Part shown: piece after piece, positions 1 to 64,000 of the stretch | Numbering within the stretch: the stretch's first letter is position 1 | Layout: every line of letters begins with the position of its first letter | Assembly (NCBI RefSeq): GCF_006345805.1 | Contig: NC_043023.1 | Location: forward strand, 7,936,001-8,000,000 | Direction of reading: 5' to 3' | Origin: Octopus sinensis | Taxonomy: Eukaryota | Length of the DNA: 64,000 nt | Translations under genes and position numbers: made by a program | The notes under the pieces: model-generated | What the model saw: the letters and a program-made list of their open reading frames with translations, nothing else | What the model was told of the DNA's origin: nothing | Databases searched by the model: none

Positions 1-75
1 TTTTTGAGGAATATCTTATGAGAGAATAAAGAAATAGGAATAATGAATAAAATGGTAAATTGAAATTTGTCGTCT
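1..75 (+). other. 3' end (double AATAAA) of an upstream zinc-finger paralog lying outside the window
   Basis: GAGAATAAAGAAATAGGAATAATGAATAAAA matches the poly(A) block downstream of each ZNF gene (35808-35840, 45440-45470, 52049-52080, 61911-61940). Confidence 0.65.
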
Positions 76-127
76 TCTTCTCCTTCTCTGTCCACAGCTT
101 GTCCAAGTAGCTTACACTGACCATAGA

Positions 128-410
128 ATGGTTAAGTGTAGACTGGACTTAGATAGTACAGTTAAGAGAGGATCCGGCTACTGGAAGCTGAACAAGTCTA
201 CTTTGACTTGTGAGGCATACCATAGCCAGATTGAGGAATTAGTACAGAGGGCGTTAATCGGCGCGGTGGTTAATAACCAATGGTGGTTCGCCCTGAAGAG
301 AGCCATTCGTTTTGAGTCTATTAGGTTTAGCCGTCAGCTAAGACTAAATAAGGCCAGAATAGAAGGGCAACTAGTTAAGGACCTAGAGGAGGCATTGAGG
401 TTGGGCAGAA
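128..410 (+). mobile_element. L1/Tx1-clade LINE ORF2 fragment (linker after the endonuclease)
   Basis: RGSGYWKLNKSTL...WWFALKRAIR matches the G.WKLN.S.L ... WW..K..I motif of Tx1/L1 ORF2; the ORF runs on into unrelated DNA. Confidence 0.7.
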
Positions 411-463
411 GCAAAACTTGTTATTACACAGTTACGCCTGTGCCTATAGAGATATCCTTTTCT

Positions 464-1109
464 GGATTTTTTTCCGTTTGACTGGCAGTTTTTTCTAGCG
501 GTGTCATATGAAATTGTCACCCATAATTATGACCCTAGTATCGATCTATTGCATTTCAATCTGTTTTAGGGTTAGGGTTAGTTAGGGTTAGGGTTAGGGG
601 TGGGGGAAAGGGTATCTTTTTTCTTCACAAATGTAAATAAACCCAATCTGTTTCTTAAACAAGGGACATATTCATATGGCACAGAATGTTTTCCCCTCAA
701 TAGATGTCACTGATTGGTTGAAATTGCCGAAATGCTTGAAATTAAAGTGGAAATATGTTATAACATATAGAATTTTCTCAATAATGCCAAGAAATAAATG
801 ATGTTTTATAAACACACTCTACCAGTATACGAAGTTTAAAAGTGTTTAGTTAACTAGAAATTGTGTTGACATGTGTCGTTCAAAAGGAAAAGATCTGAAT
901 GTTTTTTACCTCAATGGATGTCATTGATTGGTTGGAACTGCAGAAATTGAAGAAAAAGAACAAAAAATATCTTACAAACTATAGAATTTTCTCAATAAAG
1001 CCAAGAGAAAAAGATGTTTTATAAACACATTCTACCAGTATACGAAGTTTAAAATTTTTTAGTTACCTACAAATTATGTTAAAAACTGCCGTTCAAACTG
1101 AAAAGATCC
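464..1109. mobile_element. Merlin-like MITE with a second MITE right end nested inside (ending ~896)
   Basis: GGATTTTTTTCCGTTTGACTGGCAG ... CTGCCGTTCAAACTGAAAAGATCC termini; flanks CCTTTTCT/CCTTTTGG; internal (TTAGGG)-like run at 566-600. Confidence 0.75.
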
Positions 1110-1467
1110 CCTTTTGGGGAAGGGGTAATTTTGGCTGCTATTTCTTGCCAACTGAGCAAGAGGGGTCATAGCATAGAAAGACGGGTTACTTGTTGGTTGT
1201 TACCACTTCCAAATGGTCGTTGATCTCGGCAGCTCGTCAATGAATTCAGAAATAAAGACAGTTTAGGGAAAAGCAACAAAACGTCTACCAGCATCCATGA
1301 GTGACCTACATGGGCTCAAAGCAGCCATCAGCTGACACACATCGTGACAGCTGATTGGTCAAACTGGTTTTGTCGAAGTGACACAAGATAAGGGCAAACA
1401 GCACTTGTCTTGCAAGGAAAAAATCATTTTGCAGCCAAATTCTAGTTTAAGCACCTCATATAACTCT

Positions 1468-2556
1468 ATTATTTGTTTCAGTCATTGACTGTGGCCATGC
1501 TGGAGCACTGCCTTTAATCGAGCAAATCGACCCCAGGACTTATTCTTTGTAAGCCTAGTACTTATTCTATCGGTGTCTTTTGTCGACCCGCTAAGTATAC
1601 TCTTTTACTTGTTTCAGTCATTGACTGTGGCCATGCTGGAGCACTGCCTTTAATCGAGCAAATCGACCTCAGGACTTATTCTTTGTAAGCCTAGTACTTA
1701 TTCTATCGTTCTCTTTCGCCGAACCGCTAAGTTACGGGGATGTAAACACACCAGCATCAGTTGTCAAGTGATGTTGGGGAGACAAACACAGACACACAAA
1801 CATACACACGCATATATATACATATATATGTATACAGCAGGCTTCTTTCAGTTTCCATCTACCAAATCCACTCACAAGGCTTTGGTTGGCCCGAGGCTTT
1901 AGTAGAAGACACTTGCCCAAGGTGCCACACAGTGGGACTGAACCTGGAACCATGTGGTTGGTAAGCAAGCTACTTACCACACATCCTTACGTTCTGAGTT
2001 CAAATTCTGCTGAGGTCGAGTTTACATTTCATCTTTTCGGGGTCGATAAATTAAGTACCAGTTATGTTCTGGGGTTCATGTAATTGACTATCCCACTTCC
2101 CCATAATTGCTGGCCTTGAGCCAAAATTTGAAATCATTATCAAAAAAAAGGGATGCAAACACACCAGCATTGGTTGTCAAGCAATGTTGGAGGGGACAGA
2201 CACACACACACACACATATATACATATATATATATACGATGGGCTTCTTTCAGTTTCCGTCTACCAAATCCACTCACAAGGCTTTGGTTGGCCCGAGGCT
2301 ATAGTAGAAGACACTAGCCCAAGGTGCCACGCAGTGGGACTAAACCCGGAACCATGTGGTTGGTAAACAAGCTACTTACCACACAGCCACTCCTACACCT
2401 ATATATATACGACAGGCTTCTTTCAGTTTCCGTCTACCAATCCACTCACAAGGGCTTTGGTGGCCTGAGGCTATAGTAGAATACACTTGCCCAAGGTGCC
2501 ACGCAGTGGGCTGAACCCGAGACCATTGGTTGGTAACAACTACTTACCACACAGCC
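1468..2556 (-). mobile_element. Cluster of tRNA-derived SINE family S1 copies and fragments, with an S2 fragment at ~1987-2130
   Basis: Repeated reverse-strand matches to the full S1 copy at 38098-38478 (head GGAGTGGCTGTGTGGTAAG, B box GGTTCAGTCCC, tail GACTGAAACAAGTAAAAGAG). Confidence 0.85.
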
Positions 2557-2811
2557 TGTGAAAAATATTAATATATGTTAGAATGACAAAGACACAAGAA
2601 AGGTATCAGGTGGTCATGAGATATGCTAAAAACACCCACTAGTTACCTTCCTCGTTTCTTGGTCACTCTAACACGTATTGATGTCTTTCAATATCTTTCT
2701 CCCCATAAGCGCATTTAATTGAATGAGGATGCATCAAAGGGTGGTCCATTTCTAGGATTTAAGCAAAAAATTCAGCCTGTGCTTATTTCAAAAGTTTACT
2801 TTTTAAAAAAC

Positions 2812-3639
2812 CGGTGTCATATTAAAATGTCCCTGTTATTTATGAGAAAAAAGATACCCTGTGGCCATAAACTGAGGGGTCACTCGTAAACAGAGCTGGA
2901 TAACAAAACCGTTCCCTATTTAGTGTCCACCCATTATTATGATCCTAGTATCGATCTATTGCATTTCAATCTGTTTTAGGGTTGGGGGGGTAAGGAGTAT
3001 CTTTTTTTCTTCAGAACTGTGAATAAACACACAATCTGTTTTCTTAAAACGAATATATAATATGTAACAGGGACATTTTCATATGACGCCGCCATAAAAT
3101 GTTACGGCAGAAATTGAATTCACCTCAATAGATGTCTTTGATTGGTTGAAATTGCCGAAATGCAAGAAATTAAACAACAAATATGTTACAAACAACAGAA
3201 TTTTCTCAAGAAAGCCAAGAGAAAAAGATGTTTTATAAACACATTCTACCAGTATACGAAGTTTAAAATTTTTAGTTACCTAGAAATTATTTTAAAAATC
3301 TGCCGGTCAAAGTGAAAAGATCCAAAATTCAGGAAAGAGTAGGGGTTTTAGATTTGTTGGGATGGGAATTTAAAAAGTTTTTGAAAAAAAATTGCTCTTT
3401 TAATACGTATTAATTCCCGTGTGAACAATCAAAATTTGCAAAAATTTTCTTGTAATTCTAATAGATGCGAAATGCGAAACAAGAAATAAACAACAAATAT
3501 GTTACAAACAACAGAATTTTCTCAAGAAGCCAAGAGAAAAAAGATGTTTTATAAACACATTCTACCAGTATACGAAGTTTAAAATTTTTAGTTACCTAGA
3601 AATTATTTTAAAAATCTGCCGGTCAAAGTGAAAAGATCC
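2812..3639. mobile_element. Left-truncated long-TIR MITE (ends 3323) plus a tandem duplicate of its right end (ends 3639)
   Basis: The core at 2830-2935 is the reverse complement of the core of the MITE at 31594-32295; end CTGCCGGTCAAAGTGAAAAGATCC occurs twice, about 316 bp apart. Confidence 0.75.
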
Positions 3640-3798
3640 AAAATTCAGGAAAGAGTAGGGGTTTTAGGATTTGTTGGGATGGGAATTTAAAAAGTTTTTG
3701 AAAAAAATTGCTCTTTTATAATCGTATTAATTCCCGTGTGAACAATACAAATTTGCAAAAATTTTCTTGTAATTCCTAAAAATAATAATTAAAAAAAG

Positions 3799-4209
3799 GG
3801 ATCTTTTCGGTTTGAACGGCAGTTTTTTCTTGCGGTGTCATATGAAATTGTCACCCATAATTACGACCCTAGTATCGATCTATTGCATTTCATCTGTTTT
3901 AGGGGTAGGGTTAGGGGTGGGGGGAAGGGTCTTTTTTTTCTTCAGAAATGTAAAAAACCCAATCTGTTTCTTAAACGAGGGACATATTCATATGGCACAG
4001 AATGTTTTCATCTCAATAGACGTCATTGATTGGTTGAAATTGCAGAAATTGAAGAAAAACAACAAATATCTTAGAAACTATAGAATTTTCTCAATAAAGC
4101 CAAGAGAAAAAGATGTTTTATAAACACATTCTAGCAGTATACGAAGTTTAAAAGTGTTTAGTTACCTAGAAATTATGTTAAAAAACTGCCGTTCAAACCG
4201 AAAAGATCC
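3799..4209. mobile_element. Merlin-like MITE, full length (~410 bp)
   Basis: TIRs GGATCTTTTCGGTTTGAACGGCAGTTTTT / AAAAACTGCCGTTCAAACCGAAAAGATCC. Confidence 0.9.
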
Positions 4210-4431
4210 TGGTCCATTTCTAGGATTTAAGCAAAAAATTTGGCCTGTGCGTATTTCAAAAGTCTGCTTTTTAAAAAAAATTGGAAAAAGTAGGGGTTTT
4301 AGGATTTGTTGGAATGGGAATTTAAAAAGTTTTTGAAAAAATTGCTCTTTTATAATCGTATTATTTCCCGTGTGAACAATACAAATTTGCAAAAATTTTC
4401 TTGAAATTCCTAAAAATAATAATTAAAAAAG

Positions 4432-4855
4432 GGATCTTTTCTGTTTGAACGGCAGTTTTGTCTAGTGGTGTCATATGAAATTGTCACCCATAATTATGAT
4501 CCTAGTATCGATCTATTGCATTTCAATCTGTTTTAGGGTTAGGGTTAGGGGTGGGGGGAAGGGTATCTTTTTTTATTTTCAGAAATGTAAATAAACCCAA
4601 TCTGTTTCTTAAACGAGGGACATATTCATATGGCACAGAATGTTTTCACCTCAAATAAACGTCATTGATTGGTTGAAACTGCAGAAATTGAAGAAAAAAA
4701 CCAACAAATATCTTACAAACTATAGAATTTTCTCAATAAAGCCAAGAGAAAAAGATGCTTTATAAACAAACACATTCTACCAGTATACGAAGTTTAAAAG
4801 TGTTTAGTTACGTGGAAATTATTTTTAAAAACTGCCGTTCAAACCGAAAAGATCC
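4432..4855. mobile_element. Merlin-like MITE, full length
   Basis: Same TIRs; flanks TAAAAAAG / AAAAAAAG (8-bp TSD). Confidence 0.9.
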
Positions 4856-4904
4856 AAAAAAAGTTATGAGGTCCTGAAAACTGAATTCCGCCCTTTCTCC
4901 TATA

Positions 4905-5105
4905 GATGCAAGACCCTAAATTTTGAAGAAGTGGACAAGTCGACAACATTGACTCGAGTGCTCAGCTGGAACTTATCTTACCGACCGCGAAAGGATAAAA
5001 GGCAAAGTCACCCTCGGCGGAATTTGAACTCAGAACGTACAGAGCTGGAAGAACTGCTGTAGACACTTTGTACGGCGTGCTAACGATTCTGCCAGCTTGC
5101 CGATT
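4905..5105 (-). mobile_element. SINE family S2
   Basis: Reverse match to the S2 head CTGGCAGAATCGTTAGCACGCC...GAGTTCAAATTCCGCCGAGG and the CCTTTCATCCTTTCGGGGTCGATAA domain. Confidence 0.75.
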
Positions 5106-5184
5106 TTAACAGCTTCCAGCATTGTTCGGCTCCGCTCGGTAACACTCGGCATTTTACGGCGCGTCAAAGAAGAGCAGTAGCAGT

Positions 5185-6120
5185 CCTCCCCTTCCATCTT
5201 ATTCAGTTCTCACTGCTATTCTTGCTATAACTCTTTCTCTCTTTTTCTCTCTCACTCTCGCTCTCTCACTGTCTCTCTCTCTCTAGTTCTCTTACTGTCT
5301 CTCTCGCTCTCTCACTGTCTCTTTCTCTCTCTTCCTCTCGTTCCCCCCTCTAATTAATTTTCAATACATTTCCTTCTCACTACTCCTCTTTGGCCTTTCA
5401 TTCTTTTCTTTGACTTCCCCTCTTAATGAATTACTCTCTCAGCACTAAGTATCTTTCTAATTTACTTCTCACGTATATTCTCCGTTACTCTCCCTTACTC
5501 TAACTACCACTCTTTTTAAACGCTGTCCTGCTTTAGTTCTAGTCTCTACTTCTCTCTGTCTCTCTTTCACAACTATGTCTTTCTAATCCCCCTCTTACTT
5601 ACACTGTATATTTTTCACTGTGCCTATCACTCTCTCATAGCTTCCTCCTCTCTTCTTACAGACTGACCTGCTTTCTCTCTTTCTCCCATCTCTTCTCTCG
5701 CCCCTTTCTCTTTTTAATTGCTGACCTGCTTTTTCCCCCTCTCTCATACGCTCCATACCTTTCTCTCTAACTACTACTCCTTAACAAATTATCTCTCGAT
5801 CTAGTCTTTCTAATCCCCCTTCTCCGTATCTTCTATACATATCACTCTAACCACTCCTCATTTATTATCGCATAAATTCTCTTACCCTTTCTCTTTATTT
5901 CCTCCCCTTCATACACAGTTCCGTACCCCTCTTACTGTAACTATTAGTCTTTCTAACAAACTTTATGGCCAAACATTCTTTCGCTGTTCAACAGTTAATA
6001 AACCTGTTACTCTTTTAAATGTCTGACGGCGAACGACATTACTTTCCACTTAACAACTTTCATTTTCTATACTCTGTTCCACCAATATCGCTCTTTCTCT
6101 GTTTTTCGCCTTTGGCAAAC
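5185..6120 (+). repeat. Pyrimidine-rich low-complexity tract
   Basis: Strongly C/T-biased + strand with degenerate (CT)n and CTACT words. Confidence 0.7.
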
Positions 6121-6126
6121 ACACAC

Positions 6127-6153
6127 TGTCTGTCTGTCTGTTCCGTCCGTCTG

Positions 6154-6186
<33 letters not shown>

Positions 6187-6221
6187 ATTTCTTTCTTTCT
6201 TTCTTTCTTTCTTTCTATCTG

Positions 6222-6252
<31 letters not shown>

Positions 6253-6333
6253 ATCTGTCTATCTATCTATCTATCTTTCTTTCTATCTATCTTTCTTTCT
6301 ATCTGTCTATCGATCTATCTATCTGTCTATTTT

Positions 6334-6372
<39 letters not shown>

Positions 6373-6387
6373 CTATCTATCTATCTC

Positions 6388-6443
<56 letters not shown>

Positions 6444-6450
6444 CTCTTTC

Positions 6451-6505
<55 letters not shown>

Positions 6506-6640
6506 GTCTCTCTGTCTATCATATCTATCTGTCTATCTATCTATTGATTGATCGATCGATCTGTCTATCTTATCTATCCCTCTCCTTCCCCTTCCGCCCT
6601 CTCTCACTCATGTGTGTGTGTGTCTGTCTGTCTGTCTGTC
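6127..6640. repeat. (TCTA)n/(TCTT)n/(TCTG)n compound microsatellite
   Basis: Directly visible tetranucleotide repeats. Confidence 0.95.
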
Positions 6641-6829
6641 TTTTACTCGTTTCAGTCATCAGACTACTAACACGTTGGGTCACCACCCAGAAGAATTTTA
6701 GTCAAATAAATCGACGCAATACTTTAAAAAAATTTCTTAAAGCCTGCTACTTATTCTATCGGTTTCTTTAGCCGAACTGCTAAGTTACGGGGACATAAAC
6801 ACACCAACACCGGTTGTCAAGCAGTAGTG

Positions 6830-7773
6830 GATGAGGACCTCCTGCAGACCCTGATGGGACAAAATCCCATTGTAACTGTTGAGGAACTAGCAGAGGAGCT
6901 TGGATTTGGTCATTCAACCATTCATCAACACCTGCGTGCCATTAGAAAATGACCGTCTTTGGTTCCAAGACAAAAGGTGTTCTTCCATCAGGATAATGCT
7001 CAGCCACATACAGCAAGGATGACATTCCAAAGTTCCAAAGGCTGCAGCAGCTTGAATGGAAAACGATGCCCCATCCACCATATTCACCAGACATTGCCCC
7101 AGCCGGTTATCATTTATTCAGCAGTCTTCAAAATCATTTAGATTCTCTCTTTTACTCTTTCACTTGTTTCAGTCATTTGACTGTGGCCATGCTGGAGCAA
7201 CGCCTTTAGTCGAGCAAATCGACCCTGGAACTTATTCTTTGTGAGCCCAGTACTTATTCTATCGGTCTCTTTTGCCGAACTGCTAAGTGACGGGGACATT
7301 AACACACCAGCATCGGTTGTCAAGCAATGCTAGGGGGACAAACACAGACACAAACACACACATATATATATATACATATATACGACAGGCTTCTTTCAGT
7401 TGCCGTCTACCAAATCCACTCACAAGGCATTGGTCGGCCCGGGGCTATAGCAGAAGACACTTGCCCAAGATGCCACGCAGTGGGACTGAACCCGGAACCA
7501 TGTGGTTGGTTAGCAAGCTACTTACCACACAGCCACTCCTGCGCCTATGGAAAAGATATGAATTCTGTAGATGAGGTCAGAACAGTACTGGAGGAGTATT
7601 TTTCATCACAGACAAGTGAATTTTGGAAGAGGGGCCTTGCAAGTCTACCAGATAGATGGAAGAGCATTGTAGAAAATGAAGGAGAGTATATTTTAGATTA
7701 AAAAAGAACTTTTTCTTAATTTTCAAAAATGAAAGAAGTATAAAAAAAAAGCATTATTTATGGGGTGACAATA
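6830..7773 (+). mobile_element. Internally deleted mariner transposase relic interrupted by a SINE
   Basis: HTH-like VEELAEELGFGHSTIHQHL, then HQDNAQPH, then HPPYSPDIAP, then C-terminus FWKRGLASLPDRWKSIVENEGEYILD*; mariner-type right TIR remnant GCATTATTTATGGGGTGACAATA at ~7751-7773. Confidence 0.85.
7143..7545 (-). mobile_element. Full-length SINE S1 inserted in the mariner ORF
   Basis: Head GGCGCAGGAGTGGCTGTGTGG at 7545 through to the AAAAGAG tail; the mariner sequence ...NHLD|GKDM resumes across it. Confidence 0.9.
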
Positions 7774-7870
7774 TATTTTGGGGTAATTGGTTAAAATGTT
7801 CCCTGACCCCTGATTTAAATGGAGTAACTTTACATTAAGGAATGGAATGTTCAATTTACTGCAATTCACA

Positions 7871-8320
7871 CTACCTTATGGTCCCAGCTGACAAAATGGA
7901 AAAGGCATTGCTCCCAGAGTGGAGGCGCAATGGCCTAGTGGTTAGGGCAGCGGACTCGCAGTTGGAGGATTGCGGTTTCGATTCCCAGCCCGGGTGTTGT
8001 GTGTGTTTATTGAGCGAAAACACCTGAAAGCTCCACGAGGCTCCAGCAGGGGGTGGTGGTGATCCCTGTTGTACTCTTTCGCCCCAACTTTCTCTCACTC
8101 TCTCTTCCTGTTTCTTGAGTAACGCTGCAATGGACTGGCGTCCCCTTCAGCTGGGGGGAACACATATGCCACAGAAACCGGGAAACCAGGCCCATGAGCA
8201 TGGCTAGGCTTGTAAAGGGTGACAACGATTGCTCCCAGAGGATGGTGAGGGAGATGCACTGGAACAGCCACTGACTCATAGGGCCTGTATTTGTGGATAG
8301 CCATCTCTGCTCCAGTAGCT
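7871..8320 (-). mobile_element. CRE-clade-like (REL endonuclease) non-LTR retrotransposon C-terminal relic; probable upstream part at ~10014-10055
   Basis: After removing the SINE it reads STNTGP.SQWLFQCISLTIL / SNAFSILSAG (with a frameshift), like the LFQRIS.A..RGNA.SIL terminus of CRE elements; AETTG at ~10030-10045. Confidence 0.5.
7920..8227 (+). mobile_element. Full-length tRNA-derived SINE family S3 (V-domain-like core)
   Basis: A box TGGCCTAGTGG, B box GGTTTCGATTCC, core CTGCAATGGACTGGCGTCCC; 13-bp TSD ATTGCTCCCAGAG at 7907-7919 and 8228-8240. Confidence 0.9.
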
Positions 8321-8339
8321 TCTTCTTCTTCTTGTTTAA

Positions 8340-8503
8340 CACTAGTTCAGTCGGAGTGGTTGGCATTAGGAAGGGCATCCAGCTGTAGAATCTCTGCCAG
8401 ATCAGATTGAAGCCTGGCGCAGCCATCTGGTTTGCCAGTCCTCAGTCAAATCGTCCAACCCATGCTAGCATGGAAAGCGGACATTAAATGATGATGATGA
8501 TGA
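8340..8503 (+). mobile_element. 3' end of RTE LINE with (ATG)n tail; duplicated with the same 5' junction at 9842-10013
   Basis: Matches the 3' UTR that follows the RTE ORF at 52646-53502; both copies begin CACTAGTTCAGTCGGAGTGG. Confidence 0.8.
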
Positions 8504-8515
8504 TATATATATATG

Positions 8516-8548
<33 letters not shown>

Positions 8549-8572
8549 GTGTATATATATATGTATATATAT

Positions 8573-9165
8573 ATAATAGAAATATTAAAATAACTAAGTC
8601 TCTCTAAAAGAGAACAGCGGCAGCGTTCCCGGAAAATAATAGTTATCGCCATACTAATATGGCATTCTTATAAAAATAAGAAAAAAGCTGTCCGCTTATT
8701 AGCTCCATGAGGCCATCGCCTTAAGTTAGCTATTTGATACACAAACTGTATCCATATAACCTTCGAACAAGGGAGGTCAGTCGCTCCACACTACTTGACC
8801 GGCAGCTACAGACGCGTTTCGGAGTATTGCCCCTTTTCAATGCAGCGTAGCCAGCCAGTAGGTGTCGCTTCCGACAATCTCTGTTCGATGGTTTTATTTA
8901 CCTAGTTTCAGTGGAATACATCCACTTGTTTTCAATAATAGAAATATTAAAATAACTAAGTCTCTCTAAAAGAGAACAGCGGCAGCGTTCCCGGAAAATA
9001 ATAGTTATCGCCATACTAATATGGCATTCTTATAAAAATAAGAAAAAAGCTGTCCGCTTATTAGCTCCATGAGGCCATCGCCTTAAGTTAGCTATTTGAT
9101 ACACAAACTGTATCCATATAACCTTCGAACAAGGGAGGTCAGTCGCTCCACACTACTTGACCGGC
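8573..9165 (-). mobile_element. Penelope-like/retrozyme-like element: 362-bp unit plus a partial tandem copy
   Basis: 8573-8803 recurs at 8935-9165; contains a hammerhead motif; flanked by (TA)n. Confidence 0.7.
8805..8846 (-). ncRNA. Minimal type I hammerhead ribozyme, U3:A8 core variant
   Basis: Minus strand GCUGCA-UUGAAAA-GGGG-CAAUA-CUCC-GAAACGCGUC-UGUAGC: stem I GCUGCA/UGUAGC, stem II GGGG/CUCC, palindromic stem III ACGCGU, GUC cleavage triplet. Confidence 0.7.
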
Positions 9166-9608
9166 CCGAGACTATAGTAGAAGATACTTGCCCAAGGTGC
9201 CACGCAGTGGGACTGAACCCGGAACCATGTGGTTCGTAAGCAAGCTACTTACCACACAGCCACTCCTACGCCTATATATATCATCATTATTATTCAATAT
9301 CCACTTCTGTGCTTGCATGGCTCTCAATTTATTGAGGCCAATTTCCTGACTAAAGGCCCTTACTATCATCTATATATGCACACATCATATGTATAATATA
9401 TATGAATGTAAAGTGGTTGGAATTAGGAAGGGTGTCCAGCTACAGAACTATGCCAAGGCAGACACAGGAGCATGATACAGCCTTCAGACTTGTCACCCTG
9501 TCAAACCATACAAGCATGGAATGTGAATGTTAAGCGATGATGATACATAAGTTTTATATATATATATATATATATATACATGTGCATTTATAATTATATA
9601 TGATGAGA

Positions 9609-9814
9609 ATTGAAAAGGGGCAATACTCCGAAACGCGTCTGTAGCTGCCGGTCAAGTAGTGTGGAGCGACTGACCTCCCTTGTTCGAAGGTTATATGGAT
9701 ACAGTTTGTGTATCAAATAGCTAACTTAAGGCGATGGCCTCATGGAGCTAATAAGTGGACAGCTTTTTTCTTATTTTTATAAGAATGCCATATTAGTATG
9801 GCGATAACTATTAT
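9609..9814 (+). mobile_element. Inverted copy of the Penelope-like segment, starting at the hammerhead core
   Basis: Near-exact reverse complement of ~8636-8841. Confidence 0.85.
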
Positions 9815-10204
9815 ATATATATGTGTATACACATATACAACCACTAGTTCAGTCGGAGTGGTTGGCATTAGGAAGGGCATCCAGCTGTAGAATCTCTGCC
9901 AGATCAAATTGAAGCCTGGCGCAGCCATCTGGTTTGCCAGGCCTCAGTCAAATCGTCCAACCCATGCTAGCATGGAAAGCGGACGTTAAACAATGATGAG
10001 GATGATGATGATGAAGACCAAAGAAGGCCCAGTGGTCTCAGCTCTGGAGGCGGTGGCGGGGACTTATTTCCTCATTCGTAATATAAACAAGAATGCAATC
10101 AATAAACAAGACTACTGCTGAGTATTTAATGTTGCCTCCATCGTTAATAAATATTCTGTAATGCCATAGTTGTTATTATTAGCTGCTACAGTGGTTGTTA
10201 TTGC

Positions 10205-13040
10205 TGTTGTTTAACCCTCGGTCAATCCTGATTCAGTAGACCTATGGTCAAAGATGTTCCAGCTGTGACCATTCCATCTTTCATTCAGACATAGTTTATC
10301 TAAGACTACATTATCTAATGTACAGTATAGCAATTAGTGTAAAACTATGATCAAAGACGTTCCAGCTGTGACCATCCCATCTTTTATTCAGACATGGTGT
10401 ATCTTGAACTACAGTTTAGCAATTAGTGTAAGTGGCTTTAAGTGTTGTTTAACCTCATACCAGTTCTTACCAAGTATGATCAAAGACGTTCCAGCTGTGA
10501 CCATCCCATCTTTGATTCAGACACAGTGTATCTGGGACTACATTATCTGGTGTGTTTTTAATCTTTTGAAATTGTTGTTTAGCCCCAGGTCAGCTCTGAT
10601 CCAGCAGATCTATGATCAAAGACGTTCCATTTGTGACCATCCCATCTTTTATTCAGACATGGTGTATCTTGGACTACATAATCCAAAGTACAGTATAGCA
10701 ATTAGTGTAAGTGGCTTTAAGTGTTGTTTAACCTCATACCAGTTCTTACCCAGTAAACCTATGATCAAAGACGTTCCAGCTGTGACCATCCCATCTTTTA
10801 TTCAGACATAGTGTATCTGGGACTACATTATCCAAAGTACAGTATAGCAATTAGTGTAAGTGGCTTTAAGTGTTGTTTAACCTCATACCAGTTCTTACCC
10901 AGTAAACCTATGATCAAAGACATTCCAGCTGTGACCATCCCATCTTTTATTCAGACATGGTGTATCTAGGACTATATAATCCAAAGTACAGTATAGCAAT
11001 TAGTGTAAGTGGCTTTAAGTGTTGTTTAACCTCATACCAGTTCTTACCCAGTAGACCTATGATCAAAGACGTTCCAGCTGTGACCATCCCATCTTTTATT
11101 CAGACATGGTGTATCTTGGACTACATTATCCAAAGTACAGTATAGCAATTAGTGTAAGTGGCTTTAAGTATTGTTTAACCTCATACCAGTTCTTACCCAG
11201 TAAACCTATGATCAAAGACGTTCCAGCTGTGACCATCCCATCTTTTATTCAGACATAGTGTATCTGGGACTACATTATCCAAAGTACAGTATAGCAATTA
11301 GTGTAAGTGGCTTTAAGTGTTGTTTAACCTCATACCAGTTCTTACCCAGTAAACCTATGATCAAAGACATTCCAGCTGTGACCATCCCATCTTTTATTCA
11401 GACATGGTGTATCTAGGACTATATAATCCAAAGTACAGTATAGCAATTAGTGTAAGTGGCTTTAAGTGTTGTTTAACCTCATACCAGTTCTTACCCAGTA
11501 GACCTATGATCAAAGACGTTCCAGCTGTGACCATCCCATCTTTTATTCAGACATGGTGTATCTTGGACTACATTATCCAAAGTACAGTATAGCAATTAGT
11601 GTAAGTGGCTTTAAGTATTGTTTAACCTCATACCAGTTCTTACCCAGTAAACCTATGATCAAAGACGTTCCAGCTGTGACCATCCCATCTTTTATTCAGA
11701 CATAGTGTATCTTGGACTACATAATCCAAAGTACAGTATAGCAATTAGTGTAAGTGGCTTTAAGTGTTGTTTAACCTCATACCAGTTCTTACCCAGTAAA
11801 CCTATGATCAAAGACATTCCAGCTGTGACCATCCCATCTTTTATTCAGACATGGTGTATCTAGGACTATATAATCCAAAGTACAGTATAGCAATTAGTGT
11901 AAGTGGCTTTAAGTGTTGTTTAACCTCATACCAGTTCTTACCCAGTAGACCTATGATCAAAGACGTTCCAGCTGTGACCATCCCATCTTTTATTCAGACA
12001 TGGTGTATCTTGGACTACATTATCCAAAGTACAGTATAGCAATTAGTGTAAGTGGCTTTAAGTATTGTTTAACCTCATACCAGTTCTTACCCAGTAAACC
12101 TATGATCAAAGACGTTCCAGCTGTGACCATCCCATCTTTTATTCAGACATAGTGTATCTGGGACTACATTATCCAAAGTACAGTATAGCAATTAGTGTAA
12201 GTGGCTTTAAGTGTTGTTTAACCTCATACCAGTTCTTACCCAGTAAACCTATGATCAAAGACGTTCCAGCTGTGACCATCCCATCTTTTATCAGACATGG
12301 TGTATCTAGGACTACATTATCCAAAGTACAGTATAGCAATTAGTGTAAGTGGCTTTAAGTATTGTTTAACCTCATACCAGTTCTTACCCAGTAAACCTAT
12401 GATCAAAGACGTTCCAGCTGTGACCATCCCATCTTTTATTCAGACATGGTGTATCTTGGACTACATTATCCAAAGTACAGTATAGCAATTAGTGTAAGTG
12501 GCTTTAAGTGTTGTTTAACCTCATACCAGTTCTTACCCAGTAAACCTATGATCAAAGACGTTCCAGCTGTGACCATCCCATCTTTTATTCAGACATGGTG
12601 TATCTTGGACTACATTATCCAAAGTACAGTATAGCAATTAGTGTAAGTGGCTTTAAGTGTTGTTTAACCTCATACCAGTTCTTACCCAGTAAACCTATGA
12701 TCAAAGACGTTCCAGCTGTGACCATCCCATCTTTTATCAGACATGGTGTATCTAGGACTACATTATCCAAAGTACAGTATAGCAATTAGTGTAAGTGGCT
12801 TTAAGTGTTGTTTAACCTCATACCAGTTCTTACCCAGTAAACCTATGATCAAAGACGTTCCAGCTGTGACCATCCCATCTTTTATTCAGACATGGTGTAT
12901 CTAGGACTACATAATCTAAAGTACAGTATAGCAATTAGTGTAAGTGGCTTTAAGTGTTGTTTAACCTCATACCAGTTCTTACCCAGTAAATCTATGATCG
13001 AAGACGTTCCAGCTGTGACCATCCCATCTTTTATTCAAAC
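10205..13040. repeat. 149-bp satellite (~16 homogeneous units from ~10610, degenerate precursors before that) with a 447-bp (3-mer) higher-order repeat
   Basis: Unit CCTATGATCAAAGACGTTCCAGCTGTGACC...CCCAGTAAA; identical variant ORFs at 10957, 11404 and 11851 give the 447-bp period. Confidence 0.95.
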
Positions 13041-13054
13041 TATATCTGAATCAA

Positions 13055-13890
13055 TGTTAGCACACAAGGCAAAATGCTTAGCGGTATTTCGTCTGTCTTT
13101 ACATTCTGAGTTTAAATTCCTCCGAGGTCAACTTTGCCTTTCATCCTTTTGGGATCGATTAAATAAGTACCATTTACGCACTGGGGGTCAATATAATCGA
13201 CTTAATCCGTTTGTCTATCCTTGTTTGTCCTCCCTGTATTTAGCCCCTTGTTGGTAGTAAAGAAATAGGTATTTCGTCTGTCACTATGTTCTGGGTTCAA
13301 ATTCCGCCAAGGTCGACTTTGCCTTTCATCCTTTCGGGGTTGATAAATTAAGTACCAGTTATGCACTGAGGTTGATGTAATCGATTTAATCCATTTGTCT
13401 GTCCTTGTTTGTCCCCTCTATTTTTAGCCCCTTGTGGGCAATAAACAAATAAGAATTGTTAGCACTCCAGGCGAAATGCTTATCGGTATTTCATCTGCTG
13501 TTACATTCTGAGTTCAAATTCTGCCAAGGTCGACTTTGCCTTTCATCCTTTCGGGGTTGATAAATTAAGTGCCAGTTATGCACTGGGGTTGATGTAATCG
13601 ACTGAACCCCCTTGTCTGTCCTTGTTTGTCCCCTCTATATTTAGCCCCTTGTGGGCAATAAAGAAATAAATATTTAAGGCAGTGAGCTAGCAGAAACATT
13701 AAGCACGCCAGACAAAATATTTAGCGCTTTTTCGTCTGTCTTTACGTTCTGAGTAAATGTAGATTTTTGCCTGTCATCCTTTCGGAGTTGATAAATTAAG
13801 TACCAGTTGCATACTGGAGTCGATCTAATCAGCTGGTCCCCACCGCCTCCCCCAAAATTTTGGGCCTTGTGCCTGGAGTAGAAATTATTA
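13055..13890 (+). mobile_element. Tandem cluster of four SINE S2 bodies
   Basis: Repeated GGTATTTCGTCTG...GAGTTCAAATTC...CTTTCATCCTTTCGGGGTTGATAAATTAAGTACCAG; head AGCTAGCAGAAACATTAAGC at ~13685. Confidence 0.8.
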
Positions 13891-13954
13891 TCTATTATCA
13901 AATCAAAAAAATCAAAAATTCAAATCAGAAAATCAAAAATGAAAAAATCAAAAA

Positions 13955-14445
13955 TCAAAATTGATCAACATGAATGGAAATTGTCGCTGTGATATCAGTG
14001 CTGGTGGCACATAAGAGAACCATCCGAATGTGGCCGTTGCCAGTGCCGCCCTGACTGGCTTCCGTGCCGGTGGCACGTAAAAAGCACCATCCGATCGTGG
14101 CCGTTGCCAGCCTCACCTGGCCTCCGTGCCGGTGGCACGTAAAAAGCACCATCCAATCGTGGCCGTTGCCAGCCTCGCCTGGCCTCTGTGCCGGTGGCAC
14201 GTAAAAAGCACCATCCGACCGTGGCCGTTTGCCAGACTTGTCTGGCACCTGTGCAGGTAGCACGTAAAAAGCAGCCACTACACTCATGGAGTGGTTGGCG
14301 TTAGGAAGGGCATCCAGCTGTAGAAACATTGCCAGATCAGACTGGGCCTGGTGCAGCCTTCTGGCTTCCCAGACCCCAGTTGCACTGTCCAACCCATGCC
14401 AGTATGGAAAGCGGACGCTAAACGATGATGATGATGATGATGATG
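13955..14445 (+). mobile_element. RTE LINE 3' UTR with ~60-bp internal subrepeats and (ATG)n tail
   Basis: Collinear with 53165-53502, downstream of the RTE ORF. Confidence 0.8.
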
Positions 14446-14562
14446 CGCTGTTTTATCATTTCCACAATTGAAGAAGAGATAGTCCCAAATCTAAAGCACA
14501 ACTGAAACCCCTGTTAGACAAGCTTCATCAGCCCTTTTACAGCAGTAATCAAATATGTGTCT

Positions 14563-14783
14563 TTGCTACCCACAAGGGGATAAACACAGAGGAGATTAAC
14601 AAGGACAGACAGATTAAGTCGATTATATCGACTCCAGTGTGTAACTGGTACTTAATTTATCGACCCCGAAAGGATGAAAGGCAAAGTCGACCTCGGCAGA
14701 ATTTGAACTCAGAGCGTAACAGCAGACAAAATACTGATAAGCATTTCGCCCAGCAATGCTAACGATTCTGCCAGCTCGCCGCC
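14563..14783 (-). mobile_element. SINE S2, near full length
   Basis: Head GGCGGCGAGCTGGCAGAATCGTTAGC on the minus strand at ~14783. Confidence 0.85.
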
Positions 14784-14805
14784 TTAATAATATAATAATA
14801 ATATA

Positions 14806-14841
<36 letters not shown>

Positions 14842-14842
14842 C

Positions 14843-14886
<44 letters not shown>

Positions 14887-15019
14887 TAACAACAACAACA
14901 ACAACAACAACAACAATAATAATAATAATAATAATAATAACAATAATAATAATAATGATGATAATAATAATAATAATAATAATAGTAATAATAATAACAA
15001 TAATAATAATAATAATAAT
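14784..15019. repeat. (AAT)n/(AAC)n microsatellite, probably the expanded tail of the adjacent CR1 LINE
   Basis: Visible trinucleotide run abutting the CR1 3' end. Confidence 0.9.
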
Positions 15020-15605
15020 GAAATTATTGTATCCAGTGCTCAGGTGCACCACAACTTGTCAGAAAGTGCGTATAAAGCATATGCAGTAATGTACAAATGT
15101 CTGGGAAGTGAACAGTGTATGAGTCAGATACATGCTTGCATGTGTATGGAGGGGAGAAAATCAGGTGTAGTGTTGGCGAATCTCAGGAAGCATGGAAGTT
15201 TTGATGGATGCAGTGCTCCGACAACTAACAACTGATGCCGGCAGTTTGTTCCATGCTTCAGCAACTCTTAGTGTGAAAAAATGTTTCCGAAAGTCATGGG
15301 AGCTGTGCTGTTTTCTGACTTTGTAAATATGTCCACGGGTGTTAGACAGGTGAAGTTTGAAAAGGTGCTCAGAGTTATTGTTTGTAAGATGGTTAATAAT
15401 TTTATGGGTGTCTGCCAAGTCAGCTGCCAGTCGTCGGAGTTTCAATGCATCCATGCCCAGGGAAGTAAGGCGTTCAGAATATGGCAAATGCCTAATGGAG
15501 GGTATTCTGTTGGTTGCACATCGCTGAACAGCTTTCAGACGATTAATATCCTGGGCAAGATAGGGATTCCCAACAAGTGATGCAAATTCCAGGAGAGGTC
15601 TTACC
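15020..15605 (-). mobile_element. CR1-clade LINE 3' fragment
   Basis: VRPLLEFAS...LPYSERL..L...LRRL..DL...TRGH.YK...RKHFFTLRVAEAWNKLPASVV is the typical CR1 ORF2 C-terminus. Confidence 0.9.
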
Positions 15606-15899
15606 ATAGCTGTATTTGCAGTAATCAAATATGTCCACTCAATATTCCATTGCCTTTAACTGCAGAAAACAATTTTATACACCATTCTATCTTTTGTTGA
15701 GGAATGTCATGTTTGGAATTATTTTCTGCTGAGAAATGTCAAGTTTATAGAGGCAACATGACTGACAGAAAATACCAGTTCTATTTTTGGAGAAGATATT
15801 TAACATCACTGCTAGAATAGTCAGAAAATTAAATTTTACAGTTAAAGGTTTAATACAGTCATCTGAGATTTGAGGGAGATTTTGTTGCTATTTCTAACA

Positions 15900-16050
15900 A
15901 ATAACTATTTACATTATTTACATTTGACAGATATTTGTCCTCATCTTGTTTGTTGTTAACACAACATTTTGGCTGATATACCCTCCAGCCTTCATCAGGT
16001 GTCTTGGGGAAATTTCGAACCTGGGTTCTCATTCCCAAGGTATTTTTCGA

Positions 16051-16052
<2 letters not shown>
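15900..16052 (-). mobile_element. Penelope-like fragment with a degenerate hammerhead motif (15959-16002)
   Basis: Minus strand ACAC-CUGAUGA-A-GGCUG-(10 nt)-CAGCC-AAAAU-GUU-GUGU; GAAAC appears to have decayed to AAAAU. Confidence 0.55.
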
Positions 16053-16101
<49 letters not shown>

Positions 16102-16620
16102 CATTACTGAGTGTGAGAGCAGTGCATGTCATCAAAGTGGCACTAGGGTAAAATATACGAAGCCCAGTGTACCCGTCACAACCATATGTGCGCAACATGG
16201 TGATTTCATATCAAGATAAACAGCACATGACCTTGCAGGTGGGGGCCCAGTTAGAATTTTCTTCTGGTCGAGTAGCCCATCCCACTCAAAAGATCCCTGA
16301 ATAAGGGTTGTTTAAGGATGTTGAACGAAACACCCATATTTCCGGAGGTAAATTATCCAAACCCCAAAGAATCCCTCTCAACACATGGCTATCATGCACC
16401 CCACTACTTCTGCTCGTGATCAGAGATGCACATATCGTCAGTCACTAAGGGACATGCTCAACTGGTTAAGGTCAAACAACTGACAAGCAAATCTGTGGTA
16501 TTGAACAGAATATTTGCTGTAGCCCATCTTTTATACCAAGACAAAACAATGTACATGATAACACTTCCAATCAGTTAAGATCAGAAGCCATGAGAGCCAC
16601 TGCCTGGTACTGCATCAGGG
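16053..16620 (-). mobile_element. Unclassified retroposon-like segment with a (TAA)n tail
   Basis: (TTA)n run at 16053-16106 followed by a higher-GC body with no long ORF; family not assigned. Confidence 0.4.
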
Positions 16621-16975
16621 AATAACTGGTACTTAATTTATTGACCCTGAAAGGATGAAAGGCAAAGTTGACCTCGGTGGAATTTGAACTCAGAATGTAA
16701 CAGCAAACGAAATACCATTAAGCATTTCGTCCGGCGTTCTAACATTTCTTATTTCTTTATTGCCCACAAGGGGCTAAACACAGAGGGGACAAACAAGGAC
16801 AGACAAACAGATTAAGTCGATTACATTTACCCCAGTGTGTTAACTGATACTTAATTTATCGACCTCGAAAGGATGAAAGACAAAGTCGACCTTGGTGGAA
16901 TTTGAACTCAGAACGTAACGGCAGACAAAATACCGCTAAGCATTTCACCCGGCGTGCTAACATTTCTGCCAGTTC
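16621..16975 (-). mobile_element. Two tandem SINE S2 bodies
   Basis: Two copies of GAAAGGATGAAAG.CAAAGT.GACCT.GG.GGAATTTGAACTCAG. Confidence 0.8.
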
Positions 16976-17114
16976 AACGCTTTGTTTGAAGATATTTCTG
17001 CTGAGAAATGTCATGTTGAGGCAACATGACTTTCAGAAAATACCAGTTCTATTTTGGGGAAGATATTTAACATCATTACTGATATAACCGTGAAATTTGG
17101 CAGTGAAAGGGTTA

Positions 17115-17334
17115 CGCTTTAGCATTTAAACTGTCCCTCTCCAGCCAAAATATTCTACCTTTTTTATGATGAAACTGGCCGCATCCAGTCTCTCATGCTT
17201 ACTCTACAATGTCATTCTAAAAATAAACAATTGCATCATAGAAGCCTCAAAGCTACAAGATAATACCTGATGAATACAAAACAATGGAAATAAATAGGCA
17301 TTACATTTGATGAAGTTGTCTGATTGCTAAAGGG
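17115..17334. mobile_element. piggyBac-like MITE
   Basis: Right end TGCTAAAGGG followed by TTAA; degenerate left end TTA-CGCTTTAGCA. Confidence 0.55.
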
Positions 17335-17444
17335 TTAAGACATTAATCTCAGATTTAAGAGAAATCTGACTGCTATTTTTAACAAATTAAGGGCTACGTT
17401 ATTTAATGCAATTAGCCTTTTTTAATGAGGAAATCAGATATGTC

Positions 17445-18189
17445 TGTAGTGGATCTTGCATGCATGAAGTGGATTTGATCCACCACAGCCAAATTTAAAT
17501 TAACACTGCAACAGAACTTTTCCCATGATGGAACAATGGTTTTTCTCTGACAGCAGTTTTACATTTTCCAGATGCTTTTAGCTAGGCCATAATAATGTCT
17601 TCACCACTTGACCCTTTCTAACCTCTTCTACTTCACCAAAAGCTAGAATAGAGATAACAAGATCACCAACTAAATCTATTGTTCTCAATGATATATCTAT
17701 CCTTCTGGATAGTTATATAAGCAAGCATACCCCAAGCAAAAATCAGTTAGTCACCAGTCGGTGACAAACACAGTGAAAACGTAGTCTAGCTGACCAGCTA
17801 AAGCTTTGGTCAGAGGGAGAAATGAAGTTTACTGTCAGCAGCTTGAGACAACACCCTACAATTCTCACTAGCTTTAATTCTGTTCTCTTACAACATTATT
17901 CTATCTGTCTCAGCAATTACTACTAAACAATGAAGAGGACACAAACACAATCTTTACTTCACATGCTTTTAGATTTATCATAACCTACCCGTCGAGGCAA
18001 CGTATAGTAACGTAACGGTAAATAAATACTTTCTTAAAACTTCATGCATTGTTCAACTTTCACATCTTACAGTAAACACATATGGCAACAAATATATTGT
18101 TTACCAATCAATTTCTCCCGTCACAAACTGGTGACCCTCAACTTCAATTAAAAACTTTATTGTTACAAATCCACTTTCTAGCCGTTACA
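17445..18189 (+). mobile_element. LTR-retrotransposon remnant (LTR, PBS and the end of a second LTR)
   Basis: TGTAGTGG...CCGTTACA ends; 4-bp TSD TGTC (17441-17444 and 18190-18193); AATAAA at ~18021; CCGTCACA-AAC-TGGTGACCC PBS-like junction at ~18117-18137. Confidence 0.55.
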
Positions 18190-18353
18190 TGTCTATTCAA
18201 TGTTTAGCTAGCCTTAACTGCAGAAAGCAGTTTAATACACCAATATGACTTTTGCTGAGGAACATCATGTTTGAAACTATTTCCTCTTGAGACATACCAA
18301 GTTTATTGAAGCAACATGACTTGCAGATAATGCCAATTCTACATTTTGGTAGA

Positions 18354-21300
18354 TACTCTTTACTCTTTTACTTGTTTCAGTTATTTGACTGCGGTCATGC
18401 TGGAGCACTGCCTTTAGTCGAGCAAATTGACCCCAGGACTTAAATAATGATAATACTCTCTCTTTTACTTGTTTCAGTCATTTGACTGCTGTCATGCTGG
18501 AGCACTGCCTTTAGTCGAGCAAATTGACCCCAGGACTTAAATAATGATAATACTCTCTCTTTTACTTGTTTCAGTCATTTGACTGCGGTCATGCTGGAGC
18601 ACTGCCTTTAGTCGAGCAAATTGTCCTCAGGACTTAAATAATGATAATACTCTCTCTTTTACTTGTTTCAGTCATTTGACTGCGGCCATGCTGGAGCACT
18701 GCCTTTAGTTGAGCAAATTGACCCCAGGACTTAAATAATGATAATACTCTCTCTTTTACTTGTTTCAGTCATATGACTGCGGTCATGCTGGAGCACTGCC
18801 TTTAGTCGAGCAAATTGTCCTCAGGACTTAAATAATAATACTCTCTCTTTTACTTGTTTCAGTCATTTGACTGCGGCCATGCTGGAGCACTGCCTTTAGT
18901 TGAGCAAATTGACCCCAGGACTTAAATAATGATAATACTCTCTCTTTTACTTGTTTCAGTCATTTGACTGCGGTCATGCTGGAGCACTGCCATTAGTCGA
19001 GCAAATTGTCCTCAGGACTTAAATAATGATAATACTCTCTCTTTTACTTGTTTCAGTCATTTGACAGCGGTCATGCTGGAGCACTGCCTTTAGTCGAGCA
19101 AATTGTCCTCAGGACTTAAATAATGATAATACTCTCTCTTTTACTTGTTTCAGTCATTTGACTGCGGTCATGCTGGAGCACTGCCTTTAGTTGAGCAAAT
19201 TGTCCTCAGGACTTAAATAATGATAATACTCTCTCTTTTACTTGTTTCAGTCATTTGACTGCGGCCATGCTGGAGCACTGCCTTTAGTTGAGCAAATTGA
19301 CCCCAGGACTTAAATAATGATAATACTCTCTCTTTTACTTGTTTCAGTCATTTGACTGCGGTCATGCTGGAGCACTGCCATTAGTCGAGCAAATTGTCCT
19401 CAGGACTTAAATAATGATAATACTCTCTCTTTTACTTGTTTCAGTCATTTGACAGCGGTCATGCTGGAGCACTGCCTTTAGTCGAGCAAATTGTCCTCAG
19501 GACTTAAATAATGATAATACTCTCTCTTTTACTTGTTTCAGTCATTTGACAGCGGTCATGCTGGAGCACTGCCTTTAGTTGAGCAAATTGACCCCAGGAC
19601 TTAAATAATGATAATACTCTCTCTTTTACTTGTTTCAGTCATTTGACTGCGGTCATGCTGGAGCACTGCCATTAGTCGAGCAAATTGTCCTCAGGACTTA
19701 AATAATGATAATACTCTCTCTTTTACTTGTTTCAGTCATTTGACAGCGGTCATGCTGGAGCACTGCCTTTAGTCGAGCAAATTGTCCTCAGGACTTAAAT
19801 AATGATAATACTCTCTCTTTTACTTGTTTCAGTCATTTGACTGCGGTCATGCTGGAGCACTGCCTTTAGTTGAGCAAATTGTCCTCAGGACTTAAATAAT
19901 GATAATACTCTCTCTTTTACTTGTTTCAGTTATTTGACAGCGGTCATGCTGGAGCACTGCCATTAGTCGAGCAAATTGTCCTCAGGACTTAAATAATGAT
20001 AATACTCTCTCTTTTACTTGTTTCAGTCATTTGACTGCGGTCATGCTGGAGCACTGCCTTTAGTTGAGCAAATTGACCCCAGGACTTAAATAATGATAAT
20101 ACTCTCTCTTTTACTTGTTTCAGTTATTTGACAGCGGTCATGCTGGAGCACTGCCATTAGTCGAGCAAATTGTCCTCAGGACTTAAATAATGATAATACT
20201 CTCTCTTTTACTTGTTTCAGTCATTTGACTGCGGTCATGCTGGAGCACTGCCTTTAGTTGAGCAAATTGTCCTCAGGACTTAAATAATGATAATACTCTC
20301 TCTTTTACTTGTTTCAGTTATTTGACAGCGGTCATGCTGGAGCACTGCCATTAGTCGAGCAAATTGTCCTCAGGACTTAAATAATGATAATACTCTCTCT
20401 TTTACTTGTTTCAGTCATTTGACTGCGGTCATGCTGGAGCACTGCCTTTAGTTGAGCAAATTGACCCCAGGACTTAAATAATGATAATACTCTCTCTTTT
20501 ACTTGTTTCAGTTATTTGACAGCGGTCATGCTGGAGCACTGCCATTAGTCGAGCAAATTGTCCTCAGGACTTAAATAATGATAATACTCTCTCTTTTACT
20601 TGTTTCAGTCATTTGACTGCGGTCATGCTGGAGCACTGCCTTTAGTTGAGCAAATTGACCCCAGGACTTAAATAATGATAATACTCTCTCTTTTACTTGT
20701 TTCAGTTATTTGACAGCGGTCATGCTGGAGCACTGCCATTAGTCGAGCAAATTGTCCTCAGGACTTAAATAATGATAATACTCTCTCTTTTACTTGTTTC
20801 AGTCATTTGACAGCGGCCATGCTGGAGCACTGCCTTTAGTCGAGCAAATTGTCCTCAGGACTTAAAAAAATGATAATACTCTCTCTTTTACTTGTTTCAG
20901 TCATTTGACAGCGGCCATGCTGGAGCACTGCCTTTAGTCGAGCAAATTGTCCTCAGGACTTAAATAATGATAATACTCTCTCTTTTACTGGTTTCAGTCA
21001 TTTGACTGCAGCCATGCTGGAGCACTGCCTTTAGTCGAGCAAATTGTCCTCAGGACTTAAATAATGATAATACTCTCTCTTTTACTTGTTTCAGTCATTT
21101 GACAGCGGCCATGCTGGAGCACTGCCTTTAGTCGAGCAAATTGTCCTCAGGACTTAAATAATGATAATACTCTCTCTTTTACTTGTTTCAGTCATTTGAC
21201 TGCGGCCATGCTGGAGCACTGCCTTTAGTCGAGCAAATTGTCCTCAGGACTTAAATAATGATAATACTCTCTCTTTTACTTGTTTCAGTCATTTGACTGC

Positions 21301-22320
21301 GGTCATGCTGGAGCACTGCCTTTAGTCGAGCAAATTGTCCTCAGGACTTAAATAATGATAATACTCTCTCTTTTACTTGTTTCAGTCATTTGACAGCGGC
21401 CATGCTGGAGCACTGCCTTTAGTCGAGCAAATTGTCCTCAGGACTTAAATAATGATAATACTCTCTCTTTTACTTGTTTCAGTCATTTGACAGCGGCCAT
21501 GCTGGAGCACTGCCTTTAGTCGAGCAAATTGTCCTCAGGACTTAAATAATGATAATACTCTCTCTTTTACTTGTTTCAGTCATTTGACTGCGGTCATGCT
21601 GGAGCACTGCCTTTAGTCGAGCAAATTGTCCTCAGGACTTAAATAATGATAATACTCTCTCTTTTACTTGTTTCAGTCATTTGACTGCGGTCATGCTAGA
21701 GCACTGCCTTTAGTCGAGCAAATTGTCCTCAGGACTTAAATAATGATAATACTCTCTCTTTTACTTGTTTCAGTCATTTGACTGCGGTCATGCTGGAGCA
21801 CCGCCTTTAGTTGAGCAAATTGACTCCAAGACTTAAATAATGAAAATACTCTCTCTTTTACTTGTTTCAGTCATTTGACTGCGGTCATGCTGGAGCACTG
21901 CCTTTAGTCGAGCAAATTGTCCTCAGGACTTAAATAATGATAATACTCTCTCTTTTACTTGTTTCAGTCATTTGACTGCGGTCATGCTAGAGCACTGCCT
22001 TTAGTCGAGCAAATTGTCCTCAGGACTTAAATAATGATAATACTCTCTCTTTTACTTGTTTCAGTCATTTGACTGCGGTCATGCTGGAGCACCGCCTTTA
22101 GTTGAGCAAATTGACTCCAAGACTTAAATAATGAAAATACTCTCTCTTTTACTGGTTTCAGTCATTTGACTGCGGCCATGCTGGAGCACTGCCTTTAGTC
22201 GAGCAAATTGTCCTCAGGACTTAAATAATGATAATACTCTCTCTTTTACTTGTTTCAGTCATTTGACTGCGGCCATGCTGGAGCACCGCCTTTAGTCGAG
22301 CAAATCGACCCCAGGACTTA
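18354..22320. repeat. 97-bp satellite (~41 units) derived from the 3' end of SINE S1
   Basis: Unit TACTCTCTCTTTTACTTGTTTCAGTCATTTGACTGCGGTCATGCTGGAGCACTGCCTTTAGTCGAGCAAATTGTCCTCAGGACTTAAATAATGATAA; the last unit continues into an intact SINE. Confidence 0.95.
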
Positions 22321-22618
22321 TTCTTTGTAAGCCTAGTACTTATTCTATCAGTCTATTTTGCCAAACCGCTAAGTTACAGGGACGTAAACACACCAGCATC
22401 AGTTGTCAAGCAATGTTGGAGGGACAAACACAGACACACACACATACATATATACACATATACGATGGGCTTCTTTCAGTTTCCGTCTACCAAATCCACT
22501 CACAAGGCTTTGGTCGGCCTGAGGCTATAGCAGAAGACACTTGCCCATGGTGCCACACAGTGGGGCTGAACCCAGAACCATGTGGTTGGTAAGCAAGCTA
22601 CTTACCACACAGCCACTC
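22235..22618 (-). mobile_element. SINE S1, near full length (probable seed of the 97-bp satellite)
   Basis: Collinear with 7143-7545. Confidence 0.9.
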
Positions 22619-22879
22619 TTTATTAGAATAACCATGAAAATTAATTTTGCATTGTAAAAGTTAACCTTGGATTCGAGTGAGATTTGGCTGCTATTTTTAA
22701 CAAATTAAGGACTACATTATTTAATATAATTGTCTTTTTTACTGCTGAAATCAGTTTTATCCAATCAAAATTTCATTACCCTTAACTGCAGAAAGTAGTT
22801 TTATATTTCAATGTCCCTTTAGTTGAGGAATGTTTTATGTGAAACTGTTTTCCCTTGAATTAGAAAATACTAAACCTAT

Positions 22880-23753
22880 CAAAATCAGTTCGATGACTGG
22901 CATCCATGCTAGCGGGGTGCAAAGAACACCATACGAGTGATCATTGACTGAGCGACTATTCGAGTATGATCGTTACCAGCGTCGCCTTACTTGTACTTAT
23001 GCCTGGGCTCGTAGGGTGCCAAGAGCACCATCCAATCGTGATCGTTGCCAGAGCAGCCAGCTCGCTTCTGTGCCGGTGGCACGTAAAAGGGCACCATTCG
23101 AGCATGATCGTTACCAACATCACTTCACTGGCACCTGTGCCGGTGGCACGTGTAAAAAGATTCGAGCGAGGTCGTTGCCAGTACCACCTGACTGGCCCCC
23201 ATGCTGGTGGTACATAAAAAACACCCACTACACTCTCGGAGTGGTTGGCATTAGGAAGGGCATCTAGCTGTAGAAACTCTACCAGATCAAGATTGGGGCC
23301 TGGAGCAGCCATCTGGCTCGCCAGCCCTCAGTCAAAATCGTCCAACCCATGCTAGCATGAAAAGCGGACGTTAAACGATGATGATGATATACAACAGAAA
23401 ATTTAGTATACAGGTGAAGAGTAACGTCAGAAGGAAATTTGCACTTCAGTGGTGTTTCGAATCCGGACACCCAGTGCCGCCTTACTGGCTCCTGTGCCGG
23501 TGGCTTGTAAAAAGAACCATTCGAGCGTGGTCGATGCTAGTTCCGCCTGACTGGCTCCCATGTCGGTGGCACCTAAAAAGCACTTGTTATACTCTCAGAG
23601 TGGTTGGCATTAGGAAGGGCATCCAGCCGTTGAGACCCTGCCAGATCAGACTGGAGCCTGATGCAGCCTCCTGGCTCCCCAGCCCTCAGTCAAACGGTCC
23701 AACCCATGCTAGCATGGAAAGCGGACGTTAAACGATGATGATGATGATGATGA
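22880..23753 (+). mobile_element. Two RTE 3'-UTR copies with (ATG)n tails (~22880-23390 and ~23465-23753)
   Basis: GTGCCGGTGGCACG subrepeats, GGAAGGGCATC.AGC.GT and GCGGACGTTAAACGATGATG ends. Confidence 0.8.
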
Positions 23754-23816
23754 TTCTTTTGTTGATATTTATTATCATTACTGGAACAACAATTTACATT
23801 ACTCTTTACTCTTTCA

Positions 23817-24476
23817 GGATCTTTCCCTTTTGAACGGCACTTTTCAACACAATTTCTAGTGAATTAAACACTTTTAAACTTCGTATACTGGTAGAATGTG
23901 TCAAAATAAAACATCTTTTCTCTTGGCTTTCTTGAGAAAATTGTAATTTGTTTGTTTAACGTAGTTTAATTCTTCGAATTTTAATCAATCCTATGCTCTC
24001 TTTTGAGCTAAAATCATTTGCTGCATCTAAAACTGAGACAACACCCTCACCCACACCCTAAACCTCCCCCTAACCCTAATCCTAACCCTAAATTTTTTTT
24101 CTTAATTGTTAAATTAATTTAATTGTTACGCATGTAAAAAAAACTAAAGCAATGGAATTAAATTAATTTAACAATTAAGAAAAAAAAATTAGGGTTGAGG
24201 GGAGGTTTAGGGTTAGTTACAGGATGTTGTCTCAATGGAGGTAATCGATTGGTTAAAATTAGTTACAGGATGTTGTCTCAATGGAGGTAATCGATTGGTT
24301 AAAATTGCCGAAATGCTCGGATTTTCAGACGAAATATCTTACAAACTATAGAATTTTCTCAATAAAACCAAGAGAAAATGATGTTTCATAAACACATTCT
24401 ACCAGTATACGAAGTTTAAAACTTTTTAGTTACCTAGAAATTATGTTACAAACTGCCGTTCAAAAGGAAAAGATCC
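23817..24476. mobile_element. Merlin-like foldback MITE (long inverted arms)
   Basis: GGATCTTTCCCTTTTGAACGGCA...TGCCGTTCAAAAGGAAAAGATCC; TSD CTCTTTCA/CTCTTTTA; CCCTAA and TTAGGG runs around an AT-rich palindromic centre. Confidence 0.9.
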
Positions 24477-24790
24477 CTCTTTTACTCTGGTGGAATGTGA
24501 ACTCAGAACATAAAGACAGAAGAAATACCGTTTAGTATTTTCTCCGACCTGTAAACCATCCTACCAGCTTGCAGCTTTAATATATTTTCTGCTATAGATA
24601 TGAGGCCTGAAATTTTGGAGGTTGATTACATCAACCCCAGGGTATTATTTATTTATTTCACCCACACGATTTTCACTAAGAAAAAAAAAAACAACTCGGA
24701 TTCTTTGCATGAAATCTGCCCGAAGTCAGAACGCCATGATAGATCGTTAGCTCCTACATGCATTTTTTTCTCTCCTTGTTTTATGTGTAT

Positions 24791-24826
24791 CTTTCTGTCG
24801 AAGAGCGTAGGCTTGAAACGTAAAAG
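24791..24826 (+). ncRNA. Minimal hammerhead-like motif (A6U variant) within a Penelope-like fragment at ~24700-24927
   Basis: CUUU-CUGUCGA-A-GAGC-GUAG-GCUU-GAAAC-GUA-AAAG; stem I CUUU/AAAG, stem II GAGC/GCUU. Confidence 0.5.
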
Positions 24827-25194
24827 GCTTGTTCTATTTCTATTCCTGAGCGCCATACTAATACATTTGTTTGTTTGTACTCCACCTGATTTCGTCTTTT
24901 GTTTATTTTCGTAAACCTTCCCGTTATGAAACCAAATACCCTGACCTCCTAATATACCGCTAACTCCTTATTTTTGTTCGGAAGAAAACGGGTAGGTGGG
25001 AAACCGAACCCCACCCCCATATCCCAGAATCATTGGAAATTTTTTTTTCATTGACTGAATTCTGGTGACCTCCTAATACGCTACAAAACCCATTTTGGGT
25101 CCGGAAAATGGGGTGGGTGGGGTGGAACCCTTGGAAATTTGACCCCTACCTCCATTTTCAAATATTCTTTGCTTTTTCTTTTTTTACCCATGAT

Positions 25195-25557
25195 TTTACT
25201 CTTTTACTTGTTTCAGTTATTTGACTGTGGCCATGCTGGAGCACCGCCTTTAGTCGAGCAAATCGACACTAGGACTTATTCTTTGTAAGCCCAGTACTTA
25301 TTCTATCGATCTCTTTTAACGAACCGTTCAGTTATGGTGACGTAAACACACCCACATCGGTTGTCAAACGATGTTGGAGGGACAAACACAGACACACACA
25401 CATATATATATATACATATACATGTATACAGCGGGCTTCTTTCAGTTTCCGTCATCCAAATCCACTCACAAGGCTTTGGTCGACCTAAGGCTATCGTAGA
25501 AGACACTTGCCCAATGTACCACGCAGTGGGACTGAACCCGGAACCATGTGGTTGGTA
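25195..25557 (-). mobile_element. SINE S1, head truncated
   Basis: Collinear with 7143-7510. Confidence 0.85.
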
Positions 25558-26365
25558 GATAACATTTTGCAGAAATACGTTTTCAAGAGAGTGTAGATTA
25601 CATTCGATTGAAAATTCAAAGAAGTTTGAAAAGAATAAGTGAAGATGCAGAGGTTATAGAAGTTAGTGATAACGAAGTGAGGAGAGGTAGACGATGAATT
25701 CATCTTTCCACCCACCCCTTTTTTTTTTCCGAACAAAAATAAGGGGTTTGCAGCATATTATGAAATCAGGGTACTTGATTCCAGGCAAAATATCCAAGGT
25801 TTTTTTTTTTCTTTCATAGTGAAAATCGTGCTGGTGAAAAGATCAATGGGGGTGGATGGATGAAATTTCCGGGGCTTCGACTTCTCCCCACCCCGTTTCC
25901 CGGACCCCAAAATGGGTTTTGTAGCATATTAGGAGGTCCCCGGAATTCATTCAACGAAAAAAAAAAAAAATTCCAATGATCCCGGGATGGGGGGGGGGGG
26001 TCCGACCCACCCCGTTTTTTCCGAACAAAAAAAAGGGGTTTGCAGCATATTAGGGGGCCAGGGTATTCGATTCCCAGCAAAAAAATTCGGGGTTTTTTTT
26101 TGGGGGGGGGGGGGTTAGTGAAAATCGTGCGAGGGAAAGGATCAAAATTTATCGACCCCAGTGCTCAACTGGTACTTATTTTACTGAAAGGATGACCTGC
26201 AAAGTCGTCCTCTACGGAATTTGAACTCAGACCGTATACAACTAAAATGTATACGACAAAATAAAGCTGCGACGGAAAAATAAATGGGTCAAGGGACGTA
26301 ATAATGTAGGATTGATGATAATGGTTATTTCCCTTGCGTTAACGTAATGTCTGAGAAGACGGCTA

Positions 26366-26486
26366 CAGAGATACCTCGTTTATCGCGGGAGATTGGTTCC
26401 GAGACCGGCCGCGATAACTGAATTTCCGCGAAGTAGGGACACCATATTTACAGTATTTATTTAACGAGTATTTGGACTTTTAAAAC
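26366..26486 (+). mobile_element. Tigger/pogo-like DNA transposon left end
   Basis: TA followed by CAGAGATACCTCGTTTATCGCGGGAGATTGGTTCC...CCGCGATAA..GAATTTCCGCGAAGTAG resembles Tigger-type termini. Confidence 0.5.
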
Positions 26487-26886
26487 GGATCTTTTCGGTT
26501 TGAACGGCAGTTTTTTATAGCGGTGTCATATGAAATTGTCACCCATAATTATGACCCTAGAATCGATCTATATTGCATTTCAATCTCTTTTAGGGTTAGG
26601 GGTGGAGGAAGGGTATCTTTTTTTCTTCAAAAATGTAAATAAACCCAATCTATTTCTTAAACGAGGGACATATTCATACGGCACAGAATGTTGTGTTTTT
26701 TTACCTCAATGGACGTCATTGATTGGTTGAAATTGCAGAAATTGAAGAAAAAAAACCCAACAAATATCTTACAAACTATCGAATTTTCTCAATAAAGCCA
26801 AGAGAAAAAGATGTTTTATAAACACATTCTACCACTATACGAAGTTTAAAAGTGTTTAGTTACTGCCGTTCAAACCGAAAAGATCC
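26487..26886. mobile_element. Merlin-like MITE without a matching TSD
   Basis: Canonical TIRs; flanks TTTAAAAC / AAAAATTG differ. Confidence 0.85.
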
Positions 26887-26959
26887 AAAAATTGTTTTTA
26901 GCTTTTCTTATTTCCCCATGATAGTATGAATTCCAGTATGTACAATACAAATGGAGTGC

Positions 26960-27396
26960 TTAAGGATGAAATGCAGAGTCGACCACAGCAGAATTTCAAC
27001 TCAGAACAAAAAGACGGAAGAAATACCTATTTCTTTACTACCCACAAGGGGCTAAACATAGAGGGGACAAACAAGGACAGACAAACGGATTAAGTCGATT
27101 ACATCGACCCCAGTGCGTAACTGGTACTTAATTTATCGACCCCGAAAGGATGAAAGGCAAAGTCGACCACGGCGGAATTTGAACTCAGAACGTAAAGACA
27201 GACGAAATACCTATTTCTTTACTACCCATAAGGGGCTAAACACAGAGGGGACAAACAAGAACAGACAAACAGATTAAGTCGATTATATTTAATCGACCCC
27301 GAAAGGATAAAAGGCAAAGTCGACCTAGGCGGAATTTGAACTCAGAACATAACGGCAGAAATACCGGCGTGCTAACGAATCTAGTTGCTCGCCGCC
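26960..27396 (-). mobile_element. Tandem SINE S2 bodies
   Basis: Three repeats of GTCGACC...GAATTT.AACTCAGAAC. Confidence 0.8.
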
Positions 27397-27988
27397 TCCC
27401 CCCTCTCTCTATAACACCACTTGCTCGACTGCTACCCCTTTTGTACTTCATTCTCTCTTTCCGCTACTCTTTTTGTAAGCTCTATCTTTCTTATCCCCTC
27501 CCTTAAAGCTCCTATGCAACTCTACCTCTCACTGCTACTCTAATTCTCTTTGTCTTCTATATCATTACCCTCCTTTTCCTTCTTGAATGTAATACCACTC
27601 CTGCCACTCCGCTTGTATTTTCATTCTTTCTCATTCACCCTGTCATAGTTCTTATGTAATCTTCCTCTAACTGCTACTCTTTCATTCTCTCTCTCTTTCT
27701 CCGTCCTTCTTTTCTCTCTTCCTCACTATGACACTAACAGCACGTTCCTCTAACTGCTACTCTTTAATTCTCTCTCTCTTCAATATTATTCTTTCCTCCC
27801 CCCTTTAATACAATACTCTCCTCCTACTGCTATATGGTGTCTCTTTACTCGACCTCTCATAATCCTTATGTAATATGACGCTAGCTGCTACTCTTTCTTT
27901 CTCTGTCTTTGCTCCCTCTCTATCCTTTACTGCTGGAATGCTTCTCTCACTCTCACTATATAGCAGTACCTCTTACTGTTACTCTTTC

Positions 27989-28026
<38 letters not shown>

Positions 28027-28452
28027 CTTTCGACTCCTCCGCCTTCTATTCTCTGCATGGCCGCTTCAAATAGCGAGTATGAGCAGCAAATCTTGTTAAA
28101 TTTCTTCGAAACACTGCAAGATTTTGAAATTTTTACCATATTATTTTTTTTTTAAATGTAATTTATATGTAGTTTCCCACGTTGAAAACGAAAATCATAT
28201 TTGTTTTCTTTTTTCTAGATAATAATAAAAAAAAAAGTTACAAGCATTACAAAATATGTAATTTTAACCAATCGAATGCCTTTATTGCCAGATATGCCGG
28301 ACTTCGTGACTTTTTGTCCCCATGGGAACAGCACACACGCGAAACCTTTACATGGTCTCTCGACCCGCTAGAAATAACAGCCAAATCTTCCTTTACCTCA
28401 GTGGCTCTCATACATATTTTTGCCTATGGACCCTCCTTCGATTTCCATTTTA

Positions 28453-28869
28453 GGATCTCTTCGGTTTGAACGGCAGTTTTTTCTAGCGGTGTCATATGAA
28501 ATTGTTACCCATAATTATGACCCTAGTATCGATCTATTGCATTTCAATCTGTTTAAGGTTGAGGTTAGGGCTGGGGGGAAGGGTATATTTTTTTCTTCAC
28601 AAATGTAAATAAACTCAATGTGTTTCTTAAACGAGGGACATATTCATACGGCACAGAATGTTTTCACCTCAATAGACGCCATTGATTGGTTGAAATTGCA
28701 GAACTTGAAGAAAAAATACAAACAAATATCTTACAAACTATAGAATTTGCACAATAAAGCCAAGAGAAAAAGATGTTTTATAAACACATTCTACCAGTAT
28801 ACGAAGTTTAAAAGTGTTTAGTTACGTGGAAATTATTTTTAAAAACTACCGTTCAAACCGAAAAGGTCC
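28453..28869. mobile_element. Merlin-like MITE, full length
   Basis: GGATCTCTTCGGTTTGAACGG...CCGTTCAAACCGAAAAGGTCC. Confidence 0.85.
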
Positions 28870-29395
28870 AAATTTTCTTAAAATCATAGCCTTCCGTCAT
28901 AAAAAATATCGCCCGTTTTCGGCGTAACAAAAACCGTAACCCTAAACATCGGGGGTACGTATTCTTTACTTTCGCCCCTTCCGGTAATACAGTCCTTGTC
29001 TTTCTAGAAAACAGAATTACTAGGAGTTGGTTCCCAGTCCCTTCTAGTCGTTTCATACGCCATGCAGGGAATACGGGGACTGCATTCTACCGATCCCCCA
29101 CCACAGTCGCAGGTGAGGCGTGCTAGTTACCTATTTCTTTATTACCCACAAGGGGCTAAACACAGAGGGGACAAACAAGGACAGACATAGGTATTAAGTC
29201 GATTACATCGACCCCAGTGCGTAACTGGTACTTAATTTATCGACCCCGAAAGGATGAAAGGCAAAGGGACCCTTACGGGTGCTACCACTCCGGGCCAGAG
29301 TAGGACATAGGAACAATAGTAGCTTGAGGTGGTTCCACATTCCTCAAACCCTGAAACCAGGGCCGGAGGGTCCCACTGCCGGAAGTAGTCTAGTG

Positions 29396-29581
29396 CGATC
29401 CTTCGGTATAGGTACCGTAAGTGGCTTTCTTTACATTTCTGAAGGTAACAGAAACCCTTTCCTCCCACCCCAAACGCTAACCCTAACACAAACCCTAATC
29501 CTAACCGTAACGCTAACCCCCCATATATATGAAAAAAACCCACTTTCTTGAAATGTATCCGGTACCTATACCGAAGTTACG
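29396..29581. mobile_element. Small TIR element with internal CCCTAA-like repeats
   Basis: Perfect 17-bp inverted repeat CTTCGGTATAGGTACCG (29401-29417) / CGGTACCTATACCGAAG (29560-29576). Confidence 0.65.
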
Positions 29582-30240
29582 TCGTTTAGAGTCATACCTA
29601 GGTATAATATATCTGAAAACAGCATAGGGTGGTCACAACTGGAACGACGTTAAAATAAATATATCAAGACAGGATTTACCAAGGGCTAAACACGTAATTG
29701 CTTCTCTAACTACTACTCTTTCACTCTCCTCCCTCTCTCTCGTTCTATATTGCTTTCTTCCTCCTCCCTATTTCATAATACCCTCATTCGATTGCCCATT
29801 CTTTAGTCTTTCACATCCACATCTCTATATCACTGAGTAAGTATCTCTCTAACTGTCACTCTTTAATAGTGTTACCCTGTCTCTCAGTCTATCTTTCTTC
29901 TGTTTTCCCTCCTCTTTCCTTTCACTCTACTCCTTCGTAGTTCCTCCTCCTTCTAATACTTTCTTGTCCTACTACTACTCTTAGACTTTCGCATCCACCT
30001 CTCTCAGTCACTATGTAAATATCCCTCAAACCATTACTCTCTGATTACATCTCCGTCTCTTAGTTTGTCTTTTACCTAAGTAATTCTCTCCTCCCCTTCA
30101 TGCTACTACTTCCTAGCTCCTCCTCCTCCTCCTCCTTGTTATATTCTATCACTTTTTCCTTCCCCTACTACTCTTATACATTATTACTTTTTCGTCCCAC
30201 TACTACTCTTACAAACTTTCACCTCCACCTCTCTCATCCC

Positions 30241-30416
30241 TCGTTTAAGAAACAGATTGGGTTTATTTACGTTTCTCAAGAAAAAAAGGTGCCCTTCCCC
30301 CACCCCTAACCCTAAAACAGATAGAAATGCAATAGATCGATACTAGGGTCATAATTATGGGTGACAATTTCATATGACACCGCTAGAAAAAACTGCCGGT
30401 CAAACCGAAAAGATCC
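30241..30416. mobile_element. Partial Merlin-like MITE upstream of gene A1
   Basis: Ends CTGCCGGTCAAACCGAAAAGATCC. Confidence 0.8.
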
Positions 30417-30559
30417 TTAGGGTGATGTATAGAGATGGAAAATGACCGGAAAGGAGAGAAAGTGACATCAGGAAGGGACAAGGAGGACCATTAAAGGATG
30501 TTCCGTGAGGAAGCAACAGGTTAAAGATGGTATCCTCTTTACGGGGTCAACAACGCAGT

Positions 30560-31180
30560 TAACTTATGTGCTGGAAAAGGAGTAGACTTCATTAAAATAA
30601 TCTGGTGTAATTTTGGAAAAACTCGAAGGTAATTTATTGACAGAATGGGACAAAGAAAATCACTGGAGCGGAACCAACAAGTCAGCAGAGCCATCTATTG
30701 GAGAATTAGAGAAATGCAATCATACCAAGGGAAGTAACCTCTACAACACAGTTCCCTTCGTTTATTAATTAGTGCATTTAATTAGCGATCGCTGGACTCG
30801 CATTTTATATCCGAACACGGTAAGTTTACAAAGATTCACTTTAACGCTGTAATGGTGATAATAATACTACGAATAGCAATATAAATAATAGAATTATGTA
30901 AACCTCTCGCTGTCACTGTAATAATTTCGAAGCGGGAACCTGTCAGCATTAGGAAATTATAATTGCTCGTCTTAATTAATGACTTCCAAATTGAAATGTT
31001 GATTTGATGCTTATAAAATACTATGACCGACTGATACATGTGATAGAGCTGAAATTAATTGGTAAAGTGAGAATAAAACAGCGTAATTAATTAGTAAAAT
31101 GTGAGGAGTCCGATTGAAGAATTCCACATTAATATATGTTATCCTGTTGTTTATGAGGCATTGATAAAACGGTAAGTTGA
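30560..31180 (+). promoter_or_regulatory. Conserved upstream block of gene A1: putative promoter/non-coding exon(s) with donors ACG|GTAAGT at 30820 and 31172
   Basis: Non-repeat block conserved upstream of all four genes; consensus donors; GCCATCTATTGG motif at 30690-30701. Confidence 0.55.
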
Positions 31181-31593
31181 TAAAGATTTACTCTAATGTT
31201 ATATTAATAATAGTAATGATGATGATGATTTCAAAAGTGGCCCAGGGTCAGCAATCTTTAATACGAGCGATAAGTCGATTGCATGGGTCCCGGTTTTTTT
31301 CCCGAAAGAGATGAAAGACAAAGTCGATCTCATCCGTATTTGAACTCAGGACTTTCCGCCGAGGTTGGCTTTGTATTTCATTCCATTCCGTGTGAAGAAA
31401 ATAATAATGATGATGATGATAATAGTAATCATTTGATAATTAAAACAATAACCTTTTGTTCTTTTGACTTGAAAATTGGCGGGAGGGCATAAGTGAATTA
31501 CATGGACCCTAGTACTTGATTGCTTCTTATTTTTTCTATCTGGAAATGATGAAAGGGGACCTTGATGTGATTTGAACTTTGAGAGTAATGATG

Positions 31594-32295
31594 CGATCTT
31601 TTCACTTTGACCGGCAGATTTTAAAAATAATTTCTATGTAACTAAAACATTTTAAACTTCGTATACTGGTAGAATGTGCTTAAAAAACATCTTTTTCTCT
31701 TAGCTTTCTTGAGAAAATTCTGTAGTTTGTAACATGTTTGTTTAATTTCTTGCATTTCAGCAATTTCAACCAATTAATGACGTCTATTGAGGTGAAAACG
31801 ATTTCTGGCGGCGTTATATGAAAATGTCCCTGTTACATATTATATATTCGTTTAAGAAACAGATTGGGTTTATTTACATTTCTGAAGAAAACAAGATACC
31901 CTTTCCCCAACCCTAAAACAGATTGATATGCAATAGATCAATACTAGGATCATAATTATGGGTGGACACTAAATAGGGAACGGTTTTGTTATCCAGCTCT
32001 GTTTACGAGTGACCCCTCAGTTTATGGCCACAGGGTATCTTTTTTCTCATAAAAAACAGGGACATTATAATAAGACGCCGCCAGTAAATCTTACGGCAGA
32101 AATCGTTTTCACCTCATTAGATGTCTTTGATTGGTTGAAATTGCCGAAATGCAAGAAATTAAACAACAGAATTTTCTCAAGAAAGCCAAGAGAAAAAGAT
32201 GTTTTATAAACACATTCTACCAGTATACGAAGTTTAAAATTTTTCAGTTGCTTAGAAAATATTTTTAAAATCTGCCGGTCAAAGTGAAAAGATCC
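31594..32295. mobile_element. Long-TIR Merlin-like MITE in the putative 5'-UTR intron of A1
   Basis: (C)GATCTTTTCACTTTGACCGGCAG...CTGCCGGTCAAAGTGAAAAGATCC; exact 8-bp TSD TAATGATG. Confidence 0.9.
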
Positions 32296-32580
32296 TAATG
32301 ATGTGTAGGGCACTGACCATGGGCTCATCGTAGACAGCATGAAGACAGGGACCTTCACTGCTGGATAGCTAGCGAGCTGGTCCAGAAAAGGGGATTCCGG
32401 TTGGGCAACATGAAGTCTTAAATCAACCATTTTTCTGAAAGGTAAAAGTGAAGTGTGTAGTAAACTTGTGTGGGTATACCAATGTTTCAACGCCTCAATG
32501 AACTCTGACCCCTGAAAACATTGACATTAAATGACTGACAGTGTTCATGTTGTAATATTTACAATGTTGAATTACTATGT

Positions 32581-32625
32581 CACTTAACTATCCTCTTTAT
32601 CTTACTGTTTCTTTTTATATTTCAG
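32581..32625 (+). other. Branch point, polypyrimidine tract and 3' splice acceptor of the coding exon (paralogous AG at 41790, 50066, 60064)
   Basis: CACTTAAC...TCTTTATCTTACTGTTTCTTTTTATATTTCAG|AATATC, conserved in four copies. Confidence 0.7.
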
Positions 32626-32991
32626 AATATCACATCATGTTGACATGAAAGAAATTACTTCGTTCAGATGTGCCTTAGATATTTTTATCAACTAAAGGAA
32701 GACGATATATTTATAAGGAGCATTCATCTATACATCAACGTTTCTATATAAATATAATCTATGACAAACAACAGCAGAATATTTTTCTTGTCTGGAATGT
32801 AGAGGAGGTGATTGCTTTACAAGTTTGGATAACTTTACAAACGAGTTGACAGTTTTCACCTGTTGATTTAGGTATTAAGTAAGATCACATATGAAAGAAA
32901 GATTAACATTGAATTATTCTCTAAAAAAAGTAATGCAAATGGACACAAACATATTCATAGAAAAGAAAAAAACAATATTATTGTGATATAT

Positions 32992-34329
32992 ATGACAAAT
33001 TATCCTGTCATAATGAATAATTTAACTGAACCTAAAAACCCTGATACAAGAGAGAAACCATATCAATGTGATGTTTGTGGAAAATCATTCTCTCAAAGAA
33101 ATCACTTGACTATTCACAAACGTCTTCATACAGGAGAAAAGCCATATCATTGTAATATCTGTGGTAAAACATTCTCTCGAAGTAATGGCTTAACTAAACA
33201 CCGGCGCGTTCACACAGGAGAGAAACCATATCATTGTGATATCTGTGGTAAATCATTCTCTGAAAATGGCAGTTTAACTAAACACAAACGCATTCACACA
33301 GGAGAGAAACCATATCATTGTGATATCTGTGGTAAGTCATTCTCTCATAGTGGCCACTTGTCTGATCATAAACGCATTCATACAGGGGAAAAACCATATC
33401 ATTGTGATATCTGTGGTAAATCATTCTCTGAAAATGGTAGTTTCACTAAACACAAACATATTCATACAGGAAAGAAGCCATTTCATTGTAAGATCTGCGG
33501 CAAATCATTCATTGAAAGTGGTAACTTGAATAAGCACAAGCGTGTTCATACAGGAGAGAAAACATATCATTGTGATATTTGTGGTGAATCATTTTCTCTA
33601 AATAGCACTTTAACTCAACATAAACGTATTCATACAGGAGAAAAGCCATATCATTGTGATATCTGTGGTAAATCATTCTCTCGTAGTGGCCACTTGTCTA
33701 ATCATAAACGCATTCATACAGGAGAGAAACCTCATCATTGTGATATCTGTGGTAAATCATTCTCTGAAAATGGTACTTTCACTAAACACAAACGCATTCA
33801 TACAGGAAAGAAGCCATTTCATTGTAAGATCTGTGGCAAATCATTCATTGAAAGTGGTAACTTGAATAACCATAAGCGTGTTCATACAGGAGAGAAACCA
33901 CATCATTGTGATATCTGTGGTAAAACATTCTCTCAAAGTAATGGCTTAACTAGACACTGGCGCGTTCACACTGGAGAGAAACCATATCATTGTGATATCT
34001 GTGATAAATCATTCTCTCGTAGTAGCCACTTGTCTGATCATAAACGCATTCATACAGGGGAAAAACCATATCATTGTGATATCTGTGGTAAATCATTCTC
34101 TGAAAATGGTACTTTAACTAAACACAAACGCATTCATACAGGAGAGAAGCCATATCATTGTGATATTTGTGGTAAATCATTTTCTTGTAATCGTGACTTG
34201 ACTGTCCATAAACGTGTTCATACAGGGGAAAAGCCATATCATTGTGATATCTGTGGTAAATCATTCTCTTGCAGTAGTCAATTCTGTAGACATAAACGCA
34301 TTCATAGTGGGGAAAAAACCATATCGTGA
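32992..34329 (+). CDS. C2H2 zinc-finger protein A1, 15 tandem fingers, no recognisable effector domain
   Basis: 15 CxxC-x12-HxxxH units with TGEKP linkers; first in-frame ATG at 32992; ends by a frameshift at the would-be 16th finger. Confidence 0.9.
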
Positions 34330-35465
34330 CATCTGTGGTAAATCATTCTCTGAAAGTGGTGTCCTAACTGAACGCCAGTGCAGGATAGAAACCCTATCAT
34401 TGTGATATTTGTGGTAAATCATTCTCTGAAAGTCGTGTCCTAACTAAACGCCAGTGCAGGATAGAAACCATATCATTGTGATATTTGTGGTAAATCATTC
34501 TCTGAAAGTGGTGTACTAACTAAACACCAGTGCAGGATAGAAACCATATCATTGTGATATCTGTGGTAAATCATTCTCTGAAAGTGGTGTCCTAACTAAA
34601 CGCCAGTGCAGGATAGAAACCATATCATTGTGATATCTGTGGTAAATCATTCTCTGAAAGTGGTGTACTAACTAAACACCAGTGCAGGATAGAAACGATA
34701 TCATTGTGATATCTGTGGTAAATCATTCTCTGAAAGTGGTGTACTAACTAAACACCAGTGCAGGATAGAAACCATATCATTGTGATATCTGTGGTAAATC
34801 ATTCTCTGAAAGTGGTGTCCTAACTAAACACCAGTGCAAGATAGAAACCATATCATTGTGATATCTGTGGTAAATCATTCTCTGAAAGTGGTGTACTAAC
34901 TAAACACCAGTGTGGGATTGAAACATATCATTGTGATATCTGTGGTAAATCATTCTCTGAAAGTCGTGTCCTAACTAAACACCAGTGCGGGATAGAAACC
35001 ATATCATTGTGATATCTGTGGTAAATCATTCTCTGAAAGTGGTGTCCTAACTAAACACCAGTGCGGGATATAAACATATCATTGTGATATCTGTGGTAAA
35101 TCATTCTCTGAAAGTGGTGTACTAACTAAACACCAGTGCAGGATAGAAACCATATCATTGTGATATCTGTGGTAAATCATTCTCTGAAAGTGGTGTCCTA
35201 ACTAAACACCAGTGCAAGATAGAAACCATATCATTGTGATATCTGTGGTAAATCATTCTCTGAAAGTGGTGTACTAACTAAACACCAGTGTGGGATTGAA
35301 ACATATCATTGTGATATCTGTGGTAAATCATTCTCTGAAAGTCGTGTCCTAACTAAACACCAGTGCGGGATTGAAACATATCATTGTGATATCTGTGGTA
35401 AATCATTCTCTGAAAGTGGTGTCCTAACTAAACACCAGTGCAGGATATAAACCATATCATTGTGA
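34319..35465 (+). repeat. 75-76-bp satellite (~15 units) made of one truncated zinc-finger unit
   Basis: Unit ACCATATCATTGTGATATCTGTGGTAAATCATTCTCTGAAAGTGGTGTCCTAACTAAACACCAGTGCAGGATAGAA; CAGG at 34381, 34457, 34533 and onward. Confidence 0.95.
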
Positions 35466-35840
35466 TATGTGTGGTAAATCGTTCTCATACAATGGTGACT
35501 TGACTAATTATAAGCATATTCATACTGGGGAAAAACCATATCACTGTGATATCTATGGTCAATCATTCTCTCTAAAACGCCATTTATGTACACATGTGAG
35601 TCTTCACACAAAAGTGCAACCATTCAGTATTAATCTTTATTACAACAATTATGGCTATTTTTATCTCTTCAAATATGATGTTGTCGACTTCAATTTCAAT
35701 AATGTCAGCATCAAATTCATGAATGTTATGTATATATATGGAAGTATATCAACAATGTCTTTGATTTCTGAAGATGATTGCTCTGGATTTTTGAGCAATT
35801 TGTTTTGAGAGAATAAAGAAATGGGAATAATGAATAAAAG
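35466..35840 (+). other. A1 3' UTR: decayed fingers, then a double AATAAA (35812, 35833)
   Basis: [33 protein letters not shown] relic; same block at 51666-52080. Confidence 0.7.
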
Positions 35841-36957
35841 GTTACACTGAAGTTGATTTTGTCTATGTGTTTTCATCATTGTCGCTGTTATCATCATCAT
35901 CCTTTAGTGAAAATTTTTTTCTTTACTGGCATGGGTTGCACAGTGTGACATGAGCTGGCAACCCATGATGCTGCACTAGGTTCCAGTCTGATTTGTTTGG
36001 GTTTCTTTGGATGTATTCTCCTAATAGAGTTTATTCTGTGTGCGTATGGACACTCACACATATATGTGTACATACATATATCATCATCATCATCATCCTA
36101 TGAAAAAATATATATATTGCCAATGATACCGAGGGGAAGGTGGTACGCCACGCTTTTTCCAAGCAAAAATAAGGAGTTTGCAGCATATTGTGAGGTTAGG
36201 GTACTTGAATCTATGCAAAAAATCTGAGTTTTTTTGTTTGTCTTTATGAAAATCTTGTGGGTGAAAATATCAAAATTTACCCGAAATTCTTCTGGACTCA
36301 AACTTCTCCGAAAAAAATTGTGACAACAAATTCGTATGTAATCGTATTCTATACCATCTAAAAAGTATTGTGATCGTAATCTATCTCATCAGAAATGTAG
36401 TCATGGAAAATTTTGAATTACTGTTAATCTACCAAATCATCATCATCAATTAACGTCCGCTTTCCATGCTAGCATGGGTTGGACGATTTGACTGAGGTCT
36501 GGCAAACCAGACTCCAATCTGATCTGGCAGAGTTTCTACAGCTGGATGCCCTTCCTAACACCAACCAGCTGTAGAAACTCTGCCAGATCAGATTGGAGTC
36601 TGGTTCGCCAGACCTGTCAAATATACATATATATATATGTACAAATGATAAGAAGACAAAGAAAATTGTTTAACACATCGTGACAGGGCAGTAAAAACAG
36701 TTCCTCTGGTACTGAAATTCGTGTGATGGGTGAAAAGTTATTTGACCAGCAACTTCGGACAATGGGAGAAACTATTAAATAGATAACTTGACACTTGCTC
36801 AGGAATTAAACAATGAAGATATTTATGTTTGTGGTGGCGAAGTTGTGTGATCTGCAGTAGAGTAGACTAAATCGCCTCCCACCAAGCAGACCAACTTCGT
36901 GGCCTTAGAGTGAATAGGCAAGGGAAGAGAGATGCAAAAACAAAAAAAAATGAGAAT

Positions 36958-37355
36958 TATATATATATATAAAGCTGAAGTTGTCTGTGTATGGCAGGTT
37001 TGGTAGCCTTCAACTAACACCATCTCCTCTGAGACCCTGTCGCACAAGTTGACCAAACTTGAGAGTATGATAGAAGAAGGCTTACTCTCCCTTCCGTAGA
37101 AGAAAAAATTAAAATCGGACCATGTTAACACCAAAACTTATTTACATCACAAAGGTGCTTTTTCTCTATGAAAATCCCTATTTATTACGATTTTTTGACT
37201 GCTGTGTCGTCATTATTCAGTGTATTTCAACCAGAAAAATGTTCACTTAAAGAGGATAACAAGCTACATAATGCAAATTTTTTACTTTTCAAAAATTCCA
37301 ATTTTAAAGGGTCATAAAGAAAACAAGCCCGAGCAATGCTGGGCTATACTGCTAG
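36958..37355 (+). mobile_element. Non-autonomous Helitron
   Basis: TATATATATAAAGCTGAAGTTGTCTGTG start; subterminal hairpin GCCCGAGCAATGCTGGGC; CTAG|T 3' end. Confidence 0.75.
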
Positions 37356-37408
37356 TATATATATAAAGAGCTATGTGTAATGACTGTATGACCCAAGGTA
37401 TTTGTAAT

Positions 37409-37629
37409 CAGTCTCCCCTCTACAGGCCACCAATGTCATCCAAGTGAAGGCCAAAAGCCAATGCAGCTTGGCACCAGTGATGTTGCAGCTCATTTCTAGA
37501 GGTGAGTGAACTGGACCACCATGAAATAAAGTGTCTTGCTCAAGAACACAACACACAGCCTGGTCCAGGAATTGAACTCACTACTTAATGATTGTGAACC
37601 CAGCATTCTAACCACTGAGCTATGTGCAT
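37409..37629 (-). mobile_element. tRNA-derived SINE family S4 (CORE-like), 5' part
   Basis: Minus strand TAGCTCAGTGG A box, GAGTTCAATTCC B box, TTCTTGAGCAAGACACTT; paralog at ~55147-55363. Confidence 0.75.
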
Positions 37630-38097
37630 CTCTCTCTCTCTCTTTCTCTGTGTGTATACATACATACATATATATGAATGTATATACAGGAGGCAGCTTC
37701 TATATATGGCTGAAATGAGAAGACCCAGAATAGCTTTTCCTATTTTTAATTCCAATATTTATAGCTTGTACTTAACATTAAGGTTTTTAATAAAAATTAC
37801 TTAATGAGTATAAGACTTTATTTAGATGTATATTAAATAAATAAATAAATTAATTAATAATTTAGGCGCAGGAGTGGCTGTGTGGTAAGAAACTTGTTAA
37901 CTAACCACATGGTTCCGGGTTCAGTCTGGTATATGTGTGTGTTTGTGTTTGTTCCCCTAACATTGTTTGACAACTGATGCTGGTGTGTTTTTGTCCCCAT
38001 TATTTAATGATGTGTAACTGTTCTTAGAATCATGTCTATTTAAAACAAAACTGAAGGGTCTCAGTTGGGGATTGATAAATATAAAAAAAGTCAATAA

Positions 38098-38478
38098 GGT
38101 GCAGGAGTGGCTGTGTGGTAAGTAGCTTGCTTACCAACCACACAGTTCCGGATTCAGTCCCACAGCGTGGCACCTTCGACAAGTGTCTTCTGCTATAGCT
38201 TCAGGCCGACCAAAGCCTTGTGAGTGGATTTGGTAGACAGAAACTGAAAGAAGCCTGTCGTATATATATATATGTGTGTGTTTGTCTCCCCAACATTGCT
38301 TGACAACCGATGCTGAAGTGTTTACGTCCACGTTACTTAGCGGTTTGGCAAAAGAGACCGATAGGATAAGTACTAGACTTACAAAGAATAAGTCCTGGGG
38401 TCGATTTGCTTGGCTAAAAGGCGGTGCTCCAGCATGGCCGCAGTCAAACGACTGAAGCAAGTAAAAGAGAAAGAGAAA
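38098..38478 (+). mobile_element. Full-length SINE S1
   Basis: tRNA-like head, central (TA/TG)n, AAAGAG tail. Confidence 0.9.
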
Positions 38479-38679
38479 GGGTTACATTCTCTCTATAGAT
38501 TAGTATAAAGGAGCTAATTTTGAATTCCCATATACAAAGTAAACAATCGGGTGGGGTTGGTTGTATTTAACAGGAAAAAACTAACCAAATAAGGGAGTAT
38601 GGAATTTTAAATATTCGGGACTAAAATTAATATCAAACTATCCATAATCAATACAGCTCAGATATTAGTATGAAAGAAA

Positions 38680-38930
38680 TCATCATCATCGTTTACTGTC
38701 CGTTTTCCATGCTAGCATGTGTTGGATGGTTCGACTGGGCTATGGGAAGCCAGGAGGCTGCACCAGGCTCCAGTCTGATCTGGCAGTGTTTCTACAGCTG
38801 GATGCCCTTCCTAACGCCAACGACTCCGTGAGTGAAGTGGGTGTTTTTTAGTGCTACCGGCACAGGGGCTGCATGAGGCTGGCAAACAGCCCCGATTTGT
38901 TGATGCTTTTATGTGTCACCGACATGGACG
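38680..38930 (-). mobile_element. RTE 3' end
   Basis: (CAT)n, then CGTTTACTGTCCGTTTTCCATGCTAGCATG. Confidence 0.75.
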
Positions 38931-38934
38931 GTGC

Positions 38935-39200
38935 TGGCATCTTCCATGTTCGGGTGGAAGGAGGCTGGAATAGAGTAGCCATTGACATCATGAACTATTG
39001 GGAAAATGTATACCCCTCAATGGTCGACTGTGATCCAGAGCAGATGGCTATATGGAGAGAGATCAGGATGGAAAGTGCTGCCAAAATTGCCAGAAGACAA
39101 TGGAGGTAGTCTTCTGGTACAACATACCGTCCAGGTTAGGGCAAACCGAAGAGTCTGCCTCGAAAAGAGCCATATTCTAGTGAAAAGGGAGACATCTCAG
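38935..39200 (+). mobile_element. Gypsy-type integrase relic
   Basis: WNRVAIDIMNYWENVYPSMVDCDPEQMAIWREIRMESA resembles the W.R.A.D...Y....Y...VDC....A.W start of the integrase core. Confidence 0.5.
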
Positions 39201-39349
39201 CATGGTGTCTGTACAGTTCGAAGACGAGGTGTGGGTGAAGACCCTGAATGCTTGTGTAGGGCACTGGCCATAAATTTATAACAGACGGACTATAGACAGG
39301 AACCTCACAGCTGGCTACTTAGTGAGTTGCTCTGCAGAGAAGGGACTTC

Positions 39350-39748
39350 CGATCTTTTCCGTTTGACCGGCAGTTTTTTCTAGCAGTGTCATATGAAATT
39401 GTCACCCATAATTATGACCCTACTATGGATCTATTGCATTTCAATCTCTTTTAGGGTTAGGGGTGGGGGGAAGGGTATCTTTTTCTTCCAAAATGTAAAT
39501 AAACCCAATCTGTTTCTTAAACGAGGAACATATTCATACGGCACAGAATGTTTTCACCTTAGTAGACGTCATTGATTGGTTGAAATTGAAGAAAAAAACA
39601 ACAAATATCTTACAAACTATAGAATTTTCTCAAGAAAGCCAAGAGAAAAAGATGTTTTATAAACACATTCTACCAGTATACGAAGTTTAAAAGTGTTTAG
39701 TTACGTGGAAATTAATTTAGAAAACTGCCGGTCAAACCGAAAAGATCC
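39350..39748. mobile_element. Merlin-like MITE immediately upstream of the gene B upstream block
   Basis: GATCTTTTCCGTTTGACCGGCAG...CTGCCGGTCAAACCGAAAAGATCC; no TSD. Confidence 0.85.
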
Positions 39749-39749
39749 T

Positions 39750-40385
39750 AGAATATACAAATATACTTTGTTAAATTAATCTGGTGAGAATTTTAAAAAA
39801 ACTTGACGATGGAGTTATTGACAGAAAGGGACAAAGTTAAAAAAACACCGGAACGAATCCAACGAGTCAGTACCGCTCTCTATTGGAGAATTGAGGAAAT
39901 ACAATCATATCAAGGGACACAACTTGTACAAGACATCAACCTCGAGGCCAAAGTAGCTAATTGGGGAAGTTAATTAGGGAGGTTAATTACCGATCACTGA
40001 GTCGCTGTTTATTTGTGAATACGGTAAGTTGACAAAGATTTGCTTTAAGGCTGTAATAGTGTTGATAATACTACTAATAATAAGGTAAATAATAGAATTC
40101 TGTGAACCTCTCGATGTTACAGTAATTATTTTTCCAAGCGGGAACCTGACAATAATTAGGAAAATATATTTGTTCGTCTTAATTAATAATTTCCAAACTG
40201 AAATGTTGATTTGTTTATAAAATACTATGACCGACTGATACATGTGATATAAAGTAAATTAGTTGGTAAAAATGAATGTAATGTGGCATAATTATTTAGG
40301 AAAATGAGAAGAAACCGATTGAAGAATTCCACATTAATTAATTCTGTCCCGTTGTTAATGAGGCATTGATAAAACGGTAAGTTGA
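39750..40385 (+). promoter_or_regulatory. Upstream block of gene B with donors at 40024 and 40377
   Basis: Diverged paralog of 30570-31180 that keeps both ACG|GTAAGT sites. Confidence 0.55.
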
Positions 40386-40554
40386 TGAAGATTTGCTTTA
40401 AGGTTATATTAATAATCGTAATGGTGGTTTAAAATTTCGGCCCAGGGCGAGCGGGAGTCGATGACACGGGCCCCAGAATTTCCTGAAAGGGATGAACGGC
40501 AAAGTGAACCTCGGCTGTATTTAAACCCAAGACTTACTGTCGAGATCGACTCTG

Positions 40555-40960
40555 GGATCTTTTCGGTTTGAACGGCAGTTTTTAAAAACATTTTCCACGT
40601 AACTAAACACTTTTAAACTTCGTATACTTGTAGAATGTGTTTATAAAACATCTTTTTCTCTTGGCTTTCTTGAGAAAATTCTATAGTTTGTAAGATATTT
40701 GTTGTTTTTTTTTCTTCAATTTCTGCAATTTCAACCAATCAATGACGGTTATTGAGGTGAAAACATTCTGCCGTATGAATATGTCCCTCGTTTATAAACA
40801 TTGGGTTTATTTACATTTCTGAAGAAAAAGATACCCTTCCCCTCACCCCTAACCCTAAAAGAGATTGAAATGCAATAGATCGATACTTGGGTCATAATTA
40901 TAGGTGACAATTTCATATGACACCGCTAGAAAAAAACTGCCGTTCAAACCGAAAATATCC
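40555..40960. mobile_element. Merlin-like MITE (reverse orientation) in the gene B intron, flanked by a 29-bp duplication
   Basis: TIRs present; CCCAAGACTTACTGT(C/G)GAGATCGACTCTG at 40526-40554 and 40961-40989. Confidence 0.9.
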
Positions 40961-42175
40961 CCCAAGACTTACTGTGGAGATCGACTCTGTGTTTCATTTT
41001 TTTCAGTGTGCGTAAAAAATAATAATAATCTTTGGTACTTTAGGCACAAGTCCTGAAATTTGGTAGAAGGGCGTAAGTCGGTTCCATGGACCCCAGTACT
41101 GTTCTTATTTTATCGATCTCGAAAGGCAAAGTCGACCTCGGAGGACTTTGAAGTGTTAGAGTAAAGACGGACGAAATGCTGTTAAGCATTTTGTGCAGTA
41201 TGCTAATGATTCTGCCAGTAAATAATGGAATTCTGTGAACCCTTCGAAGTTACTGCAATCTGTGAAAATGCATAGAAAGATTGAAAAAATATGCTCACTT
41301 GTCTTAGATATAAAAAAAGGGATTTTCCTGAAAGGTATGAGGAAGGTAGGCGTAGGGCCGAACTAAGCCTTGTGAGTGGATTTCATAGACAGAAACTGAA
41401 AGAAGCCCTTTGTATACTTATGTTTGTGTGTCTGTGTTTGTCTCCCCAACATCGCTTGACAACCGATGCTGGTGTGTTTACGTGCCCGTAACATAGCGGT
41501 TCAGAAAAAGCAACCAATAGAATAAGTACTAGGCTTCCAAACAATAAGTCTTTGGTCGATTTGCTTGACTGTAAGGCGGTGCTCCAGCATGGCCACCCTC
41601 AAATGTCTGTAACAAGTAAAAGAGTAAAAGTTGTGTAGGTATGCCAGTCTTTCAACGCTTCAATGAACTCCGACCCTTGCGAACATTGACATTAAACGGA
41701 TGACAGTATTGATGTTGTAAAATTTGCAATGTTGAATTATTATGTCACTTAACTATTCTCTTTATCTCACTGTTTCTTTTCCTCTTTCAGAATATCAGAT
41801 CATGTTGACGTAAAAGAAATCTTGTCGTTCAGATGTGACTTTTGATATTTTTATGGACTTTCGTCAACTAAAGGAAGACAATATATTTATAAGGAGCATT
41901 CATCAATACATCAACCTTTTTATATTGATATAATCTATGACAAACAACAGCAAAATATTTTTCTTGTCTTTACTGTCTGGAATGTAGAGGAGGTGATTGC
42001 TTTACAAGTTTGGATAACTTTACGAAGGACCTGACAGTTTTCACCTGCTAATTCAGATATTAAGTAAGATCACAGCTGAAAAACATAGCATTAAATTATT
42101 CCCTGACAATACTAACTGAACTGAACACAAACATATTCATAGAAAAGAGAAAAAAACAATATCTTTGTGATATAT

Positions 42176-43330
42176 ATGACAAACTATTCTCTCAGAATGA
42201 ATAATTTAATAAAATCTAAAAATCCTGATACCAGAGAGAAACCATATTTCTGTGATGTCTGTGGAAAATCATTCTCTCGAAGAACTCACTTGACCATTCA
42301 CAGATGTATTCATAATGGTGAAAAGCCATATCAGTGTGATATCTGCGGTAATTCATTCTCTTGTAATAGTCAATTGACTAGTCATAAACGTATTCATACT
42401 GGAGAGAAGCCATATCAGTGTGATATTTGTGGTAAATCATTTTCTGAAAATTGCAATTTAACTGTTCATAAGCGTACACATACAGGAGAGAGGCCATATC
42501 ATTGTGATATCTGTGGCAAATCATTCACTGCAAACAGTCATTTTACTAAACACAAGCGCGTTCATACAGGAGAGAAACCCTATCGTTGTGATATTTGTGG
42601 AAAATTATTTTCTCGGAGAAGTCACGTGTCTGTTCACAAACGTACACATACAGGAGAGAAGCCATATCAGTGCAATACCTGTGGTAAATCATTCTCTTGT
42701 AATAGTCAGTTGACTACTCATAGACGTATTCATACTGGTGAAAAACCGTATCCCTGCGATTTATGTGATAAATCATTTTCTCAAATTAATGCTTTAACTA
42801 GACACAAACGTGTTCATAATGGTGAAAAGCCATATCATTGTGATATCTGTGGCAAATCATTCTCTGCAAACGGTAACTTGTCGATTCACAAACGCATTCA
42901 TACTGGGGAAAAACCATATCAGTGTGATATCTGTGGTAAATCATTTTCTGAAAATAGCACTTTCACTAAACACAAGCGTGTTCATACAGGAGAGAAACCA
43001 TATCGTTGTGATATCTGTGGCAAGTCTTTTTCTCTCAATAGCGCTTTCACTAGTCACAAATATATACATATGGGAGAGATGCCATATCATTGTAATACCT
43101 GTGGGAAATCTTTTTCTAAAAATAGCACTTTAACTAGTCACAGACGTATTCACACAGGTGAGAAACCATATCAGTGTGATATCTGTGGTAAATCATTTTC
43201 CGAAAGTGGCAGTGTAACTAGTCACAAGCGTATTCATACAGGAGAGAAGGCATATTATTGTAATATCTGTGGTATATCATTCTCTGCAAACAGTGACTTG
43301 ACTAAACACAAGCACATTCATACAGGATAG
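42176..43330 (+). CDS. C2H2 zinc-finger protein B, 13 fingers
   Basis: 13 C2H2 units; ATG at 42176 in the same context as A1; stops at a GAG>TAG change in a linker. Confidence 0.88.
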   Translation: MTNYSLRMNNLIKSKNPDTREKPYFCDVCGKSFSRRTHLTIHRCIHNGEKPYQCDICGNSFSCNSQLTSHKRIHTGEKPYQCDICGKSFSENCNLTVHKRTHTGERPYHCDICGKSFTANSHFTKHKRVHTGEKPYRCDICGKLFSRRSHVSVHKRTHTGEKPYQCNTCGKSFSCNSQLTTHRRIHTGEKPYPCDLCDKSFSQINALTRHKRVHNGEKPYHCDICGKSFSANGNLSIHKRIHTGEKPYQCDICGKSFSENSTFTKHKRVHTGEKPYRCDICGKSFSLNSAFTSHKYIHMGEMPYHCNTCGKSFSKNSTLTSHRRIHTGEKPYQCDICGKSFSESGSVTSHKRIHTGEKAYYCNICGISFSANSDLTKHKHIHTG

Positions 43331-43950
43331 ATCACTATGGCTTAACTAAACACAAGCGCGTTCACACAGGAGAGAAACCCTATCGTGTTATCTGTGGTAA
43401 ATCCTTCTCTTGTAATAGTCTATTGACTAATCATAAACGTATTCAGACTGGAGAGAAGCCATATCACTGTGATATTTCTGGTAAATCATTTTCTAAAAAT
43501 TACACTTTAACTAGTCACAAACGCATTCATACGGGTGAAAAACCATATCATTGCAATATCTGTGGTAAATCATTTTCTGAAAATAGCCACATGTCTAAAC
43601 ATAAACGTATTCATACAGGAGAGAAGCCATATCATTGTAATAGCTGTGGTAAATCATTTTCTGAAAACACCACTTTAACTATTCACAAATATACTCATAC
43701 AAGCGAGAAGCTATATCATTGTGACATCTGTGCTAAAACATTCTCTTGTAGTAGCCACTTGACTAAACACAAGCGTGTTCATACAGGAAAGGAATTATAT
43801 CCTTGAGATATCTGTGGTTAATCATTCTCTTATAATACTCACTTGACTAATCATAAACATATACATACTGAGGGGAAAAAACCACATCACTGTGATATCT
43901 GTGATGAATAATTCTTTCAAAATGGCCACTTCAGTACACGTGAGTATTCA
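43331..43950 (+). pseudogene. Out-of-frame and decayed continuation of the gene B finger array
   Basis: About 5 fingers in another frame, ending YP-TGA (TGT>TGA), then further broken fingers. Confidence 0.8.
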
Positions 43951-44124
43951 CGCACAACTGTAATTGTACCAGTATTGAAATTTATTACAACACGACAATA
44001 ATAACTTCTATTTTCCTCTGCTAAAAGGCGTTTTTTTTTATCACTTCAAATTTGATGTTATCAACTTCGAACTCATGAATATGAACCTGAATATGGAAAT
44101 ATATCAACACAACAAAGCCTTTGA

Positions 44125-45189
<1,065 letters not shown>

Positions 45190-45699
45190 ATCATTCTCAA
45201 AAGAATCCCACTTCAGTAGACATATGAGTATACACACACATGTGTGACTATATAGGTATTAAAATTTTTTACAACATGCCTAAAATTACTTCTAGTTTTT
45301 CTACAAAGAGACAGGGATTTTTTTTATCTCTTCAAATTTCATGTTATCAACTTCAATTTCATCAATGTCAACATCAAATTCAGCAAAGACTTTGATTTCT
45401 GAAGATGGTCATGCTGGAGTTTTGAGGAATTTGTTATTAGAGAATAAAGAAACGGGAATAATGAATAAAAACTGAATTAAACTGAAATGGGTTTTGGCTA
45501 TTAACTTTCATCATTGTCGTCATTTTCATCATCATCATCCTTCAGCGATAGCTTTTCTTTATATGCTGTCATGGGTGGGACAGTTTGACATGAGCTGGCA
45601 AGCCATAATGCTGCACCAGGTTCCACTCTGATTTGTTTTGGTTGCTTTGGATGTATTCTCCTAATATTAACCAGTTTACATTTTATGCTGTGTGCTTTA

Positions 45700-46075
45700 T
45701 ATCATCATCATCATCACTTAACATCCGCCTTCCAAGCTAGCATGGGTTGGACGATTTGACTTAGGACTGGTGAACGAAATGGCTGCACCAGGCTCCTTTC
45801 TGATCTGGCAGAGTTTCGACAGCTGGATGCTTTTCCTAACGCCAACCACCCCGAGAGTGTAGTGGGTGCTTTTATGTGTCACCGGCATGAGGAACAGTCA
45901 GGCAGTACTGGCAACGGCCACGCTCAAATGGTGTTTTTTACGTGCCACCTGCACAGGAAACAGTCCAGCAGCACTGGCAATGACCTCGCTCGAATAATTT
46001 TCACGTGCCATTGGCACAAGTGCCAGTAAGGCAGTGCTGGTAACGATCATGCTCAAATAGTGCTTTTTACCTGCC
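45700..46075 (-). mobile_element. RTE 3' UTR copy (paralog at ~62170-62560)
   Basis: (CAT)n tail and GTGCC subrepeats. Confidence 0.75.
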
Positions 46076-46413
46076 ACACAGCATATATATTTATAAAATT
46101 GAATAAGGGTAGAAATTGATATTAATCAATTAAAACCAGTGGCCTAGCATATTAAAAAAATCCAAAGATTAAAATATTTTTTACATTCAAAATTTAAAGG
46201 ACTGACCACTAAAAGTTAGTGGTCAGTCATTTGAGTTTTGTATGTAAAAAAAAAAATGTATATATATATATATATGTGGAAAGGCATCCAGCTGTAGAAA
46301 CTCTGCCAGATCAGACTGGAGCCTGGTGCAGGCAATTTAAAAACACAAAACAAACACCACCTCCTTTTCACTTCCCAATCTCTCTCTCTCTCATGACCTC
46401 ACTGTCCCTCCTC

Positions 46414-47036
46414 GGATCTTTTCCTTTTGAACGGCAGACAATTTCTAGTTCACTAAACACTTTAAAACTTCGTATACTGGTAGAATGTGTTTATAAAACA
46501 TCTTTTTCTCTTGGCTTTCTTGAGAAAACTGTAATTTGTTTGTTTAACGTAGTTTAATTTTTCAAATTTTAACCACTGAATCGCCTCTAATTGAGCTCAA
46601 ATTATTTGCTGCGTCTAAAACTGAGACAACATCCTGTCACTAATCCTAACCCTAAATTTTTATTGTTTTTAATTGTTAAATTAATTTAATTGTTATGCGT
46701 GTAAAAAAAAACGTCCATTGCCTTAGTTTTTTTTTACACGCGTAACAATTAAGAAAAAAAAAAATTAGGGTTAAGGTTAGGTTGAGGGTTAGTGACAGGA
46801 TGTTATCTCAGTTTTAGACGCAGCAAATGATTTTAGCTCAAAGGAGGTAATCGATTGGTTAAAATTGCCGAATTGCTCGAAATTTCAGACAAAATATCTT
46901 ACAAACTATAGAATTTTCTCAATAAAACCAAGAGAAAATGATGTTTTATAAACACATTCTACCAGTATACGAAGTTTAAAAGTGTTTAGTTAACTAGAAA
47001 TTGTGTTGACATCTGACATTCAAAAGGAAAAGATTC
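46414..47036. mobile_element. Merlin-like foldback MITE (paralog at 62885-63508)
   Basis: TIRs; exact 8-bp TSD CCCTCCTC at 46406-46413 and 47037-47044. Confidence 0.9.
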
Positions 47037-47069
47037 CCCTCCTCTTTTGCTCTGCTTCTCACTTGAGCT

Positions 47070-47135
47070 ATTGTCGCCCTTTTCAAGCCTAGCCAGGCTC
47101 ATGGAACCGGTTTCCCGGTTTCTGTGACGTATGTG
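47070..47135 (-). mobile_element. 3' part of a SINE S3, cut by a MITE end
   Basis: Reverse complement of the last ~65 bp of 7920-8227, ending CGTATGTG. Confidence 0.8.
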
Positions 47136-48363
47136 GAATCTTTTCCTTTTGAACGGCATTTCAGCAATTTTAACCAATCGATTACCTCCAATCAACTAAA
47201 ATCATTTGCTGCGACTAAAACTGGACTCTCGAAGGAAGGTGAGGCATGTTTTCACTGCACGGTTGCAGTAGTAAAAGAATGCATGTGGAGAACAAGAATG
47301 GAAGGAGTCGCGATAGGATCCTTTGTCTCGGGGCGCCGGCTTGCTCACTTACTTCAGATATCATCTGAAGAGCAAAATGGGGCTGGAAAAGAGGATCTTA
47401 CCACGGGGTGTGTATGAGAAAAGATGGAAGGAAGTGGAAAAAAAGGTGGGTGTCAGAAACCCAACTTAACTATGGAGGGAGGAGAGGAAACAAAAGCTGC
47501 GGGGCCTTATAAATTGCTGGGGTTTAAAACTTCGGTAAGATCGAAAGGTTATGAAATGTTATAAGATTCTATTGGTCACGTAAAGGACAATTTATAGACG
47601 AATTTTTTAATCCAAATGTTATGGAAAATTTTTAAATCGAACCTCTTAATTATTTGTTTTGCATGTATGTCATGTTTTTGTACTTCTATGTAACGATTGT
47701 ATAATCGTAATAAAGAAATTACTAACCTTAAACCTCCCCCCTATCCCTAACCCTAAATTTTTTCTCTTACTTGTTAAATTAATTTAATTCCATTGCTTTA
47801 GTTTTTTTTACACTCGTAACAATTAAATTAATTTAACAATTAAGAAAAAAAAAAATTGGGGGTTAGGGGGGAGGTTTAGGGTGAGTTACAGGATGTTGTC
47901 TCAGTTTTAGATACAGCAAATGATTTTAGCTCAAAAGGGAGCATAGGATTGGTTAAAATTCGAAAAATTAAACTACGTTAAACAAACAAATTACAATTTT
48001 GTTGAGAAAGTCAAGAGAAAAAGGCGTTCTATTTTGACGCATTCTACCAGTATACGAAGTTTTAAAGTGTTTAATTAACTAGAAATTGTGTTGAAAGATC
48101 AAAAGGAAAAGATCCATTTAGTGTTAGGGTTAGGATCAGTGACAGGATGTCTCAGTTTTAGACGCAGCAAATGATTTTAGCTAAATAGAAGCAATCGATT
48201 GATTAAAATTCGAAAAATTAAACTACGTTAAACAAACAAATTACAATTTTCTCAAGAAAGCCAAGAGAAAATAATGTTTTATTGTGACACATTCTACCAA
48301 TATACGAAGTTTTAAAGTGTTTAGTTAACTGTAAATTGTCTGCCGTTCAAAAGGAAAAGATCC
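47136..48363. mobile_element. Compound MITE cluster (right ends at ~48115 and 48363) containing an LTR-element-like insert at ~47223-47720
   Basis: GAATCTTTTCCTTTTGAACGGCA left end; two AAAAGGAAAAGATCC right ends; the insert is absent from the paralog at ~63680. Confidence 0.8.
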
Positions 48364-48840
48364 AATTTACGTGCTGGAAAAGGAGTAGACTTTATTAAAA
48401 TAATCTGGTGTAAATTTGGAAAAACTCGAAGGTAATTTATTGACAGAATGGGACAAAGAAAATCACTGGGGCGGAACCAACAAGTCAGCAGAGCCATCTA
48501 TTGGAGAATTAGAGAAATGCAATCATACGAAGGGAAGTAACTTCTACAACACAGTGAACCTCTCGATGTTACAGTAATTATTTTTCGACGCGGGAACCTG
48601 ACAATAATTAGGAAAATATATTTCTTCGTCTTAATTAATAACTTCCAAATTGAAATGTTGATTTGATGCTTATAAAATACTATGACCGACTGATACATGT
48701 GATAGAACTGAAATTAATTGGTAAAGTGAGAATAAAACAGCGTAATTAATTAGTAAAATGTGAGGAGTCCGATTGAAGAATTCCACATTAATATATGTTA
48801 TCCTGTTGTTTATGAGGCATTGATAAAACGGTAAGTTGGT
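48364..48840 (+). promoter_or_regulatory. Upstream block of gene A2 (first donor deleted; donor at 48831)
   Basis: Paralog of 30561-31180 with an internal deletion of ~150 bp. Confidence 0.55.
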
Positions 48841-49255
48841 AAAGATTTACTCTAATGTTATATTAATAATAGTAATGATGATGATGATTTCAAAAGTGGC
48901 CCAGGGTCAGCAATCTTTAATACGAGCGATAAGTCGATTGCATGGGTCCCGGTTTTTTCCCGAAAGAGATGAAAGACAAAGTCGATCTCATCCGTATTTG
49001 AACTCAGGACTTTCCGCCGAGGTTGACTTTGTATTTCATTCCATTCCGTGTGAAGAAAATAATAATGATGATGATGATAATAGTAATCTTTTGATAATTA
49101 AAACAATAACCTTTTGTGCTTTTGACCTGAAAATTGGCGGTAATAAAGAAATTACTTTATTACATGGACCCTAGTACTTGATTGCTTCTTATTTTTTCTA
49201 CCTGGAAATGATGAAAGGGGAACTTGATGTGATTTGAACTTTGAGAGTAATGATG

Positions 49256-49900
49256 CGATCTTTTCACTTTGACCGGCAGATTTTAAAAATAATTTCTATG
49301 TAACTAAAACATTTTAAACTTCGTATACAGGTAGAATGTGCTTAAAAGAACATTTTGTTCTCTTAGCTTTCTTGAGAAAATTCTGTAGTTTGTAACATAT
49401 TTGTTTAATTTCTTGCATTTCGGCAATTTCAACCAATTAATGACGTCTATTGAGGTGAAAACGATTTCTGGCGGCGTTATATGAAAATGTCCCTGTTACA
49501 TATTATATATTCGTTTAAGAAACAGATTGGGTTTATTTACATTTCTGAAGAAAAAAAGATACCCTTCCCCCAACCCTAAAACAGATTGAAATGCAATAGA
49601 TCAATACTAGGATCATATTTATGGGTGGACACTAAATAGGGAACGGTTTTGTTATCCAGCTCTGTTTACGAGTGACCCCTCAGTTTATGGCCACAGGGTA
49701 TCTTTTTTCTCATAAAAAACAGGGACATTTTAATATGACGCCGCCAGTATATGTTACGGCAGAAATCCTTTTCACCTCAATAGACGTCTTTGATTTGTTG
49801 AAATTGCCGAAATGCAAGAAATTAAACAACAAATATGTTACAAACAACAGAATTTTCTCAAGAAAGCCAAGAGAAAAAGATGTTTTATATACACATTCTA
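49256..49900. mobile_element. Intronic long-TIR MITE of A2, right end deleted
   Basis: Same insertion site (TAATGATG) as 31594; ~240 bp deleted, including the right terminus. Confidence 0.85.
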
Positions 49901-50432
49901 ATAAACTTGTGTGGGTATACCATTGTTTCAATGCCTCAATGAACTCTGACCCCTGTAAACATTGACATTAAATGGCTGACAGTGTTCATGTTGTAATATT
50001 TACAATGTTGAATTACTATGTCACTTAACTATCCTCTTTATCTTACTGCTTCTTTTTATATTTCAGAATATCACATCATGTTGACATGAAAGAAATTACT
50101 TCGTTCAGATGTGCCTTTGATATTTTTATCAACTAAAGGAAGATGATATATTTATAAGGAGCATTCATCTATACATCAACGTTTCTATATAAATATAATC
50201 TATGACAAACAACAGCAGAATATTTTTCTTGTCTGGAATGTAGAGGAGGTGATTGCTTTACATATTTGGATAACTTTACAAACGAGTTGACAGTTTTCAC
50301 CTGTTGATTTAGGTATTAAGTAAGATCAGAGATGAAAGAAAGATTAACATTGAATTATTCTCTAAAAAAAGTAATGCAAATGGACACAAACATATTCATA
50401 GAAAAGAAAAAAACAATATTATTGTGATATAT

Positions 50433-51665
50433 ATGACAAATTATCCTGCCATAATGAATAATTTAACTGAACCTAAAAACCCTGATACAAGAGAGAAACC
50501 ATATTTCTGTGATGTCTGTGGAAAATCATTCTCTCAAAGAACTTACTTGACTATTCACAAGCGTATTCATACAGGAGAGAAACCATATCATTGTGATATC
50601 TGTGGTAAATCATTCTCTGAAAATGGCAATTTAACTCAACATAAACGTATTCATACAGGAGAAAAGCCATATCATTGTGATATCTGTGGAAAATCATTCT
50701 TTCAAAGAACTCACTTGACTATTCACAAGCGTATTCATACAGGAGAGAAGCCATTTCATTGTAATATCTGTGGTGAATCATTTTCTCTAAATGACACTTT
50801 AACTAAACACAAACGTATTCATACCGGAGAAAAGCCATATCATTGTGATATCTGTGGTAAAACATTCTCTCAAAGTTATCACTTGACTAAACACCAGCGC
50901 GTTCACACAGGAGAGAAACCATATCATTGTGATATCTGTGGTAAATCATTTTCTTGTAATAGTCACTTGACTAGACATAAACGCATTCATACAGGAGAGA
51001 AACCTCATCATTGTGATATCTGTGGTGAATCATTCTCTGAAAATGGCAGTTTAACTAAACACATACGCATTCATACAGGAGAGAAGCCATATCATTGTGA
51101 TATCTGTGGCAAATCATTCATTGAAAGTGGTCAATTGAATAAGCACAAGCGTGTTCATACAGGAGAGAAACCATATCATTGTAAGATCTGTGGCAAATCA
51201 TTCATTGAAAGTGGTGACTTGAATAAGCACAAGCGTGTTAATACAGGAGAGAAACCATATCATTGTGATATCTGTGGTAAATCATTCTCTTGTAGTGGCC
51301 ACTTATCTGATCATAAACGCATTCATACAGGGGAAAAACCATATCATTGTGATATCTGTGGTAAATCATTCTCTCGTAATAGTCAATTGGTTAATCACAA
51401 ACGCATTCATACAGGAGAGAAGCCATTTCATTGTAAGATCTGTGGCAAATCATTCATTGAAAGTGGTCAATTGAATAAGCACAAGCGTGTTCATACAGGA
51501 GAGAAACCATATCATTGTGATATCTGTGGTAAATCATTCTCTCGTAGTGACCACTTGTCTGATCATAAACGCATTCATACAGGGGAAAAGCCATATCAGT
51601 GTGATGTCTGTGGTAAATCATTCTCTGAAAGTGGTGTCCTAACTAAACACCAGTGCAGGATATAA
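50433..51665 (+). CDS. C2H2 zinc-finger protein A2, 14 finger units (9th lacks its last His, 14th is truncated)
   Basis: Leader nearly identical to A1; tandem C2H2 units with TGEKP linkers. Confidence 0.9.
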
Positions 51666-52645
51666 ACCATATCATTGTGATATCTGTGGTAAATCATTCT
51701 CATACAATAGTGACTTGACTATTTATAAGCATATTCATACTGGGGAAAAACCATATCACTGTGATATCTATGGTCAATCATTCTCTCAAAAACGCCATTT
51801 ATGTACACATGTGAGTCTTGACACAAAAGTGCAACCATTCAGTATTAATCTTTATTACAACAATTATGGCTATTTTTTTCTGCTGAAAGACTGGGCTATT
51901 TTTATCTCTTCAAATATGATGTTATCGACTTCAATTTCAATAATGTCAGCATCAAATTCATGAATGTTATGTATATATATGGAAGTATATCAACAATGCC
52001 TTTGATTTCTGAAGATGATTGCTCTGGATTTTTGAGCAATTTGCTTTGAGAGAATAAAGAAATGGGAATAATGAATAAAAGGTTACACTGAAGTTGGTTT
52101 TGTCTATGTGTTTTCATCATTGTCGCTGTTATCATCATCATCCTTTAGTGAAATTTTTTTTTTTTACTGGCATGGGTGGCACAGTGTGACATGAGCTGGC
52201 AAACCATGATGCTGCACTAGGTTCCAGTCTGATTTGTTTGGGTTTCTTTGGGTGTATTCTCCTAATAGAGTTTATGCTTTGTGCTTCAAATATATGTGTG
52301 CGTATGCACACACACACACATATACATGTGTGTATGTGTATATATATATATATATATGTAAATATATCATCATCATCATCATCCAATGAAAAAAAAAATA
52401 TATTTACAATGATACCGAGGGGAAGGGGTTCCGCCACACTTTTACCAAGCAAAAATAAGGAGTTTGCTGCACATTGCGAGGTCAGGGTACTTGAGTTTTT
52501 TTGTTTGTCCTTATGAAAATCTTGTGGGTGAAAATATCAATATTTACCCGAAATTCTTCTGGACAAAAACTTCTCTGAAAAAAATTGTGACAACAAATTC
52601 GTATGTAATCGTAATCTAAACCATCTAAAAAGTATTATCATCGTA

Positions 52646-53502
52646 GGTGTGTATGAACAGCCATGCTACATGGCAGTGAAACATGGGCCGTGACTGCTGA
52701 GGATATGTGTAAGCTTGCATGAAATGAAGCCAGTATGCTCCGATGGATGTGTAATGTCAGTGTTCATACTCGACAGAGTGTAAGCACCTTAAGAGAAAAG
52801 CTGGACCTAAGAAGCATCAGATGTGGTGTGCAAGAGAGATGTCTGTGCAGGTATGGTCATGTGACGAGAATGGATGAAGATAGTTTTGTGAAAAAGTGCC
52901 ATACCCTAGCGGTTGAGGGAACCTGTGTAAGAGGCAGACCCAGGAAAACCTGGGACGAGGTGGTGAAGCACGACCTTCGAACTTTAGGTCTCACTGAGGA
53001 AATGACTAGAGACCGAGACCTTTGGAAGTGTGCTGTGCGTGAGAAGACCTGGCAGGAAAAGTGAGACCATAACCCGGGATGAGCCAGTCCACTTATACAT
53101 ACCTTTTCTTCAGGGGACACAAAACTCTACTTGTGAAGACCTGTTGAGGCAAGTGAGAATCGAAATCGATCAACATCAATGGAAATTGCAGCTGTGATAC
53201 CAGTGCCGGTGGCACGTAAGACAACCATCCGAACGTGGCAGTTGCGAGCACCGCCCCGACTGGCCTCGTGTCGGTGGCACGTAAAAAGCACCATCCGATC
53301 GTGGCCGTTTGCCAGCCTCATCTGCCACGTAAAAAGCACCCACTGCACTCACAGAGTAGTTGGCATTAGGAAGGGCATTCAGCCATAGAAACATTGCCAG
53401 ATCAGACTGGGCCTGGTGCAGCCTTCTGGCTTCCCAGACCCCAGTTGATCCGTCCAACCCATGCTAGCATGGAAAGTGGACTCTAAACGATGATGATGAT
53501 GA
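52646..53502 (+). mobile_element. 5'-truncated RTE-clade LINE (ORF end, 3' UTR and (ATG)n tail)
   Basis: LHGSETW...MLRWMCNVS...RYGHVTRM...RGRPRKTWDEVVKHDL...DRDLW; absent from the A1 paralogous site. Confidence 0.9.
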
Positions 53503-54036
53503 ATCTACCAAATCATCATCATCATTTAACGTCTGCTTTTCATGCTAGCATGGGTTGGACGATTTGACTGAGGTCTGGCAAACCAGACTCCAATCTGATA
53601 TGGCAGAGTTTTTACAGCTGGATGCCCTTCCTAACGCCAACCAGCTGTAGAAACTCTGCCAGATCAGATTGGAGTCTGGTTCGCCAGACCTCAGTCAAAT
53701 ATACATATGTATATATGTACAAATGATAAGAAGACAAAGAAAATTGTTTAACACATCGTGGCTGGGCAGTAAAAACAGTTCCTCTGGTACTGAAATTCGT
53801 GTGATGGGTGAAAAGTTATTTGACCAGCAACTTCGGAAAATGGGAGAAACTATTAAATAGATAACTTGACATTTGATCAGGAATTAAACAATAAAGATAT
53901 TTATGTTTGTGGTGGCGAAGTTGTGTGATCTGCAGTAGAGTAGACTAAATCGCCTCCCACCAAGCAGACCAACTTCGTGGCCTTAGAGTGAATAGGTAAG
54001 GGAAGAGAGATGCAAAAACAAAAAAAAAATGAGAAT

Positions 54037-54431
54037 TATATATATATATAAAGCTGAAGTTGTCTGTGTATGGCAGGTTTAGTAGCTTTCAACTAACATT
54101 ATCTCCTTCGAGACCCTTTGGCACAAGTTGACCAAAATTGAGAGTATGATAGAAGAAGGCTTGCTCTTCCTTCCGTAGAAGAAATAATTCAAATCGGACC
54201 ATGTTAACACCAAAAATTATTTACATCACAAAGGTGCTTTTTCTATGAAAATCCCTATTTTTTACGATTTTTTGACTGCTGTGACGTCATTTTTTGGTCT
54301 ATTTCAACAAGAAAAATGTTCAATTAAAGAGGATAACAAGCTACATAATGCAAAATTTTACTTTTCAAAAATTCCAATTCTAAAGGGTCGAAAAGAAAAC
54401 AAGCCCGAGCAACGCTGGGCTATACTGCTAG
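54037..54431 (+). mobile_element. Non-autonomous Helitron (paralog of 36958-37355)
   Basis: Hairpin GCCCGAGCAACGCTGGGC and CTAG|T end. Confidence 0.75.
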
Positions 54432-54577
54432 TATATATATAAAGGGCAATGTGTAAAGACTCCATTCATTAATGACCCTGGCATTGCATCTAGGGAGTTG
54501 ACCTCAAAGGCACAACTCCAGGCAAGGTTCTTTTCACGGAAGACCAGCTGTTGCCCATGCATACCAGTCTCCCCTCT

Positions 54578-55146
54578 CATCATCATCATCATTGTTCGAC
54601 CGTGGTCGAGACAATGGAATTTACCATGCTACGCCAGACTTCACGGTCCATCATGGCATTACGGAGGTCCTGTTGCTGGATGCCTGTATCCCTGGAGATT
54701 ACATCAGGGTAGGAGAGTGTGCGCCCTCTGATATTGTGAGTAGATGGCTTCCAGAGGAGAAGAGTAGAAACTGCCTCGTTTTCAGCTCTACAACAATGTC
54801 CAGCAAACTGGACTCCTACCTTTCACAAGAGATGACACAGGTGGTAGTTTCCTATATATTTGCATTTTGGTTGGATGACGCCTCCACGAGAGATTTTGAG
54901 CTCTCATGAGGAGGCGAGTGTAGGTTCCATCCAACCGCCTCTCAAGCTTCTTTGATAACATCCAGGTTTCTGAGCCATATAGTAGAATTGGTTCGACTGT
55001 GGCTTTGAAGATTTTAAGTTTGAAGTCTCTACTTAGATTTGATGACCAGATCTTATGCATGTCATTACAGGCTGACCAGGCCATACCCTTTCTAGATAGA
55101 AAGTCTTTTCCAGATGATGATATGTATGACCCAAGGTATTTGTAAT
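54578..55146 (-). mobile_element. 5'-truncated RTE-group LINE (second family) inserted in SINE S4
   Basis: YKYLGS...IFKATVEPILLYGSETW...RLDGTYTRLL; (ATG)n tail; 13-bp TSD CAGTCTCCCCTCT at 54565-54577 and 55147-55159. Confidence 0.9.
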
Positions 55147-55610
55147 CAGTCTCCCCTCTACAGGCCACCAATGTCATCCAAGTGAAGGCCAAAAGCTAAT
55201 GCAGCTTGGCACCAGTGATGTTGCAGCTCATTTCTAAAGGTGAGTGAACTGGACCACCATGAAATAAAGTGTCTTGCTCAAGAACACAACACACAGCCTG
55301 GTCCAGGAATCAAAATCACTACATGATTGTGAACCCAGCATTCTAACCACTGAGCTATGTGCATCTCTCTCTCTCTTTCTCTGTGTGTATACATACATAC
55401 ATATATATGAATGCATATACAGGAGGCAGTTGACAAAGCCAGCTTCTATATATGGCTGAAATGAGAAGACCCAGAATAGATTTTCCTATTTTTGATTCCA
55501 ATATTTATAGCTTGTACTTAACATTAAGGTTATTAATATAAATTACTTAATGAGTATAAGACTTTATTTAGATGTATATTAAATAAATAAATAAATTAAT
55601 TAATAATTTT

Positions 55611-56310
55611 GGCGCAGGAGTGGCTGTGTGGTAAGTAGCTTGTTAACTAACCACATGGTTCCGGGTTCAGGCCCACTGCGTGGCACCTTGGGAAAGTGTC
55701 TTCTGCTATAGCCTCGGACCGACCAAAGCCTTGTGAGTGGATTTGGTAGACGGAAACTGAAAGAAGCCTGTCGTATATGTGTATATATATATATATGCGT
55801 GTTTGTGTTTGTTCACCTAACATTGTTTGACAACTGGCAAAAGAGACCGATTTGACTGAGGACTGGTGAACGAAATGGATGCACCAGGCTCCTTTCTGAT
55901 ATGGCAGAGTTTCGACAGCTTGATGCCCTTCCTAATGCCAACCACTCCAAGAGTGTAGTGGGTCCTTATATATGTCACTGGCATGAAGACCTGTCAGGCA
56001 GTACTGGCAACGGCCATGCTGAAATGGTGTTTTTTATGTGGTACCAGCACTGGCAATGACCTCACTCGAATACTTTTTCACGTGCCAGTAAGGCAATGCT
56101 GGTAATGATAAAATGGTGCTTTTTACCTGCCACACAGCATATATATATATATATATGGAAGGGCATTGGCGTTAGGAAGAGCACACTGCTGTAGAAACTC
56201 TGCCAGATCAGACTGGAGCCTGGTGCAGCCTTCTGGCTTCCCAGATCCTGGTCGAACCGTCCAACATATGCTAGCATGGAAAACGGACGTTAAATGATGA
56301 TGATGATGAC
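55611..56310. mobile_element. SINE S1 5' part followed by RTE 3'-UTR fragments in both orientations
   Basis: GGCGCAGGAGTGGCTG head at 55611; RTE tail ending (ATG)n at ~56308. Confidence 0.75.
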
Positions 56311-56361
56311 ATATATATATATACACACACATGTAAATTTATGTGTGTGTATGTATGCATA

Positions 56362-56535
56362 TCTAATACTATAAATGCGAATGTGTCCCACTTTTTCAAC
56401 TTTACTCTTAGAGGCCGTAGCCCAACATATCATACCATTTTGGAATCAGGCTCAATCTGTGGGTAAATTAAGAACTTTCCAGGGCGAATCTGTACCTATA
56501 AGCCTGAAATTTTGGATTCCCAAGTTAACATTACG
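56362..56535 (+). mobile_element. Probable Helitron 5' end truncated by a MITE
   Basis: A|TCTAATACTATAAATGCGAATGTG is typical of Helitron 5' termini. Confidence 0.5.
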
Positions 56536-56928
56536 GATCTTTTCGGTTTGACCGGCAGTTGTTTATAGCAGTGTCATATGAAATTGTCACCCATAATTAT
56601 GACCCTAGTATCGATCTATTGTATTTCAATCTGTTTTAGGATTAGGGTGAGGAGAAGGGTATCTTTTTTTCTTCAGAAATGTAAATAAACTCAATCTGTT
56701 TCTTAAACGAGGGACATATTCATACGGCACAGAATGTTTTTACCTTAATAGACGTCATTGATTGGTAGAAATTGAAGAAAAAAACCAACAAATATCTTAC
56801 AAACTATAGAATATTCTCAAGAAAGCCAAGAGAAAAAAAATTTTTATCTTGACACATTCTACCAGTATACGAAGTTTAAAAGTATTTAATTAACTAGAAA
56901 TTGTCTGCCGTTCAAAAGGAAAAGATCC
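56536..56928. mobile_element. Merlin-like MITE with ends from two different subtypes
   Basis: Left GGATCTTTTCGGTTTGACCGG, right GTCTGCCGTTCAAAAGGAAAAGATCC; no local TSD. Confidence 0.85.
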
Positions 56929-57160
56929 CTATGTGTGCCCCCCAACTGGACGGGACGCCAGTCCATCGCAGCATTACTCAAGAAACAGGAAAAGGGAGTG
57001 AGAGAAAGTTGTGTCGAAAGAGTACAACAGGGGTCGTCACCACCCATGCCAGAACTTCCTGGAGCTACTAGGTGTTTTTGATCAATAAACACACACAACG
57101 CCCAGTCTGGGAATCGAAACCGTGAGTCTGCTGCCCTAACCACTGGGCCATTGCGCCTCC
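56929..57160 (-). mobile_element. 5' part of a SINE S3, beginning at a MITE end
   Basis: CTATGTGTGCCCCCCAACTGG...GGCCATTGCGCCTCC is the reverse complement of 7921-8168. Confidence 0.85.
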
Positions 57161-57334
57161 ATACCTCCTCTGCTTAACACTTTTTATTTCTACCTCTGCT
57201 CTCAAGTGTAGAGAAGTAACAGAAACATGCACAGCTATTTGCAGAGAGGGAGACAAGACAGACATATATATAGGGGTAGAGTTTACGAAAAAAACAAAAG
57301 ACAAAGACACGTGGTGTACAAAAACAAACAGATG

Positions 57335-58059
57335 GGATCTTTTCCTTTTGAACGGCAGTTTTCAGCACAATTCCTAGTTAACTAAACACTTTTAAAGTTC
57401 GTATACTGGTAGAATGTCTTTATAAAACATCATTTTTTCTTGGCTTTATTGAGACAATTCTATATGTTGTAACATATTTCCACTTTAAAATCGAGCATTT
57501 CGGCAATTTTAACCAATCAAATACGTCCATTTGGAGTCAAAACATACCGTGCTGTATGAATATGTCCTCGTTTAAGAAACAGATTGGGTTTATTTACATT
57601 TGCGAAGAAAAAAAGATACCTTTACCCCCACCCCTAACCCTAAGTAAACCTGACCCTAAGATAGATTGAAATGCAATAGATCGATACTAGGGCCATAATA
57701 ATGGGTGACTATTTCAAACGACACCGCTAGAAATAAATCCCATTTTTATTTTGACACATTCTACCAGTACACGAAGTTTAAAACTGTTTAATTAACTAGA
57801 AATTGTGTTGAAAACTGCCGTTCAAAGGGTAAAGATCCATTTAGGGTTAGGGTTAGGATCAGTGACAGGATGTCTCAGTTTTAGAAGCAATCGATTGATT
57901 AAAATTCGAAAAATTAAACTATGTTAAACTTACAAATTACAATTTTCTCAAGAAAGGCAAGAGAAAAAGTTGTTTTATTTTGACACATTCTACCAGTATA
58001 CGAAGTTTAAAAGTGTTTAGTTAACTAGAAATTGTCTGCCGTTCAAAAGGAAAAGATCC
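57335..58059. mobile_element. Compound MITE cluster upstream of A3
   Basis: Left TIR at 57335; right TIRs at 57838 and 58059; ~57745-58059 parallels ~48030-48363. Confidence 0.8.
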
Positions 58060-58595
58060 AATTTATGTGCTGAAAAAGGAGTAGACATTATTAAAATAAT
58101 CTGGTTTAAATTTGGAAAAACTCGATGGTAATTTATTGACAGAATGAGAGAAAGAAAATCACTGGAGCGGAAAAAGGAGTAGACATTATCAAAATAATCT
58201 GGTGAATGGGACAAAGAAAATCACTGGAGCGGAACCAACAAGTTAGCAGAGCCATCTCTAGGAAAATTAAAGAAATACAATCATACGAAGGGAAGTAACT
58301 TCTACAAGATAGTGAACCACTCAATGTTACAGTAATTATTTTTCGAAGCGGGAACCTGACAATAATTAGGAAAATATATTTCTTCGTCTTAATTAATAAC
58401 TTTGAAACTGAAATGTTGATTTGATGCTTATAAAATACTATGACCGACTGATACATGTGATAGAGCTGAAATTAATTAGTAAAGTGAGAATAAAACAGCG
58501 TAATTAATTAGTAAAATGTGAGGAGTCCGATTGAAGAATTCCACATTAATATATGTTATCCTGTTGTTTATGAGGCATTGATAAAACGGTAAGTT
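58060..58595 (+). promoter_or_regulatory. Upstream block of gene A3 (first donor deleted; donor at 58589)
   Basis: Paralog of 48364-48840 with a small internal duplication. Confidence 0.55.
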
Positions 58596-59000
58596 GATAA
58601 AGATTTACTCTAATGTTATATTAATAATAGTAATGATGATGATGATTTCAAAACTGGCCCAGGGTCAGCAATCTTTAATATGAGCGATAAGTCGATTGCA
58701 TGGGTCCCGGTTTTTTCCCGAAAGAGATGAAAGACAAAGTCGATCTCATCCGTATTGGAACTCAGGACTTTCCGCCGAGGTTGGCTTTGTATTTCATTCC
58801 ATTCCGTGTGAAGAAAATAATAATGATAATAGTAATCTTTTGATAATTAAAACAATAACCTTTTGTGCTTTTGACCTGAAAATTGGCGGTAAGGCATAAG
58901 TGAATTACATGGACCCTAGTACTTGATTGCTTCTTATTTTTTCTACCTGGAAATGATGAAAGGGGACCTTGATGTGATTTGAACTTTGAGAGTAATGATG

Positions 59001-59735
59001 CGATCTTTTCACTTTGACCGGCAGATTTTAAAAATAATTTCTATGTAACTAAAACATTTTAAACTTCGTATACTGGTAGAATGTGCTTTAAAAAAATGGT
59101 TTTCTCTTAGCTTTCTTGAGAAAATTCTGCATTTTGTAACATATTTGTTTAATTTCTTGCATTTCGGCAATTTCAACCAATTAATGACGTCTATTGATGT
59201 GAAAACGATTTCTGCCGTAACATTTTCTGGCGGCATTATATGAAAATATCCCTGTTACATATTATATATTCGTTTAAGAAACAGATTGGGTTTATTTATA
59301 TTTCTGAAGAAAAAAAGATACCCTTCCCCCAACCCTAAAACAGATTGAAATGCAATAGATCGATACTAGGATCATAATTATGGGTGGACACTAAATAGGG
59401 AACGGTTTTGTTATCCAGCTCTGTTTACGAGTGACCCCTCAGTTTATGACCACGGGGTATCTTTTTTCTCATAAAAAACAGGGACATTTTCATATGACGC
59501 CGCCAGTATATGTTACAGCAGAAATCGTTTTCACCTCAATAGACGTCTTTGATTAGTTGAAATTGCCGAAATGCAAGAAATTAAACAACAAATATGTTAC
59601 AAAGTACAGAATTTTCTCGATAAAACCAAGAGAAAAAGATGTTTTATAAACACATTCTACCAGTATACGAAGTTTAAAATTTTTTAGTTACATAGAAATT
59701 ATTAAAAAAATCTGCCGGTCCAAGCGAAAAGATCC
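59001..59735. mobile_element. Intronic long-TIR MITE of A3
   Basis: Both TIRs; TSD TAATGATG. Confidence 0.9.
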
Positions 59736-60430
59736 TAATGATGTGCAGGGCACTGACCATGGGCTCATCGTAGACAACATGAAGACAGGGACCTTCACTG
59801 CTGGATAGCTAGCAAGCTGGTCCAGAAAAGGGAATTCCAGTTGGCAACATGAAGTCTTAAATCAAACATTTTTCTGAAAGGTAAAGGTGAAGTGTGTAGT
59901 AAACTTGTGTGGGTATACCAATGTTTCAACACCTCAATGAACTCTGACCCCTGTAAACATTGACATTAAATGGCCGACAGTGTTCATGTTGTAATATTTA
60001 CAATGTTGAATTACTATGTCACTTAACTATCCTCTTTATCTTACTGTTTCTTTTTATATTTCAGAATATCACATCATGTTGACATGAAAGAAATTACTTC
60101 ATTCAGATGTGCCTTTGATATTTCTATCAACTAAAGGAAGATGATATATTTATAAGGAGCATTCATCTATACATCAACGTTTCTATATAAATATAATCTA
60201 TGACAAACAACAGCAGAATATTTTTCTTGTCTGGAATGTAGAGGAGGTGATTGCTTTACAAGTTTGGATAACTTTACAAATGAGTTGACAGTTTTCACCT
60301 GTTGATTTAGGTATTAAGTAAGATCACAGAAGAAAGAAAGATTTACATTAAATTATTCTCTAAAAAAAGTAATGCAAATGGACACAAACATATTCATAGA
60401 AAAGAAAAAAACAATATTATTGTGATATAT

Positions 60431-61261
60431 ATGACAAATTATCCTGTCATAATGAATAATTTAACTGAACCTAAAAACCCTGATACAAGAGAGAAACCAT
60501 ATTTCTGTGATGTCTGTGAAAAATCATTCTCTCGAAGAAATCACTTGACTATTCACAAGTGTATTAATACAGGAGAAATGCCATATCATTGTAATATCTG
60601 TGGTGAATCATTTTCTCTAAATAGCACTTTAACTCGACATAATCGTGTTCATACAGGAGAAAAGCCATTTCATTGTGGTATCTGTGGTAAAACATTCTCT
60701 CAAAGTAATGGCTTAACTAAACACAGGCGCGTTCACACTGGAGAGAAACCATATCATTGTGATATCTGTGGTAAATCATTCTCTTGTAGTAGCCACTTGT
60801 CTGATCATAAATGCATTCATACAGGGGAAAAACCATATCATTGTGATATCTGTGGTAAAGCATTCTCTGAAAATGGCACTTTAACTAAACACAAACGCAT
60901 TCATACAGGAGAGAAGCCATATCATTGTAAGATCTGTGGCAAATCATTCATTGAAAGTGGTAACTTGAATAAGCACAAGCGTGTTCATACAGGAGAGAAA
61001 CCATATCATTGTGATATCTGTGGTGAATCATTTTCTCAAAATAGCCACCTGTCTAAACATAAACGTATTCATACAGGAGAGAAACCTCATCATTGTGATA
61101 TCTGTGGTAAATCATTTTCTGAAAATAGCACTTTAACTAGTCACAAATATACTCATACAAGCGAGAAGCCATATTGTGACATCTGTGCTAAAACATTCTC
61201 TTGTAGTAGCCACTTGACTAAACACAAGCGCGTTCATAGAGGAGAGGAATTATATCCTTGA
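60431..61261 (+). CDS. C2H2 zinc-finger protein A3, 9 finger units; A-type 5' end and B-type 3' end
   Basis: A-type leader and fingers, then NSHLSKH, KYTHTSEK and CAKTFSCSSHLTKH..ELYP* shared with 43560-43806. Confidence 0.88.
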   Translation: MTNYPVIMNNLTEPKNPDTREKPYFCDVCEKSFSRRNHLTIHKCINTGEMPYHCNICGESFSLNSTLTRHNRVHTGEKPFHCGICGKTFSQSNGLTKHRRVHTGEKPYHCDICGKSFSCSSHLSDHKCIHTGEKPYHCDICGKAFSENGTLTKHKRIHTGEKPYHCKICGKSFIESGNLNKHKRVHTGEKPYHCDICGESFSQNSHLSKHKRIHTGEKPHHCDICGKSFSENSTLTSHKYTHTSEKPYCDICAKTFSCSSHLTKHKRVHRGEELYP

Positions 61262-64000
61262 GATATCTGTGGTTAATCATTCTCTTATAATACTCACTTG
61301 ACTAATCATAAACATATTTGTACTGGGGGGAAAAATTCACATCACTGTGATATCTGTGATGAATAATTCTTTCAAAATGGCTACTTCAGTACACATGTGA
61401 GTATTCACACACAACTGTAGCTGTACCAGTATTGAAATTAATTACAACACGACAACAATAACTTCTATTTTTCTCTGCTAAAAGGCGTTTTTTTTTATCT
61501 CTTCAAATTTGATGTTATCAACTTCAAACTCATGAATATGAACCTGAATGCCATGTATATATGGAAATATATCAACACAACAAAGCCTTTGAGGTGTCTT
61601 CACAAGACACCAGCGTATTTATTCAGGGGAGAAGCCATATCAGTGTGATATCTGTGGTACATCATTCTCAAAACAATCTCACTTCAGTACACGTTTGTGT
61701 ATACACACTCAAGTGTGACTATATAAGTTTTAAAATTTGTTACAACATACCTAAAATTACTTCTAGTTTTTCTGCAAAGAGACAGGGATTTTTTTTATCT
61801 CTTCAAATTTCATGGTATAAACTTCAATTTCATCAATGTCAACATCAAATTCAGCAAAGACTTTGATTTCTGAAGATGGTCATGCTGGAGTTTTGTCGAA
61901 TTTGTTATGATAGAATAAAGAAATGGGAATAATGAATAAAAACTGAATTAAACTGAAATTGGTTTTGTCTATTAACTTTCATCATTGTCGTCATTTTCAT
62001 CATCATCATCCTTCAGCGATAGCTTTTCTTTATATGCTGTGATGGGGGGACAGTTTGACATGAGCTGGCAAGCCCTAATGCTGCACTAGGTTCCAGTCTG
62101 ATTTGTTTTGGTTGCTTTGGATGTATTCTCCTAATATTAACCAGTTTACATTTTATGCTGTGTGCTTTATATCATCATCATCATCATCATTTAACATCCG
62201 CCTTCCAAGCTAGCATGGGTTGGACGAGTTGGACGATTTGACTGAGGACTGGTGAATGAAATGGCTGCACCAGGCTCCTTTCTGATCTGGCAGAGTTTGG
62301 ACAGCTTGATGCCCTTCCTAATGCCAACCACTCCAAGAGTGTAGTGGGTCCTTATACATGTCACTGGCATGAGGACTTGTCAGGCTGTACTGGCAACGGC
62401 CACGCTCAAATGGTGATTTTTACGTGCCACCTGCACAGGAAACAGTCCAGCAGCACTGGCAATGACCTCTCTCGAATACTTTTTCACGTGCCATCGGCAT
62501 ATGTGCCAGTAAGACAGTGCTGGTAACGATCATGCTCAAATGGTGCTTTTTACCTGCCACACAGCATATATATATATTTATAAAATTTAATAAGGGTAGA
62601 AATTGATATTAATCAATTAAAACCAATTCATATTAAAAAATCCAAAGATTAAAATATTTTTTACATACAAAATTTAAAGGACTGACCACTAAAAGTTAGT
62701 GGTCAGTCATTTGAGTTTTGTAGGTAAAAAATATATATATATATATATGTGGAAGGGCATCCAGCTGTAGAAACTCTGCCAGATCAGACTGGAGCCTGGT
62801 GCAGGCAATTTAAAAACACAAACCAAACACCACCTTCCTTTCACTTCCCACTCTCTCTCTCTCATGACCTCACTGTCCCTCCTCGGATCTTTTCCTTTTG
62901 AACGGCAGACAATTTCTAGTTAACTAAACACTTTAAAACTTCATATACTGGTAGAATGTGTCAAAATAAAACATTTTTTTCTCTTGGCTTTCTTGAGAAA
63001 ACTGTAATTTGTTTGTTTAACGTAGTTTAATTTTTCGAATTTTAACCACTGAATCGCCTCTAATTGAGCTAAAATCATTTGCTGCGTCTAAAACTGAGAC
63101 AACATCCTGTCACTAATCCTAACCCTCAATTTTTATTGTTTTTAATTGTTAAATTAATTTAATTGTTACGCATGTAAAAAAAAACATCCATTGCTTTAGT
63201 TTTTTTTTAGATGCGTAACAATTAATAAAAAAAAAATTAGGGTTAAGGTTAGGTTGAGGGTTAGTGACAGGATGTTATCTCAGTTTTAGACGCAGCAAAT
63301 GATTTTAGCTCAAAGGAGGTAATCGATTGGTTAAAATTGCCGAATTGCTCGAAATTTCAGACGAAATATCTTACAAACTATAGAATTTTCTCAATAAAAC
63401 CAAGAGAAAATGTTGTTTTATAAACACATTCGACCAGTATACGAAGTTTAAAAGTGTTTAGTTAACTAGAAATTGTGTTGACATCTGGCGTTCAAAAGGA
63501 AAAGATTCCCCATCTCTTTTGCTCTGCTTCTCACTTGAGCTATTGTCGCCCTTTTCAAGTCTAGCCAGGCTCATGGAACCGGTTTCTGTGACGTATGTGG
63601 AATATTTTCCTTTTGAACGGCATTTCAGCAATTTTAACCAATTGATTACCTCCAATCAACTAAAATCATTTGCTGTGACTAAAAGTGAGACAACATCCTG
63701 TCACTAACCTTAAACCTCCCCCCTATCCCTAACCCTAAATTTTTTCTCTTACTTGTTAAATTAATTTAATTCCATTGCTTTAGTTTTTTTTACACTCGTA
63801 ACAATGAAGAAAAAAAAAATTTAGGGTTAGGGGGGAGGTTTAGGGTGAGTTACAGGATGTTGTCTAAGTTTTAGATGCAGCAAATGATTTTAGCTCAAAA
63901 GAGAGCATAGGATTGGTTAAAATTCGAAAAATTAAACTACGTTAAACAAACAAATTACAATTTTGTCGAGAAAGTCAAGAGAAAAAGGCGTTCTATTTTG
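61030..64000 (+). repeat. Segmental duplicate of ~43570-48036 (lacking the 168-bp array and the LTR-like insert)
   Basis: Collinear UTR, RTE, hairpin, MITE and SINE junctions; the last 20 bases match ~48017-48036. Confidence 0.9.

Follow-up and report, generated by a model that had tools for sequence, protein, structure and literature searches.

A zinc-finger gene between the halves of a split SINE in Octopus sinensis: a candidate product of unequal exchanges between MITEs in a tandem array

The window analyzed in this work, a stretch of 64,000 nucleotides of the Octopus sinensis genome, contains a cluster of zinc-finger (ZNF) genes interspersed with MITEs (Table 1). One of these genes, A2, lies within a block of 9,793 bp enclosed by the two parts of a SINE. 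Its fingers are tandem C2H2 units joined by TGEKP linkers (PF00096, E 6.8e-76; PF13465, E 1.6e-122), as in poly-C2H2 genes, and the block also includes the poly(A) site reported for it in the initial annotation (AATAAA at 52053 and 52074). The claim that a whole ZNF gene resides in the block holds only as far as the coding exon is concerned: missing from A2 are ~240 bp of intron, a loss private to this copy, and 145 bp that A3 likewise lacks and that contain the first of the two candidate splice donors of A1 and B1. Further downstream, D2 carries two RTE-like inserts absent from D1. An exact look-up matched none of four proteins, the Atlas matches were generic ZNFs and a homologue search with residues 1-60 returned mostly unrelated ZNFs. 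Among 120 returned proteins, the three best identities (60-61%) and all four carriers of the HCDICG motif belong to Octopus, and the protein sequence tentatively hints at an octopod source.

Table 1. Position and main characteristics of the features discussed in the text.
Feature	Position	Strand	Description
Gene-free tandem duplication	2742..4855	+	MITE end (4209) at junction
SINE, intact copy	7920..8225	-	reference for both halves
First array unit	30561..47135	+	A1, D1, MITE 39350, B1, C, W1, SINE 3' part; 16,575 bp
Neighbouring L-type MITE	46414..47036	.	perfect 8-bp TSD
SINE 3' part, tRNA-head-like	47070..47135	-	ends in left target copy CGTATGTG (47128-47135)
Left MITE	47136..48115	.	long (L) type, reverse orientation; TIR begins GAATC; ~140 bp deleted directly after TIR
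Insert in left MITE	47224..47716	.	~495 bp; missing from copy at 63600
Right remnant of outer L-type MITE	48116..48363	.	10-bp-deletion end; joined to A upstream block
A2 upstream block	48364..50432	+	candidate donor 48831, acceptor near 50067
A2 ORF	50433..51665	+	intact, 410 aa, C2H2 array, 12 canonical fingers, Pfam zf-C2H2
3' UTR and downstream block D2	51666..55847	+	95-98% identical to D1 (35.4-37.9 kb)
W' patch	55848..56168	+	paralogue of target's own left flank (45752-46290, 62234-62760)
Right MITE, chimera	56535..56928	.	short (S) type to 56809, L type with 10-bp-deletion end from 56850
SINE 5' part	56929..57161	-	starts with right target copy C-TATGTG
MITE nest before A3	57335..58059	.	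right 315 bp common with nest before A2
Gene A3	58060..61667	+	5' part A-type, 3' part B1-type; crossover in ZNF exon ~60985-61030
Second copy of W, SINE 3' part and left MITE	61591..64000	+	SINE ~63542-63599; MITE from 63600

That a single SINE has been cut in two around the ZNF gene, as initially proposed, is confirmed by our analysis: the halves are complementary and each abuts a MITE end. Aligned to the only intact copy within the window, they are collinear with it and overlap exactly at the target. The left part (47066-47135) shows 62 identities over 74 columns and ends in TATGTG, with which the right part begins again at 56930 (82% identity for 56930-57161). On the left, CGTATGTG ends at 47135 and the TIR follows directly; on the right, C-TATGTG starts at 56929, directly past the TIR. 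The two halves do share one 8-bp target sequence, the right copy (56929-56935) being one base short, and the outer TIRs of two elements are bracketed by one TSD pair, as in a compound transposon. With a match defined as 7/8, or seven with one deletion, 0.14% of 200,000 random 8-mer pairs match by chance and ~0.5 matches are expected over the 357 left/right flank pairs examined; the weight of the evidence therefore rests on the continuity of the SINE and not on the 8-mer. The SINE head was called tRNA-like by eye from box A/B-like motifs, and ARAGORN reported no tRNA gene. The suspicion that the halves stem from different SINE copies, listed at the outset as a refutation, is likely correct in a weak sense only: one original insertion, now represented by two tandem copies.

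A TSD of 8 bp was correctly given as typical of this MITE family, since it is seen at 46414 (8/8), 31594 (8/8), 23817 (7/8) and 4432 (7/8). The hAT and P elements produce 8-bp TSDs as well. The terminal 5'-GG, the TIR of ~24 bp and the 8-9-bp TSD liken the family to non-autonomous Merlin elements (PMC8101967), from which it differs in that no transposase was found in the window (none of the 13 ORFs of at least 120 aa encodes one, and no autonomous element is seen). The MITEs bounding the block lack a local TSD, as had been noted, but this is ordinary: nine of the 13 independent two-ended MITEs in the window lack a 7-8/8 match, and four retain it. Similarly, the right TIR had been described as of the same subtype as the left one, but this end is also common to the TIRs at 48363 and 58059. 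The two outer ends of the block match both ends (the GAATC end and the 10-bp-deletion end) of the neighbouring element at 46414-47036. The centre and right end of the left MITE resemble the 23817 element, and the signal that makes it a candidate hybrid consists of one TIR base and a tract in which the reference element carries a private rearrangement. As far as 56809, 21 diagnostic bases assign the right MITE to the S type, and from 56850 on 9/9 columns assign it to the L type, which places the switch point at 56810-56849. It is thus a chimeric element without a TSD of its own at the junction, as expected from NAHR, and two further S-to-L chimeras occur in the window, among them that at 464-896. 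MITE remnants are 91-94% identical, and end identities among L-type copies range from 91 to 93%.

Between D2 and the right MITE, the W' patch entered at a 4-bp microhomology (55848) and is 95% and 90% identical to the two W copies, whereas seven further matches of the family, each at least 85 bp long, give 77-87%. The segment 56330-56534 was rejected as a continuation of block W or X1 (p 0.92, 0.35), as were the 8-mers left of 57335 and 56535 as partners of the A-upstream target, the flanks beyond them being non-homologous (shuffle p 0.78, 0.94).

The whole arrangement is part of a tandem array. Alignment of 48364-64000 on 30417-48363 yields 27 pieces, of which 19 are forward and pass the reference twice, the remainder being seven interspersed repeats and one paralogous match of 39 bp; the low-copy blocks of 48.4-64 kb run in order, twice, through the unit at 30.6-48.4 kb. 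The duplicated units are hence direct and collinear, as in NAHR. The left junction itself recurs 16,464 bp downstream (~63542-63600) within a 2.1-kb duplicate (93%), and the junction of the outer MITE remnant with the A upstream block recurs at 57839-58059. The closest 5' relative of A2 is A3, which begins 1.1 kb beyond the right junction in the same orientation, shares the nest junction with it and, like A2, carries a B1-like tract. Duplicates differ by 3-7% and bear private insertions. Dating by identity failed, given that paralogous blocks are uniformly 94-98% alike and that the A 5' sites conflict, the three groupings being supported by 9, 4 and 2 of them.

We regard it as somewhat more probable than an even chance that one MITE entered the SINE and that two separate unequal exchanges between MITEs of the tandem array split its halves between units. 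The gene A2 has likely never moved, being one unit of a local head-to-tail ZNF array. A single L-type MITE would have inserted in the SINE, creating the 8-bp duplication, and would then have undergone recombination with a MITE that lay in the same orientation upstream of an A gene, giving rise to the left junction as the boundary of a ~16.5-kb unit, of which the repeat is at hand. The chimera observed on the right may reflect recombination, in another unit, of an S-type MITE with the right end of the unit's own SINE-MITE, an exchange that would have removed the SINE 3' part and formed the right junction. A crossover between A and B inside the ZNF exon, where A3 is chimeric, would have generated the next unit. 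MITEs would serve in this process as homology for misaligned recombination, and transposase would be unneeded past the initial insertion. We favour the two exchanges because the left junction is repeated, the right MITE is chimeric and a patch of flanking sequence (W') lies inside the block; because the outer ends match both ends of a single neighbour; because A3 has both the nest junction and the 145-bp loss of A2; and because other exchanges are apparent in the window (the A3/B chimera, the B1-like tract, 464-896 and the gene-free duplication). The interpretation in the initial annotation is therefore supported in part: successive unequal crossovers between MITEs, its third option, provide the best fit. 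Its headline, gene mobilization to a single target site, finds no support, as the source is adjacent and in the same orientation, and is further opposed by the repeated left junction, the recombinant right MITE and the flank sequence in the supposed cargo. Movement to an unlinked site is not indicated by anything in the window.

Several observations nonetheless count against two exchanges. At 30561 the site of A1 is empty, whereas a TIR is found there in A2 and A3 (48363/58059), and the first copy at 2742 has no MITE opposite the MITE end at 4209. The element that NAHR predicts at the breakpoint of the first copy is hence missing at 30561, and the model must therefore assume a later or polymorphic insertion. 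Moreover, the left MITE is no more than a candidate hybrid, its signal consisting of the TIR base and rearranged tract described above, the chimera on the right may predate the event, given the two further S-to-L chimeras, and an intact SINE-MITE-SINE unit is missing from the window. The A2/A3 split should predate that of W1/W3, yet A2/A3 (2058/2134 identical) are no more diverged than W1/W3 (1824/1910, p 0.15); this is ascribed to conversion, because MITE remnants give 91-94%. Finally, two events with opposite loss are required, as opposed to one for gap filling.

In this latter process, which we consider rather unlikely, a break in the MITE of the SINE would be repaired in one step by copying ~9 kb from the neighbouring unit, with entry at one MITE and return at another, leading to a giant Pack-TIR-like structure in one target site. 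A single event would account for both junctions and for the matched outer ends, with a source within 2 kb. The locus resembles the single-copy Pack-TIRs of PMC8277862, in which a copy of nearby DNA is enclosed by TIR ends and one TSD pair. Of these, 57% lie at most 15 kb from their source, a distance within which A3 falls here, and in 91 of 97 the corresponding outgroup site holds a plain element. Their median captured size, however, is 224 bp (PMC8277862), ~40 times below the 9,793 bp and full coding exon found here. Also unlike in Pack-TIRs, the switch points are located within other MITE copies, and the left junction occurs a second time. The array already displays many ordinary exchanges, and the end product of gap filling would be indistinguishable in this window from that of the two exchanges.

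We consider it unlikely that a transposase inserted two MITE ends, the left of one copy and the right of another, jointly into the SINE, whether through the ~1-kb hop of a compound transposon or, in the course of replication, through a reversed-ends composite insertion. Both junctions are precise TIR ends sharing one 8-mer, and the overlap of L-type end identities (91-93%) with the age of the duplication suggests that the family may have been active. Breakpoints lie exactly at termini with an empty first copy (48363/58059 versus 30561, 4209 versus 2742), and the lack of an element at the first copy is given in PMC3744419 as the mark of reversed-ends transposition and not of recombination. The likeness to maize Ac/Ds events extends to the 8-bp TSD, the size of ~10-20 kb and the internal microhomology junction, here the 4-bp junction at 55848 (PMC3744419, PMC4270019), and composite insertions of 14-24 kb with terminal ends are described in PMC4270019. 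As opposed to the maize cases, the right element here is a subfamily chimera, and neither a facing-end donor nor a transposase is seen in the window. For such an insertion, the right element must have been a chimera beforehand and the left one must independently bear the GAATC variant of a neighbour 100 bp away; no transposase ORF was found among those listed above. At the gene-free duplication, the 4209 end differs from its sister at 4855 in 4/23 bases, against 16/365 elsewhere (p 0.024, for a window chosen after seeing the data), which may favour recombination. In a broader version of the idea, Merlin-like MITE ends would drive alternative transposition, with paired neighbouring ends inserting nearby during replication. 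We deem this distinctly unlikely, and hold similar doubts that such a process built, in an octopod genome, the tandem duplications and a composite insertion of 9.8 kb that includes a ZNF gene. Its candidate junctions would be the SINE site, the A promoter site at 30561 and the gene-free site at 2742 and, if true, it would mean that ZNF clusters can grow by the action of a transposase. At the gene-free duplication, two MITEs (3799, 4855) are enclosed by a single TSD pair.

Very unlikely, in our view, is a circle formed by recombination of two MITEs flanking an A gene and reintegrated by one crossover into the MITE of the SINE. Such a circle yields chimeric MITEs without local TSDs and a bracketing 8-mer, and one base near the right end is common with the inner nest element. 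Many MITE copies could nevertheless have acted as landing sites, yet the closest relative lies ~1 kb away in the same orientation, and a single crossover demands the same switch point in both MITEs, whereas the left switch, if real, falls near the other end of the element.

Alu-mediated NAHR duplications are known, and the mechanism proposed here is a textbook one if the two exchanges hold. NAHR between transposon copies is the prevailing model for tandem duplications (PMC3744419), and the array shares with such cases the direct head-to-tail units, the chimeric element at the junction and the loss of its own TSD. It differs in its substrates (400-660-bp MITEs in an invertebrate ZNF cluster), in a first unit without an element at the breakpoint and in the TSD pair that the two exchanges would have left on either side of a gene. 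Transposition is not proven by a TSD pair that brackets a member of a tandem gene array. As in coleoid C2H2 clusters, poly-C2H2 genes are clustered here; the accounts of those clusters deal, in the portions available, with numbers, clusters and expression and describe no breakpoints (PMC9068888, PMC12513265). According to a 2026 review, breakpoints of rearranged blocks in coleoid cephalopods are yet to be analyzed (PMC12988792), and TE-TE ectopic recombination has been raised as a possible cause of gene-family growth, though not shown for ZNFs in the available part of that source (PMC10547256). Our literature search, which left most subscription papers aside, returned no breakpoint study of cephalopod ZNFs, an absence that is thus unproven, and only a plant review on gene duplication through MITE-NAHR. 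The window supplies base-level junctions in a ZNF cluster, with several unit boundaries in or at MITEs and one in a ZNF exon, and these make it easy to ask genome-wide whether ZNF duplication breakpoints are enriched in chimeric MITEs. The link drawn initially to the cephalopod ZNF expansion concerns one cluster, which also grew by a MITE-free crossover in the ZNF exon.

A coincidence, in which unrelated SINE copies were cut at a preferred MITE target, or an assembly error with mis-joined haplotypes appears extremely improbable. The halves overlap exactly at the target, collinear with the intact copy, and the duplicates carry their 3-7% differences and private insertions, a divergence exceeding usual allelic difference. 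On the other side, no contig or read in the examined public runs bridges the arrangement. Four such runs were aligned to 46300-57800, a raw-read run giving 117 reads, and none of the 24 pieces shown (118-365 aligned bases each) spans either junction. Contigs of three runs join 47129-47135 to 56930-56940, as expected of intact SINE copies elsewhere; they were rejected as an empty allele, since their short side of at most 35 bases is indistinguishable from other SINE copies. No RNA run with part of 52300-57340 appears among the 24 listed public runs, 20 of which contain part of this segment, and the ~495-bp insert of the left MITE, single-copy in the window, occurs in many contigs of public runs.

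The split SINE described in the initial annotation is real: both halves align to the one intact copy in the window, their alignments overlap at TATGTG, and a MITE terminus adjoins each half. The target copies at the split (CGTATGTG on the left, C-TATGTG on the right) require one deletion to match. The target site duplication (TSD) of the family is 8 bp, as judged by matches of 7-8/8 in 4 of the 13 independent two-ended MITEs, a count that leaves out the duplicates at 59001 and 62885. Such an 8-mer match occurs in 0.14% of random pairs, and about 0.5 would be expected among the 357 flank pairs tested; hence it is mainly SINE continuity, rather than the 8-mer, that supports descent of both junctions from one insertion.

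The ~9.8 kb between the halves holds an intact C2H2 ORF of 410 aa (gene A2), and the best three identities among 120 proteins returned are to Octopus proteins. The suggestion that a whole gene lies here is borne out for the coding exon only, since A2 lacks 145 bp, present in its neighbors A1 and B1, that bear the first candidate donor. Upstream, 48556-48645 is 96% (A2) and 92% (A3) like B1, as opposed to ~75-79% elsewhere, and appears to be a conversion tract adjoining this loss.

Features of the split SINE, the ZNF array and other repeats in the window
Feature	Position	Strand	Length	Remarks
Intact SINE copy	7920-8225	-		head presumably tRNA-like (from motifs)
SINE 3' part	47066-47135			aligns with intact copy
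SINE 5' part	56930-57161			aligns with intact copy
Left MITE	47136-48115
Right MITE	56535-56928
First array unit	30561-47135	+	16,575 bp	order A1, D1 (block downstream of A1), MITE, B1, C, W1, SINE 3' part
MITE	40555-40960 (region 40526-40989)			flanking direct repeat ~29 bp, not 8 bp
Headless ZNF fragment	44123-45196			168-bp two-finger unit x ~6, 96-98%; copy at 61591 has <1 unit
Insert in left MITE	47224-47716		~495 bp	takes the place of ~16 bp; TATA-like and AATAAA motifs; once in window, many contigs in public runs
Non-LTR retrotransposon 3' fragments	52650-53500; 54461-55123			in D2 (downstream of A2), not in D1; presumably RTE-like (from motifs)
Tandem array	18353-22320			period ~97 bp, neighbors 93-97% alike
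Tandem array	10205-13040			period ~149 bp, neighbors 93-97% alike

A2 belongs to a tandem array: all four ZNF ORFs from 30.6 kb to the window end lie on the + strand. When 48364-64000 was mapped on 30417-48363, 19 of the 27 pieces kept were forward and traversed the reference twice, the others being interspersed repeats (7) and a short paralogous match (1). The left junction and the low-copy block W preceding it recur 16,464 bp on (45131-47223 vs 61591-63687, 93%). The next gene, A3, is A-type up to ~61.0 kb and B1-type thereafter (619/655), a switch that would be a crossover within the ZNF exon, with no MITE involved. Because A2 and A3 share a MITE-nest junction and the 145-bp loss, the site being empty in A1, the closest 5' relative of the block is A3, which begins 1.1 kb from its right end. 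TSD-less MITE ends lie directly before B1, A2 and A3 (39748, 48363 and 58059) at nearly the same homologous upstream spot, which is empty of MITE in A1 (30561); the one before B1 is an independent S-type (short subfamily) insertion.

The right MITE is itself a chimera, S-type at 21 diagnostic bases up to 56809 and L-type (long subfamily) at 9/9 columns from 56850, with a 10-column run at 56784 that is a gap in common with the 39350 element. Five ends share a 10-bp deletion (46414, 48363, 56928, 58059 and 62885), and the right end of this element is one of them. The left MITE, a possible hybrid, has a TIR starting GAATC, as do 47036 and 63508, a center resembling the 23817 element and a right end common to the nest before A3. 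Next to it, an element with a perfect TSD (46414-47036) has as its two ends the two outer end types of the 9.8-kb block, and one such element in the SINE, split later, would explain both. The facing ends at 47036 and 47136, 100 bp apart and both with the GAATC variant, may have come to match through a local hop or through conversion between the inverted repeats. The MITE shows the TIR and TSD features of Merlin (PMC8101967) and is a putative member.

On balance, we favor successive unequal exchanges between MITEs within the array, one of three routes initially proposed, over a compound transposon or a circle. The ancestor would have had a single MITE in the SINE; the left junction would be an array-unit boundary, and the right junction would have arisen by its own exchange in a different unit. 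We infer both the order of events and recombination itself; the junction repeat, collinearity, right chimera, A/B chimera and W' patch are directly supported. This last patch (55848-56168) is paralogous to block W, itself 0.8-1.4 kb to the left of the left junction; over 152-153 bp the patch is 95% identical to W3 and 90% to W1, and it has the same microsatellite junction. It directly precedes the right MITE and SINE 5' part, the place expected for W in an intact unit; alternatively, it could be a later conversion patch, since over a 70-bp tract it sides with W3 rather than W1. Gap filling in one step (PMC8277862), which we deem unlikely, would yield an end product identical to that of unequal exchanges. 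Transposase-made insertion (PMC4270019, PMC3744419) is compatible with the precise ends, size, 4-bp internal junction and empty first copies, but the chimera must pre-exist and the TIR variant be chance, and we regard it as improbable. Reintegration of a circle, whose landing site must adjoin its own source, seems very unlikely. Every serious option is a local event, and the locus offers no evidence for the gene mobilization originally put forward. Among the pieces listed from contigs of three public runs and raw reads of one, which cover the blocks, none bridges either junction, and hence neither an empty nor a single-MITE allele was seen there.

A gene-free tandem duplication (2742-4855) serves as internal control. 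Its junction is a MITE right end (4209), joined without microhomology. Local duplication can apparently produce a TSD pair around two MITEs, since here the 8 bp to the left of the first MITE are identical (8/8) to those on the right of the second. The 4209 end differs from its sister at 4/23 bases, against 16/365 elsewhere (p 0.024, post hoc), which leans towards recombination. The first copy at 2742, like A1, has no MITE, and such first copies are the main evidence against unequal exchange, being regarded in PMC3744419 as the mark of reversed-ends transposition. Recombination with a polymorphic MITE could account for this duplication, as could alternative transposition.

Known mechanisms already include TE-mediated unequal recombination, Pack-TIR gap filling and alternative transposition, and coleoid C2H2 clusters have been described (PMC9068888 and PMC12513265). 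Our literature search, in a collection lacking most subscription papers, found no study of such breakpoints in coleoids, and a 2026 review presents coleoid breakpoints as yet to be analyzed (PMC12988792). Overall, the locus provides a genuine and useful breakpoint example, one whose kind is already known. Away from the ZNF cluster, a nested MITE at 464-1109, which switches from S-type to L-type and contains an internal right TIR at 896, appears to be another recombinant element.

Follow-up and report, generated by a model that had tools for sequence, protein, structure and literature searches.

The gene A3, the last of four tandem C2H2 zinc-finger genes in the stretch of Octopus sinensis DNA analysed here (64,000 nucleotides of contig NC_043023.1, hereafter the window), is very probably a mosaic that is A-type up to the middle of its seventh finger and B-type from finger 8 onward, and a misaligned crossover between non-allelic copies is the likely origin. 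This reading is favoured because one event between two neighbouring types explains the gene. The cluster occupies the right half of the window and consists, in this order and all on the + strand, as are all features described below, of A1 (32992..34329; 445 amino acids, 15 fingers), B (42176..43330; 384 amino acids, 13 fingers), A2 (50433..51665; 410 amino acids, 13 fingers and a broken 14th) and A3 (60431..61261; 276 amino acids, nine C2H2 finger units), with A1 and A2 serving as references for the A type. Each of the four genes is trailed by dead fingers. In the tail of A1 (34325-35460) a broken finger of 75-76 bp forms a minisatellite of 15 copies, while A2 contains a single copy at 51600; dead fingers can amplify without coding. 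An old finger, shifted in frame, seems to have given rise to the short N-terminal leader, since in A3 (region 60410-60490), as at the matching places in A1, A2 and B, the start codon falls within a dead finger that is read in a different frame. Outside the cluster, the window contains two long tandem arrays (10205-13040 and 18353-22320) with periods of about 149 bp and 97 bp, the units of which are 90-97% alike.

An exact-sequence look-up yielded none of the four proteins of the cluster, and three protein searches, performed with the tail, the leader of B and the whole of A3, did not reveal an orthologue of A3. The tail query was dominated by long vertebrate zinc-finger proteins, the B leader gave no candidate, and whole A3 retrieved generic zinc-finger proteins; the highest identity among the 120 matches listed was 64%, to a protein from Octopus vulgaris. 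The A3 reading frame itself shows the features of tandem Krüppel-type C2H2 proteins, i.e., C-x2-C-x12-H-x3-H repeats with a period of 28 amino acids joined by TGEKP-type linkers, and both PF00096 and PF13465 score above cut-off in a Pfam scan. Finger spacing is 84 nt throughout the nine units with one exception of 81 nt. Neither KRAB, SCAN, BTB, ZAD nor any other effector domain is present among the 16 Pfam families matched in the A3 frame, and the same scan gave no match to a PR/SET domain. An in-frame stop lies upstream of 60311. A splice acceptor is predicted at 60041..60064 from a pyrimidine tract with AG at 60063-60064, this sequence being conserved upstream of all four genes, and the predicted finger exon of A3 contains nine ATGs before the start codon. 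All four zinc ligands are kept in eight of the nine fingers, the exception being the degenerate finger 1 (60506..60568), in which the second zinc-binding His is replaced by Asn. Two rare states, Arg at helix position -1 and a replacement of Arg by Cys, link finger 1 of A3 with finger 1 of B; they are either ancestral or mark another short patch of B-type sequence.

The two flanks of A3 group with different paralogues, as they do in Lepore-type fusions. The 5' flank (57744..60430) takes in upstream DNA, the end of the predicted intron and the stretch of the finger exon predicted to be 5' untranslated; its similarity to A2 begins at 48027 and that to A1 at about 30561. In the 605 nt that precede finger 1, the divergence of A3 amounts to 2.5-2.6% with respect to A1 and A2 and to 13.0% with respect to B, and 68 of the 88 variable gap-free columns in the corresponding four-way alignment single out B, while one joins A3 with B. 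A reading made from the sequence alone had described the 5' region as A-type, and this is borne out. On the other side of the fingers, the 3' flank (61262..64000) aligns to B 43804-48036. Between the A3 stop and position 64000, A3 and B disagree at 124 of 2710 aligned bases (4.6%); within about 535 nt of this flank, divergence is 5.6% to B, compared with 20-22% to A1 and A2. Here, 73 of 106 variable columns put A3 with B and none with any A gene, and the tree derived for the 3' flank separates (B,A3) from (A1,A2) with a support of 100/100. Two segments of B are absent from A3, namely a two-finger tandem of 997 nt and a stretch of about 480 nt (B 47225-47717). The former corresponds to a region (44123-45196) of six near-identical 168-bp two-finger units, amounting to 12 perfect fingers; together these form a single open frame, 354 codons long, that has no Met and lies behind a stop. 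The earlier statement that everything up to the window end follows B accordingly does not hold, neither with regard to these two segments nor with regard to an A-type stretch at 61073-61116 that is described below.

Changes private to A3 occur in both flanks, six in 605 nt on the 5' side and 15 columns in the 3' alignment, and A3 is therefore not a copy of these particular A or B loci. The pairwise distances A1-A2, A3-A and A3-B each amount to about 3-5%, and their similarity fits a single burst of duplication. The window end at 64000 corresponds to B 48036, where the B flank runs into the A2 upstream region; from this correspondence, another A-type gene is expected about 2.4 kb past the window end.

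To locate the junction, A3 was analysed with a copying model built on in-register 84-nt units and 46 donor fingers. All four settings printed gave an A-B-A-B pattern. In the best path, the sequence switches from A1 finger 7 to a B tail finger at 61037/61038, back to A at about 61067-61084 and again to B at about 61101-61117. The earlier description of fingers 1-6 as A-type stands for fingers 2-6, which best match A1 or A2 at 58-62 of 63 nt with a mean probability of a B donor of 0.00-0.08, while the ancestry of finger 1 is less clear (0.37). The A-type fingers 2-6 together with the beta-hairpin half of finger 7 extend over 60590..61037. At the opening of finger 7 (60989-61037) two mismatches to A1 finger 7 compare with seven to the B finger, and the recognition helix that follows (61038..61072) is B-type, with one mismatch to the B finger at 43552 and at least seven to any A finger, just as had been proposed. 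The probability of a B donor rises from 0.20 at 61034 to 0.94 at 61040, and the first switch (61037..61039) is thus placed within the codon for helix position -1 of finger 7. This residue is Gln in A3, Leu in A1 finger 7 and Glu in B, and the Gln codon is possibly a hybrid to which A contributed one base and B two, as far as a single site can tell. A finger 7 of entirely A-type origin, i.e., A1 finger 7 joined to finger 8, was considered as well and rejected; it needs four changes, compared with one for a B-type helix.

The sequence downstream of this first switch is not uniformly B-type. A patch comprising the Pro-His-His linker and the hairpin of finger 8 (61073..61116) shows no mismatch to A1 finger 9, one to A2 finger 7, five to the counterpart in B and at least four to any B finger. 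Its 15-nt linker word is present in A1, A2 and A3 only, and the probability of a B donor falls to 0.00-0.11 at 61082-61094. The helix of finger 8 and finger 9 (61117..61258) are again B-type, with three mismatches to B and at least nine to any A finger over 61117-61156, a 3-nt in-frame deletion after 61172 and 62 of 63 nt identical to B in finger 9. When A1 and A2 were painted in the same way as a control, B-like runs covered 1.3% and 4.9% of sites, the longest extending over 26 nt; the B-type runs in A3 measure 30 and 40 nt. All three switches join equal positions of the 84-nt units, such that homologous register and frame are kept. On sequence grounds, three switches within about 80 nt make the junction a mosaic rather than one clean crossover, so that the proposed crossover inside a finger just before the helix survives as the first of these switches. 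One switch followed by later overwriting of B's linker is less likely because A3 and A1 finger 9 are identical throughout the 44 nt of the patch.

The claim that the tail fingers are out of frame in B is likewise confirmed, and in A3 they lie within the open frame. Following finger 13, B carries a lesion (43327..43350) consisting of a net 40-nt deletion, the size of which was counted by hand from the spacing of His residues and fingers, with an immediate TAG at 43328-43330. A separate loss of 3 nt near 43384 takes the frame offset to 43. The out-of-frame tail (43384..43806) comprises two degenerate fingers, then three intact fingers at 43552, 43636 and 43720 that match A3 fingers 7-9 and lie behind the TAG in a different frame, and finally a stop common to both genes (61259 in A3, 43804 in B). 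In A3 this stop codon is followed by two dead fingers (61259..61420) with three stops in common with B 43804-43960.

Sequences from four public runs (X1-X4) were compared with B 41600-44120, and 32 of 51397 pieces are listed. Contigs covering 43286-43418 (X1, X4) and 43286-43476 (X2) span the lesion with no differences, the short side being 41 letters, whereas the listed pieces of X3 do not reach it. The lesion is therefore real, being present in three of four runs, which stem from three studies. Depth, which is no measure of copy number, was for the lesion-bridging contigs of X1 and X4 one quarter to one third of that of the contigs from the 5' part of B and about half that of most tail contigs. 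X2, for which the kind of run is not on record, lacks depth at 41685-41769 in the predicted intron, where the other three runs have depth; no expression is deduced from this gap. All four runs contain a third B-type tail (43793-43903) with A>T at 43863 and a 2-nt gap at 43870, which is neither that of B nor that of A3, and more B-type copies or alleles thus exist. Seven of the eight listed substitution rows for the B tail carry the letter found in A3, and these A3-like letters are probably ancestral states or other alleles. Letters private to A3 were not encountered among the 40 of 158 substitution rows listed.

We propose that an A-type and a B-type copy paired out of place through their 84-bp finger repeats and that the crossover would have fallen downstream of the lesion of B. 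Pairing in finger register would keep the frame of A whatever the frame of the donor, and we infer that the lesion upstream was bypassed in this way. The alternation A-B-A-B may have arisen during that event, through template switching or patchy repair of the heteroduplex, or afterwards, when an A finger converted a short stretch. Given that A lies upstream of B, A3 would represent the deletion product, of the Lepore type, of a duplicated A-B block. Alternatively, at least 3 kb of B tail could have been copied onto an A copy by one-way gene conversion without any crossover, a route that we consider improbable. A tract of at least 2.9 kb is long for gene conversion, and this one reaches B 48036, where the B flank meets the next unit. 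On the other hand, conversion would give an identical product inside the window and both routes are known to yield similar chimeras (PMC4041002); the B-type tract runs to the window end at 64000 and its right end lies beyond, so that a long conversion tract and a crossover are indistinguishable here.

Two further explanations carry still less weight than conversion. A misjoin of two paralogues inside the finger array during assembly is very unlikely, although the public runs contain at most 0.54 of the sampled words of A3, of which the paralogues in the window alone would give 0.37. The changes private to A3 on both sides of the junction speak against an artefact, as do the in-register A-B-A-B patch, which a misjoin would not produce, a window that is devoid of N, and independent contigs that match B letter for letter. 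To the same very small extent we allow for an A3 arrangement that is ancestral, with A1/A2 and B as the recombinants, given that four genes cannot root their own history and that unseen copies exist. That arrangement, which the sequence-only reading had itself named as an alternative that would overturn it, turns out to be unparsimonious, as it needs two events and two unseen parents compared with one event between adjoining types, and A and B are 13-22% apart on both sides, as expected of two old intact lineages.

With regard to the order of events, it is about even whether the lesion in B preceded or followed the capture of its fingers; the evidence is divided, and none of the tests reached significance. 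In one scenario, to which we attach slightly less than an even chance, the tail of the donor was already out of frame and the crossover returned dead fingers to frame, the tail acting as the reservoir that the sequence-only reading had suggested. The changes that B acquired since the split show no lack of amino-acid changes: outside the A-type patch, B has five clear derived changes, four of them changing an amino acid, and one probable one, while A3 has one substitution and one in-frame 3-nt deletion, with one change unpolarised; about four changes per lineage are expected from the flanks according to a hand count. The difference of six vs. two changes is, however, not significant (p = 0.29). 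Also in line with a donor that was already dead, the two B tail fingers adjoining the lesion are without three zinc ligands, a linker Gly that is the same in 39 of 39 coding fingers has become Ser in both A3 and B, and the lesion occurs in runs labelled as two organisms. These runs are, on the other hand, within about 1% of the window, far under the 4.6% split, so that a lesion common to them is no evidence of an origin before that split. Moreover, both genes retain every one of the 12 zinc ligands in the three captured fingers, where they have no stop in common, and it is the next two fingers that contain the three common stops, a distribution with a probability of 0.064 by chance in a hand calculation, or 0.026 if an in-frame insertion is counted too, which is partly an effect of selecting on the finding itself.

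In the other scenario, which we regard as marginally the better supported, the donor was a B-type copy with its frame intact up to the common stop, and B lost its last fingers later. The common stop at 61259/43804 would then be the natural end of a longer ancestral B protein, in agreement with zinc ligands that are whole upstream of it and decay downstream. Lineage-specific finger loss is the most common difference between primate zinc-finger orthologues (PMC3126818), and the third B-type tail in all four runs indicates that other donors exist. Against a late loss, an intact B allele is absent from the rows listed (12 of 20 indel rows and 15 of 968 joints), and the changes in B after the split look unconstrained over the whole period.

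That A3 would use the captured fingers is a prediction from its open frame. Its product would bind DNA in a sequence-specific manner through eight intact fingers whose helices stand in a new order, with expression from the promoter of A. The chance that a frame of 828 nt stays open lies between 0.17 and 0.61. Among 22 differences between A3 and its best-path donors, 19 change an amino acid, compared with a neutral share of about 0.70-0.75, a count that overstates decay because the best-path donors are not the true ancestors; A3, with its broken finger 1, may nevertheless be decaying. Singleton changes in the framework of A3 fingers 1-6 comprise three that alter an amino acid and none that is silent in 378 nt (p = 0.12 vs. 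A1 and A2 combined). In fingers 7-9 there is no amino-acid change and one silent change in 168 nt, and in the B tail three amino-acid changes and no silent one in 171 nt, a weak hint that the captured fingers are being kept in A3.

Fusion genes with discordant flanks that arise from tandem paralogues by unequal crossover or conversion are well established (PMC4041002). Haemoglobins Lepore and anti-Lepore of the beta-globin cluster resemble A3 in combining the 5' flank of one tandem paralogue with the 3' flank of the other (PMC4041002). In A3, unlike in Hb Lepore, pairing would proceed via internal 84-bp repeats, such that the two copies can align in many registers and the DNA-binding modules change in number and order; in addition, the extant parent carries the donor segment out of frame. 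A second parallel is provided by the coding minisatellite of PRDM9, where germline variants give rise to new arrays with hybrid fingers, often through more than one switch among 84-bp units, a multi-switch exchange like that seen in A3 (PMC8600002). The PRDM9 switches take place between alleles of one gene (PMC8600002), whereas A3 joins paralogues that are 13-22% apart and has exchanged the flank as well; furthermore, A3 differs from PRDM9 in having no match to PR/SET or KRAB domains. Zinc-finger gene clusters of mammals undergo duplications, deletions and decay of fingers (PMC5363842, PMC3126818, PMC12575710), and ZNF252 contains rows of whole and degenerate fingers behind a stop (PMC2865497). 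The KRAB-ZNF clusters resemble the present one in their tandem arrangement, block duplications and gain and loss of fingers (PMC5363842, PMC3126818, PMC2865497, PMC12575710), but the frames described here are without KRAB. In the portions of these four papers that bear on finger evolution, a crossover between paralogues that restores out-of-frame fingers is not described. C2H2 expansions in cephalopods, to which A3 likely belongs, likewise consist of multi-finger genes that spread by tandem duplication (PMC12513265), and the predicted binding of octopus zinc-finger proteins has been examined against transposon libraries (PMC10547256).

All ingredients of this case are thus already known, from the Lepore-type fusion to the shuffling of fingers and the dead fingers that follow a stop, and the sole novel element is the possibility that a working gene captured fingers that were already dead. 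In other families, such as chicken immunoglobulins and the surface genes of trypanosomes, conversion is known to recycle pseudogene sequence. Our literature search, with subscription journals mostly outside its scope and absence consequently unproven, returned no title on dead fingers that re-enter frame between paralogues. It is conceivable, though in our estimation rather doubtful, that out-of-frame fingers form a stock of modules re-framed by in-register crossover and that A3 is a working transcription factor born in this way, with finger 7 as a hybrid that bears at position -1 a residue found in neither parent. A single locus is too little to establish dead fingers as raw material from which new binding specificities arise. 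If the donor was already dead when its fingers were captured, the trailing dead fingers of all four genes would constitute such raw material, and phylogenies derived from whole finger arrays would mislead. For the biology of the family, A3 offers a clean and datable case in which what is likely a cephalopod C2H2 cluster makes new finger orders via exchange between paralogues, a route that goes unmentioned in one recent survey of cephalopod C2H2 genes, the main text of which contains no occurrence of 'recombination', 'gene conversion', 'pseudogene' or 'chimer' (PMC12513265).
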